A stretch of 32,925 nucleotides of DNA from an uncultured Pseudomonadales bacterium. GTDB taxonomy: Bacteria > Pseudomonadota > Gammaproteobacteria > Pseudomonadales > Azotimanducaceae. The DNA lies in contig CAZNYE010000344.1 in the NCBI GenBank assembly GCA_964577185.1, positions 1-32,925 on the forward strand. Reading direction: 5' to 3'. The position numbers and the translations under genes are program-made. Below are positions 1 through 32,925 of this stretch, piece by piece. How positions within the stretch are numbered: position 1 is the stretch's first letter; every line of letters begins with the position of its first letter. The notes beneath the pieces were generated by a model, which was not told the origin of the DNA, made no database searches, and saw nothing but the letters and a program-made list of their open reading frames with translations.

Positions 1-300
1 GTATCCATCGAGCGCTGCTCGAAAACCCTCCCGACCCAAACTGCGGGCGTGTCTAGCATAGTCAGCCCAGTTGTTCGGCCAGCCAGCATTGGTCAAGAAT
101 TTACGCGGCAGCCCGAATGGAAAATCAATGCCTGCGATCCATGGACCTGAACGGTCGAGTACGCGCTCAAATGAGTCAAAATCCGCAAGTTTCTCAAGCT
201 CATCCACCCGCAACTCACTGTCGTCTAAGTGGCAATTGAGGCACGTAATGGGTTTGGAGCGCGTTGGACTGCTTGTAAAGTCGATGCCTAGAATTCTCAT
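1..300 (-). CDS. DUF429-like (predicted RNase H-fold) protein, N-terminal 100 codons; rest of gene lies beyond the left edge
   Basis: Absent from the ORF track because it runs off the window. My reverse-strand translation from ATG 300..298 is MRILGIDFTSSPTRSKPITCLNCHLDDSELRVDELEKLADFDSFERVLDRSGPWIAGIDFPFGLPRKFLTNAGWP... and stays open to position 1. The 'ILGIDF...GIDFPFGLP' pattern matches DUF429 proteins as I remember them. Confidence 0.5.
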   Translation of the reverse strand, partial: MRILGIDFTSSPTRSKPITCLNCHLDDSELRVDELEKLADFDSFERVLDRSGPWIAGIDFPFGLPRKFLTNAGWPNNWADYARHARSLGREGFRAALDGY

Positions 301-416
301 TTGAAACGACCGCTAGTGGGTGTTTCCAATGGTCGGTCTTGGGCTAAGAATTGCAGGGAACCCGACAGTTCTTACTGCAATATGAGTGGGATCGGTAGTA
401 GTCTGATGTGATTTGC

Positions 417-1136
417 TCACCACGGAAGTTCGACCCCCGCTTCCCTTAACAACATGCGTCCCAAATATGAAACCTTCGGTCTCGACTTGAACCCGCCAGC
501 TTTTGGATCGAATGGCGGGTACTCCCCCTTTTTCACTCTATCGAATTGTGGTTCTAGCAGCCCGAGGCGAAGGAGCTTTTGAATTCCGGCCTCGTAGAGT
601 TTTCGATCATCGATTTTTTCCGGAGAAGATCCAAGCATAGCTGGCGCAGGCCGATCTATCTGATCCCATTTGTCAGAACGGAGCCTTCCGACGGACTGAC
701 CGAAGGCAGCCAGAATGGAAAACTCGTCATCGTCGATTTCGCCGAAGAGATCAAGACGTCGTTCCAGACGTCGTTTCCTTCGAATAAATCTGGCATCTTC
801 CGAACACAATCCCCGACCAACGATTTCCGCGATCATTGCAATACGATCGAACGATGTTGCTCTAGCAGCGAGATGACCGCCGGTTTCTACCAAGTCGATT
901 CTCTCCTCGTCGGCCAAAACAACTGCGATGCTGGTTTGCTCAAGCTTTATCACCCTCTCGTCGAGCAGCCTTAAGTACTCGACAATTCGTTCTTGACGCA
1001 GTCGTGGTATTGTTTGGACGATCAATTCGCTTAAAGGACCACCGATTACGGGCATAAGAGCTCCAGCGAGTTTGGTAACCATTGCCAGATGGTCTTTCCA
1101 GTTCTTATCCAATTCATCCGACATGTATGGCTCCAT
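417..1136 (-). CDS. hypothetical protein (239 aa), downstream partner of the DUF4209-type gene
   Basis: Long ORF with a protein-like charged, helical composition. It starts 60 nt after the stop of the 609-aa gene on the same strand. I recognise no family motif. Confidence 0.6.
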   Translation of the reverse strand: MEPYMSDELDKNWKDHLAMVTKLAGALMPVIGGPLSELIVQTIPRLRQERIVEYLRLLDERVIKLEQTSIAVVLADEERIDLVETGGHLAARATSFDRIAMIAEIVGRGLCSEDARFIRRKRRLERRLDLFGEIDDDEFSILAAFGQSVGRLRSDKWDQIDRPAPAMLGSSPEKIDDRKLYEAGIQKLLRLGLLEPQFDRVKKGEYPPFDPKAGGFKSRPKVSYLGRMLLREAGVELPW

Positions 1137-1196
1137 AGTTGCAGAACTTCGGACTGCCTATGCAGCCGAGATTTCCTGATCGCGACTTCGCTATTG

Positions 1197-3026
1197 TTAC
1201 GACTTCAGTTGATCAAGCTGATCCGCAACTCTATTCCAGTACGGAAACAGCGGAACGCAGCAGAGCCGAAATATGAACCAACATGCGTAAATGGAATCCG
1301 GTTCATAGCAAGCGCGGCCTGAAACGAGGCCGTGGGCTACTTGATGTCTGAAGGAGGGGCCTCCACGAATGTCAAACACGTTTTCGATCTCGAAGACAAT
1401 CGCTGGACCAAATACCCTTTCAAGCGTCTCGCGGTCTTTATCAAGCATGACCGACAAGGTCCGATTTTCCTGTGTCATATCACTCTTAATTCTAGAAGGG
1501 TTAGTGCCTGCTTTCTTTAAGACGTTTCGAAGAGAGTTTTCCAATTGCGGGACGAGCGAGTGCAGGGCGGAAATGAAGTCACCATTGAAAAACCTTGCAA
1601 GGCCCAACGAGAAGATATCTGTCCGGTCTCTAGGTACAAACCAACTCAGTTCAACAAGCGGACGGAAATAACATTGATCGATGGGATGCTCTAAGTTCAT
1701 CCTCTGTCTTGCTGGTTCAATTAGGCTTACAGCAATGGACTGCCTGCGAAAACTCTCGTTGCGAAGAATCAATTGCCGAACAGCACTAACATCGCCATCT
1801 TCGGCGCCTAGTCCAGATGATCGAGCGACCACCTTGCCCTCAACATCGTGCATCGAGAGTGGCATAGAGCTAATTGCCGCACTCTCTTTGGCATTCTTGT
1901 GAACATCACGGCTGAGCTCCGTTGGTTCCGGAGAATTGGACAAATTTGCGAACTCGAACAACGCATTGGCAAGGCCTAAACCAGCGACACGTTTTTCGGC
2001 GCCTTTTACCGAGGCGGTGAAGTCGATCTCGGTTGAAATCGTGATGAACTCGTCTTGCATGAAAGCTTGTGCCGCAAGGAGCTGCGCCTCCAATTCTTCA
2101 CGCCTTTGCTTTGTGTTCGGCACTTGCCTGAGGGCCTCGATAGCGTCCAACAGCCAACTTGCTTTGGCCATGCTTGAGTCGCTGGTCATTGCCATCGTCA
2201 CATAGCATTCTGCCGCACTAATCAGGCAGCGGTCACTGTCTTCGGGCTTCCTGGAAAGCTTGTAGGCTCGTGCACCAAGCTCCCAGAGAAGATTAGCGTC
2301 GAGGGAGTCGGTGCTATCCGAGCCGGCGAGCCGTTCTGCATAGTCGGCTACCGTCATTGAGTCGCCAATACGGAAATCGAGGCTCAAATGTCCTGTGCGT
2401 ACGAAACCCCGACTGTCACCGGAATCGACAGTATCGCGCAGCAATTTCCCGATAAGAGACAGCAACTCTCTTCCTTCAGGGTCGTTCCAACCGATAGCCG
2501 ACTCGATTTGGCAGGCACGCCGCAACATATTGCATCCGTCGCGGCTGCTGGCGCTTTTCTGCTCGCCGAAAAACTCGGCATGGCCATTCCGAACTTGGTG
2601 CACAGCTTCGCAATAGGCGTTAACCGCGTGACGGGCCATATCTGCAAGCTTTCGGTTGTTGTGCCACGCTATGTCCGATAGGCGTGCGCGGAGTCCCGGG
2701 TTTCTAATGCCCGGTACGATATCCGAGAAAATGCGTGACTGACCTCCCCTCAGGTCGCTCGGAATGATTGTACGTTGAGAGTCGCTAACGAAACACGGAC
2801 CAAAGGGCTCCGCTCGATCTTCCGGCTTAAAGTGCATTTCCGCAACGGATCCAAGGAGACGGTAAACTCTTGTTGACGTCTCATTTCCTTTATCCCGTTC
2901 TTCAAGCGCCGCCTTCGCGTAGTTGGCTCTTAGACTCATACAGTCCACTTTCCTGCAATCACGGATGGGTGCCTCGATATCCACGGATTCAATTTCTTCC
3001 TTGGTTATTTCGATACTTTGATTCAA
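1197..3026 (-). CDS. DUF4209-type protein (609 aa) with C-terminal R-x4-H (HEPN-like) motif
   Basis: 609-aa ORF. The C-terminal 'IRGGPSFRHQVAHGLVSG' (RHQVAH encoded at 1332..1349) matches the conserved R..AHG core of DUF4209 and fits the HEPN R-x4-6-H pattern. Confidence 0.65.
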   Translation of the reverse strand: MNQSIEITKEEIESVDIEAPIRDCRKVDCMSLRANYAKAALEERDKGNETSTRVYRLLGSVAEMHFKPEDRAEPFGPCFVSDSQRTIIPSDLRGGQSRIFSDIVPGIRNPGLRARLSDIAWHNNRKLADMARHAVNAYCEAVHQVRNGHAEFFGEQKSASSRDGCNMLRRACQIESAIGWNDPEGRELLSLIGKLLRDTVDSGDSRGFVRTGHLSLDFRIGDSMTVADYAERLAGSDSTDSLDANLLWELGARAYKLSRKPEDSDRCLISAAECYVTMAMTSDSSMAKASWLLDAIEALRQVPNTKQRREELEAQLLAAQAFMQDEFITISTEIDFTASVKGAEKRVAGLGLANALFEFANLSNSPEPTELSRDVHKNAKESAAISSMPLSMHDVEGKVVARSSGLGAEDGDVSAVRQLILRNESFRRQSIAVSLIEPARQRMNLEHPIDQCYFRPLVELSWFVPRDRTDIFSLGLARFFNGDFISALHSLVPQLENSLRNVLKKAGTNPSRIKSDMTQENRTLSVMLDKDRETLERVFGPAIVFEIENVFDIRGGPSFRHQVAHGLVSGRACYEPDSIYACWFIFRLCCVPLFPYWNRVADQLDQLKS

Positions 3027-3999
3027 TTGAAATGTCTCCTTTTGCCTTTCGAAGTCAATACCTTTGAGATCATAGGTTGTTCCTCAAGTAGTCGGATACG
3101 CTAGAGTTCCACATCTGTGGCCACATGCAATTCCTGTGCTGCCGTCCAATCGCGTCGCCGCGAATCACTAACGCGTGCGGTCGTGCGCCGAGAACGGGGC
3201 GGCGTCAGAACTGTTGGAACCATGGCTAGGTACAGCGCCGTGTGTAACCAATCCATGTTGTAGTTCATGGCGACGAACGCGTCTCACTCACCTGGGTCCG
3301 AACAAGACAGCTGAGCTCTTCCTGGAGGTTTTTGCCGAAGCGAATTCATTTTCGCGGTAGCCCAAAGCCGCGCATTGCAGGAGGAACCGTTCTTTTCGAT
3401 TGAATCGTTTGAGGATTTGGATTACATCTGACAATTTAACCTCGAGAGTTCGTTGGCGAGGCCAGAAACTAGGCGAGATAAGCAGTCTGTGGCGGAATTA
3501 TTCACTTTAGTTACCCTTTCGGGTTTCTCAGGACAGGAGACCCCCTAGAAGTGGCCTTTTGTACGCCATAGCGGTGTCAAGGTGCGCCATGGCACCAAGC
3601 CAACCATCTCTCGTATTTCAACTCATATCTTGTTCCAGTCGTTCACCACTCGATCTCGGAAGACGGCTGTAGTTGAACTCTTGCTCAAATATTCGATGAC
3701 TCCAGTGAGCTCTTTTGAAATAATATGTATCGCCTCCTCTAACGGCCTTTGTCGAGCGTAGCTTACTTCGTAAGAATTCATCTTATGTCATCGTATAGAA
3801 GAAAGGCCTCGTTGAACGACTCTTCATGAGTTAATTCACCATATTGACGCCCAGAAATGTGGTCCAATCGAACCGCGAGTTCCAACAGCGAATATGTTTC
3901 GCGTTTTTCTAGGTCTTCGATGAACACTTCGTTGTTCATCTTTCCCGAGAACGAAAGTTCTTCCGGTGGTAGCTGAGTGTTTTCAATCCGGATTTCATC

Positions 4000-4296
4000 T
4001 TGTGGTTGGTTAAGGGTGAACAGCAGCAAGTGATCTTTGTGGATCCCAAAGGACTGCGAAATGTAGGGCCAGAAGACCCCAAGATTCAGTTTTACAAAAC
4101 CATCAAGGAAATTGAACAACGCCTCGGCGACACGTCCGTGAAACTGCACTCATTCATAGTTTCGAATACACGCTCAGACACAATTCGGAGGCAATGGAAC
4201 TTGGAGAAGGAGGACATGGAGGCACGGAATGTGCTGTTTCAAGAGGAGGATCAGGATACGTATGTGCGGACGATGCTTAATGTGTGGGCGGACTAG
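4000..4296 (+). pseudogene. possible C-terminal remnant of a PD-(D/E)xK-type nuclease (TTG-initiated 98-aa ORF)
   Basis: '[29 protein letters not shown]' resembles the '(E/D)xKG' block at the C-terminus of restriction/helicase-associated nucleases. There is no upstream coding continuation in any + frame, and it overlaps the minus ORF 3778..4149. Confidence 0.25.
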
Positions 4297-4512
4297 CAGG
4301 ATTTGGAGAATCTCGTTCATTTGAGCCTTAAACGGTTGTTGAAGGATGCTTAGGCTGTAAGGTCGAGAATCTAAGTGCGGTCGTACGGCTCTTCATTGAC
4401 AACATCGGTCTTGCGAACGGTTATTGATGGGCGGGAACAGCTTGAGGTGTTCGCCTCACGTGCCGGAAGTCGTGGTAGCCTCACGGCGCATCGCTAACGG
4501 AAGGTGATCTAA

Positions 4513-5151
4513 ATGGCTAGCCTGCATTGGAAAGGCGATCAACTGTGGTATTGCCTGCGGGGGAACTGGCACCCCGCTGGGCAGTTGAAATTGCTCAACA
4601 AACAGTGGATTTTCTTTCTTACGGATCTTGACAATCCGCAAATGCAGATGAACGTTGGCGCATACTCTTCTGCGGAAGAAGCGAGAGAACTGGTATCTGA
4701 GAACCCTGCACTAAGGATAATGTTCAGCAAATGGATGGCGAGACAAAAGGAAATTGGATTTCTCGCAATGCAGTATGGGGATGCGGAGTTAGAACAGATG
4801 GCGTCGAAACACATGAAGCCAGTCGTTCAGTCCATGGGCTACAGCCTACAGGATATGCGAGATATTTCTCAGGCTGGCGTTATCGATAACCTTCTTAGGG
4901 AGGCGCTAAGGAACGCGAAGTTCGTGATCGCGGATCTTAGTCACGGCAATAACGGGGCGTATTGGGAGGCCGGGTTCGCCGAGGCACTAGAAAAGCCGGT
5001 CATTTACACGTGTGAGCGGCTGCAATTCGAGAGTTTCAAGACTCACTTCGACACAAATCACTGCACGACTGTAATGTGGTCTTCGGACGATGCAGAGGCG
5101 TTCCGCAGAGATCTGGCAGGGGCTCTCCGACGTTCTCTAGGAATGGCTTGA
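4513..5151 (+). CDS. nucleoside 2-deoxyribosyltransferase/TIR-like domain protein with unknown ~90-aa N-terminal domain
   Basis: AAGGTG Shine-Dalgarno sequence lies 7 nt upstream of the ATG. The C-terminal half 'FLAMQYGD...NAKFVIADLSHGNNGAYWEAGFAEALEKPVIYTCE' matches the 'ADlt..npNV.yE.G.A..lgKPvi' signature of NDT/TIR-like Rossmannoid domains. Confidence 0.65.
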   Translation: MASLHWKGDQLWYCLRGNWHPAGQLKLLNKQWIFFLTDLDNPQMQMNVGAYSSAEEARELVSENPALRIMFSKWMARQKEIGFLAMQYGDAELEQMASKHMKPVVQSMGYSLQDMRDISQAGVIDNLLREALRNAKFVIADLSHGNNGAYWEAGFAEALEKPVIYTCERLQFESFKTHFDTNHCTTVMWSSDDAEAFRRDLAGALRRSLGMA

Positions 5152-5169
5152 GACTCGTAATCGAGTCTT
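5150..5169 (+). terminator. weak hairpin overlapping the stop of the 4513..5151 gene
   Basis: AGACTCG (5151-5157), TAAT loop, CGAGTCT (5162-5168) form a perfect 7-bp stem. No U-tract follows, so intrinsic terminator function is doubtful. Confidence 0.25.
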
Positions 5170-5754
5170 ACGCTTCCAAAATTCTCTAATTGGACGGAGG
5201 TTCGATTGCAGCACCTCATTCCATGAGGCGGCTTTTAGTAAGGGCGCTTTCATCGAGAATATGTGCCACAGAACTCATAGCCGCGTAAAGTCGGCCGTCA
5301 ACCGCGTGCTTCGCCAATTGACGTACTTTCTCAAGGGAGATGGAGAGGCACAGGTATATCTCAGTTGTGTTCACAGCCAAGGGTATCGGCTGATTGAGCA
5401 TTCAGGACAAAGAGGAAGTGCTGAATCTAGCCCCCAATCACAAATCAGTTTCGTAGCATTGCCGTGTTAGGGACTAAGCCTCGCCGTTTAGATGGGCTCG
5501 GGCCGGAGAACTTGGAGATTTTTGGTGATGTGCCATAAGTCATTTCCCGTGCCCATTCGCCGGGGCCAAGAAGTGCTGCGGGTTTTGCCTCGCCGAAAAG
5601 CTATGAACAATGGGACCGAGGGCATTCCAAGGCCTGATAGTGGTCGGCGGGTTGTCAAGGCGACATTGTGCTGCACTGCGGAGCGCCCGACGGAGTCCGT
5701 CGCAACAGGGGTGGGGAATGCAGTGCATGGCTCGTAGGTCTGCGGCGAAGCTCG

Positions 5755-6228
5755 CTAGTACGTCAAGGTTACTTCACCTGCGGGAAGGAACAGAAATCTG
5801 CCAGCATCAACAATTAGGGTGCAGTGCTGAATGTAATCCATGCCGACAAGCACCGAGTAGACGGGGGGTTTGGTCGTGGGAGGGTGAATCGCCGCTCTGT
5901 CCATGAGCACGGGGCGCGAGAGATATCCTTTTCCGTCACGCCAAGGCTTAGTGGACTGATGCTTCAGGGAAATCAAGAATCGAACGCGTTCAGTAGTAAT
6001 CTCCTCACCTCCGGCTGGAGATATATACGCGGGCGCTATGCCGCTAATCCCAATTGTATCGGCTGCTTCCTGAGTAATAAGAGTGCCGGGTGTTCCTGTA
6101 TCTATAAGCGCAGGAAATTCGACCATCTTTAATCTACTAGGAGGAGGGGGCGATAACCCTACAGTGACGAGGAGCTTTCCATCAGTTACTCGGTCCCATT
6201 GTCCCGGACTTGTTTGATTCGATAGCAA
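5755..6228 (-). CDS. retropepsin-like (clan AA) aspartic protease
   Basis: 'FPALIDTGTPGTLITQEAADTIGI' contains the D-T-G active-site triad in the typical hydrophobic-hydrophobic-DTG context of bacterial retroviral-like proteases. Confidence 0.65.
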   Translation of the reverse strand: MLSNQTSPGQWDRVTDGKLLVTVGLSPPPPSRLKMVEFPALIDTGTPGTLITQEAADTIGISGIAPAYISPAGGEEITTERVRFLISLKHQSTKPWRDGKGYLSRPVLMDRAAIHPPTTKPPVYSVLVGMDYIQHCTLIVDAGRFLFLPAGEVTLTY

Positions 6229-6472
6229 AGCCTAACCCTATAGCACCTACTTCGATAACATGCTTTTCGCCTACTACGAACAGCGAAAAGTTGCCTAGTC
6301 CGTACTGATTGAATCCATCAACATAGGCGCGTTCTTCAAGTTCATAAGCTCTAATGAATTTGCCATTGTGAAATAGTGCCGTCTTACCGGGGTGCTTTAG
6401 TTCGAGGGACATTTCCATGTCCTTGTAAGCGTCCCGGTTCTGTCTTGTTTGATCTGATAGGAAATCCGGCAT
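6182..6472 (-). CDS. small protein (96 aa), DUF5678-like, upstream partner of the aspartic protease
   Basis: 'KHPGKTALFHNGKFIRAYELEERAYVDGFNQYGLGNFSLFVVG' resembles small proteins found beside clan AA proteases. It overlaps the protease ORF by 47 nt in a different frame and is preceded by an AT-rich upstream region. Confidence 0.45.
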   Translation of the reverse strand: MPDFLSDQTRQNRDAYKDMEMSLELKHPGKTALFHNGKFIRAYELEERAYVDGFNQYGLGNFSLFVVGEKHVIEVGAIGLGFAIESNKSGTMGPSN

Positions 6473-6736
6473 CGTGAACGAAAATGTAGCAAAAACCTGG
6501 AGCGCCTAGTTGAAATAAACTCAAGACATCCCAGTGTAACAAGAAACATTTTCGACATCTCACGAAACGTTTGGGTGTTGGTTCCAGAAATTCCCGTATT
6601 TCCTATAAATGTAGTTGAACATCTCTCAAGGACGGTACTATCAAATAATGCCCTCTTTCGGCGTGAAATTGACTCGCCCGAGAACGAAATGAGGGCCCGG
6701 AACGAGTCTAAAAACAGCGCACAGAATTGAAGCAGT

Positions 6737-7501
6737 TCAGTCCTCATTGAGCATTGCGTCGTCGGTGAGTATGAGGAGCGTTAGCGTTTCGTCTGGCCCA
6801 TTAGCTATAGTTTGTTCCTCAATCTGGAATCGGTGTGCGCGCGAGCCCTTTAACCAAGCATTGGCCTTGATAGTTCGAGGCTGTATGGAGTTAGGCTTAC
6901 CGCCATACTGAATGTCAAACGCCAAGCTCTCCGGGGCGAGCTCTTGTTGAGGAAACCACCGATCAGGAACGCGCGGGGAGCGGCAAAACCACTTATATCC
7001 ATGCGGTCCATGACAGACCAACATTGCGGGAGATTGAGTGTTTTCCATAAATCGGATAGCGGTCGCTGTCCGACTCGTGTCGAACTCATTCGCAAGGAAG
7101 CTGATAGCACCAAAACTCACTGTACTTAGATTATCCGCCATCGGTCGAAACAGATAGCGTGGCATGAGAAGGTCTGCGGCGTAGTTGTCAGCCGCTCTCT
7201 CCACAGAAGTGGACGAATGTGGCAGATAGTCTTCGACGCGACATGTGAGGCAACGACCTCGATGGTGGTGCCAATGTCCTAGCTCGTGGGCAATCGAAAA
7301 TCGCTGCCTGCGCCACTGGCTATCTTGATTGACCGAGATTATCGCTTGGTTGACGCTGCCAATGATCCTGGCGTCGCAACCATCAAGCGCGGTGTATCGA
7401 ACACAAGCGTTTACGTGAAAGGCTATTGCCTCAAGATCAATTTCGTCAGGCCGCGTGACTCCCAGCTCTTGCAGTAGGGCTTCGGCTGGTGTAAGTCGCA
7501 T
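6737..7501 (-). CDS. ImmA/IrrE-family zinc metallopeptidase (DUF955-type)
   Basis: HExxH motif 'FSIAHELGHWHHH' followed by 'ERAADNYAADLLMPR', typical of ImmA/IrrE. ATG at 7501..7499 overlaps the stop (7503..7501) of the upstream gene. The ORF track starts one codon earlier, at a TTG. Confidence 0.8.
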   Translation of the reverse strand: MRLTPAEALLQELGVTRPDEIDLEAIAFHVNACVRYTALDGCDARIIGSVNQAIISVNQDSQWRRQRFSIAHELGHWHHHRGRCLTCRVEDYLPHSSTSVERAADNYAADLLMPRYLFRPMADNLSTVSFGAISFLANEFDTSRTATAIRFMENTQSPAMLVCHGPHGYKWFCRSPRVPDRWFPQQELAPESLAFDIQYGGKPNSIQPRTIKANAWLKGSRAHRFQIEEQTIANGPDETLTLLILTDDAMLNED

Positions 7502-7950
7502 CAACGATTTCCTTCATCGGTTTCCGAATCTAAGAGCCCGAGTTCCGCGAGATTTTCAAGCATGCCGCGCACATCGGAATCTGAAAGTTCACTCTCTTTG
7601 CGGGCAGCCATGGTCAGCATTTCCACTCCCTTACTGCGCTCGATAACAGAATGAAGCAGAGCGCGGGCATCACGGATATCCACGGGAATTGTGATTGAAA
7701 TACCTTTATTAACTTTGGTTGCAGCGGCACCTGCTTTCGCCGAAGCCATCCGCTGCTTATTGGCAATCAGCAGACTTTGTTCAAAAAGGACTCGCATTTC
7801 ATCTGCATTTCGTTCCGCCTTGCCTCCTTCATCTAAGAATTCAGCCAACATTTCCTCATCCGATGCGTCCAAGATATCTTGAACAAGTGCGTCGGCCAAA
7901 CGGCCAAGGCCCTTTCGGTCACTTACATTTTTCTCGGTCATGGCTTCCAC
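7501..7950 (-). CDS. hypothetical acidic protein (149 aa) between the sigma-like gene and the ImmA-like protease
   Basis: ORF translationally coupled at both ends (13-nt overlap with the upstream gene, stop/start overlap with the downstream gene). Helical, acidic composition with no recognisable HTH. Confidence 0.55.
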   Translation of the reverse strand: MEAMTEKNVSDRKGLGRLADALVQDILDASDEEMLAEFLDEGGKAERNADEMRVLFEQSLLIANKQRMASAKAGAAATKVNKGISITIPVDIRDARALLHSVIERSKGVEMLTMAARKESELSDSDVRGMLENLAELGLLDSETDEGNR

Positions 7951-8480
7951 CCTTGAGGGTATTTCTTGTCAATTCGACGGCGAATCAGCTTCCGCTTTGT
8001 ATCGTAAGCTCTCTTGTCAAGGTCAGTTAGCTCGCGCAATTCCTCTCCCGTAAAGCCCTCGATGATCCCCTCCACGATATCTCTAGCCACCAAATCATCT
8101 TCAAAGAGCGAGAGGATATCCCTGCGCACACTTTCATACTCCTCTGCACTGGAGATCTGGTCGTCGAGACTCTCGCCAGAGTTTGATGCGTCAGATTCCA
8201 CATCAATACCCACGCTCTCCATACGATGCGTGAGTCTCTGATGCTCTCCATCGCTGATGCTTCGCATGGATTCTGCGAAGAACTTGACTACGTCTACACT
8301 TCGAGGACAGTGACGATTTCCGCGAAGTGCACGAACAAAGGCTTCCTGAAGCAGATCTTCGGCGGAAATCGACTTCCTGGCATAGCGATTAGCAATCTTC
8401 CTCAAGCGTACCCAGTCGGCATCCGACAAGGATCGGACCGCTTCGGCAATCTCTCCTGGGCTCTTTGTACCTTCGGACAA
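7938..8480 (-). CDS. sigma-70 family (ECF-like) sigma factor homologue
   Basis: Region-2-like 'AEDLLQEAFVRALRG...VVKFFAESMRSISDGEHQR' and region-4-like 'IIEGFTGEELRELTDLDKRAYDTKRKLIRRRI' lie in the expected order and spacing. Confidence 0.55.
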   Translation of the reverse strand: MSEGTKSPGEIAEAVRSLSDADWVRLRKIANRYARKSISAEDLLQEAFVRALRGNRHCPRSVDVVKFFAESMRSISDGEHQRLTHRMESVGIDVESDASNSGESLDDQISSAEEYESVRRDILSLFEDDLVARDIVEGIIEGFTGEELRELTDLDKRAYDTKRKLIRRRIDKKYPQGWKP

Positions 8481-8522
8481 CGTGTAGCTCCCTTTTGCAC
8501 CAATGCGAATTAGTCAGCGTTC

Positions 8523-8550
8523 CGCGGACATTATGTGCTCAATGTCCGCG
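8523..8550. promoter_or_regulatory. perfect 10-bp inverted repeat (CGCGGACATT-N8-AATGTCCGCG) in a divergent intergenic region; candidate operator
   Basis: Read directly: 8523-8532 CGCGGACATT, 8541-8550 AATGTCCGCG. A related half-site AATTGTCCGCAT follows at about 8559-8570. It sits between divergent genes starting at 8480 (-) and 8604 (+). Confidence 0.4.
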
Positions 8551-8603
8551 AAGGCCCTAATTGTCCGCATAGGATAAGGACTATTTCAAACGGGAACCAA
8601 CCA

Positions 8604-9062
8604 ATGTCAACGCTCGAAATATCCGAAATGTCCGACCGAGGGGAACATCGCTGGGGAATCAGTTTGATCTCTGATGAGGGGGTCGGGATTCTCAAGAGCC
8701 TTAGCCCGCTTGCAAAGGGGGCCGCGCTGGCGTCGGCAAAATCTCTAAAACACAAAGGACCAGACGCTTCTCTTTTTGAGAGCAGCCCAGAGGATCTGAA
8801 CAGGCCTGCTTGGATCTTCGAGAAGCAAGAAGACACTTGGGTTCTCAAATTCACTCTGGTTACCGAAACGCCATTTGAAGTCCTGACAAACAAGGTGGAC
8901 TCTGTCATCTCCCCGATGATCGCGGACGAGAAGGAGTTTGAGGCTGTGAGGTACACCTTGACGAAGGCTGAGATAAAGTGGAACCCTCCGGAGGCGGATC
9001 CCGCCTACATTGAAAAACAGTCCGACATGACTCCAACTGTTGGCATCCCCGGGAGCTGGTAG
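8604..9062 (+). CDS. hypothetical protein (152 aa), first gene of the E1-like operon; possible tandem YegP/DUF1508-like repeats
   Basis: ATG at 8604 is preferred over the GTG at 8535, which lies inside the inverted repeat. 'EHRWGISLISDEGVGILKSLSPLAKGAALASAKSLK' and 'AWIFEKQEDTWVLKFTL...' look like YegP-type repeats. The protein ends ...TVGIPGSW. Confidence 0.55.
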   Translation: MSTLEISEMSDRGEHRWGISLISDEGVGILKSLSPLAKGAALASAKSLKHKGPDASLFESSPEDLNRPAWIFEKQEDTWVLKFTLVTETPFEVLTNKVDSVISPMIADEKEFEAVRYTLTKAEIKWNPPEADPAYIEKQSDMTPTVGIPGSW

Positions 9063-9425
9063 ATGGGGCCATCATTGGAAATGAGAGAGGCGCTTGATAG
9101 ATTCTTCAAGTGGACTTTGACCAATGTCTCGGAACTGGAGAATCCGGTGTTGATCGTGCTGGACTACAGCCCGCAGGATGACGGACGCCCCTTATCTATT
9201 GCGTATGACTACACCAACGGGCCGAAGTGCTGGCTCAGCGAAACGAAAGTGCGAGATTTAGACAGCACAGGCCCAAACCCCAACTCCAACTATCGACAGT
9301 TTGCTTTTGAAGGCCGAAGGTTTTACCCCTATTCAATTGTGCCCCTCTCCACCACGGTGTTTGAGGACATCGAAGAGTTCAGATCTGCATGTCTACGTCT
9401 CTACCATCACATAGATTGGGGTTAG
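9063..9425 (+). CDS. hypothetical protein (120 aa), second gene of the E1-like operon
   Basis: The ATG immediately follows the TAG of the upstream gene. Protein-like sequence with single candidate Cys sites ('NGPKCWLSE', 'RSACLRLY'). No family recognised. Confidence 0.55.
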   Translation: MGPSLEMREALDRFFKWTLTNVSELENPVLIVLDYSPQDDGRPLSIAYDYTNGPKCWLSETKVRDLDSTGPNPNSNYRQFAFEGRRFYPYSIVPLSTTVFEDIEEFRSACLRLYHHIDWG

Positions 9426-9431
9426 AATTTG

Positions 9432-10175
9432 ATGAGCATTGACGTGCGCACGATCGCCGGCCTGGGCATGGATGTCGTAGAGAAGCTCAGATCACTGCGC
9501 TTTTGCATTGTCGGATGCGGGGGCACCGGGGCAAACTTCGCTGAATTGCTGGTGAGAACCGGAGCCAAAAGACTGACCCTTATCGATGGTGACCTAGTCG
9601 ACGAATCAAACCTTAACCGGGTGTTCAGTTTTTGTGCGGCGGACGTTGGTCAGCCCAAGGTTGAAGCGCTGAGGAACCGGTTACATTCGATTCGTCCCAA
9701 CGTAGAAGTTTCCCCGCTTCAGGATAGCTTCAGAAGGTCGGAAGACCTATTGGACGATCATCCTGCAGGACAACGTGTCAGGGACGCCGTCTACGATTCT
9801 GACGTTGTGTTCATTGGCACAGACAGCAACACGTCTAGGCTGGCAATTGAAAGGCTTTGTCAGGATAAGGGCCGTGGAACACTACTGTCGTGTGGTGTGC
9901 GGGTGGATCGTAAAGCTGGTGTCTTCGAATATGAGTGTTCTTGGCGACCTAGAACACCGGTGGACCTTGAGACGGCCAAAGGTTACGGACCGGAAAACGC
10001 ATCGTACGCATCGATAGTTCTCGAAGCTACTTCAGTTGCGTTCACGATGCTTCTCAGCCACTTGAAGTCCGAACAGGGCGGTTTCAGATCATACTTCAAG
10101 AGATACGATCCTAGCTTCCGACCAGTCTTTACCGAGGTGGACAGAACGTCCAATAACAGTACACCGTCGATCTAG
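9432..10175 (+). CDS. ThiF/MoeB/HesA-family E1-like adenylyltransferase (minimal, 247 aa)
   Basis: 'FCIVGCGGTGANFAELLVRTGAKRLTLIDGDLVDESNLNRV' (glycine loop at 9513-9530) and 'VVFIGTDSNTSRLAIERLC' match the ThiF/E1 nucleotide-binding and Mg/Asp motifs. It starts 6 nt after the previous stop. Confidence 0.8.
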   Translation: MSIDVRTIAGLGMDVVEKLRSLRFCIVGCGGTGANFAELLVRTGAKRLTLIDGDLVDESNLNRVFSFCAADVGQPKVEALRNRLHSIRPNVEVSPLQDSFRRSEDLLDDHPAGQRVRDAVYDSDVVFIGTDSNTSRLAIERLCQDKGRGTLLSCGVRVDRKAGVFEYECSWRPRTPVDLETAKGYGPENASYASIVLEATSVAFTMLLSHLKSEQGGFRSYFKRYDPSFRPVFTEVDRTSNNSTPSI

Positions 10176-10647
10176 TATCCCAAGCGCGAAGAGCATCCTT
10201 CCCCACGATCTTTCCGTTGATTATCGCCATGAAATGGCCATGCAGTAGCGCCACGAACCGACCTTGCCGCCTATTTCGAAGGGCGCCTAGCGTCGAGGCG
10301 TCGGTGGAGTAGAGACTCTCAACGTTCAGGTACTTTAGGGCGATCGCAAATTCCCGATTTGTAACGCCACCGTAAGGCCAGTTTTCAGCGCATAACTGGA
10401 AGGCCTCTATGATTCGGGCTTCTGGGATCCAAGGTGCCGCCCAGTAAAGGGAGGCCAGGGCGCAATCGTGCACCCCCGCTCCTACCGTGGTTGGGCGCAT
10501 CAAATGGTTGCCCGCCAGCCCAACCCATATTCTATCTGCCAGCCTGCGAACAGCGGGCAATCCTTGGCTGCGCATGAAGCCTGCAACGCGCCCAGCGTCA
10601 CGCTTGAGAAGGAATATTGACCTGTACATGGAAGAGCACGCTAGCAT
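10129..10647 (-). CDS. papain-like (C39-like) cysteine peptidase, convergent with and overlapping the 3' end of the E1-like gene
   Basis: 'GAGVHDCALASLYWAAPW' (Cys codon at 10462-10464), then 'GVTNREFAIALKYLNVE', then 'FVALLHGHFMAIINGKIVG' give the Cys...His order of C39/papain-fold peptidases. Start is set at an internal Met (10647) because the upstream part of the ORF covers the vapC remnant. Confidence 0.5.
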   Translation of the reverse strand: MLACSSMYRSIFLLKRDAGRVAGFMRSQGLPAVRRLADRIWVGLAGNHLMRPTTVGAGVHDCALASLYWAAPWIPEARIIEAFQLCAENWPYGGVTNREFAIALKYLNVESLYSTDASTLGALRNRRQGRFVALLHGHFMAIINGKIVGKDALRAWDTRSTVYCYWTFCPPR

Positions 10648-10679
10648 GAATGAAGGGCGCGCAGCAGGCACTTTGCCGC

Positions 10680-10885
10680 TTAGCGTGTCCCACGTCGAAT
10701 AGGATCTAAGAACTGGATTTCGGGCAAGAGTCGTTCTTTGTCGGTGACGACCACACAATTGTGCGAGACCGTGTTCGCTGTGATGATTTGAAGAAATCCT
10801 CGTCTACCTTGGCAGCCATCAAGCTCAAACGAGAATCCGGTAGGGTGGGCTTGGCGACGGTACTGACAATGTTGGTGTCGAGAAG
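10680..10885 (-). pseudogene. vapC: decayed PIN-domain (VapC-type) toxin gene: no start codon, internal deletion and frameshift
   Basis: My translation gives 'LLDTNIVSTVAKPTLPDS...' directly after the antitoxin stop but preceded by an in-frame TAG. A second frame gives '...IITANTVSHNCVVVTDKERLLPEIQFLDP', a typical PIN C-terminus. Total length is about 70 codons against about 130 expected. Confidence 0.5.
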
Positions 10886-10893
10886 CTACCGAT

Positions 10894-11133
10894 TCACAGG
10901 TCAATCTCTCGACCTGGCTCGAGTGGTCGCTGCGGAATCGCGTGATCACCCACAAGCGGTGAGCGCCGAAGTGCTTGTAGGATTGCGCCTCTTTCTTGTG
11001 CCTTGCCGACGAGCTCACGGCGCGTGACTTCCCGAAGCCTTTCAGCCCCTGGGCCGTCCTGGCACAATCGATCGGCGAACAAGCGGATAAGCTCGCGATC
11101 CGTCTCCCGCCCAATGATCTCGAAGCGGGTCAT
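10894..11133 (-). CDS. vapB: FitA/VapB-like (Arc/RHH-type) antitoxin homologue, divergent
   Basis: 'FEIIGRETDRELIRLFADRLCQDGPGAERLREVTRRELV' aligns without gaps to the 'ltIRnLddelkrrLrvRAa.hGrSmEaEaReILr' pattern. The C-terminal '...PLEPGREIDL' tail is typical. It lies immediately upstream of the PIN remnant. Confidence 0.45.
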   Translation of the reverse strand: MTRFEIIGRETDRELIRLFADRLCQDGPGAERLREVTRRELVGKAQERGAILQALRRSPLVGDHAIPQRPLEPGREIDL

Positions 11134-11370
11134 ACCGCGCTGCGTTGATTGGCTGCGACCTTTGTTAATGGTCTGTCTTTGAAGTGACCCGTCCAAGATT
11201 TGTCTCCATAGCAATGCAAGAAAAATATAGGGTAACGCCCTAGAAAACAAGTTATCGACAGATCTGTGGCCTACAGTAGACGCAGTCGAGAAGCAGTGCC
11301 ATTCTCACACACTGCAACAGCGTTAAATTTGTTCCTACGAGCAACCACCGAAAACTGACAGACTGAACCA

Positions 11371-12063
11371 ATGATCACGGAATCAGACCGATTGCAGGCT
11401 CAGTTTGAGGTTGGAGATGAAGTGACATTCGCCAGCGCTGGCAAGGGGCGAATGCATGGCAAGATTTCGAAGCTCAATCTCGAAACTGCCACGGCACATT
11501 GTGGAGAAGACCGTTGGCTTGTCCCGTATCGACTACTCAAGGCGGTGGGTGGGGCGCCCCTCGAAGACAGACATGAACGGCTGATTGAGGTTGCCCGGGA
11601 AGCGCGAGAACTGATGGACAGGCACGGCCTCAGCGAGTGGGCCTTTCAATATAGCCCCGCTCGACAAAGGCTTGGCCTGTGCAAGGAAAAAGAGAAGCTC
11701 ATTCAACTCGGGCGGCGCCACGCGCTAAACGATGACCCAAGCCAAGTCACGGACACCATATTGCATGAAATCGCCCACGCGCTCGCAGGCGCGAAAGCTG
11801 GACGCGGACCTGCTTGGCGCGAGATCGCGAAGCGACTCGGCGCAACGCCGAAAGCGCTGAAGCCAAGCGACCCAGAGGTTGATGACAAGATTAGAAGTGC
11901 CGTGTCGGTGGGAATGACAGCGAATTTCCGCGCTGCGCGAGGCCGCATTCTCACCGGGATAATTGTCAGGCTAAATCGAAAGACCGTGCGGGTCTCTTGC
12001 GATGGTCGCATGATGCTGGTGCCTTATGGCTGCATGGTGCTTCCCGAAGGCGACAACTTTTGA
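11371..12063 (+). CDS. SprT-like zinc metalloprotease domain protein
   Basis: 'RLGLCKEKEKLIQLGRRHALNDDPSQVTDTILHEIAHALAG...GPAWREIAKRLG' gives the SprT-like core with an HExxH motif. Confidence 0.7.
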   Translation: MITESDRLQAQFEVGDEVTFASAGKGRMHGKISKLNLETATAHCGEDRWLVPYRLLKAVGGAPLEDRHERLIEVAREARELMDRHGLSEWAFQYSPARQRLGLCKEKEKLIQLGRRHALNDDPSQVTDTILHEIAHALAGAKAGRGPAWREIAKRLGATPKALKPSDPEVDDKIRSAVSVGMTANFRAARGRILTGIIVRLNRKTVRVSCDGRMMLVPYGCMVLPEGDNF

Positions 12064-12090
12064 GTTGATGGCGAAGCAATCCGCAGCGCC

Positions 12091-12864
12091 CTAAGGGAAG
12101 TCCCCAAGCTCCCGCAACATTCGCTTGAGCGCAAAGTGTCGATAGCTCGCGAGTGTCAGATCTTCGATCTCGTCCCAGTCTGCATCATCTTCGACGTCGA
12201 GTTCGATCCACCCGTTGTGGCCTATGTAGGGGGGAATGCGGTAACGAGGGTCGAATGTGAGCGCGGCTTGACCATCCTTCCCGGTCCAGAATTGCAATCG
12301 AATGCGACGTTCCCTGCTGTGGGCGATCACGAAGGTCTTCTTGCCAGCCTTCCAGGCGGGATTGCCGAACTGGGCACCCTCTGCGGTTTCCGGCAGCGCG
12401 AGGCAAATCTCACGCAGTTTGGACAGCACTTCTTGTGCCCTTGGTCTCGCTAAGGGGTCAAATTCTTCAACCGGAAGCGTCTCGGTTGGTGGCTCGATGT
12501 TGATCGTCTCGCCAAGGAGATGTGTTAGATCCCGTGGCGCTACATGCTCGTAGGCTTCTCGCACCCGCTCAGCGACAGTGCTCCAACGCAGGCCCTTGTC
12601 GAGGTGCACGCCAAGCCAGCCCCGCGGCCCAAGGTAGGGCGGCACGAAATAGTACTCGGGCTCAGTGCTCGTATAGAACTCTTGGGAACCTTCTGGGACA
12701 TGTAGCCAAAGCGCGATTCGCCCGTCTCCATGATGATTGACGACATATGTGGCGAAGGTCCTGCCAGCCACACGGAAGTCCGGCGACCCCCGCGATGGTC
12801 GCTCTTCGGTCTCCGGGAAAGACAGGCATACTTCGCGCACCGCATGGCTTATGTTCTTTGCCAA
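12091..12864 (-). CDS. MmcQ/YjbR-family protein (two tandem YjbR-like domains)
   Basis: Two repeats begin 'VREVCLSFPETEERPSRGSPDFRVAGRTFA' and 'LREICLALPETAEGAQFGNPAWKAGKKTFV', the characteristic YjbR N-terminal block. Confidence 0.65.
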   Translation of the reverse strand: MAKNISHAVREVCLSFPETEERPSRGSPDFRVAGRTFATYVVNHHGDGRIALWLHVPEGSQEFYTSTEPEYYFVPPYLGPRGWLGVHLDKGLRWSTVAERVREAYEHVAPRDLTHLLGETINIEPPTETLPVEEFDPLARPRAQEVLSKLREICLALPETAEGAQFGNPAWKAGKKTFVIAHSRERRIRLQFWTGKDGQAALTFDPRYRIPPYIGHNGWIELDVEDDADWDEIEDLTLASYRHFALKRMLRELGDFP

Positions 12865-12907
12865 GGCTAATTCCTTTTGTAGAGGTTACGTGTCATCGCG
12901 GTCATCC

Positions 12908-13693
12908 TCAGGTGGCAAAGGCTACCCTGACCGAGCCAAGCCCCTCGATTCGCGCCTCCACCACATCGCCAGGGGCCACCGGCACCATCGGCCCGAGTGC
13001 GCCGGTCAAGATCGTGTCTCCGGCATCGAGCGGCATGCCCACCTCGACCATCTTACGGGCCAGCCAGAGCGCCGCGTTGAGTGGATTGCCGAGGCATGCG
13101 GCACCGCTGCCGATGGAGGTCTGATCGCCGTTGCGTTCCATCACCATGCCGCATTCGCGTAAGTCGATGTCGCCGAGCTTCACCGGTCGGGTGCCGAGCA
13201 CATACATCCCAGAGGAGGCGTTGTCGGCCACTGTGTCAAGGATTTCGATACGCCAGTCGGCGATGCGGGAACCCACTACCTCGATGGCCGGGAGCGCGTA
13301 GGCGACGGCATCGATTAAATCGATCAATGTGAGCTGATCGCGGCCCAAGGCGGAATGCAGCACCAACGCCACCTCGGCCTCGCAGCGCGGCTGCAACACG
13401 CTGCCCGCAACGATTTCCTCGCCATCGGCCAGGCACATGTCGGCGAATAGCATGCCGAAGTCAGGCTGGTTGACACCGAGTTGCTCCTGCACCGCCTTCG
13501 CTGTCAGCCCAATCTTCCGCCCTACTATTCGGCGGCCTTCCCTCACCCAATGCTCGGTGTTGGTTTGCTGCACGCGATAGGCGGCGCCGATGTCGCCTTC
13601 GGACAATCTGTCGCGGACAGGTTCGATGGGTTCGCCGTCTTGCCAAGCCGTGCGTATGTCAGCGGCTATCTCGGCGATCAAGTCTTCGCTCAT
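12908..13693 (-). CDS. mhpD: 2-keto-4-pentenoate (2-oxopent-4-enoate) hydratase
   Basis: Near full-length similarity to E. coli MhpD as I recall it: '[29 protein letters not shown]', '[14 protein letters not shown]', '[10 protein letters not shown]', '[14 protein letters not shown]', '[10 protein letters not shown]'. Confidence 0.85.
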
Positions 13694-13784
13694 CGCTTGC
13701 TCCTAAAGCGCTCTATTGACACTTTCGCCACCCTTCTACTATGGTTTTCGCCCATTGCCTAATATGATTTTCGCCAAGTAGGAA

Positions 13785-15089
13785 GTGCGCGTTGTGGACA
13801 GCACACACATATTACCCCGGCATCTAAGCGCTGAGCTCGAAGATGCGCTGAGCTATTCGCGTGTTGTGAATGTCGTGGGAGCTCGACAAGTCGGGAAGAC
13901 TACGCTTGTCCGGGATATCCTTCAGGCGGGGCGATTTATCTCGCTAGATGACGATGCGGTACTCGAAGCCATGGAGGCTGATCCTTGGGGCCAATTGCAG
14001 CGCCTTACGGAACAGACGAAGGGGTCGCCTCTGATCATTGACGAAGCACAACGTTCCAAGCGGCTGCCACTGGCCATAAAGAGAGTGGTAGACCTCAGCA
14101 ATCGACCGGGCCAATTCGTGCTCACTGGCCCTTCAAATGTGTTCACGACTCAGCATGTGGCCGATTCATTGGCAGGCCGGATGGTGACATTGACCCTGTG
14201 GCCATTGACTATGGCCGAAACTCTACATAGGAGCCCGTCGCAGTTTCTCGACTGGTCGGTGTCTCCAACCTTGGACATTGCCGATCTGCCCGAACCAGAG
14301 CCCGCGACTAGAGAAGACTATATAGATTACATCCTGAGGGGAGGATTTCCCGAAGTCCGAAGTCTTGAAGAGCGGCGTCGTCAGTTGACATATCGTCAAT
14401 ATGTCAACTCGATCGTTGAGCGTGACGTGGCAGACATTCTCCGCATCCGAAAGAGTGACGCACTCGGCCGCTTAATCAATCTGCTTGCCATTCGTACGGG
14501 CACAGAATTAAACATTGAGGAACTGGGCAAACTCGTCCGAGTGCAACGACTCACCTTGGAGCAATACCTCGATTTATTGACACGATTGTCACTTGTGATC
14601 AAGCTCGGGGCGTGGTCCTCCGGCGAAGCTGGCCGCGAAATCAGAAACGCAAAGCACCACTTCGCCGATACTGGAATCGCGGCCGCCCTTCGTGGGCTAG
14701 CCCTGCCGTCTTTCGACCCTGATGCCAATCCCTCGGCACTCGGCGGACTTCTTGAAAGCTTCGTGTTCTCGGAGCTTCTGAGATCCTCGCCCTACCAGAG
14801 TAATAGTTTTCGGTTCTATCACTGGCGGGACCGGCGCGGCCGGGAGATTGACATTCTTGCCGAGAGCGGAACTGCCTTGTGCGCTGTCGAAGTGAAAGCG
14901 TCGACATCTGTAAGTCATCAAGACTTCAAACACCTTCGATGGTTCGCCACGGAAGGGCCGGGACGGTCCCGTCAGGTGAGCTCATTTGTTCTCTATCTAG
15001 GGGAGCACAAGCTCAGTTTTGCGGATCGGATGTTCGCGTTGCCGGTCAGTTGTCTCTGGGGCGGGCGCAAGAATTCGAGCAGCAATTGA
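13785..15089 (+). CDS. AAA+ ATPase with DUF4143-type C-terminal domain
   Basis: Walker A 'VGARQVGKTTLV' and Walker B-like 'PLIIDEAQR'. The C-terminal 'YHWRDRRGREIDILAE...CAVEVKAS' resembles a PD-(D/E)xK-like DUF4143 block. GTG start. Confidence 0.75.
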   Translation: MRVVDSTHILPRHLSAELEDALSYSRVVNVVGARQVGKTTLVRDILQAGRFISLDDDAVLEAMEADPWGQLQRLTEQTKGSPLIIDEAQRSKRLPLAIKRVVDLSNRPGQFVLTGPSNVFTTQHVADSLAGRMVTLTLWPLTMAETLHRSPSQFLDWSVSPTLDIADLPEPEPATREDYIDYILRGGFPEVRSLEERRRQLTYRQYVNSIVERDVADILRIRKSDALGRLINLLAIRTGTELNIEELGKLVRVQRLTLEQYLDLLTRLSLVIKLGAWSSGEAGREIRNAKHHFADTGIAAALRGLALPSFDPDANPSALGGLLESFVFSELLRSSPYQSNSFRFYHWRDRRGREIDILAESGTALCAVEVKASTSVSHQDFKHLRWFATEGPGRSRQVSSFVLYLGEHKLSFADRMFALPVSCLWGGRKNSSSN

Positions 15090-15183
15090 TTTTGACTTTG
15101 ACAGAATCGCTACAATCGCACACTTCTAAGCACTCGGTCCTCGGCAAGCTCGTGACACAAGCACCGGAACTCGCTGAGCTTCT
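15083..15183. repeat. direct repeat copy 1 (101 bp), decayed duplicate of the nitroreductase 5' region
   Basis: Aligned by eye to 16063-16163 at a constant offset of 980 bp, with 91/101 identical. The start codon of copy 2 (AATG) reads TAAG here. Confidence 0.85.
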
Positions 15184-15222
15184 GAGCGATTTAGCTGCGT
15201 CCAGAATTTTGAGAATCGTAAC

Positions 15223-15699
15223 TCACTCCTCTCTCGGATGTTGGGACGTTAGGACCGCCTCTTTTCCCGCTGCCACTCCTTGTTGCATGGAAAGCGCTCT
15301 TCCGATCAGACGTGCATCTGTTGATTCCGCTACCTTGTTACGCAAGCGGTGATCGGCAGTGATCATTGGCCAGTTGTTTTCTATGGCCAACATCAGGTAG
15401 ATGCAGTCGTAAGCGGCGTGATCGAGTTGAATTGCAAGCTCCGTTGCGCCGTTCATTAGGTGCCGCGTTGGCAAGATTTCAACGTTCGCTTGTTGCAATA
15501 GTCTAGATGCGGCGATGGCTTCATCATGTGTGAGATCACCTCGTCGCGCCTTTTTCCAGAGAATGTTCGCGCACTCGGCTATCAATAGATCCGGAGCTGA
15601 CAGTAAGCAGTTTTCCAAGACTGCAACAGCGAGCGAGGAATCTGATTCTTCCACTACCCACTTAATTGCCACGCTGGCATCTATAACGAACCGCCTCAC
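15223..15699 (-). CDS. vapC: PIN-domain toxin (VapC family)
   Basis: 'MRRFVIDASVAIKWVVEE' and 'PMITADHRL' are PIN acidic-residue blocks. 4-nt overlap with the upstream antitoxin gene. Confidence 0.8.
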   Translation of the reverse strand: MRRFVIDASVAIKWVVEESDSSLAVAVLENCLLSAPDLLIAECANILWKKARRGDLTHDEAIAASRLLQQANVEILPTRHLMNGATELAIQLDHAAYDCIYLMLAIENNWPMITADHRLRNKVAESTDARLIGRALSMQQGVAAGKEAVLTSQHPREE

Positions 15700-15935
15700 C
15701 TTTCTTGACGGCCTTCACGTTGCAAGTCTTCGGATGGCGTTTGTCTTCTACCTTGCGTGAGTTTGCGCATACGGGCCGCTAGCTCAATAAACGAGGGCTC
15801 AACTTCAGCGGAGAGCGCTTGCCGCAGTATCTCTCGATGCTCCGCTTCTGCGGAGCGTCCGTTGTGGGCGGCGCGCCGCCTGAGGCGGATCACAAGGTCA
15901 TCTTCCAAATTGCGAACTTGCAAACTCTTGGGCAT
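15696..15935 (-). CDS. vapB: FitA/VapB-like Arc/RHH antitoxin
   Basis: 'LQVRNLEDDLVIRLRRRAAHNGRSAEAEHREILRQAL' is a canonical ribbon-helix-helix antitoxin N-terminus. Confidence 0.8.
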   Translation of the reverse strand: MPKSLQVRNLEDDLVIRLRRRAAHNGRSAEAEHREILRQALSAEVEPSFIELAARMRKLTQGRRQTPSEDLQREGRQER

Positions 15936-16062
15936 ATCCGACAGCTCGCCTCAAAACGCTATATCTGACCTCATTGATAACAAGAAGTCAATTGAATTCT
16001 GCGAGTTCAAACTGTCTGTACCATGCGGCTACTAGCACTTTCGCCAGCCGTGCGACCACACT

Positions 16063-16163
16063 CAATTGATTCCGACCTTGACAGAATCGCTACAATCGAA
16101 CGCTTCAATGCACTCGGTCCTAGGCAAGCTCGTGACAAAAGCACCGGAACTCGCAGAGCTTCT
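16063..16163. repeat. direct repeat copy 2 (101 bp) covering the upstream region and first codons of the nitroreductase gene
   Basis: See copy 1; the pair brackets only the VapBC cassette. Confidence 0.85.
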
Positions 16164-16728
16164 TTTGAAGCGGCGTTCCACCCTCGCGGCGAACATGCGC
16201 GGTCCGGGGCCGGACCGTGAGTCGCTGGACACGCTCCTGCGTATCGCGACGCGCGTGCCTGATCACGGGAAACTCACACCTTGGCGCATTCAAGTGCTTT
16301 GGCCGCAAGGACAGGCTAGGTTAGGTGAAATCTGCGCCCAGATCTTTCGCGAGGACAATCCAGGTGCAAGCGAGGAAGCGATTGCATTTGAGCGTCAGCG
16401 TCCGCAGAGGTCGCCGCTGTTGCTCGTTGTGACCTCCCATCCCAACAAGGAGAAACTGGCAAAGGTGCCGCTGATTGAGCAGCAGATCTCTGCCGGAGCT
16501 GTGTGCCAGAACCTGCTCGTTGGTGCCACGGCGCTGGGCTTTGCCTCTCAGTTGCTTACTGACTGGCCCGCATACCACCCGAAGGTTCGCCGCGCCCTCG
16601 GTCACAGCGAAGATACCGAGATCATTGGCTTTGTGCATATCGGCAGTCCGGCCAAAAGGCCTCTGATCGAGCGACCGAGGCCGGAGATTGAAGACGTGGT
16701 TTCAGAATGGTCGGGTGCGGAAAACTAA
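16108..16728 (+). CDS. YdjA-like NAD(P)H nitroreductase family protein
   Basis: 'LLKRRSTLAANMRGPGPDRESLDTLLRIATRVPDHGKLTPWRIQVL' matches the YdjA-type pattern 'RRS...P.P....L..il..a.rvPDHgkl.PWRf'. ATG at 16108 is preferred over the in-frame TTG at 16066. Confidence 0.75.
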   Translation: MHSVLGKLVTKAPELAELLLKRRSTLAANMRGPGPDRESLDTLLRIATRVPDHGKLTPWRIQVLWPQGQARLGEICAQIFREDNPGASEEAIAFERQRPQRSPLLLVVTSHPNKEKLAKVPLIEQQISAGAVCQNLLVGATALGFASQLLTDWPAYHPKVRRALGHSEDTEIIGFVHIGSPAKRPLIERPRPEIEDVVSEWSGAEN

Positions 16729-16729
16729 A

Positions 16730-17056
16730 TTATCGCAATAGACGTTGTTCCAGTATATTCTGCAAACTTCTTCTTCCATCCACGATCAACTGGACAAACA
16801 CTTCTCGTCCGATCACCTCGTAGATGATGCGGTAGGGCTTGAAGTGGATTTCACGAAATTCCTTGATGCCTAGGGGTAATAGCTCCGGTAGAAAATGTCC
16901 TCGTTCGGGGTTTTGCTCAAGCCGCTCGCAGGTTTCGAGTAGTTTCTCAAGCACATAGTGGGCTTGGTCCAATGAATCTCGTTGTGCGATGTATGCCGCG
17001 GGTTCTGCCAAGTCGATTTCGGCTTCCTCGACGATCCTCACTCGATATTGGGTCAC
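16730..17056 (-). CDS. parE: RelE/ParE-family toxin
   Basis: '...[37 protein letters not shown]' is a typical ParE/RelE C-terminal block. GTG start. Confidence 0.75.
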
Positions 17057-17061
17057 GCCTC

Positions 17062-18087
17062 TTGCTTTGCGAGCTCAGCCTGTTCTCTGGCGCTGGCGGT
17101 ATGGATTTGGGCGTCGACAAGTCGGGATTTAGGACGCTCTTGTCCGTCGAACGCGATGTGCACGCTGGCGCGACGCTGCTCGCGAATGCGGGCCGCAAAC
17201 TGGTGTGGCGAACCGATGTTCGGGCGCTTGATCCCTTGCGCACAATTCAATTGCTAGACCTAGGTCCGGGTGATCTGGCGCTCCTTCACGGCGCGCCACC
17301 CATCCACCAATCGCCCGGCCCTTCACTTCGGGTCGAAACGCTCCAATCTCCCATGTTTGAAATGCTGAGGTTCGCTGAAATCTTGCGACCAACTTGCGTC
17401 TTCATCGAACAACCACCGAGCGCGATTAGCTCTTGGCTTACCGGTGGTCGACGACTGGTTGGTGAGCTGCACCGAAGATTTGAGGCGCTTCAATATGACC
17501 TTCACTTGGACCTACTTGATGCTGGCATCGCGGGGCTGTCTCAGTCACGTGTTCGTGCCGTGTTGGTCGCGGTGCCTGCGGGAGCGGAATTCGAATTGTC
17601 GCTTGCCGGAATATCCGCAATCCAATCGGTTGGTGAGGCTTGGCAAGGCCTGCCTATGCCGACCCCAAGAGGAGTTCAGTCGAATCTCGCGAATCATGTT
17701 GACGCTACGCCTCCAAGGGCAAGGGAACGCATCCGATACGTGCCTGAAGGCTCTTGGCTCAGCAAAGCGAAGAACGCGCCCGCCGAAGTGAAAGGAAAAC
17801 TGACCGCGAGGGATACAACCAAGTTTCGTCGTCTTGCGTATCAAAAGCCGTCGCAGACACTGTTTGCGGGGGAGATATTCTTCCATCCCACAGAGGATCG
17901 GTATATCACCCCACGCGAAGCGGCGCGATTACAGGGGTTTCCAGACAGCTACCGATTTGAAGGGCCGATTGGGCGGCGCACTTCGGCGGGCGCAAGTCTT
18001 GATCAGCATCGCCAGATCGCCGAAGCCACACCGCCACCTTTCGCAGCAGCGCTCGCATCCAAACTCGCGGCACTCTTGCCTGCTTGA
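17062..18087 (+). CDS. DNA (cytosine-5)-methyltransferase homologue lacking the catalytic cysteine (probably inactive or decaying)
   Basis: Motif I '[13 protein letters not shown]' (17083-17100), motif VIII '[11 protein letters not shown]' and motif IX '[20 protein letters not shown]' are present. Motif IV reads '[10 protein letters not shown]' (17296-17310) instead of GGPPCQ. Motif VI reads 'FIEQPP' instead of ENV. Motif X reads 'IAEATPPP' instead of GNAVPP. A TTG at 17062 is the only start-like codon close to motif I. Confidence 0.6.
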
Positions 18088-18090
18088 AGC

Positions 18091-20550
18091 TTACGCTTTG
18101 CTGCCTCGATGCGTGAGTACCAAGAGGCTAGGCAACAAGGTCAGGTTGGCGATGAGCGCAAGTCCCATGGCAATCGACACCAGCAGTCCGAACATAATCG
18201 TTGGCACAAAATTCGAAAACACCAACACGGAAAAACCGATGATGATGGTGATGCCGGTGAGGTAGAGCGCCCGCCCAATGCTTGCGTGGCACGCGGCGAC
18301 CGAGGCCTTTGCGTCCTGTCGGTCAACCAGTTCGGTGCGATACCTGTGTAGATAGTGAATTGCGAAGTCGACTCCTATGCCAACAGAAATAGCCGCGATG
18401 GTCGTGGTCATCATGTCGAGTGGGATGCGCGCGAGTCCCATGAAACCAAGCACGGCCGCAGCGGACAAGAGATTGGGAATGAGGCCGAGCAGGGCGAATT
18501 TCAGTGAACGAAGGAGTATCAGAAACATGGCGAAGGTCGCGAGCACCACATAGGCGAGGGTGTCCCGCTGCGATGCGAAGAGTTCGTTGAGCATGCCGTT
18601 GAACAGCACGACCATGCCGGAAACCGCGACTTCATCTGCTTGGAACCCCAACTCCTCTTGGGCAAGAGACTCGACTTCGGTAACGAGCGCGTCTCGGTCA
18701 AAATAGGGCCCGCTCTCGTTTACTCGTCCAGATAGACGCATCTGACCGGTTGCGGGCGATGCATAGGGGTCGATGAGCTCTGTTCTGATGGTCTGCGGCA
18801 CAGCGCCGAGAACGCCGACGATCTCCAAGTCGTTCAAGGGCCTTCCCTCCGTGAATTGGCGCGCCAACTCATCGAGCGAATACATGGAAAGCACCTTTCC
18901 GACTTCCGGCCTTGCCTCGAGCGCCTTGTGCAGGGATTCGAGGCGGTCCAGCTTGTCGCGGGAGAACCAGTACCGTTCTGGGAAGGCATCAACCTCATCG
19001 GCGAAGAAATCGTCTTCTATCTCCACCTGCTCCCAGGGATTGAACGAAACCACAACCTCGAAAGGCACAGTGCCGCCAAGATTCTGGTCTATGTACACCA
19101 TGCCCCGGTAGATCTCGGTGTCCTCCTGAAAGTAGTCGATGAAGCGATTGTCGAGGGAGAGTCTTGAAATACCGATCAGCGCCAATGCCGCGATGATCAG
19201 GCTGGCACAGGAAACCATGACCGGCCGCGTGCGCGAGATCTTACTCAGCCCTCGAATGAAAGCGGCCTCGTTCTTTTCAAGCCCCGTGTCCGCCGAATCA
19301 TCGAGCAGCCTGAGCACGGCTGGAAACAAGGTGAAGGCGGTCAGGAATGCGAGCGCGACTCCGAGGCACATCATCCAACCGAAGTCTTCGACGGGAACAA
19401 TGTTGCTGACCGTGAGAGAACCGAATGCGGCGATGGTCGTCAGCGCGGTATAGAGGCAGGGCGCAAACTTGCTGATCATGGTTTGCGAAATCAGTTCGCC
19501 GCGACGCGGGCCATCCTCTTGGGCTCGCAGTTCGCGATAGCGAACAATCAAGTGGATGGTGAGCGATATGGTCATGATGAGAAGCAGGGCCACGAAATTG
19601 GAGGAAATCACCGTGGCCGGTTTCTGTACCCACCCGAGTACGCCGGTTGTGTAGAGCACTGTCATTCCCGCCGTGGCCACCGGTAATAGCACCCAGCGAA
19701 CCTGGCGAAAGGCGATGAAGAGCACCAACATGATGAGTAGCACAACTGTGCCGCCGAAGATCAAGAGGTCGCTCTGTACGAAGGCGATCATGTCCGCTGC
19801 GATCATGGGCACGCCGCCTATGTGTACTCGCCCATAGGCCGAAAACTCGCGTTGAATATCGCGAATCTCGGCAATCAATCTCGCTCGGGATTCCAGATAG
19901 ATCTTGCGCGCCTCTGTGTACTCAAGATCAAGCCGCGCAAGCTCAGCATTCTCCTCGTCGCTGAGTGCTTCCTTGGTGCGCAGTTCGCTACGACGGTCTG
20001 TGATGCCGTCAAGCGCCTCATCGGGGGCGATGTTGGCGCGCATGGCCCCGGCGGTGCCATCGTTAGAGATCAGAAGTTCGTGAAAGAGAGGACTTTCCTG
20101 AAGTTCCGCGATGGCGAGGTTGCGGTCTACCTCAGGTGATCGTAGCGTTTTGAGTCCCTGCGCAAGTTGGGTGAGTGGAACAGGAGGACTTCGCAACAAC
20201 GGCACATCGAGCAGGGAGAATACGGACGAAACGCCTGGCACCGCGCCGATGCGCTCTTGGAGTTCTCCCATGCGCTCGATGCTGGCATCGGAGAGTAACG
20301 GCCCCTCGTGCGGCGAAAAGGTAATCAGTAGAAAATCGTCGCCGGTGAAGGTCTCTGTGATTTCCTCATAGGCCGCGAAGGCGGGGTCGCCTTCCACGAC
20401 CAATGTTTCTGCCGACGCATCGAAAGTGAATCGGGTCGAGAAGTAGACCGCCAGTACGCCAAACAGCGCTCCGATCATGAGCACTGTGACCCGGCGGGCA
20501 AGTATTGCCGAGTACCAAGCCTTAATATTCGCTGAATGCAAATAGCTCAT
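18091..20550 (-). CDS. RND-superfamily exporter (MMPL / HpnN-like, sterol-sensing-domain type)
   Basis: 819 aa with two repeats, each a large soluble loop followed by a block of hydrophobic helices. This architecture and length are typical of MMPL/HpnN-type RND transporters. Confidence 0.7.
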   Translation of the reverse strand: MSYLHSANIKAWYSAILARRVTVLMIGALFGVLAVYFSTRFTFDASAETLVVEGDPAFAAYEEITETFTGDDFLLITFSPHEGPLLSDASIERMGELQERIGAVPGVSSVFSLLDVPLLRSPPVPLTQLAQGLKTLRSPEVDRNLAIAELQESPLFHELLISNDGTAGAMRANIAPDEALDGITDRRSELRTKEALSDEENAELARLDLEYTEARKIYLESRARLIAEIRDIQREFSAYGRVHIGGVPMIAADMIAFVQSDLLIFGGTVVLLIMLVLFIAFRQVRWVLLPVATAGMTVLYTTGVLGWVQKPATVISSNFVALLLIMTISLTIHLIVRYRELRAQEDGPRRGELISQTMISKFAPCLYTALTTIAAFGSLTVSNIVPVEDFGWMMCLGVALAFLTAFTLFPAVLRLLDDSADTGLEKNEAAFIRGLSKISRTRPVMVSCASLIIAALALIGISRLSLDNRFIDYFQEDTEIYRGMVYIDQNLGGTVPFEVVVSFNPWEQVEIEDDFFADEVDAFPERYWFSRDKLDRLESLHKALEARPEVGKVLSMYSLDELARQFTEGRPLNDLEIVGVLGAVPQTIRTELIDPYASPATGQMRLSGRVNESGPYFDRDALVTEVESLAQEELGFQADEVAVSGMVVLFNGMLNELFASQRDTLAYVVLATFAMFLILLRSLKFALLGLIPNLLSAAAVLGFMGLARIPLDMMTTTIAAISVGIGVDFAIHYLHRYRTELVDRQDAKASVAACHASIGRALYLTGITIIIGFSVLVFSNFVPTIMFGLLVSIAMGLALIANLTLLPSLLVLTHRGSKA

Positions 20551-20586
20551 AGGAGGGAACTATAAATGGAAATTACCGAACATGGA

Positions 20587-21579
20587 TTATGGGTGTATTT
20601 CAAGACTCGATACCCAGCGCTCGGCATACTCCCAGAGATGTCTGCTCGCTTCGGCATCTTCTGTCGCTTCCGAGGCGCACGAAACGCGGCATTCTTCATA
20701 GTATTGACCACCAGCGAGTGGCACTTGGGTTGCGCAGAGAATTGGCGTCTGCGCGCCTTGATCGCGGGTGAGGAAGGAGATGGCGAGCACAGGTTTCAGC
20801 AAGCGCGTCAAATGTTTCAGGCGGGGATGGTCCTCAAGGGAGCGCGGCACAAGGCTTGTATAGACGGTGCCTGGGTGCAAGGAAACTGACTGAAGACTGT
20901 AGGCATCAGCGTATCGACGCTGAATCTCCTTGCTGAAGTGAATGATCGCCAACTTGGACCTGCCATAGGCATCCCAAGACTTGTACCCTCGTTCTGCGAG
21001 GCCAAAGAGCTGTGTATTGTCGACCCGCTCATGCGTGTCCGACGCGAGAAAGACCACGCGCGCATCGCCACTTTCGCGTCCTGATTGAATGAGCAGCGGC
21101 AAAAGCGAGTGGGTGAGATGAAAGGTGCCAAGAAAATTCGTTCGCCAGTGGATCTCTTCCCCGTCAGGCGCGAGCAGCGGCTGCCGACAATGCATGGTGA
21201 TGTCCCTAAACATCCCCGCATTGTTCACCAGCACATGTAGTTCGCCATTTGAGTCGTTGCGGTACCAGTTGACGAGCTCGCGCACACTTCCTGGATCGCA
21301 CAAGTCAAGAGGCCGCACTTGGAGCAGGGATGGATCAGCGCCTGAGCGCTCGACCTCGTCACGCAGCGCTTCTTCTATCTCTTGAGTGTCTGAGAGGTTG
21401 GTCCCCACCACTCTCGCGCCCCAGCACGCGAGGGTCTTGGCGACCGAGAAGCCGATGGAACTTGGAGAGACGCCCGTCACCAGCACTTTTCGTCCAGTCA
21501 TATCCACTCGCGGCGCGCGGGGTTTGGGCGACAGCGTGGCAGCGAGAACCTGCCCGACCCGTGCGAAAGCGTTCCTCAT
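20587..21579 (-). CDS. short-chain dehydrogenase/reductase (SDR) family oxidoreductase
   Basis: 'KVLVTGVSPSSIGF' (TGxxxxxG), 'LVNNAGM' and 'YGRSKLA' (YxxxK). An alternative start is Met27 (21501). Confidence 0.8.
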   Translation of the reverse strand: MRNAFARVGQVLAATLSPKPRAPRVDMTGRKVLVTGVSPSSIGFSVAKTLACWGARVVGTNLSDTQEIEEALRDEVERSGADPSLLQVRPLDLCDPGSVRELVNWYRNDSNGELHVLVNNAGMFRDITMHCRQPLLAPDGEEIHWRTNFLGTFHLTHSLLPLLIQSGRESGDARVVFLASDTHERVDNTQLFGLAERGYKSWDAYGRSKLAIIHFSKEIQRRYADAYSLQSVSLHPGTVYTSLVPRSLEDHPRLKHLTRLLKPVLAISFLTRDQGAQTPILCATQVPLAGGQYYEECRVSCASEATEDAEASRHLWEYAERWVSSLEIHP

Positions 21580-21675
21580 GGCGATAGATCCCGTGGGATG
21601 GTGACCTGTGGCTGCGGGTTTCTGAAGGTCCCGTGGCTGAACTGCAATCCTGACTTGGGGCTAAAATGTCGTTTC

Positions 21676-22716
21676 ATGAATCGGGGGCGAAGCATACTTT
21701 TCACCGGGCCAGCACAGGACGCTTATTCTGACTGGAAATCTCCGGATATCATCATCTCAGATGGCGCCTACGGGATTGGAGGGTTTCCGGGAGATCCTCG
21801 CACACCCGAGGGCCTTGCGGCATGGTACGCCGATCATGTACGCACATGGTCAGAGTGCTCGCACCACGCGACCACCCTCTGGTTTTGGAACACCGAAATT
21901 GGCTGGGCGACTGTGCATCCGTTGTTGGTGCGATACGGATGGGAATACGTTCAGACCATACTTTGGGATAAAGGGCTAGGCCATATCGCGGGAAACGTGA
22001 ACGGCGCGACCATTCGTCGATTGCCAACCGTCACGGAAGTTTGTGTGTTCTACAAACGCCGATTGGAATTTCCGTCTTCCGAGGGGATGGTTCCTGCGCA
22101 TCAATGGCTCCGCTCTGAGTGGCTGCGCGCCGGCCTGCCGTTGTCTAGGGCCAACGAGGCCTGTGGCGTCAAGAATGCCGCTACGCGAAAGTACTTAACG
22201 AATGACTGGCTGTGGTACTTCCCTCCTGCCGATATGATGGGCAGGCTGGTGCGGTATTTGAACAAGCATGGAGATTCTTCCGGTCGGCCCTATTATTCGA
22301 TCAATGGGCGTGATCCGGTCACCGAAAAGGAATGGCAGCGGCTTCGCCATCCGTGGCATCACCAACACGGAATCACCAATGTATGGGCTCATCCTCCATT
22401 GAATGGCCGAGAGCGTTATCGTGGCGATGGTCGCAGGGTTGCGCCAAGAGTTCATAGTCCTGGTAAGAACGCTACCGCGCATCTAAATCAGAAACCACTG
22501 GAACTTATGCGTCGAATTATCAAGATCGCGTCCGAAGAGGGCGATACCTTGTGGGAGCCCTTCGGTGGGCTTTGCTCTGCATCAGTTGCCGCGATTGAAG
22601 CAGGGCGTCATGCCTTTGCCGCTGAACCTGATCCATATTTCGCATCACTAGCGAAGAGCAGGCTTTGTTCTAAGTTGGAGACCGAAGATGGGCGGGACGA
22701 GAATCAAAATGGATGA
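21676..22716 (+). CDS. beta-class N4/N6 DNA methyltransferase (motif order IV...I) with atypical motif IV
   Basis: 'PDIIISDGAYGIG' sits where DPPY/SPPY is expected (DGAY at 21760-21771). 'HLNQKPLELMRRIIKIASEEGDTLWEPFGGLCSASVAA' is the 'QKP...FxGxG' AdoMet block of PF01555-type enzymes. ATG at 21676 is preferred over 21598. Confidence 0.7.
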   Translation: MNRGRSILFTGPAQDAYSDWKSPDIIISDGAYGIGGFPGDPRTPEGLAAWYADHVRTWSECSHHATTLWFWNTEIGWATVHPLLVRYGWEYVQTILWDKGLGHIAGNVNGATIRRLPTVTEVCVFYKRRLEFPSSEGMVPAHQWLRSEWLRAGLPLSRANEACGVKNAATRKYLTNDWLWYFPPADMMGRLVRYLNKHGDSSGRPYYSINGRDPVTEKEWQRLRHPWHHQHGITNVWAHPPLNGRERYRGDGRRVAPRVHSPGKNATAHLNQKPLELMRRIIKIASEEGDTLWEPFGGLCSASVAAIEAGRHAFAAEPDPYFASLAKSRLCSKLETEDGRDENQNG

Positions 22717-23635
22717 TCCTCGTCCTTCACGCCCCGAACGTCATGTTTTTGCCGATGATGAAGCTTCCGGAAAGCTCGTTCGAAACGTGCGTGCCGCACT
22801 CTACGCGCTCCCCGCGTATTTTCAATCAGGAACACGACTGGAAGGCTTGGATGGAGGGGAATTGTTTAGTCTTAGCGGTGTCTTAGGTGGCGCGATAGAA
22901 CATCAAGTAGTTGAGACGCTCAATCGAATTCGGGAGGTTTGGGATCCAGATGACGAGTGGCCGCGCCACCAATTTGTGCGTTTTGCACAGACCTTTCCCG
23001 ATGTGAGACTGCAGGCTTACAACGACGACGGGGAGCCGTCGGTTGCCTTGGGGATCGAACTCAAGGGATGGTATCTCCTGTCAAAAGAGCGTGAACCAAG
23101 CTTCCGCTACTCCGTGACCCCTTCCGCGTGTTCGGCGCGGGATCTTCTGGTCGTGGTTCCTTGGCACTTGAAGAATCTTCTCTCCGGCGAACCGATTGTC
23201 TACGAACCATACATTGAGCAAGCTCGTTATGTAGCTGAACTCAGGAATTGGTGGTGGATGTTCGAGAGGAATTCTCAAGACTCTGAGGCTGAGCGAGGTG
23301 TCAATCCGCCGAATCAGGAAGCGGGCCCCTATCCGCCGCCGAGGGCAAGAATCGCGGACCGGCCATTAAACGACGGGGGAAATAATTTCGGCCGAATTGC
23401 GCGTGTGGACTCGCTCATGAAGGGGTACGTTGCCACCATGCTGAAGAAGCTTATCGCCGGAATTCCCGCGGAACATTGGACACTGTTCTTTCGGCTGCAT
23501 GCTGAAGCGACAGATGCGGAGCAGATTCTAGCGCGATTGCAATCCGAGCTAATCGAAGAGGAGAGTGAACTCAGCGAAGAATCTGTGCAGCAGATAACAG
23601 AAGTTGTTCGTCAAATCGTGAATCTGTTCAAGTAG
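22709..23635 (+). CDS. putative type II restriction endonuclease (PD-(D/E)xK)
   Basis: 'FPDVRLQAYNDDGEPSVALGIELKGWYL' gives a PD...ExK arrangement. It overlaps the methyltransferase stop by 8 nt (29 nt if ATG 22688 is used). Confidence 0.5.
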   Translation: MDDPRPSRPERHVFADDEASGKLVRNVRAALYALPAYFQSGTRLEGLDGGELFSLSGVLGGAIEHQVVETLNRIREVWDPDDEWPRHQFVRFAQTFPDVRLQAYNDDGEPSVALGIELKGWYLLSKEREPSFRYSVTPSACSARDLLVVVPWHLKNLLSGEPIVYEPYIEQARYVAELRNWWWMFERNSQDSEAERGVNPPNQEAGPYPPPRARIADRPLNDGGNNFGRIARVDSLMKGYVATMLKKLIAGIPAEHWTLFFRLHAEATDAEQILARLQSELIEEESELSEESVQQITEVVRQIVNLFK

Positions 23636-23671
23636 GCAGGCGTTGGAGCGCCGGAACCAAGCCCTAGACAA

Positions 23672-25000
23672 TCAAAGCGCCTTCGGCAGAGCAATGCCAT
23701 ATTGTCGCAATGTGCCTTCAAGACTTGGCTTCTCTAGGCGGATGCGCTCTGCGCTCAGTTGAAACGCGAAGATGAAGCCTATTCCCAAAATAAGCATCCC
23801 TATCAGGAAACAATAGATCACGGCACGGTCTGGATAGACATCCTTGAAGTAACCCACATACAGGGGGCCGAAGATGCCGGCGGCGGCCCAGGCGGTGAGC
23901 ACGGCGCCGTATATGGCGGACATCTTCTTGCTGCCGAAAACATCAACGATGAACGAAGGCATGGTGGCAAAGCCGCCACCGAAGCACAGTAGGATGTAGC
24001 AAACGAGCGCCGAGAAAATCCAAGGGTCGCGCTCGGTCATGAGAATGCCAAACACCACCATTTGACTCGCAAGCAGAATGCGGAAGACTCTAATACGGCC
24101 AATCCTGTCGGAGAGCAATCCCCAGAAGAGACGGCCCACGCCATTGCACAGGGAACTGATCGCAATCAAGGTGGCACCGTATTCTGCCAGCATGTATGGA
24201 TCAAGCGTGGGGTCGGCGAGCCCCCAGACATCCTGCAATAGCGGTGACTGAAAACTGATGACCGATATGCCGGCGGAAATGTTGAAGAAGAAGATAAGCC
24301 ACATCATGATGAATTCGCGCGACCTCAGGCAGCGCGAAACAAACATGGGGTTATCGACACCCACTGGATCCAGACTAGGCATTGCCGCGGCGCCGGGTGG
24401 TGCAAAGCTGCGCGGAGGGTCGCTGATGAGCAGGCTAAATGGAACCAGGATGAGTGCAAAGATAATGCCGAGCCACATGAATATGAGCGGCAGATCTTCG
24501 CCCGTTTGCAGCACGAGAAAGGGCGCAAGGAGCTTACTGAGAAGAAATGCGCCGACTCCGAAACCCATGACAACCATGCCGGTTGCGAGTCCCTTTCGGT
24601 CGGGAAACCATTTGGCGACCGTTGCCACCGGCGTGACATAACCAAACCCAATACCGGCCCCGCCGATCACGCCGTAGCCGAGATAGAAGAGCAACAAATG
24701 ATTGATTTCGAGGGCAAAGGCGGCGATCAGGTAGCCTAGGGAGAACAACAGACTGCCGGCTAGCGCGAGTTTCCTTGGGCCGAGTCTTGGCAGTGCGGCT
24801 CCGGCCCAGGCCGCCGCAACTCCAAGCGAAAAAATAGCAACACCAAAGGCGATGGCGGTGTCGGTATAGGTCCAATCAAGCTGGCTGACCAGCATGATCT
24901 GGAAGAAGCTCCAGGCGTACACCGTGCCAAAGCACAGTTGCAGGCCCGTACACAAGAGCACAATCACCGAGCGGGGGAGTTGGATTCCTGGCAATTTCAT
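23672..25000 (-). CDS. MFS transporter, oxalate/formate antiporter (OFA)-like family
   Basis: Profile of about 12 TM helices, with an N-terminal 'LCFGTVYAWSFF' block characteristic of OFA-family MFS proteins. Confidence 0.75.
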   Translation of the reverse strand: MKLPGIQLPRSVIVLLCTGLQLCFGTVYAWSFFQIMLVSQLDWTYTDTAIAFGVAIFSLGVAAAWAGAALPRLGPRKLALAGSLLFSLGYLIAAFALEINHLLLFYLGYGVIGGAGIGFGYVTPVATVAKWFPDRKGLATGMVVMGFGVGAFLLSKLLAPFLVLQTGEDLPLIFMWLGIIFALILVPFSLLISDPPRSFAPPGAAAMPSLDPVGVDNPMFVSRCLRSREFIMMWLIFFFNISAGISVISFQSPLLQDVWGLADPTLDPYMLAEYGATLIAISSLCNGVGRLFWGLLSDRIGRIRVFRILLASQMVVFGILMTERDPWIFSALVCYILLCFGGGFATMPSFIVDVFGSKKMSAIYGAVLTAWAAAGIFGPLYVGYFKDVYPDRAVIYCFLIGMLILGIGFIFAFQLSAERIRLEKPSLEGTLRQYGIALPKAL

Positions 25001-25026
25001 CCCTCCGTTCGCGGGACCACTCCCGT

Positions 25027-25770
25027 CTAAGGTCCGCTCCTAGGGCTTGATGGCTGAATCCTGGCTGGATCGACAATCTTGGAAAAGTAAAGAAACAGGC
25101 GAGCGAGCTGCCCTGCTTCATCATTGCGGTTCAAAAGAGGGCTTTGGGAAGCGTCTTCGCCCTTCTGTTCCTTGGCGAGCTGTACCGCATAATTGAGCAA
25201 AGCGGCTATGGGTTTCGCGGCCAGATTGATCAGCCAGATGGCGGCGAAAATACCCACCACGAATATTGATGAGATCAAATACATTTGGCGACCGACCGCC
25301 TGCTGAATCTTGAGCGTGATGATGCTCTTGTCCATGCCTATGTGCACGGTTCCTGCCACCCCGGCAAGTATGGGGCTGCCAACTTCGACATAGCTGTCTG
25401 CCCCGGAGAGCCTGCGTTCGACGGTTTCGGTATTGGACGGATCCGAGGCAAGAATCTCTTCGGGAATGCCGGGTACAAAGGTGTGGGCGAGGAATTCTCC
25501 TGATTCGTTGACTATGTAAATGTAATTGATGCCCTGTATTTCGAGAAACTGGTCGATGAGCGATTGCAGCGCCGAAAGGTCTCGATTGAGGATGATATCA
25601 ACGCTTGCATCGGCGATGGTTTTTGCGATGCCGCGACTATTGGACACATATTCTTCTGAAAGTTGCGAATCAACCGTTGCGATACACACCCAGGAAGTAG
25701 ACACCGCGATCACGCCGAACAGGAGGAATATGCCGAACAGGGTCTTTTGAAATAGACGTTGAATATTCAC
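25027..25770 (-). CDS. membrane sensor with periplasmic Cache-like domain and HAMP domain but no output domain
   Basis: N-terminal TM helix, about 150-aa extracytoplasmic domain, second TM helix, then a HAMP-like 'AAKPIAALLNYAVQLAKE...NRNDEAGQLARLFLYFSKIV'. The ORF stops about 15 aa later. Confidence 0.6.
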   Translation of the reverse strand: MNIQRLFQKTLFGIFLLFGVIAVSTSWVCIATVDSQLSEEYVSNSRGIAKTIADASVDIILNRDLSALQSLIDQFLEIQGINYIYIVNESGEFLAHTFVPGIPEEILASDPSNTETVERRLSGADSYVEVGSPILAGVAGTVHIGMDKSIITLKIQQAVGRQMYLISSIFVVGIFAAIWLINLAAKPIAALLNYAVQLAKEQKGEDASQSPLLNRNDEAGQLARLFLYFSKIVDPARIQPSSPRSGP

Positions 25771-25782
25771 TATAGAGAATCC

Positions 25783-27087
25783 CTAGGTAAACCATGCATG
25801 CCAGTCATTGAGTGGAATGAAACGATCCTGTTCCACGACTGTGTAATAGCGCCGTTGCATGCCTTGACGGCGCTGAGGGGAAAAGGAAATAAGTTCGCCT
25901 ATGCCGAGGTCGAATTCACGCACCGAAAACACGGCATCTTCGAGCTTGTCGCGTGATGGATTGTCGCCAAGGCGATTGAGGATTTCGACCAGCAGTTTGG
26001 CATTCACGAAGCCTTCAAGGCTGACAAAGCTCTTGTCGAATGGCTGATAGTCCGGCTGGTGAAAGGCTTCTGGAACTTCGGGGTTATGCCGACGCATCAA
26101 GTCGCCGTATTCTTTCACAACCGGGATGGTTTCATCCTCGTAACTCGGCACCACTTGTGAATTCACAAGAAGTCGGGTGTAGCGAGCACTGTCCTCAAGC
26201 CCTTCAGTGATCAACTGCAGCAGATTCTCACTGCCTACAAAGGAAAGGTTCGCAATCGGCACTTCTAAGCCTTGATTCACGGCGTCGCGCAGGAAAGCAG
26301 CGCAGGCACCATAGGCACCTATGCAGATGATCGCATCTGGATTCACTCGCTGCAGTATTTCCACCTGTGGCCGCATGCTGCCCGAAAACCGTGCGCCTCG
26401 TTGATAGGTCGCCTCGCCCACGATTTGCTCGCCATGTGCGCTCAATGCCTTGCGAACGCCGGCCCAACCGCTGCGTCCATAGGCGTCGGCTTGGTAAAAG
26501 ACCGCGATTCGCCTGCGTCCAATGCGCAGGAAATTCTCGACGAGACCCTCGGTTTCTTCGCGGTAGGAGGCGCGCAAGTTAAAAGCAAACTCGCCGTAGG
26601 GCGGTTCGCGCTGAGGCTGGGCACCCGTGAACGGAAAGAATAGGAAAATGCTCTCTTCTTGGAATTTCTTCAGGATTGGCAGTACACGCGTGACGGTCGG
26701 CGTACCAACGTAGCCGAAGAGCGCAAATACCTGATCTTCCAAAAGCAGCTTCATGGTGTTCTGCACGGAGGGCACCGGCTGGTATCCATCGTCATACAGC
26801 TTGAGCCTGACCTGACGACCTCGTACGCCACCCTGTTGATTGATGTGGGTGAAGTAGGCCTGTGCGCCTCTGTAGAGCTCTATGCCAAGTCCGCGTGAGG
26901 GGCCGGAAAATGCCGCCGAGGTTCCGAGAATGATCTCGTCTGTGGTGATTCCTTGAAACTTGTCTGGGCGATTGGAGCTTACCGTGGATGCTGTCTGCGC
27001 AATGGTGAGCGTTGAGCCTAACCCAGTCAGAAGCATGCCACTTGCGAAGCTGGATTCCAGAAAGCTGCGTCTACTGAATTCGGGCAT
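25783..27087 (-). CDS. Tat-signal periplasmic substrate-binding protein (LivJ-like type I fold)
   Basis: 'SRRSFLESSFASGMLLTGLG' twin-arginine signal. 'ILGTSAAFSGPSRGLGIELYRGAQAYFTHINQQGGVRGRQVRLKLYDDGYQP' is typical of branched-chain-amino-acid-type binding proteins. Confidence 0.7.
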   Translation of the reverse strand: MPEFSRRSFLESSFASGMLLTGLGSTLTIAQTASTVSSNRPDKFQGITTDEIILGTSAAFSGPSRGLGIELYRGAQAYFTHINQQGGVRGRQVRLKLYDDGYQPVPSVQNTMKLLLEDQVFALFGYVGTPTVTRVLPILKKFQEESIFLFFPFTGAQPQREPPYGEFAFNLRASYREETEGLVENFLRIGRRRIAVFYQADAYGRSGWAGVRKALSAHGEQIVGEATYQRGARFSGSMRPQVEILQRVNPDAIICIGAYGACAAFLRDAVNQGLEVPIANLSFVGSENLLQLITEGLEDSARYTRLLVNSQVVPSYEDETIPVVKEYGDLMRRHNPEVPEAFHQPDYQPFDKSFVSLEGFVNAKLLVEILNRLGDNPSRDKLEDAVFSVREFDLGIGELISFSPQRRQGMQRRYYTVVEQDRFIPLNDWHAWFT

Positions 27088-27204
27088 CTGTTCGCGCCTG
27101 TATTGACCATCTCGGTTGGCATTGCTTACACATACTGTATCCTATCAGCCCCCGATTGATACACTATTGGTGGTGAATCCCAAGGCGTTCTGGTAGGCAA
27201 GCCG

Positions 27205-28272
27205 GTGAATGACTTGCAAATGTTCGAGCCGATGGATAGTCGCCTTGAGGCAGTCTTGGAAGCGCTCCCCGCGGATATTCTCTGCCGAGAGGGAAGGAAG
27301 CGAATCCTTGCTTGCGCGGAGGAGAAGCCTCTGTGTGCACTGCAATCCACCTTCGGCTTTGAGAGTCATCTCGACGAAGCTGCGCCCTACTGTGATTTGT
27401 TTCTGTCGGCGCCACGCGAGTCTCGATTCCTGCAATACCTTGCCGAGCAGGGTTCCAGCCAGGACGCAATCCCGGCCACACAGGGACTTTCCCGGATTGC
27501 AAAGGAAATTGAACACCCCACGAGCGCTTTCTTTGCTTGGGCGCGTTCGCTTGTTCTTGAGTACGACCTTGCTGTGGCTCCTTGGTCGGAATCGAGAGCG
27601 CCCGGCATCTTTATTGCACTGTCGGAAGAACTGGCGACAAGCCATGCGGCACAAGCGTCAGGTGATATCAAACCAAGACGCGAAGCACACATGATTGCGA
27701 GCATTTTTTCTTGCATGGACGCTGGTGAAGAAGTCGCCCAGTATCAAGCAGCGATCAAAGATGCGCTGTATGTTTTACCCGCGGGGGGTCGAGTCCTACA
27801 TGTGGGCACTATGCCGGAGCGCGCCGCACAGCTGGCGCGATTGGTGCTGTCTATGCCGAGTTCGCAGCTTCTCCACTACCTGCAATTGCTTGGATGGGGC
27901 GGCCCCTTGCACGAATTGAATAGTCTGCTGCAATTGGCCGGAGAATGGTGTGGCGGAAGTAGGGTTAGCTTGTCCTTGGATGTTTCTCGCGAAGGCGTTT
28001 CTGATCGCCTTGGTCTCGAGCTTTATCTTGAGCAACCTTGGCACAGTGCGCCGCCTGGATCTTGGGGCAATTGTCTTCGACATCTGGTGGAGGCGGGGTG
28101 GAGCCGCAAAGAAAAGGCTGCTGGTCTCTTGAATTGGCCTCGTACCGATATGATCTTGTCTGAAAAGGGCAGCTATAAGCTCTTAACAGGGATTAATCAC
28201 CTCAAGTTAACCCTAGAGGCGGGGAGCGTTCGAAGCAAAGCCTATATGGGTGCCTTTCTGTTCGGGCAATGA
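27205..28272 (+). CDS. hypothetical protein (355 aa); an ABBA-prenyltransferase-like strand/helix pattern is only a weak impression
   Basis: Long ORF whose stop overlaps the downstream start (ATGA at 28269-28272). It has repeated strand-like blocks ('FGFESHL', 'LVLEYDLAV', 'RVSLSLDVS...RLGLELYLE', 'INHLKLTLEAGSVRSKAYMG'). The start is ambiguous between GTG 27205 and ATG 27220. Confidence 0.55.
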   Translation: MNDLQMFEPMDSRLEAVLEALPADILCREGRKRILACAEEKPLCALQSTFGFESHLDEAAPYCDLFLSAPRESRFLQYLAEQGSSQDAIPATQGLSRIAKEIEHPTSAFFAWARSLVLEYDLAVAPWSESRAPGIFIALSEELATSHAAQASGDIKPRREAHMIASIFSCMDAGEEVAQYQAAIKDALYVLPAGGRVLHVGTMPERAAQLARLVLSMPSSQLLHYLQLLGWGGPLHELNSLLQLAGEWCGGSRVSLSLDVSREGVSDRLGLELYLEQPWHSAPPGSWGNCLRHLVEAGWSRKEKAAGLLNWPRTDMILSEKGSYKLLTGINHLKLTLEAGSVRSKAYMGAFLFGQ

Positions 28273-29240
28273 GCGATCGCACTTCTCTCGGGCCGCTCCA
28301 AGGAACCGCGCCGTTGCGGGCAATTGCGGAGTCCATAAAGCGCGGATTTACCTTCTTGCAGGCGAGCGTCTCACCAGAAGGTGTGTGGGAGAGCCACTAT
28401 CACGTTTCCTCGACACCCGACACCTTGATCAAGGAAGAGAACCCCTTCGTCGGTGCGCTAGGTTCCTTGCGGCTCGAACGCATGGCGCGAAAGGAAGCGA
28501 CGGAAATCATTCTTCGCACACGGGCCTATACCAAGAATGTCATGGAATACCCTGGCGTGTGGCGCTATTGGCCACATCTTCCGCCGGATGCGGATACCAC
28601 CTCCACCTGTGCTTTGTCACTTGGGGGGGCACATCCCTGGTTGCTCGCAGGCTGGGGGGAGAAACTGATGGTCGACTGCTGCGATGAGGCTGGCAGGTTC
28701 CACACTTGGATTGCGGGCAAACGAAAGGAAGGCTTTGACGCCGATGCTGTGGTGAACGCTCATGTCATCGCTTACATGGGAGACACTGCGAGCACTCGAC
28801 CTGCTCATAAATGGCTCGTTTCCCTCCTCAATGCACATCGGGAACGCGAGGCGATTCATTACTATTGGGATGAAATCGACTTCTACGCTGCCATGGTGCA
28901 GGCGAACAATACGCACGGCTCTTTGTTTGTGGACGCACTCGCGCACATCGCGTCGCGAATTCACGCGCGTCGCGGACAGGATGGATCCTACGGAGACCAG
29001 TTGCGCACGAGCCTGGCAGTCCTATCCCTGCTGGATCTTGAAGCGCCGCCGAGCCGAGACGAATTGATTGCTTCCGCAGGCTATCTGTTGCGAAGGCAAT
29101 CGAAAGATGGCGGCTGGCCGAGTTCTCAGCTTTCATCAGGCCCCATATGGCCAGATGAGCGCACATTTGTGTTTCGCTCCAGAGCTTTTGATACCACTTG
29201 CTGTCTTGCTGCTCTGGATAGGATTGGTCAGGTGTGTTGA
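28269..29240 (+). CDS. prenyltransferase/squalene-oxidase-repeat (alpha/alpha-toroid, class II terpene-cyclase-like) protein, single-domain size
   Basis: Repeat motifs 'SPEGVWES', 'RRGQDGSYGD' and 'RRQSKDGGWPSS' (QxxDGGW type). 'PPDADTTSTCAL' (DADTT at 28587-28601) aligns with the DxDDTA acid motif region of squalene-hopene-type cyclases. No LanC Zn motifs are present. Confidence 0.6.
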   Translation: MSDRTSLGPLQGTAPLRAIAESIKRGFTFLQASVSPEGVWESHYHVSSTPDTLIKEENPFVGALGSLRLERMARKEATEIILRTRAYTKNVMEYPGVWRYWPHLPPDADTTSTCALSLGGAHPWLLAGWGEKLMVDCCDEAGRFHTWIAGKRKEGFDADAVVNAHVIAYMGDTASTRPAHKWLVSLLNAHREREAIHYYWDEIDFYAAMVQANNTHGSLFVDALAHIASRIHARRGQDGSYGDQLRTSLAVLSLLDLEAPPSRDELIASAGYLLRRQSKDGGWPSSQLSSGPIWPDERTFVFRSRAFDTTCCLAALDRIGQVC

Positions 29241-29268
29241 CACCGTGTCGTCAGGCACTTGTCGCGGT

Positions 29269-32187
29269 TTATTCGAGCAGTTGCCTCTCCATCAGACTGC
29301 GAAATAAGCCGGACACGCTTGAGAGCTGTGCGTAGTTGCCAGATTGCACGAGCCTTCCCTGCTCAAGGACTAGGATCTTGTCTGCCTCCTTGATGGTGGA
29401 AAGTCTATGCGCGATCACGATTCGAGTGGCTGCCAGCGACTCGATGTTCTTCATGACTCGAGCTTGGGATTTGTTGTCGAGCCAGTTGGTGGCTTCGTCG
29501 AGGAACACAAACCGAGGTTTGCGAATGATCGCGGCGGCGAGCAGAATTCGCTGAATCTGCCCACCGGAATAGAGCGCCGAACTATCGCCTACTGGTGTCA
29601 GCATGCCGAGATGCATTTGCCGAATATCTTCCTCAATGGTGGCTAAACGCGCCGCTTCCCATGCTTCTGCCTCACCGAGGTCATGCGCAATCCCGGTGAT
29701 GTTTTGAAGCAGGGTGCCCGGTTGAAGCGAGCCGTTCTGGGCCACAACCCCCAGTTGTCTTCTCAAAGCACGTTTGTTGAGGTGGGAGATATCGTAATTG
29801 TCGTAGTAGATGGCACCGGACGCGGGCCGTTCGAGGCCGAGTGCGAGGTTCATCAGGCTTGTCTTTCCTGCACCCGACTCTCCCACAACTGCCACGAACT
29901 CTCCGGGTAGGATGTGGAAGGAGATATCCTTAAGGACGAGCTCTACTTCGCCCGGGTAGCAAAAGCTCACATGGTCGAAGCGGAGCTCCCCGCGTAGCGT
30001 AATCTCCATACCCTGTTCCTGGGGGCCACTATCAAATCCTTCAGGCGCTGTCTGCAACAGCGGTGGAATCTGCTGATATTCCGAAGGAATCGATGAAAGT
30101 GCCTGGACCGAAGCACCCAAACGGGCTGTCGCAGAAAAGAACAGCATGGAACCGGTGTAGACAACGAGGAATTCGGCGATTGAGAACTGGTCACGAATGA
30201 ACAGGGCGGCCGTGAAGAGGGCTGTTGCAGCGAGGTAGGGAACGCTCGATGTGACGGCGAGCGTGAAGGTGTTGATGCGGGCAATTGAGATTTCGGCTTC
30301 CTTCTGGCGCACATATCCATTCGCCCAGAATGCGAAAGCGCTTTGCTCGGCACCAGTGGAGCGCAGCTTGTGTATCCCGCTAATAAGTTGATACAACGTC
30401 CCGGACAGGCGTTGCCGCTGGCGAAAGAACTCCTTATGGGGCCGGAGTTGCAGCGCTCCCGACGCAGCGACAAATGCGAGGGCGACAAGGCCTATACAGA
30501 GGCTGATGAGCGCGAGCTTGATATCGAAGAGGAATAGGAGGAACAGGATCGGAAAAATGAAAACAACGGAGATCAAGGAATTGGCGACTAGGCTCGAAGC
30601 CCGATCCCGGAGATTTTGAAAGACCATGGCGCGTGAGGCGAGCTCTCCGGCGGAGAAGCCTCTTAGGCTATTGAGAGGCACACCAAGTAGTCGATCCCAA
30701 AGCGCCGCCGAGAGTCGCGTGGCCGTGCGAGCCTCAACTCGAAGCAGCGTCGAATTCTGCAGATAGGTCATCGCCATTCCTAGGAGGGCCACGAACACAA
30801 GCGCAACTCCAAGGCTAGGTAAGAGTTCTAGATTTTCGCGCCAGGCCACCCATTGCGCCAGCTTGGCAAGCGCGAACGCCGGCAGAAAGCTGAGGATTCC
30901 GACGGCAAAGCCAGTCAACAGAAAGCGAACAGCTTCTAGGGGTAGCCCTTGCTTGGCGATTGCCAGAATATCTTTCGTGGTCGTCGTGCGCTTCGGTAGT
31001 GGTCGGTAAAACACCCAGGCTCGCTCCCCAATGCTTTGCACATCTTTGGAACTCACCCGTCTAGTCTGCCCTTTGGTTGGGTCGACCATTCGGTAACGAC
31101 CGAAATTGCTGGGCACTAACGCGAGTGGGCGAAAGTCTTCGCAGTGATGCGCGAGCATGGAAAAGCTGTCGCCCACCCACCAATAGGGCGAAGATGCCAG
31201 ATTGACCTCGCGTGCACGCACGCCGGATGCCAACAAGACACTTGTCAAGGTTGTCGGCGCATCCCCCTTGGGAACCATGAAGTCGATGCCCTCTCTTTTG
31301 CCAATTGCCTGCAAGGCCTGCAGGAGCGCCGATTGCGAGTCACTGGCGGCCGTCCGCCTGCTTGTGGAAACTCGCGCCAATTGCTCGCGGGCGGTGTCTT
31401 CGGCCTCTTGGCGCAGCCTTGTACTATCAATTTGAAGTTGTGCGATATCGACTAAATCGAGTTTGCGATTGAGCTTCTCCGCGTCTATGGCAAGAACTTG
31501 AAATTTGTAAACGAGGTCCACCAATAGTTCTCGTTCAAGGAGTTGCAGGGAGGAAAGAGTTTCGATGGCGGAGGTCTTGTGGTATGTCGCCCAGGACTGT
31601 GGACACAGCGCAATAAAACAAGGCGGTTGGTGATCCGTTTCTCCGGTGCTCAGGAAGGCGGGCACCGGATTCGATGTGACCCACACCACGCCACGTTGCG
31701 ATGAGACCACGGACTTCTCGGGAAGGTCGGTTTTCATGCCGGGGTGAAGCGTCATGCTTATGCTCGGCGAGAGCGGGATGTCTTCGGCTATGGCCTGAGA
31801 AAGACGCTCTAGCCACAGGTCAACTTCTCCGGCGAACGCCTCTGGTGACAAGTGTGCAAGGAATCCCGCAAGTGGAATCTTGTGTACCCTATATCCAGGG
31901 GATCCTTTCATTCGTAATTGAAATTGGGATTCGCGGTTTCGATCCACCGCAAAGACGAGCCGACCCTCGTCTGCGCGGGCCAAATGCTTGTAGCTTGAGA
32001 CGACCTCGCTCTGCTTGATTTCAACAAGAAAGACATCGACACGCCCGGATTCCACATACCAGACAAAGGCCTCATCGTCGAGAATGAGTTCGTCTACAAC
32101 CCTGTCAAAGGCTTCCGTGCTGATCGCCTGCAATCCTTCGGCGCTTAGCTTCTGAATTCGATTCAAAGACGCGGCCTCGCTATTCAC
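29269..32187 (-). CDS. ABC exporter (permease + ATPase) with ~330-aa N-terminal cNMP-binding-like region; NHLP-bacteriocin-system type
   Basis: Walker A 'GESGAGKTS', signature 'YSGGQIQR', Walker B 'FVFLDEAT', 'VIAHRL'. Six-helix TMD in the middle. The N-terminal 'FVWYVESGRVDVFLVE...GRLVFAV' beta-roll-like segment, total length and pairing with a second exporter match NHLP-family transporters as I recall them. Confidence 0.7.
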   Translation of the reverse strand: MNSEAASLNRIQKLSAEGLQAISTEAFDRVVDELILDDEAFVWYVESGRVDVFLVEIKQSEVVSSYKHLARADEGRLVFAVDRNRESQFQLRMKGSPGYRVHKIPLAGFLAHLSPEAFAGEVDLWLERLSQAIAEDIPLSPSISMTLHPGMKTDLPEKSVVSSQRGVVWVTSNPVPAFLSTGETDHQPPCFIALCPQSWATYHKTSAIETLSSLQLLERELLVDLVYKFQVLAIDAEKLNRKLDLVDIAQLQIDSTRLRQEAEDTAREQLARVSTSRRTAASDSQSALLQALQAIGKREGIDFMVPKGDAPTTLTSVLLASGVRAREVNLASSPYWWVGDSFSMLAHHCEDFRPLALVPSNFGRYRMVDPTKGQTRRVSSKDVQSIGERAWVFYRPLPKRTTTTKDILAIAKQGLPLEAVRFLLTGFAVGILSFLPAFALAKLAQWVAWRENLELLPSLGVALVFVALLGMAMTYLQNSTLLRVEARTATRLSAALWDRLLGVPLNSLRGFSAGELASRAMVFQNLRDRASSLVANSLISVVFIFPILFLLFLFDIKLALISLCIGLVALAFVAASGALQLRPHKEFFRQRQRLSGTLYQLISGIHKLRSTGAEQSAFAFWANGYVRQKEAEISIARINTFTLAVTSSVPYLAATALFTAALFIRDQFSIAEFLVVYTGSMLFFSATARLGASVQALSSIPSEYQQIPPLLQTAPEGFDSGPQEQGMEITLRGELRFDHVSFCYPGEVELVLKDISFHILPGEFVAVVGESGAGKTSLMNLALGLERPASGAIYYDNYDISHLNKRALRRQLGVVAQNGSLQPGTLLQNITGIAHDLGEAEAWEAARLATIEEDIRQMHLGMLTPVGDSSALYSGGQIQRILLAAAIIRKPRFVFLDEATNWLDNKSQARVMKNIESLAATRIVIAHRLSTIKEADKILVLEQGRLVQSGNYAQLSSVSGLFRSLMERQLLE

Positions 32188-32925
32188 TCATGACCAATTC
32201 CCTATACAGGCCGCCTTGCTCCGAGATGAGTTGGTCGTGGCTGCCGCGCTGAACAGTTTTCCCTTTTTGCAGCACAATGATCTCGTCACAATCTCGGATG
32301 GCGCTGAGCCGATGGGCGATGATGACGCATGCGCATCCCCTTCTGCGCAAGGCATCGTCTATTTGTCTTTCCACGGCTGCATCGAGCGAGCTGGTCGCCT
32401 CGTCGAGCACTAAGAGGGAGGGTCGGCTCACGAGCGCCCGAGCGATTTCCAATCGTTGCCGTTGACCGCCGCTAAAGTTGATTCCGCCCTCCTCGACATG
32501 CCCCGAATAGTTGAGTCGGCGCCTCGCAATGTCATCGTGAATAGCGGCGTCCCTTGCCGCATTTGTGATCATGCCGTCTGGGACCGAGGCGTTCCACATG
32601 GTGAGGTTGTCTCGGATAGTGCCTGAAAACAGCGAGATCTGTTGATCAACGAATGCGACAGATTCACTCATGATGCTGCGTGGAACATCTTCACGCGGAT
32701 GTCCGTCGAACAGTACCTGCCCCTGCCAGGATTGATACACACCAGCAATCAACAGCGCCAAGGTTGATTTTCCAGCACCACTCGGCCCGATGATGGCAAC
32801 CCTTTGCCCCGGTTTAACTTTAAGATTAAAATTCTCGATGAGCGGACCACTGTGACCCCGATAACCGAAGGAAACGTCACGGAGCTCAAGGTGTCCAGCG
32901 AGCCTCAGGCGCCCATCAATGGTGG
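32180..32925 (-). CDS. ABC exporter ATPase domain, C-terminal part of a gene that continues beyond the right edge (likely the peptidase/permease/ATPase partner)
   Basis: The ORF track starts at a TTG (32761), but my translation stays open to 32925: '...LELRDVSFGYRGHSGPLIENFNLKVKPGQRVAIIGPSGAGKSTLALL'. Signature 'FSGGQRQR', Walker B 'LLVLDEAT', 'IIAHRL'. 8-nt overlap with the downstream exporter gene. Confidence 0.75.
   Translation of the reverse strand, partial: TIDGRLRLAGHLELRDVSFGYRGHSGPLIENFNLKVKPGQRVAIIGPSGAGKSTLALLIAGVYQSWQGQVLFDGHPREDVPRSIMSESVAFVDQQISLFSGTIRDNLTMWNASVPDGMITNAARDAAIHDDIARRRLNYSGHVEEGGINFSGGQRQRLEIARALVSRPSLLVLDEATSSLDAAVERQIDDALRRRGCACVIIAHRLSAIRDCDEIIVLQKGKTVQRGSHDQLISEQGGLYRELVMSE

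Follow-up and report, generated by a model that had tools for sequence, protein, structure and literature searches.

A four-gene cassette with a Bub-related E1 and a predicted YegP-like candidate modifier: a probable new Bub-related variant

Results

Organisation of the locus

The window (the whole stretch of DNA analysed, 32,925 nt) contains three tightly packed genes, A, B and E1, which are followed by an open reading frame (ORF) on the opposite strand, D, and preceded by a divergent set of regulator-like genes (Table 1). Gene B follows A with a 0-nt gap and shares its frame, E1 starts 6 nt after B, and the D ORF is convergent to E1 and overlaps its 3' end by 47 nt. An earlier sequence-only reading had described both the packing of genes of 152, 120 and 247 aa and this overlap, and the ORF coordinates confirm it; every motif that it listed (GCGGTG, SNLNR, TDSN, ...TVGIPGSW and NGPKCW) is found. 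It placed the start of D at 10647, but alignments of homologues favour 10575 (148 aa). A GTG at 8535 was rejected as the start of A because all homologues begin at the MS(L/T)LEI position. The stretch had been called AT-richer; its GC content is only mildly lower (about 0.48-0.53 against 0.55-0.60).

Table 1 Features of the cassette and its upstream region (positions in the window).
Feature	Position	Strand	Assignment
CapP-type metallopeptidase regulator (255 aa)	6737-7504	-	PADLOC capP 9.1e-63, full length
CapH-like protein (149 aa), weak identity	7501-7950	-	PADLOC capH 6.9e-5
Sigma-70/ECF-like protein (180 aa)	7938-8480	-	First gene of divergent regulator operon
Divergent intergenic control region	8481-8603		Candidate operator, read from sequence
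Protein A (152 aa)	8604-9062	+	Candidate modifier, predicted tandem YegP/DUF1508-like fold with conserved tail
C-terminal tail of A (residues 127-152)	8982-9062	+	Predicted largely disordered, ends GIPGS-W
Protein B (120 aa)	9063-9425	+	BubB-like non-canonical E2 by predicted fold
Minimal E1 (247 aa)	9432-10175	+	Bub E1 adenylation-domain homologue
Protein D (about 148 aa)	10129-10575	-	Candidate Cys-His-Asp processing/deconjugating peptidase; ORF reaches 10758

What had been read as an ImmA-type regulator proves to be a strong match to CapP (Pfam Peptidase_M78 9.8e-13; best PDB match 7t5t, 'CapP', 3.8e-7), and upstream of it lie a sigma-70-like gene and a gene with a weak CapH match. The CapH-like protein has no Pfam HTH match and no PDB match; its gene shares 4 nt with capP and 13 nt with the sigma-like gene. 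The sigma-like protein matches Pfam Sigma70_r2 (1.1e-6) and NCBIfam sigma70-ECF (1.8e-5). Counterparts of all three are present in the closest related locus (L029), which has a CapP gene, a 146-aa CapH-like protein and a 176-aa sigma-like protein, and HTH/M78 pairs or fusions lie upstream in most loci. With CapP beside the weak CapH-like gene and divergent from A-B-E1, the locus has the CapH+CapP arrangement, which is carried by 31% of Bub operons. Lau et al. reported 24 CBASS systems in which capH+capP lie beside a sigma-70-family factor.

The control region contains a perfect palindrome, GCGGACAT-N10-ATGTCCGC, at 8523-8548 that would be a candidate operator. Half-sites resembling ATGTCCG(C) lie at 8560-8568 and 8627-8634, the latter inside gene A, and the minus strand has a single weak match to a sigma-70-like promoter. 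PDC-S39, PDC-S01 and Dcm make up the defence-island context in the window; in related loci the surroundings comprise type I R-M, Vsr/Dcm and SNF2/DUF1156 genes.

The E1 is related to those of Bub

The product of the third gene had been identified as a clear ThiF/E1 enzyme. Pfam supports this (ThiF, 1.6e-33), and the relationship is specifically with the E1s of Bub. By tblastn it shares 42% identity with an Agrobacterium BubCD (5e-20). Of the 30 plasmid records listed, the three with the lowest E-values (H27-H29) were inspected, and each is a Type I Bub BubCD. Alignment to three BubCD proteins by hhalign extends over 222 columns (Prob 99.8, E 1.1e-27) and places Y185 on the Bub crossover-loop tyrosine (KEAY). 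Y185 is invariant in 22 sequences, and the adenylation residues (G-x-G-x-x-G, D52, N62-R63, K76, D131) are likewise invariant. C169, where the crossover region begins, is also invariant, the remote locus L028 included.

The enzyme is one adenylation domain that begins directly at the Rossmann fold. In being a single domain of about 250 aa, of homodimeric type and with all ATP/Mg residues, it resembles ThiF/MoeB and MccB. It differs from them in the lack of a ThiS/MoaD partner, CxxC zinc motifs and a peptide clamp, and its best NCBIfam matches, to ThiF/MoeB, score 72-82 bits, far under the family cut-offs of 159-376. PADLOC E1-E2 (Cap2) models cover residues about 15-155 only, which correspond to the Rossmann part. 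In the PDB the protein matches MccB and PaaA at 1e-9 to 1e-7, and its C-terminal half alone has no match there. Thiamine/molybdopterin and MccB-type readings of the enzyme were rejected because the partner genes and domains are lacking.

Protein B is predicted to share the BubB fold

The suggestion that the 120-aa protein could be a miniature E2 is supported by its predicted structure. The AF2 model (pLDDT 92.3, pTM 0.85) has one meaningful Foldseek match in the PDB, Citrobacter BubB, the Bub E2 (9eae_C; E 1.7e-2, prob 1.00, TM 0.60/0.57), all other matches having a probability below 0.12. The resemblance to BubB is a structural one at the level of the model; neither hhalign nor a global pairwise alignment (z = 0.2) gave a significant relation of B to BubAB or BubB, and the mapping of catalytic residues is therefore tentative.

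Two motifs stand out in the family. K55-C56-W57 is invariant in all sequences, with C56 retained in L028, and a P-[YF]-S motif has Pro89 and Ser91 in every full-length member with Tyr or Phe at residue 90. NGPKCW had been put forward as part of an E2-like layout, but it may not hold the catalytic residue: the weak comparison with Bub favours Ser91, which a non-significant hhalign alignment (E 0.25) places on the serine of the BubB S-x-H motif, without the accompanying His. The presence of invariant cysteines in both proteins (Cys169 in E1 and Cys56 in B) makes the relay chemistry ambiguous.

Protein A has a predicted YegP-like fold and a highly conserved tail

The faint YegP/DUF1508 resemblance that had been proposed for the 152-aa protein finds support in its predicted structure. 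The AF2 model, of moderate quality (pLDDT 72), consists of two beta-beta-beta-alpha-beta units, and its top Foldseek matches are the YegP structures 2k49 and 2k8e (prob 1.00, TMt 0.58-0.61), the predicted fold agreeing with YegP and SO3888. The similarity is structural only: sequence searches do not recognise A as DUF1508 (none of 27 family members matches the Pfam entry), and hhalign comparison with YegP and SO3888 was not significant (YegP E 0.31). That this protein would be a beta-grasp ubiquitin-like modifier (Ubl), as first supposed, is not supported, since the model lacks a beta-grasp and its top structural matches are YegP-family proteins; hhalign also found no significant relation to a multiubiquitin BubA.

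Within A, conservation is highest in the tail. Invariant residues include W126, P128, P129, A131, D132, P133, A134, K138, D141, T143, G147, G150 and S151. A short helix is predicted at 133-137 and pLDDT falls below 50 for residues 135-152. Among the 49 cluster representatives, 48 end in G-x-[PK]-G-S-COOH and the window copy alone adds a W; the copy in L027 carries an extra SSQV after the tail. A and B are fused in five genomes (L017, L018, L019, L023 and L025), with the junction ...G[LI]PGS-[GR][PA]Q.., so that proteolytic processing would be required in those genomes. Where A and B are separate genes, A terminates immediately behind PGS, and in most cases B continues in the same frame. Selection for a Shine-Dalgarno sequence ahead of B (CCAGGGAGC) would not suffice to explain the conserved PGS, since the fused forms retain it too and its codons differ synonymously.

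Cleavage near the tail glycine, which had been predicted from the window copy, fits the conserved tail, its extensions and the fusion to B in some genomes. The invariant terminal Ser counts against conjugation, as it is not accounted for if Gly alone is needed. Such a Ser is atypical of E1-to-E2 transfer and, together with a tail that is better conserved than the rest of A and predicted to be largely disordered, and with the PDB matches of E1 to MccB and PaaA, it would suit a different chemistry: in the manner of MccB/PaaA, E1 may adenylate the C-terminus of A and then cyclise it, amidate it or attach a nucleotide or small molecule, without protein conjugation. Either D would release a product from the tail, or A in its modified form would be the effector. 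We regard this as quite unlikely. The E1 has no N-terminal peptide-clamp domain and resembles Bub E1s much more closely than MccB, the tail has no C-terminal Asn, the cassette conserves no transporter or immunity gene, and the partner protein is predicted to be BubB-like and is fused to A in the five genomes.

Protein D is a putative peptidase

In D, H36 and C38 (His-x-Cys) are invariant, and H114 (in a Gly-His pair) and D127 are kept in all full-length close relatives. H114 lies 76 residues after C38 and D127 a further 13 residues on. More remote relatives keep H114 in over 90% of cases, with D127 less conserved, and match phrog_3754, a phage family without an assigned function. The papain/C39-like label given to D came from the order of these motifs, and no search links it to any peptidase family. 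Proteins A, B and D were searched against Pfam, PADLOC, NCBIfam and the PDB as single sequences and as family profiles up to an E of 10, and none of the three has a sequence match; for D this means no known relative and no peptidase family in these databases. Comparison of the D family with two BubE by hhalign shows no relationship (Prob 0.4%, E 0.15). From its residue pattern D is a putative peptidase, and it is the only candidate for processing of A-B.

The four genes are conserved as a cassette

A, B, E1 and D are kept together in about 20 distinct loci from at least eight phyla, a linkage far beyond chance. They are adjacent in 14 of 15 GTDB genomes anchored on D and in all A-anchored contigs long enough to show them, and the cassette is still intact at 29% D identity. 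Conservation of the fourth gene beside the operon, on which the sequence-only reading had made its proposal depend, is observed: D adjoins E1 in 14 of the 15 genomes in either convergent or co-directional orientation. The A family comprises 49 homologous clusters, all of 148-153 aa, and the D family 114 clusters, with only 78 D representatives among 1.84 billion proteins. It had been suggested that the module may be undescribed, and we found no description of it in PADLOC, Pfam, NCBIfam or the literature searched. The cassette was not found in the INPHARED phages, PLSDB plasmids and IMG/VR viral contigs searched; every host is a metagenome-assembled genome (MAG), so that there is at present no experimental handle on the cassette.

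The distribution (15 of 185,579 species) is sporadic, which argues against a metabolic role in which A would be a sulfur carrier, thiocarboxylated at its C-terminal Gly after trimming, as in CysO/Mec+ or QbsE/QbsD, for the synthesis of a cofactor or thio-metabolite. Peptidase removal of C-terminal capping residues is known in sulfur-carrier systems, and the best NCBIfam matches of E1 are to ThiF/MoeB, albeit all far under the cut-offs. However, ThiS, MoaD, ThiG and MoaE, whose absence nearby had already been remarked upon, are missing from the Pfam-scanned ORFs of the window (about 400-20550) and from the called genes of related loci, and the loci examined have no conserved ThiS/MoaD beta-grasp, rhodanese or sulfur-using enzyme. 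The partners are instead an E2-like protein and CapP-type regulators in defence islands, and we consider a sulfur carrier very improbable.

Only these four genes are conserved across loci, and the cassette contains no further effector gene. This would be expected if A were itself the target or sensor, with B and E1 ligating A to itself or to B, for example by cis auto-modification or oligomerisation, and thereby switching on an effector activity of its DUF1508 domains, for which D would be the off-switch. Precedents for parts of such a scheme exist: the main product of Bub in vitro is BubA-BubB, what CBASS Cap2 conjugates is not a tag but an enzyme, and DUF1508 proteins occur alone under CapK/CapS control. 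No enzymatic motif is seen in A, the observations fit trans-conjugation equally well, and we think this arrangement unlikely.

Discussion

The cassette is probably a new Bub-related variant. Likeness to Type I Bub (BubAB, BubCD, BubE; Ye et al., bioRxiv 10.1101/2024.11.21.623953) can be summarised as (i) the same order of modifier, E2, E1 and peptidase; (ii) a homologous E1 adenylation domain (35-43% identity, E 1e-27) with the crossover-loop Tyr in common; (iii) an E2 whose fold B is predicted to share; (iv) a modifier and E2 that occur both fused and split; (v) CapH/CapP or ImmA/IrrE regulators upstream in a defence-island or mobile context. BubC cleaves BubAB after Gly, and the A-B fusions appear to mirror BubAB. 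There are also differences. The E1 has no JAB domain; DUF6527/BubE has no match among A, B, E1, D or the neighbouring ORFs, and D is unrelated to it. Whereas the Bub modifier consists of one to three beta-grasp domains ending in Gly, A lacks a beta-grasp and ends G-x-P-G-S. E1 (C169) and the E2-like B (C56) each carry an invariant cysteine, possibly catalytic, and Bub has none. Since DUF6527, JAB and beta-grasp domains are absent, the cassette is not a member of Bub.

The sequence-only reading had proposed a Bil/Bub-type module. That proposal holds in so far as the E1 is Bub-related and B has a predicted BubB fold, but the defining features of both systems are missing. Bil (BilABCD) combines a JAB peptidase and a multi-domain E1 (IAD-AAD-CYS) with an ISG15-like Ubl; the search of the cassette turned up no JAB, and the other two features are lacking as well. 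Closer to A are the Bub modifiers of the DUF1508-Ubl1 type: Gong et al. (bioRxiv 10.1101/2024.11.21.623966) describe tandem DUF1508 modules on seven Bub Ubls, so that a tandem DUF1508/YegP-like module on a protein of Bub machinery, as predicted for A, has a precedent. Those modifiers keep a C-terminal beta-grasp, in contrast to A, which has a 26-residue tail only. YegP homologues are also found downstream of capK/capS in 57 cases.

We propose that the cassette is a stress- or phage-inducible protein-conjugation system and an evolutionary sibling of the Bub (6E/DUF6527) pathway, a reading to which we give a probability of roughly 0.6. From homology with CapH and CapP, the sigma-like, CapH-like and CapP proteins would repress A-B-E1 until DNA damage or infection. 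D would then process the tail of A at or next to Gly-Ser, removing the W, SSQV or fused B. E1 would adenylate the exposed C-terminus and take the acyl group on its crossover loop; alignment with the catalytic tyrosine of Bub makes Tyr185 the preferred acceptor, with the invariant Cys169 as the alternative. The BubB-like B would accept A on Ser91 or the invariant Cys56 and pass it to a target lysine, and D may also reverse the conjugates.

E1 would be expected to recognise A by its tail and not by a beta-grasp domain, comparable to Cap2 with CD-NTase tails. In Type II CBASS, an E1/E2 machine acts on the flexible C-terminal tail of a non-Ubl protein, and CapH+CapP regulation, including the sigma-factor variant, is common to both systems. 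Cap2 is, however, an E2-E1 fusion related to Atg7 that works with a JAB peptidase and a CD-NTase substrate, and the ORFs scanned in and around the cassette include neither of these.

Taken in full, the proposal comprises a tandem-DUF1508 protein free of a ubiquitin fold and recognised by its tail only, a new Cys-His-Asp peptidase, a relay with Tyr/Ser and Cys residues, possibly an unprecedented C-terminal Ser, and thus a third type of Bub-like pathway, directed against phages or stress. That all of these hold jointly is a tentative suggestion, at somewhat less than even odds. For Bub itself antiphage activity has not been demonstrated.

CBASS Cap2, Bil and Bub have been worked out recently, and all the tag-type systems of which we are aware use beta-grasp modifiers. 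If the proposal is correct, the E1/E2 core could be re-targeted to another fold through a tail alone, and the widespread YegP/DUF1508 family would gain a testable role. The co-occurrence of Tyr/Ser and Cys candidates would constitute a natural experiment on thioester versus oxyester relays. The A-B fusions offer ready-made substrates for processing tests, and D may represent a new peptidase family that has distant relatives in phages.

Four conserved genes travel as one cassette

The ORF scan reproduced the four-gene layout put forward in the sequence-only reading, with D convergent with E1 and overlapping its 3' end by 47 nt (10129-10175), and every motif quoted there is found in the sequence. 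The third gene had been read as a ThiF/E1 enzyme, as Pfam agrees (table). The start of D had been placed at 10647 and is moved by alignment of homologues. The ATG of B lies immediately 3' of the stop codon of A and the two genes share one frame.

Coordinates of the cassette and its surroundings in the window
Feature	Position	Strand	Remarks
PDC-S39 (DUF7380/DUF4209)	1197-3026		PADLOC 1.7e-111
TIR/nucleoside-deoxyribosyltransferase-like protein	4513-5151		
CapP	6737-7504	-	Clear; PADLOC 9e-63; best PDB match 7t5t CapP
CapH-like protein	7501-7950	-	Weak; PADLOC 6.9e-5
Sigma-70/ECF-like protein	7938-8480	-	Divergent operon
Perfect palindrome GCGGACAT-N10-ATGTCCGC	8523-8548		In the 123-bp divergent intergenic/promoter region
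Extra ATGTCCG(C) half-sites	8560-8568, 8627-8634		
A (candidate modifier)	8604-9062	+	152 aa; ORF scan
B (E2-like)	9063-9425	+	120 aa; ORF scan
E1	9432-10175	+	247 aa; ORF scan; Pfam ThiF 1.6e-33
D (candidate peptidase)	ORF end 10129, start ~10575	-	148 aa; convergent with E1; ORF scan and homologue alignments
SprT-like zinc metalloprotease	11371-12063		230 aa; ~0.6 kb past the 10758 end of the 209-aa D ORF, ~0.8 kb from the 10575 start
PDC-S01 (AAA_14/DUF4143)	13785-15089		1.3e-135
Dcm-type C5 methylase	16972-18087		

A, B and D have no match in Pfam, PADLOC or NCBIfam. Despite this, all three are genuine conserved families, comprising 49 clusters for A (every one 148-153 aa), 11 for B (word-indexed search) and 114 for D. 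Contigs with A homologues were looked up, a D profile was scanned against one genome per species (185,579 GTDB species), and an HMM for each of the four families was run over all retrieved loci. A, B, E1 and D adjoin in 14 of 15 D-anchored genomes, the fifteenth (L014) holding decayed fragments only, and they are also neighbours in all A-anchored contigs of sufficient length. The neighbourhood suggested from the sequence alone, with the candidate peptidase beside the operon, is thus kept in other genomes. D mostly points towards the E1 gene, with their 3' ends overlapping (by 62-80 nt in loci other than the window, including L002 and L004), so that transcription of either gene must run antisense into the other; the L006-L012 lineage instead has D in the same direction as E1. 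D stays linked to the operon in both orientations, which is an argument for its being part of the system.

The cassette is rare. The D-anchored hosts number 15 of the 185,579 species, and a profile search found only 78 D relatives among 1.84 billion representative proteins. The hosts, all MAGs, are Latescibacterota, several Acidobacteriota orders, Binatia, Gemmatimonadota, Alpha- and Gammaproteobacteria and Thermodesulfobacteriota, a scattered distribution that looks horizontally moved. A literature search found no account of such a cassette.

Several copies are disrupted. In L001 an IS1595 transposase (8789-9820), missing from the sister locus L002, lies between B and E1; a 2.2-kb insertion separates E1 and B in L024 (~6613-8882); and in L004 (5989-7809) the regulator is separated from A by an IS. 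Together with the decay of L014 this suggests frequent inactivation. In L006-L011 (e.g. L006 3806-4170), six contigs from different samples including the NCBI MAG GCA_001753035.1, a frameshift breaks up gene B precisely at its conserved P-Y-S motif; this represents either a fixed pseudogene or a programmed frameshift.

E1 and B resemble components of Bub

The adenylation residues of the E1 family are all invariant (G-x-G-x-x-G, D52, N62-R63, K76, D131). Among the 30 records listed in a PLSDB plasmid search with E1, the three with the lowest E-values were examined (best, 42% identity, 5e-20). All three lie inside annotated Type I operons of Bub, the 6E/DUF6527 ubiquitination-like pathway, which encode a multiubiquitin protein, a 465-aa ThiF protein and a DUF6527 protein; the Pseudanabaena Bub operon additionally encodes a separate E2/UBC protein. 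When the E1 family was aligned profile-to-profile to three BubCD sequences, Prob was 99.8% and E 1.1e-27 over 222 columns. In this alignment the invariant Tyr185 of E1 (AKGY) falls on the BubCD crossover-loop tyrosine (KEAY), which in Citrobacter corresponds to Y370, the residue that catalyses the oxyester relay of Bub. Unlike BubCD, E1 lacks the N-terminal JAB domain and has an invariant cysteine, Cys169, where its crossover region begins.

With 11 sequences as input, AlphaFold2 gave a confident model of B (pLDDT 92.3, pTM 0.85), in which a helix is followed by a four-stranded meander, a hairpin and then helices. Foldseek found one meaningful PDB match, full length, to Citrobacter BubB, the Bub E2 (9eae_C; E 1.7e-2, prob 1.00, TM 0.60/0.57); the remaining matches have prob <0.12 and TM <0.3. 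The suggestion that the 120-aa protein could be an E2 is supported by this predicted BubB fold. Sequence searches and alignments detect no relationship between B and BubB. As candidate nucleophiles B offers Cys56 (K/R-C-W) and Ser91 (P-[YF]-S), both invariant even in the remote L028. Ser91 lands on the serine of the BubB S-x-H motif in a non-significant hhalign alignment (E 0.25) and its spacing to the C-terminal helix is consistent with the BubB placement; we infer that the two serines may be equivalent.

A is predicted to be YegP-like and has a conserved tail

A had been proposed as a ubiquitin-like protein. Its model (moderate, pLDDT 72) instead folds residues 3-58 and 69-126 into one beta-beta-beta-alpha-beta unit each and leaves the tail mostly disordered. 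The top Foldseek matches, SO3888 (2k49) and E. coli YegP (2k8e) (prob 1.00, TMt 0.58-0.61), are both tandem DUF1508 proteins, so A is predicted not to be beta-grasp; the modelled likeness is structural only. A YegP-like modifier is made less odd by the seven Bub Ubls with tandem DUF1508 ahead of a beta-grasp domain (Gong et al., bioRxiv 10.1101/2024.11.21.623966) and by the 57 loci in which a YegP homologue comes after the DNA-damage regulators CapK/CapS.

Conservation in A is highest in the tail (KAEIKWNPPEADPAYxEKESDLTPTxGxPGS), which ends exactly in G-x-[PK]-G-S in 48 of 49 cluster representatives, among which the window copy alone has an extra W after PGS. The L027 copy has SSQV added. A and B form a single ORF in L017 and L018 (Binatia), L019 (Bryobacterales), L023 (Azotimanducaceae) and L025 (Vicinamibacterales), with the junction ...G[LI]PGS-[GR][PA]Q[LI]S...; in split loci a stop codon directly follows PGS and B starts no more than a few codons later, in frame with A in 10 of 13. 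A Shine-Dalgarno sequence for B was rejected as the cause of PGS conservation. The PGS codons (CCAGGGAGC) could double as one, but PGS is kept in the fused forms and synonymous positions vary, so it is the protein that is under selection. The fusions reproduce the Type I Bub layout, in which the JAB domain of BubCD cleaves the BubAB Ubl-E2 fusion after the Ubl glycine, and the split form has its counterpart in the Pseudanabaena operon.

D is the candidate processing enzyme

Where A and B are fused, proteolysis is obligatory, and the sole conserved candidate for it is D. D has an invariant His36 and Cys38, with Asp as residue 37 in almost every close relative, and His114 and Asp127 are present in all full-length members of the close family. 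The order and spacing of these residues (76 and 13 residues) would fit a small Cys-His-Asp hydrolase. Searches of Pfam, NCBIfam, PADLOC and PDB, profiles included, found no sequence relative of D, and by hhalign D is likewise unrelated to BubE/DUF6527. Remote relatives (P0185-P0242) are ~150-aa proteins with H-x-C ... G-H-[FY] motifs, in which H36, C38 and H114 are >90% conserved and the Asp less so. Of 34 members, 21 match phrog_3754 (best 7.6e-10), a phage family whose function is unknown; the relatives themselves were not found in INPHARED or IMG/VR. The only one placed in context, P0191 (locus L028; 29% identity), again lies within an A-B-E1-D cassette.

Regulators shared with Bub and CBASS

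A three-gene minus-strand operon divergent from A encodes the sigma-like, CapH-like and CapP proteins, a trio also kept in L029, the closest long relative. Lau et al. reported 24 CBASS systems with capH and capP plus a sigma-70-family factor, and CapH with CapP is present in 31% of Bub operons. The palindrome in the divergent region could serve the CapH-like repressor as its operator. Other loci have HTH/M78 pairs or HTH-M78 fusions with a ~166-aa partner; in L017, L018, L019, L023, L025, L006 and L012 a fusion of ~360-375 aa together with this partner replaces the trio upstream. The partner (MHVLVSDTSVLVDLERG...) is PIN-like by eye.

Proposed mechanism

The cassette is probably Bub-like in its working and is evolutionarily tied to Bub, as supported by (i) E1 homology that includes the catalytic tyrosine; (ii) an E2-like protein with a predicted BubB fold; (iii) modifier-E2 fusions with shared regulators. 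Since it lacks the DUF6527, JAB and beta-grasp features that define Bub, and has cysteines, we class it as a variant related to Bub and do not count it among the members.

The most likely mechanism, which builds on directly observed catalytic motifs, homologies and gene linkage only and whose chemical steps we infer, would have four steps. Expression would be induced by damage. D would then mature the tail of A, leaving Gly150 or the invariant Ser151 as C-terminus. E1 would adenylate A and pass it on via Tyr185 or Cys169, and A would next be loaded onto B, at Ser91 or Cys56, before reaching a target. An antiphage role is unproven for Bub itself.

Genomic surroundings

Just downstream of capP (5755-6472), an ORF for a retropepsin-like aspartyl protease (157 aa, under the Pfam cut-off) overlaps a 96-aa ORF. 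This pair may be what had been called 'TA remnants'; no support was found for a toxin-antitoxin identity. The SprT-like gene lacks conservation across related loci and is therefore probably outside the cassette. With PDC-S39, PDC-S01, the TIR-like protein and the Dcm-type methylase around the cassette, ~400-18000 reads as a defence island.

Follow-up and report, generated by a model that had tools for sequence, protein, structure and literature searches.

The window, i.e. the whole stretch of 32,925 nucleotides that was analysed, comes from an uncultivated gammaproteobacterium, and towards its end two overlapping genes on the plus strand, here called A and B, run tail to tail into exporter genes on the minus strand. 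The features considered here are as follows.

27205..28272, plus strand: ORF of protein A (355 aa, GTG start), a candidate ABBA-fold peptide prenyltransferase by AF2 model and Foldseek
28269..28272, plus strand: ATGA stop/start overlap of A and B, read directly in the sequence
28269..29240, plus strand: ORF of protein B (323 aa), a predicted monodomain class II terpene cyclase (TC-beta type) by AF2 and Foldseek
28587..28601, plus strand: DADTT (D107-A-D109-T-T; residues 107-111 of B), the putative proton-donating DxDTT motif
29097..29117, plus strand: the sole canonical QxxDGGW (QW) repeat of B (residues 277-283, QSKDGGW)
29241..29268, no strand: convergent spacer of 28 nt from the stop of B to the stop of ABC2
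29269..32187, minus strand: NHLP-type bacteriocin export ABC transporter ABC2 (permease/ATPase; 972 aa, TIGR03797)
32180..32925, minus strand: ABC1, the NHLP export ABC transporter that carries a C39 peptidase; its last 247 aa (TIGR03796)

At the junction of the two ORFs, which reads ...GGGCAATGAGCG..., the stop codon of A (TGA) and the start codon of B (ATG) overlap, and the same 4-nt overlap was found in the related loci L001 and L003. Both this ATGA overlap and the 28 nt that separate the pair from the exporter operon had been described in an earlier note made from the sequence alone, and the ORF coordinates together with a direct reading of the sequence confirmed them. The database call for A has 350 aa and an ATG start at 27220. 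A consensus scan of the 28-nt spacer found no terminator-like hairpin, and a promoter and terminator scan around the pair gave nothing above the shuffled expectation. Since such overlaps are common in bacteria, the ATGA overlap was not considered significant by itself; rather, the significance of the pair comes from the conservation of A, B and their context in other genomes.

ABC2, whose stop codon occupies 29269-29271 on the minus strand, carries the Pfam domains ABC_membrane and ABC_tran and had its best match in TIGR03797 (NHLM_micro_ABC2), with 624.7 bits over residues 286-970, which is below the equivalog cut-off of 709.4. The ABC1 fragment scored 315 bits against TIGR03796 (NHLM_micro_ABC1; model positions 522-709), its frame is open to the window end, and it shares 93% identity with residues 440-686 of the complete L003 ABC1. 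Only the ATPase end of ABC1 lies in the window; the C39 domain was seen in the relatives L001-L003, in which an NHLP precursor is encoded just upstream of ABC1. No precursor gene was found in the window, where the contig stops inside ABC1, and the window's own precursor gene is expected beyond the window end; for this reason the substrate was deduced from the related loci. Elsewhere in the window, an 819-aa protein (18091-20550) is an MMPL/sterol-sensing-domain transporter, and this gene and a short-chain dehydrogenase, 7-9 kb from the A/B pair, are syntenic in the two closest relatives. The FARM/SARM motifs of polyprenyl synthases were absent from the window and from 87 loci, and among the window ORFs scanned with Pfam there were no polyprenyl synthase, squalene synthase or hpn genes, in agreement with the earlier reading that polyprenyl synthase, squalene synthase and hopanoid genes are missing here.

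Protein A, which ends in ...SKAYMGAFLFGQ, had been described as matching nothing that could be named apart from a faint likeness to ABBA prenyltransferases, and both observations held. At the sequence level, A matched no Pfam or NCBIfam family at E<=0.01 and no PDB sequence at E<=10, whether the single sequence or the family profile was used, and it is not a sequence member of the curated ABBA families (Orf2/NphB, DMATS and cyanobactin prenyltransferase types). Relatives were sought by a profile word-index search (at least 14 matches). The family is large, with 2683 representative clusters at E<=1e-3, and its genes are also present in cyanobacterial LanM/Nif11 clusters; a cluster look-up for named relatives gave the name 'hypothetical protein' only. 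Judged by these searches, A represents a family of its own outside the Pfam and NCBIfam models. Because the Pfam, NCBIfam and PDB sequence searches were all empty, the annotation of A rests on its fold. The AF2 model (pLDDT 84.9, pTM 0.86) is a five-repeat beta-barrel in which each strand pair (residues 49-55/63-70, 113-120/134-139, 196-202/211-218, 253-261/264-274 and 322-338/341-354) is followed by two helices, as in the ten-stranded ABBA barrel. When this model was compared with the PDB using Foldseek, the best 20 matches were ABBA prenyltransferases without exception (probability 0.97-1.0), including NphB/Orf2 (E 3.6e-7), CloQ, PriB, AmbP1, DMATS, PirF, CymD and FgaPT2. The TM values against the ABBA structures were 0.44-0.56, except for PirF (rank 12; TMq 0.35), and at 11-13% identity these are matches at the level of the fold only. 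In ABBA barrels, basic and Tyr residues bind the prenyl diphosphate and an acidic residue lies near the acceptor. Among 37 diverse members of the A family, D64 was invariant and E53, E119, D121, R206, R212, K304, H332, K334, K345 and Y347 were at least 90% conserved, and most of the conserved residues sit, by strand position, on the barrel strands predicted by AF2. The modelled fold of A is one of prenyl transfer and not an unrelated one, and we regard A as a candidate ABBA-fold peptide prenyltransferase.

The AF2 model of protein B (pLDDT 91.0, pTM 0.90) is all-alpha, and with 323 aa, all helical, its size and fold are those of a single alpha/alpha-barrel (beta) domain (~320-360 aa) to which no gamma or alpha domain is added. 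Foldseek matched it to the cyclase domain of drimenol synthase (TMq 0.76, E 6e-12) and to MstE, 8PAK, 8PAJ and 6IJ1 (TMq 0.68-0.73). B as a protein prenyltransferase beta subunit was rejected, as farnesyltransferase beta gave a TM of ~0.32 versus 0.76 for the terpene cyclases, and no lanthionine cyclase (LanC) was present among the 50 fold matches listed for B. B alone scored 16.9 bits against PF13243 (cut-off 26.1) and 14.9 bits against TIGR01787 (cut-off 322.7); the B family profile reached SHC at E 3e-13. Three QxxDGGW-type repeats had been counted in B; there are indeed three Q-W-like sites, but only the one at residue 277 is canonical, those at residue 34 (VSPEGVW) and residue 235 (RGQDGSY) being degenerate, so that a definition by QW repeats and curated cut-offs (PF13243/PF13249, TIGR01787) leaves B out. 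The proposal that DADTT stands at the place of the cyclase acid motif fared better. Using a profile of the N-terminal two thirds of B (A3), HMMER aligned DADTT to PADADST of 8PAK and 8PAJ and to PEDADST of 6IJ1, which are monodomain cyclases, in a weak but consistent alignment; phmmer with a 104-aa segment of B against solved cyclases gave chance matches only. Both D107 and D109 were invariant in 35 B-family members, in which the motif reads DxD(T/S)T. In drimenol synthase, the DxDTT residues D331 and D333, which correspond to DADTT in B, are catalytic (PMC12365925). Across the 35 sequences, which reach down to 37% identity, the aromatic residues W98, Y100, W101, W147, W182, Y199, Y206, Y241 and W283 and the arginines R83, R99, R230 and R235 were also invariant. 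[quoted passage not shown]

HMM searches of the 49 loci that contain a close relative of B (L004-L052) located an A-family gene within 10 kb in 40 and none within that distance in nine, and most of these loci also hold NHLP precursors and ABC1/ABC2. The loci come from MAGs of Acidobacteriota, Gamma- and Alphaproteobacteria, Spirochaetia, Binatia, Nitrospirales and Acidimicrobiales, and the linkage of the pair to NHLP precursors and ABC1/ABC2 holds in seven bacterial lineages. In many loci, NHLP precursor genes lie in between the A genes, with as many as 12 of the former next to 3-6 paralogues of A, and one B often accompanies several A paralogues and many precursors (L019, L029 and L039). The earlier note had tied the pair to the peptide exporters and had allowed that its homologues might occur independently of RiPP genes. 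The survey places the pair in RiPP clusters across phyla, with NHLP precursors and exporters and not hopanoid or envelope genes as the partners. The one exception is a Pseudomonadales MAG whose B gene sits among housekeeping genes, ~900 kb from the cluster of A and the exporters. Two proteins fuse the two activities: in P0178 (732 aa) a B-like domain at the N-terminus (hhalign probability 94.7%, E 6e-8), which retains only the second Asp of DxDTT, is followed by a C-terminal A domain, and P0077 has the same domain order. This fused P-C architecture is absent from the window, where two ORFs are joined by the ATGA overlap. Hubrich and colleagues are said to have described prenyltransferase-cyclase fusion as common, not obligatory, and we therefore take fusion to be a typical and not a defining trait. 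The overlap, the co-occurrence in 40/49 loci and the fusions agree with A and B acting as joint enzymes on one leader-bearing precursor. The precursors of the related loci start with an NHLP leader that contains L(X)4L, and their cleavage site is GG/GA. Their cores are otherwise hypervariable, but 57 of the 58 distinct parsed cores contain Trp, as expected if Trp is the acceptor, and Trp is the C-terminal residue in 32/58; it makes up 11% of core residues versus 0.2% of leader residues, while Asp accounts for 12% of core residues. The core of the closest relatives is SWHATDEEPDQKQNSPQWWDVSPR; the L003/L002-type precursor reads MKTAGQ...AVSGA|SWHATDEEPDQKQNSPQWWDVSPR.

Given the folds and the conserved motif, the way in which the genes are linked and fused, and the retention of Trp in the precursors, we consider it likely that A and B tailor an NHLP-leader RiPP in which Trp bears a cyclised isoprenoid, in good agreement with the earlier note's suggestion of a terpenoid-modified RiPP; for this pathway we infer in what order the steps run, how long the chain is, which indole position is used and what is made. 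The ABBA barrel of A would bind the NHLP leader of the precursor and transfer a polyprenyl group (C15 to C20), drawn from the cell's own FPP or GGPP pool, to the indole of Trp in the short, Asp-rich core. B would then carry out a proton-initiated cationic cyclisation of the chain, with D109 of DxDTT as the likely acid, to give a bi- or polycyclic terpenoid, and ABC1, through its C39 peptidase, would cleave after the GG/GA site, the lipidated peptide being exported by ABC1 and ABC2.

The best surviving alternative is one in which the two steps are reversed, such that free GGPP, or an allylic diphosphate of greater length, is turned by B into a bicyclic product that retains its allylic diphosphate, as copalyl diphosphate does, and A then transfers the pre-cyclised group to Trp. 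The best structural matches of B (drimenol synthase, drimenyl diphosphate synthase) act on free farnesyl diphosphate, and a shared donor made once would fit with a single B often serving several paralogues of A and numerous precursors. The invariant arginines of B could bind a diphosphate but could equally bind the Asp-rich cores. Fully cyclised FPP is a homoallylic diphosphate (drimenyl-PP). The reversed order is disfavoured because an ABBA enzyme could not ionise such a diphosphate. Moreover, according to PMC13290415 the characterised fused enzymes transfer before they cyclise, and MstE is reported to cyclise a chain that is already on an aromatic head; overall, we hold the reversed order to be unlikely. 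It was also considered that only a linear prenyl group is added and that B is an inactive, lipid-binding chaperone, scaffold or immunity protein, which would be in line with its scores under the curated family cut-offs, its single canonical QW repeat and its being missing from the cluster in one genome. However, the invariant Asp pair of DxDTT and the invariant aromatic residues form the pattern expected of an active cation-stabilising cavity, and the second Asp is retained in fusions with the prenyltransferase, which makes an inactive B quite improbable.

We find it very improbable that the pair makes a small-molecule meroterpenoid, i.e. a prenylated aromatic acid or indole that is cyclised in an MstE-like manner, with the exporters as mere neighbours. 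Most characterised ABBA enzymes do prenylate small aromatics, MstE-type cyclases use small meroterpenoids, and the window itself shows no precursor; against this stand the interleaving of A genes with NHLP precursor genes, the precursor/ABC1/ABC2 linkage in seven lineages and the near-universal Trp of the hypervariable cores, and no conserved gene for an aromatic small-molecule substrate was found beside the pair in L001-L003. A joint role with the MMPL/HpnN-like transporter (18-20 kb) in the metabolism of hopanoids, sterols or envelope lipids, to which the syntenic MMPL and short-chain dehydrogenase genes might point, was given next to no credence and rejected. The MMPL synteny is confined to the closest gammaproteobacterial relatives, whereas in loci from other phyla the pair has NHLP genes as its neighbours instead of MMPL; in addition, a squalene-hopene cyclase is twice as large as B, and squalene synthase and hpn genes are absent.

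With tailoring of an NHLP-leader RiPP as the preferred reading, the spread of the pair over many uncultivated lineages and the hypervariability of the cores apart from Trp suggest a sizeable untapped set of terpenoid-peptide hybrids. Standard annotation and genome mining are likely to miss such clusters, because the A family matches no Pfam or NCBIfam model and B falls under the curated cut-offs; profiles built from alignments A1/A4 and A2 would flag them. More speculatively, and with rather low expectation, we suggest that the product class of this clade may differ from the cyanobacterial one already published: a drimane-like sesquiterpene or a pre-cyclised terpenoid could, for instance, sit on at least one of the three Trp conserved in a very acidic peptide (SW...PQWW) that has no further macrocycle. 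The multi-gene arrays in related MAGs, with as many as 6 paralogous prenyltransferases, 1-2 cyclases and 12 hypervariable precursors ending in Trp, may in this view amount to a combinatorial terpenoid-peptide library spread by horizontal transfer among co-habiting uncultivated bacteria.

Several known systems resemble parts of this arrangement. Cyanobactin prenyltransferases (PagF, PirF, KgpF), like A, have the ABBA fold and prenylate RiPP side chains, including Trp; however, they are leader-free and act on cleaved cores with C5-C10 donors, whereas A would be leader-guided, and A has no sequence-level match to this family. MppC is closer to the proposal for A, in that this soluble, leader-dependent ABBA prenyltransferase geranylates one specific Trp on a Nif11 precursor and needs the whole Nif11-type leader, including its L(X)4L motif (PMC12715784), a motif that also precedes the GG site in the related-locus precursors. 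The window has no LanM, whereas the core that MppC modifies with a C10 group is cyclised by lanthionine, and MppC works without a partner cyclase; this comparison with A draws on fold and description. With regard to B, MstE and the TC-beta domain of drimenol synthase are likewise single alpha/alpha-barrel domains of ~320-350 aa with metal-independent, proton-initiated catalysis via Asp, the DxDTT of drimenol synthase being matched by DADTT of B. Their identity to B is 16-20%, drimenol synthase carries an additional HAD phosphatase domain that B lacks, and their substrates, geranylgeranyl dihydroxybenzoate for MstE and farnesyl diphosphate for drimenol synthase, are small molecules, unlike the substrate proposed for B.

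The earlier note knew of no described example with a class II cyclase-like enzyme, and this view did not stand, as two such enzymes, NctPC and ChrPC, are on record. NctPC comes from a cyanobacterium, where it serves a RiPP pathway (Hubrich et al., Chem 2024, 10:3224), the product of which is called 'steromaze' in PMC13647313. According to PMC13290415, it joins an ABBA-type prenyltransferase and an MstE-like cyclase in one protein, which geranylgeranylates Trp of a leader-bearing ribosomal peptide and then cyclises the chain, and its prenyltransferase has low similarity to the cyanobactin prenyltransferases. ChrPC, from the study of NctPC, is described in the same text as a trans-IDS-like prenyltransferase fused to a cyclase, which places C10-C20 on an internal Trp before cyclisation by the C domain (PMC13290415); that prenyltransferase is all-alpha (ComQ/PalQ-like), in contrast to the ABBA barrel predicted for A. 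NctPC shares with A and B both folds, the NHLP/Nif11-type leader family and Trp in the cores, a likeness drawn from fold and description. It differs in being one fused protein from a cyanobacterium, whereas the window encodes two separate, translationally coupled genes in an uncultivated gammaproteobacterium, with no lanthionine synthetase or other tailoring gene beside them. Since the chemistry of Trp prenylation and cyclisation was first published in 2024, the window most likely adds a further case to a principle already described, namely a split, two-gene member of known chemistry. As the natural unfused form of the published bifunctional enzymes, the pair eases tests of step order, the study of how the cyclase recognises a peptide-bound chain, and the mixing and matching of enzymes for peptide lipidation.

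Direct reading of the right end of the window bore out the layout described in the earlier note, in which two coupled ORFs end next to an exporter operon:

27205-28272, + strand: ORF A, 355 aa, GTG start, encoding protein A
28269-29240, + strand: ORF B, 323 aa, encoding protein B
29269-32187, convergent to ORF B: ABC2, 972-aa ORF, best match TIGR03797 (624.7 bits), an NHLP (nitrile hydratase leader peptide) bacteriocin export subunit
upstream of ABC2, continuing past the end of the window: ABC1, ATPase end, TIGR03796, the peptidase-containing subunit

The stop of ORF A overlaps the start of ORF B in an ATGA, and 28 nt separate the end of ORF B from the stop of the convergent 972-aa ORF. By itself such an overlap means little; conservation of the arrangement elsewhere is what counts. 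The public protein call for A is 350 aa and begins at the next ATG. ABC2 carries an N-terminal extension of ~285 aa that lies outside the TIGR03797 model and all Pfam domains.

The left part of the window (1-16000) holds mixed genes of lower G+C (0.48-0.55) and could represent mobile DNA or a stretch rich in defence genes, unconnected with the A/B finding:

1197-3026: DUF7380 protein
6737-7504: M78/IrrE-like peptidase
9429-10175: ThiF
within 1-16000: SprT-like protein
13785-15089: DUF4143 AAA ATPase
15223-15699: PIN-domain protein

A C5 cytosine methylase is encoded at 16972-18087. At 21598-23635, genes for a 372-aa N6/N4 DNA methylase and, overlapping it, for a 315-aa protein without a Pfam match, probably a restriction-modification module, sit between SDR and MFS genes as an insertion relative to the syntenic locus L003.

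Protein A gave no match in Pfam or NCBIfam and none to PDB sequences, also when a 15-sequence profile was used. Its AlphaFold model (pLDDT 84.9, pTM 0.86) has five repeats, each of two strands and two helices, and when this model was compared with the PDB by Foldseek, the 20 best matches were without exception ABBA aromatic prenyltransferases, including NphB/Orf2 (E 3.6e-7), CloQ, PriB, AmbP1, bacterial and fungal dimethylallyl-tryptophan synthases, the cyanobactin enzyme PirF, CymD, FunA, NotF and CdpNPT; only chance barrel hits ranked below them. The faint ABBA likeness suspected earlier for the 355-aa protein was thereby upheld. A HMMER search of 1.84 billion representative proteins returned 2683 relatives at E<=1e-3, of which 1382 also passed a cut-off of E<=1e-10, and thus A belongs to a big family that lacks a Pfam or NCBIfam model. 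Among 37 diverse members D64 is invariant, and E53, E119, D121, R206, R212, K304, H332, K334, K345 and Y347 are at least 90% conserved; the conserved acidic, basic and Tyr residues mostly fall on predicted strands and would fit a putative diphosphate site lining the barrel. The relatives also include tandem A-A proteins, for example in Sorangium (~680-720 aa; P0130, P0146 from Sorangium sp. So ce233, and P0201). A 597-aa CDS on plasmid pPg_03 of Pseudanabaena galeata (L086 7986-9779), annotated as a 2OG-Fe(II) oxygenase and situated in a LanM/Nif11 lanthipeptide cluster, contains an A-family domain.

As a single sequence, protein B fell under the curated thresholds for squalene-hopene cyclase (SHC) domains in Pfam and NCBIfam. 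A profile of the B family did match SHC repeats (E 3e-13), as well as several cyclases of the single-domain type. The B model (pLDDT 91.0) is a barrel made up entirely of helices; the drimenol synthase cyclase domain was its top fold match (TMq 0.76, E 6e-12), with 8PAK, 8PAJ, 6IJ1 and MstE among the other best matches. Two of these PDB entries, 8PAK and 8PAJ, are single-domain 'squalene-hopene cyclases' of myxobacterial origin. Assignment to the protein farnesyltransferase beta type was rejected, the fold match being far poorer (TM ~0.32). Of three QxxDGGW-type repeats claimed earlier, one is canonical and the other two are degenerate copies. The DADTT segment is present at residues 107-111, and its two Asp residues, D107 and D109, held up when conservation was checked, both being invariant in 35 family members along with many aromatic residues. 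HMMER aligned the family motif LPPDxDTTS with PADADST of 8PAK/8PAJ and PEDADST of 6IJ1. In drimenol synthase, the DxDTT residues D331 and D333 are essential, and D333 donates the proton (PMC12365925).

In the loci of the three closest relatives of A (L001-L003), the gene order is A, B (not in the L002 cluster), convergent ABC2, ABC1 (which includes the C39 peptidase), a small HlyD-like piece and a ~100-aa gene. The latter encodes an NHLP-type precursor, with a leader ending in ...L(X)4L..SGA and a core of SWHATDEEPDQKQNSPQWWDVSPR or SWANRRGDDDNDRNTNAPQWWDQNDYDE. Since the contig ends inside ABC1, the precursor of the window itself would lie beyond it. The short ORF between precursor and ABC1 (58-190 aa; L001 18771-19343, L002 16232-16495, L003 17168-17344) has a membrane helix and a conserved N-terminus, F.REEA....A.PDSLDGL.RVD.PH, and looks like a remnant or N-terminal piece of the HlyD-type adaptor of NHLP systems. 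The L002 cluster, from Pseudomonadales MAG OY760134, has kept A (10001-11077), exporters and precursor but lost B, and the gap between A and ABC2 is only 72 nt. In this genome a B homologue of 302 aa (51% identical; L087 8001-8909) lies ~900 kb off, surrounded by dapD, dapE and type II secretion genes.

A B-profile scan, with one genome per species, gave 79 loci, in which A, B and leader were detected by HMMs; 49 of these (L004-L052) formed the close-B set. An A-family gene was found within 10 kb of close B in 40 of the 49, and the majority also carried NHLP precursors and both exporters, so that the co-occurrence survey proposed in the earlier note linked the pair to NHLP systems. The host MAGs are labelled Vicinamibacterales/Acidobacteria, Pseudomonadales, Arenicellales, Pseudohongiella, other Gamma- and Alphaproteobacteria, Spirochaetia, Binatia, Nitrospirales and Acidimicrobiales; several bin names resemble those of published sponge-microbiome sets. 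Three Gammaproteobacteria MAGs have arrays packed in ~21 kb, namely L019 (1-20915; 3 A, 1 B, 12 precursors), L029 (4 A, 1 B, 11 precursors) and L039 (6 A, 2 B, 6 precursors), with short, hypervariable and mostly Trp-terminal cores; these look like a diversified peptide library with one cyclase in common. In 20 related loci the pair is flanked by a JmjC/cupin-type oxygenase, and in 9 by one of PhyH type (Vicinamibacterales clade), as at L001 8906-9805 and 12105-13571; neither type occurs in the window clade, and in those relatives they probably add hydroxylation. Archangium violaceum (L083 8478-11137, L084 5903-8562) has three consecutive ORFs: one for a monodomain SQHop_cyclase_C protein of 363 aa, one of 39 aa (MMNENIAEQTANLTELNDEALDDLISGG/AQELSKTQAWE) and one for P0016, a distant A-family protein of 378 aa. 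This row could be the myxobacterial form of the system, using a short leader of the double-glycine type.

Trp is present in 57 of 58 distinct parsed cores and is the terminal residue in 32, the cores being otherwise hypervariable; it makes up 11% of core residues compared to 0.2% of leader residues, and Asp accounts for 12% of the core. Precursors with Trp-less or very short cores occur at L041 5895-6164, L042 5493-5816, L049 6515-6751 and L052 17204-17488. The first two, from Spirochaetia MAGs, end in ...SGA/YY and ...SGS/SYY and both adjoin two A paralogues, while L049 (LCCCGF) and L052 (LCCCW) are Cys-rich; Tyr or Cys might serve as alternative acceptors. Fusions support a joint function of A and B: the 732-aa protein P0178 combines an N-terminal domain matching the B family (hhalign 94.7% probability, E 6e-8), which retains the second Asp of the motif, with a C-terminal A domain, and P0077 has the same domain order.

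The best-supported reading of the observed folds, motif, linkage, fusions and Trp conservation has three steps. Protein A would recognise the NHLP leader and move a polyprenyl group onto a core Trp; B would then use D109 to protonate the bound chain at its terminal double bond, leading to cyclisation; and ABC1 would cut off the leader at the GG/GA site, with export by ABC1/ABC2. The order of steps, chain length, indole position and product are proposed by analogy with precedent. Genes for a prenyl diphosphate synthase are missing from the window, as stated earlier, and from every fetched locus, and the donor presumably comes from primary metabolism. The main rival, a less likely one, reverses the order, such that B would form a cyclic allylic diphosphate and A would then transfer that group. 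An inactive B, a small-molecule pathway or a hopanoid link all match the co-occurrence and conservation data poorly. On folds, motif and linkage, the earlier guess of a prenyl-transfer/cyclase pair acting on a RiPP was largely right.

The accompanying remark that an enzyme like a class II cyclase was not known from any described RiPP is outdated by NctPC and ChrPC. As summarised in PMC13290415, NctPC is the fusion of an MstE-like cyclase domain with a prenyltransferase of the ABBA-barrel type that has low similarity to the cyanobactin enzymes; it places geranylgeranyl onto Trp with cyclisation afterwards. ChrPC performs the equivalent reaction but has a trans-IDS-like prenyltransferase domain. 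According to PMC12545887, no cyclised C20 or C25 prenylation of a RiPP had been reported before these. The MppC study showed that ABBA prenyltransferases of Nif11/NHLP-type precursors require the leader including L(X)4L and pick a single Trp (PMC12715784). A-family genes are present in cyanobacterial LanM/Nif11 clusters (Nostoc, Pseudanabaena plasmids), which suggests that A may belong to one family with the published enzymes. The finding is of moderate interest in that the enzyme families are large, missed by standard annotation and spread through uncultivated bacteria. Overall, the principle is already published and the window is a new split example of such a system, which differs from the published cases in having the two activities on separate, translationally coupled genes, another host lineage, no further tailoring enzyme adjoining the pair, and an acidic, Trp-rich core, as read in its relatives.
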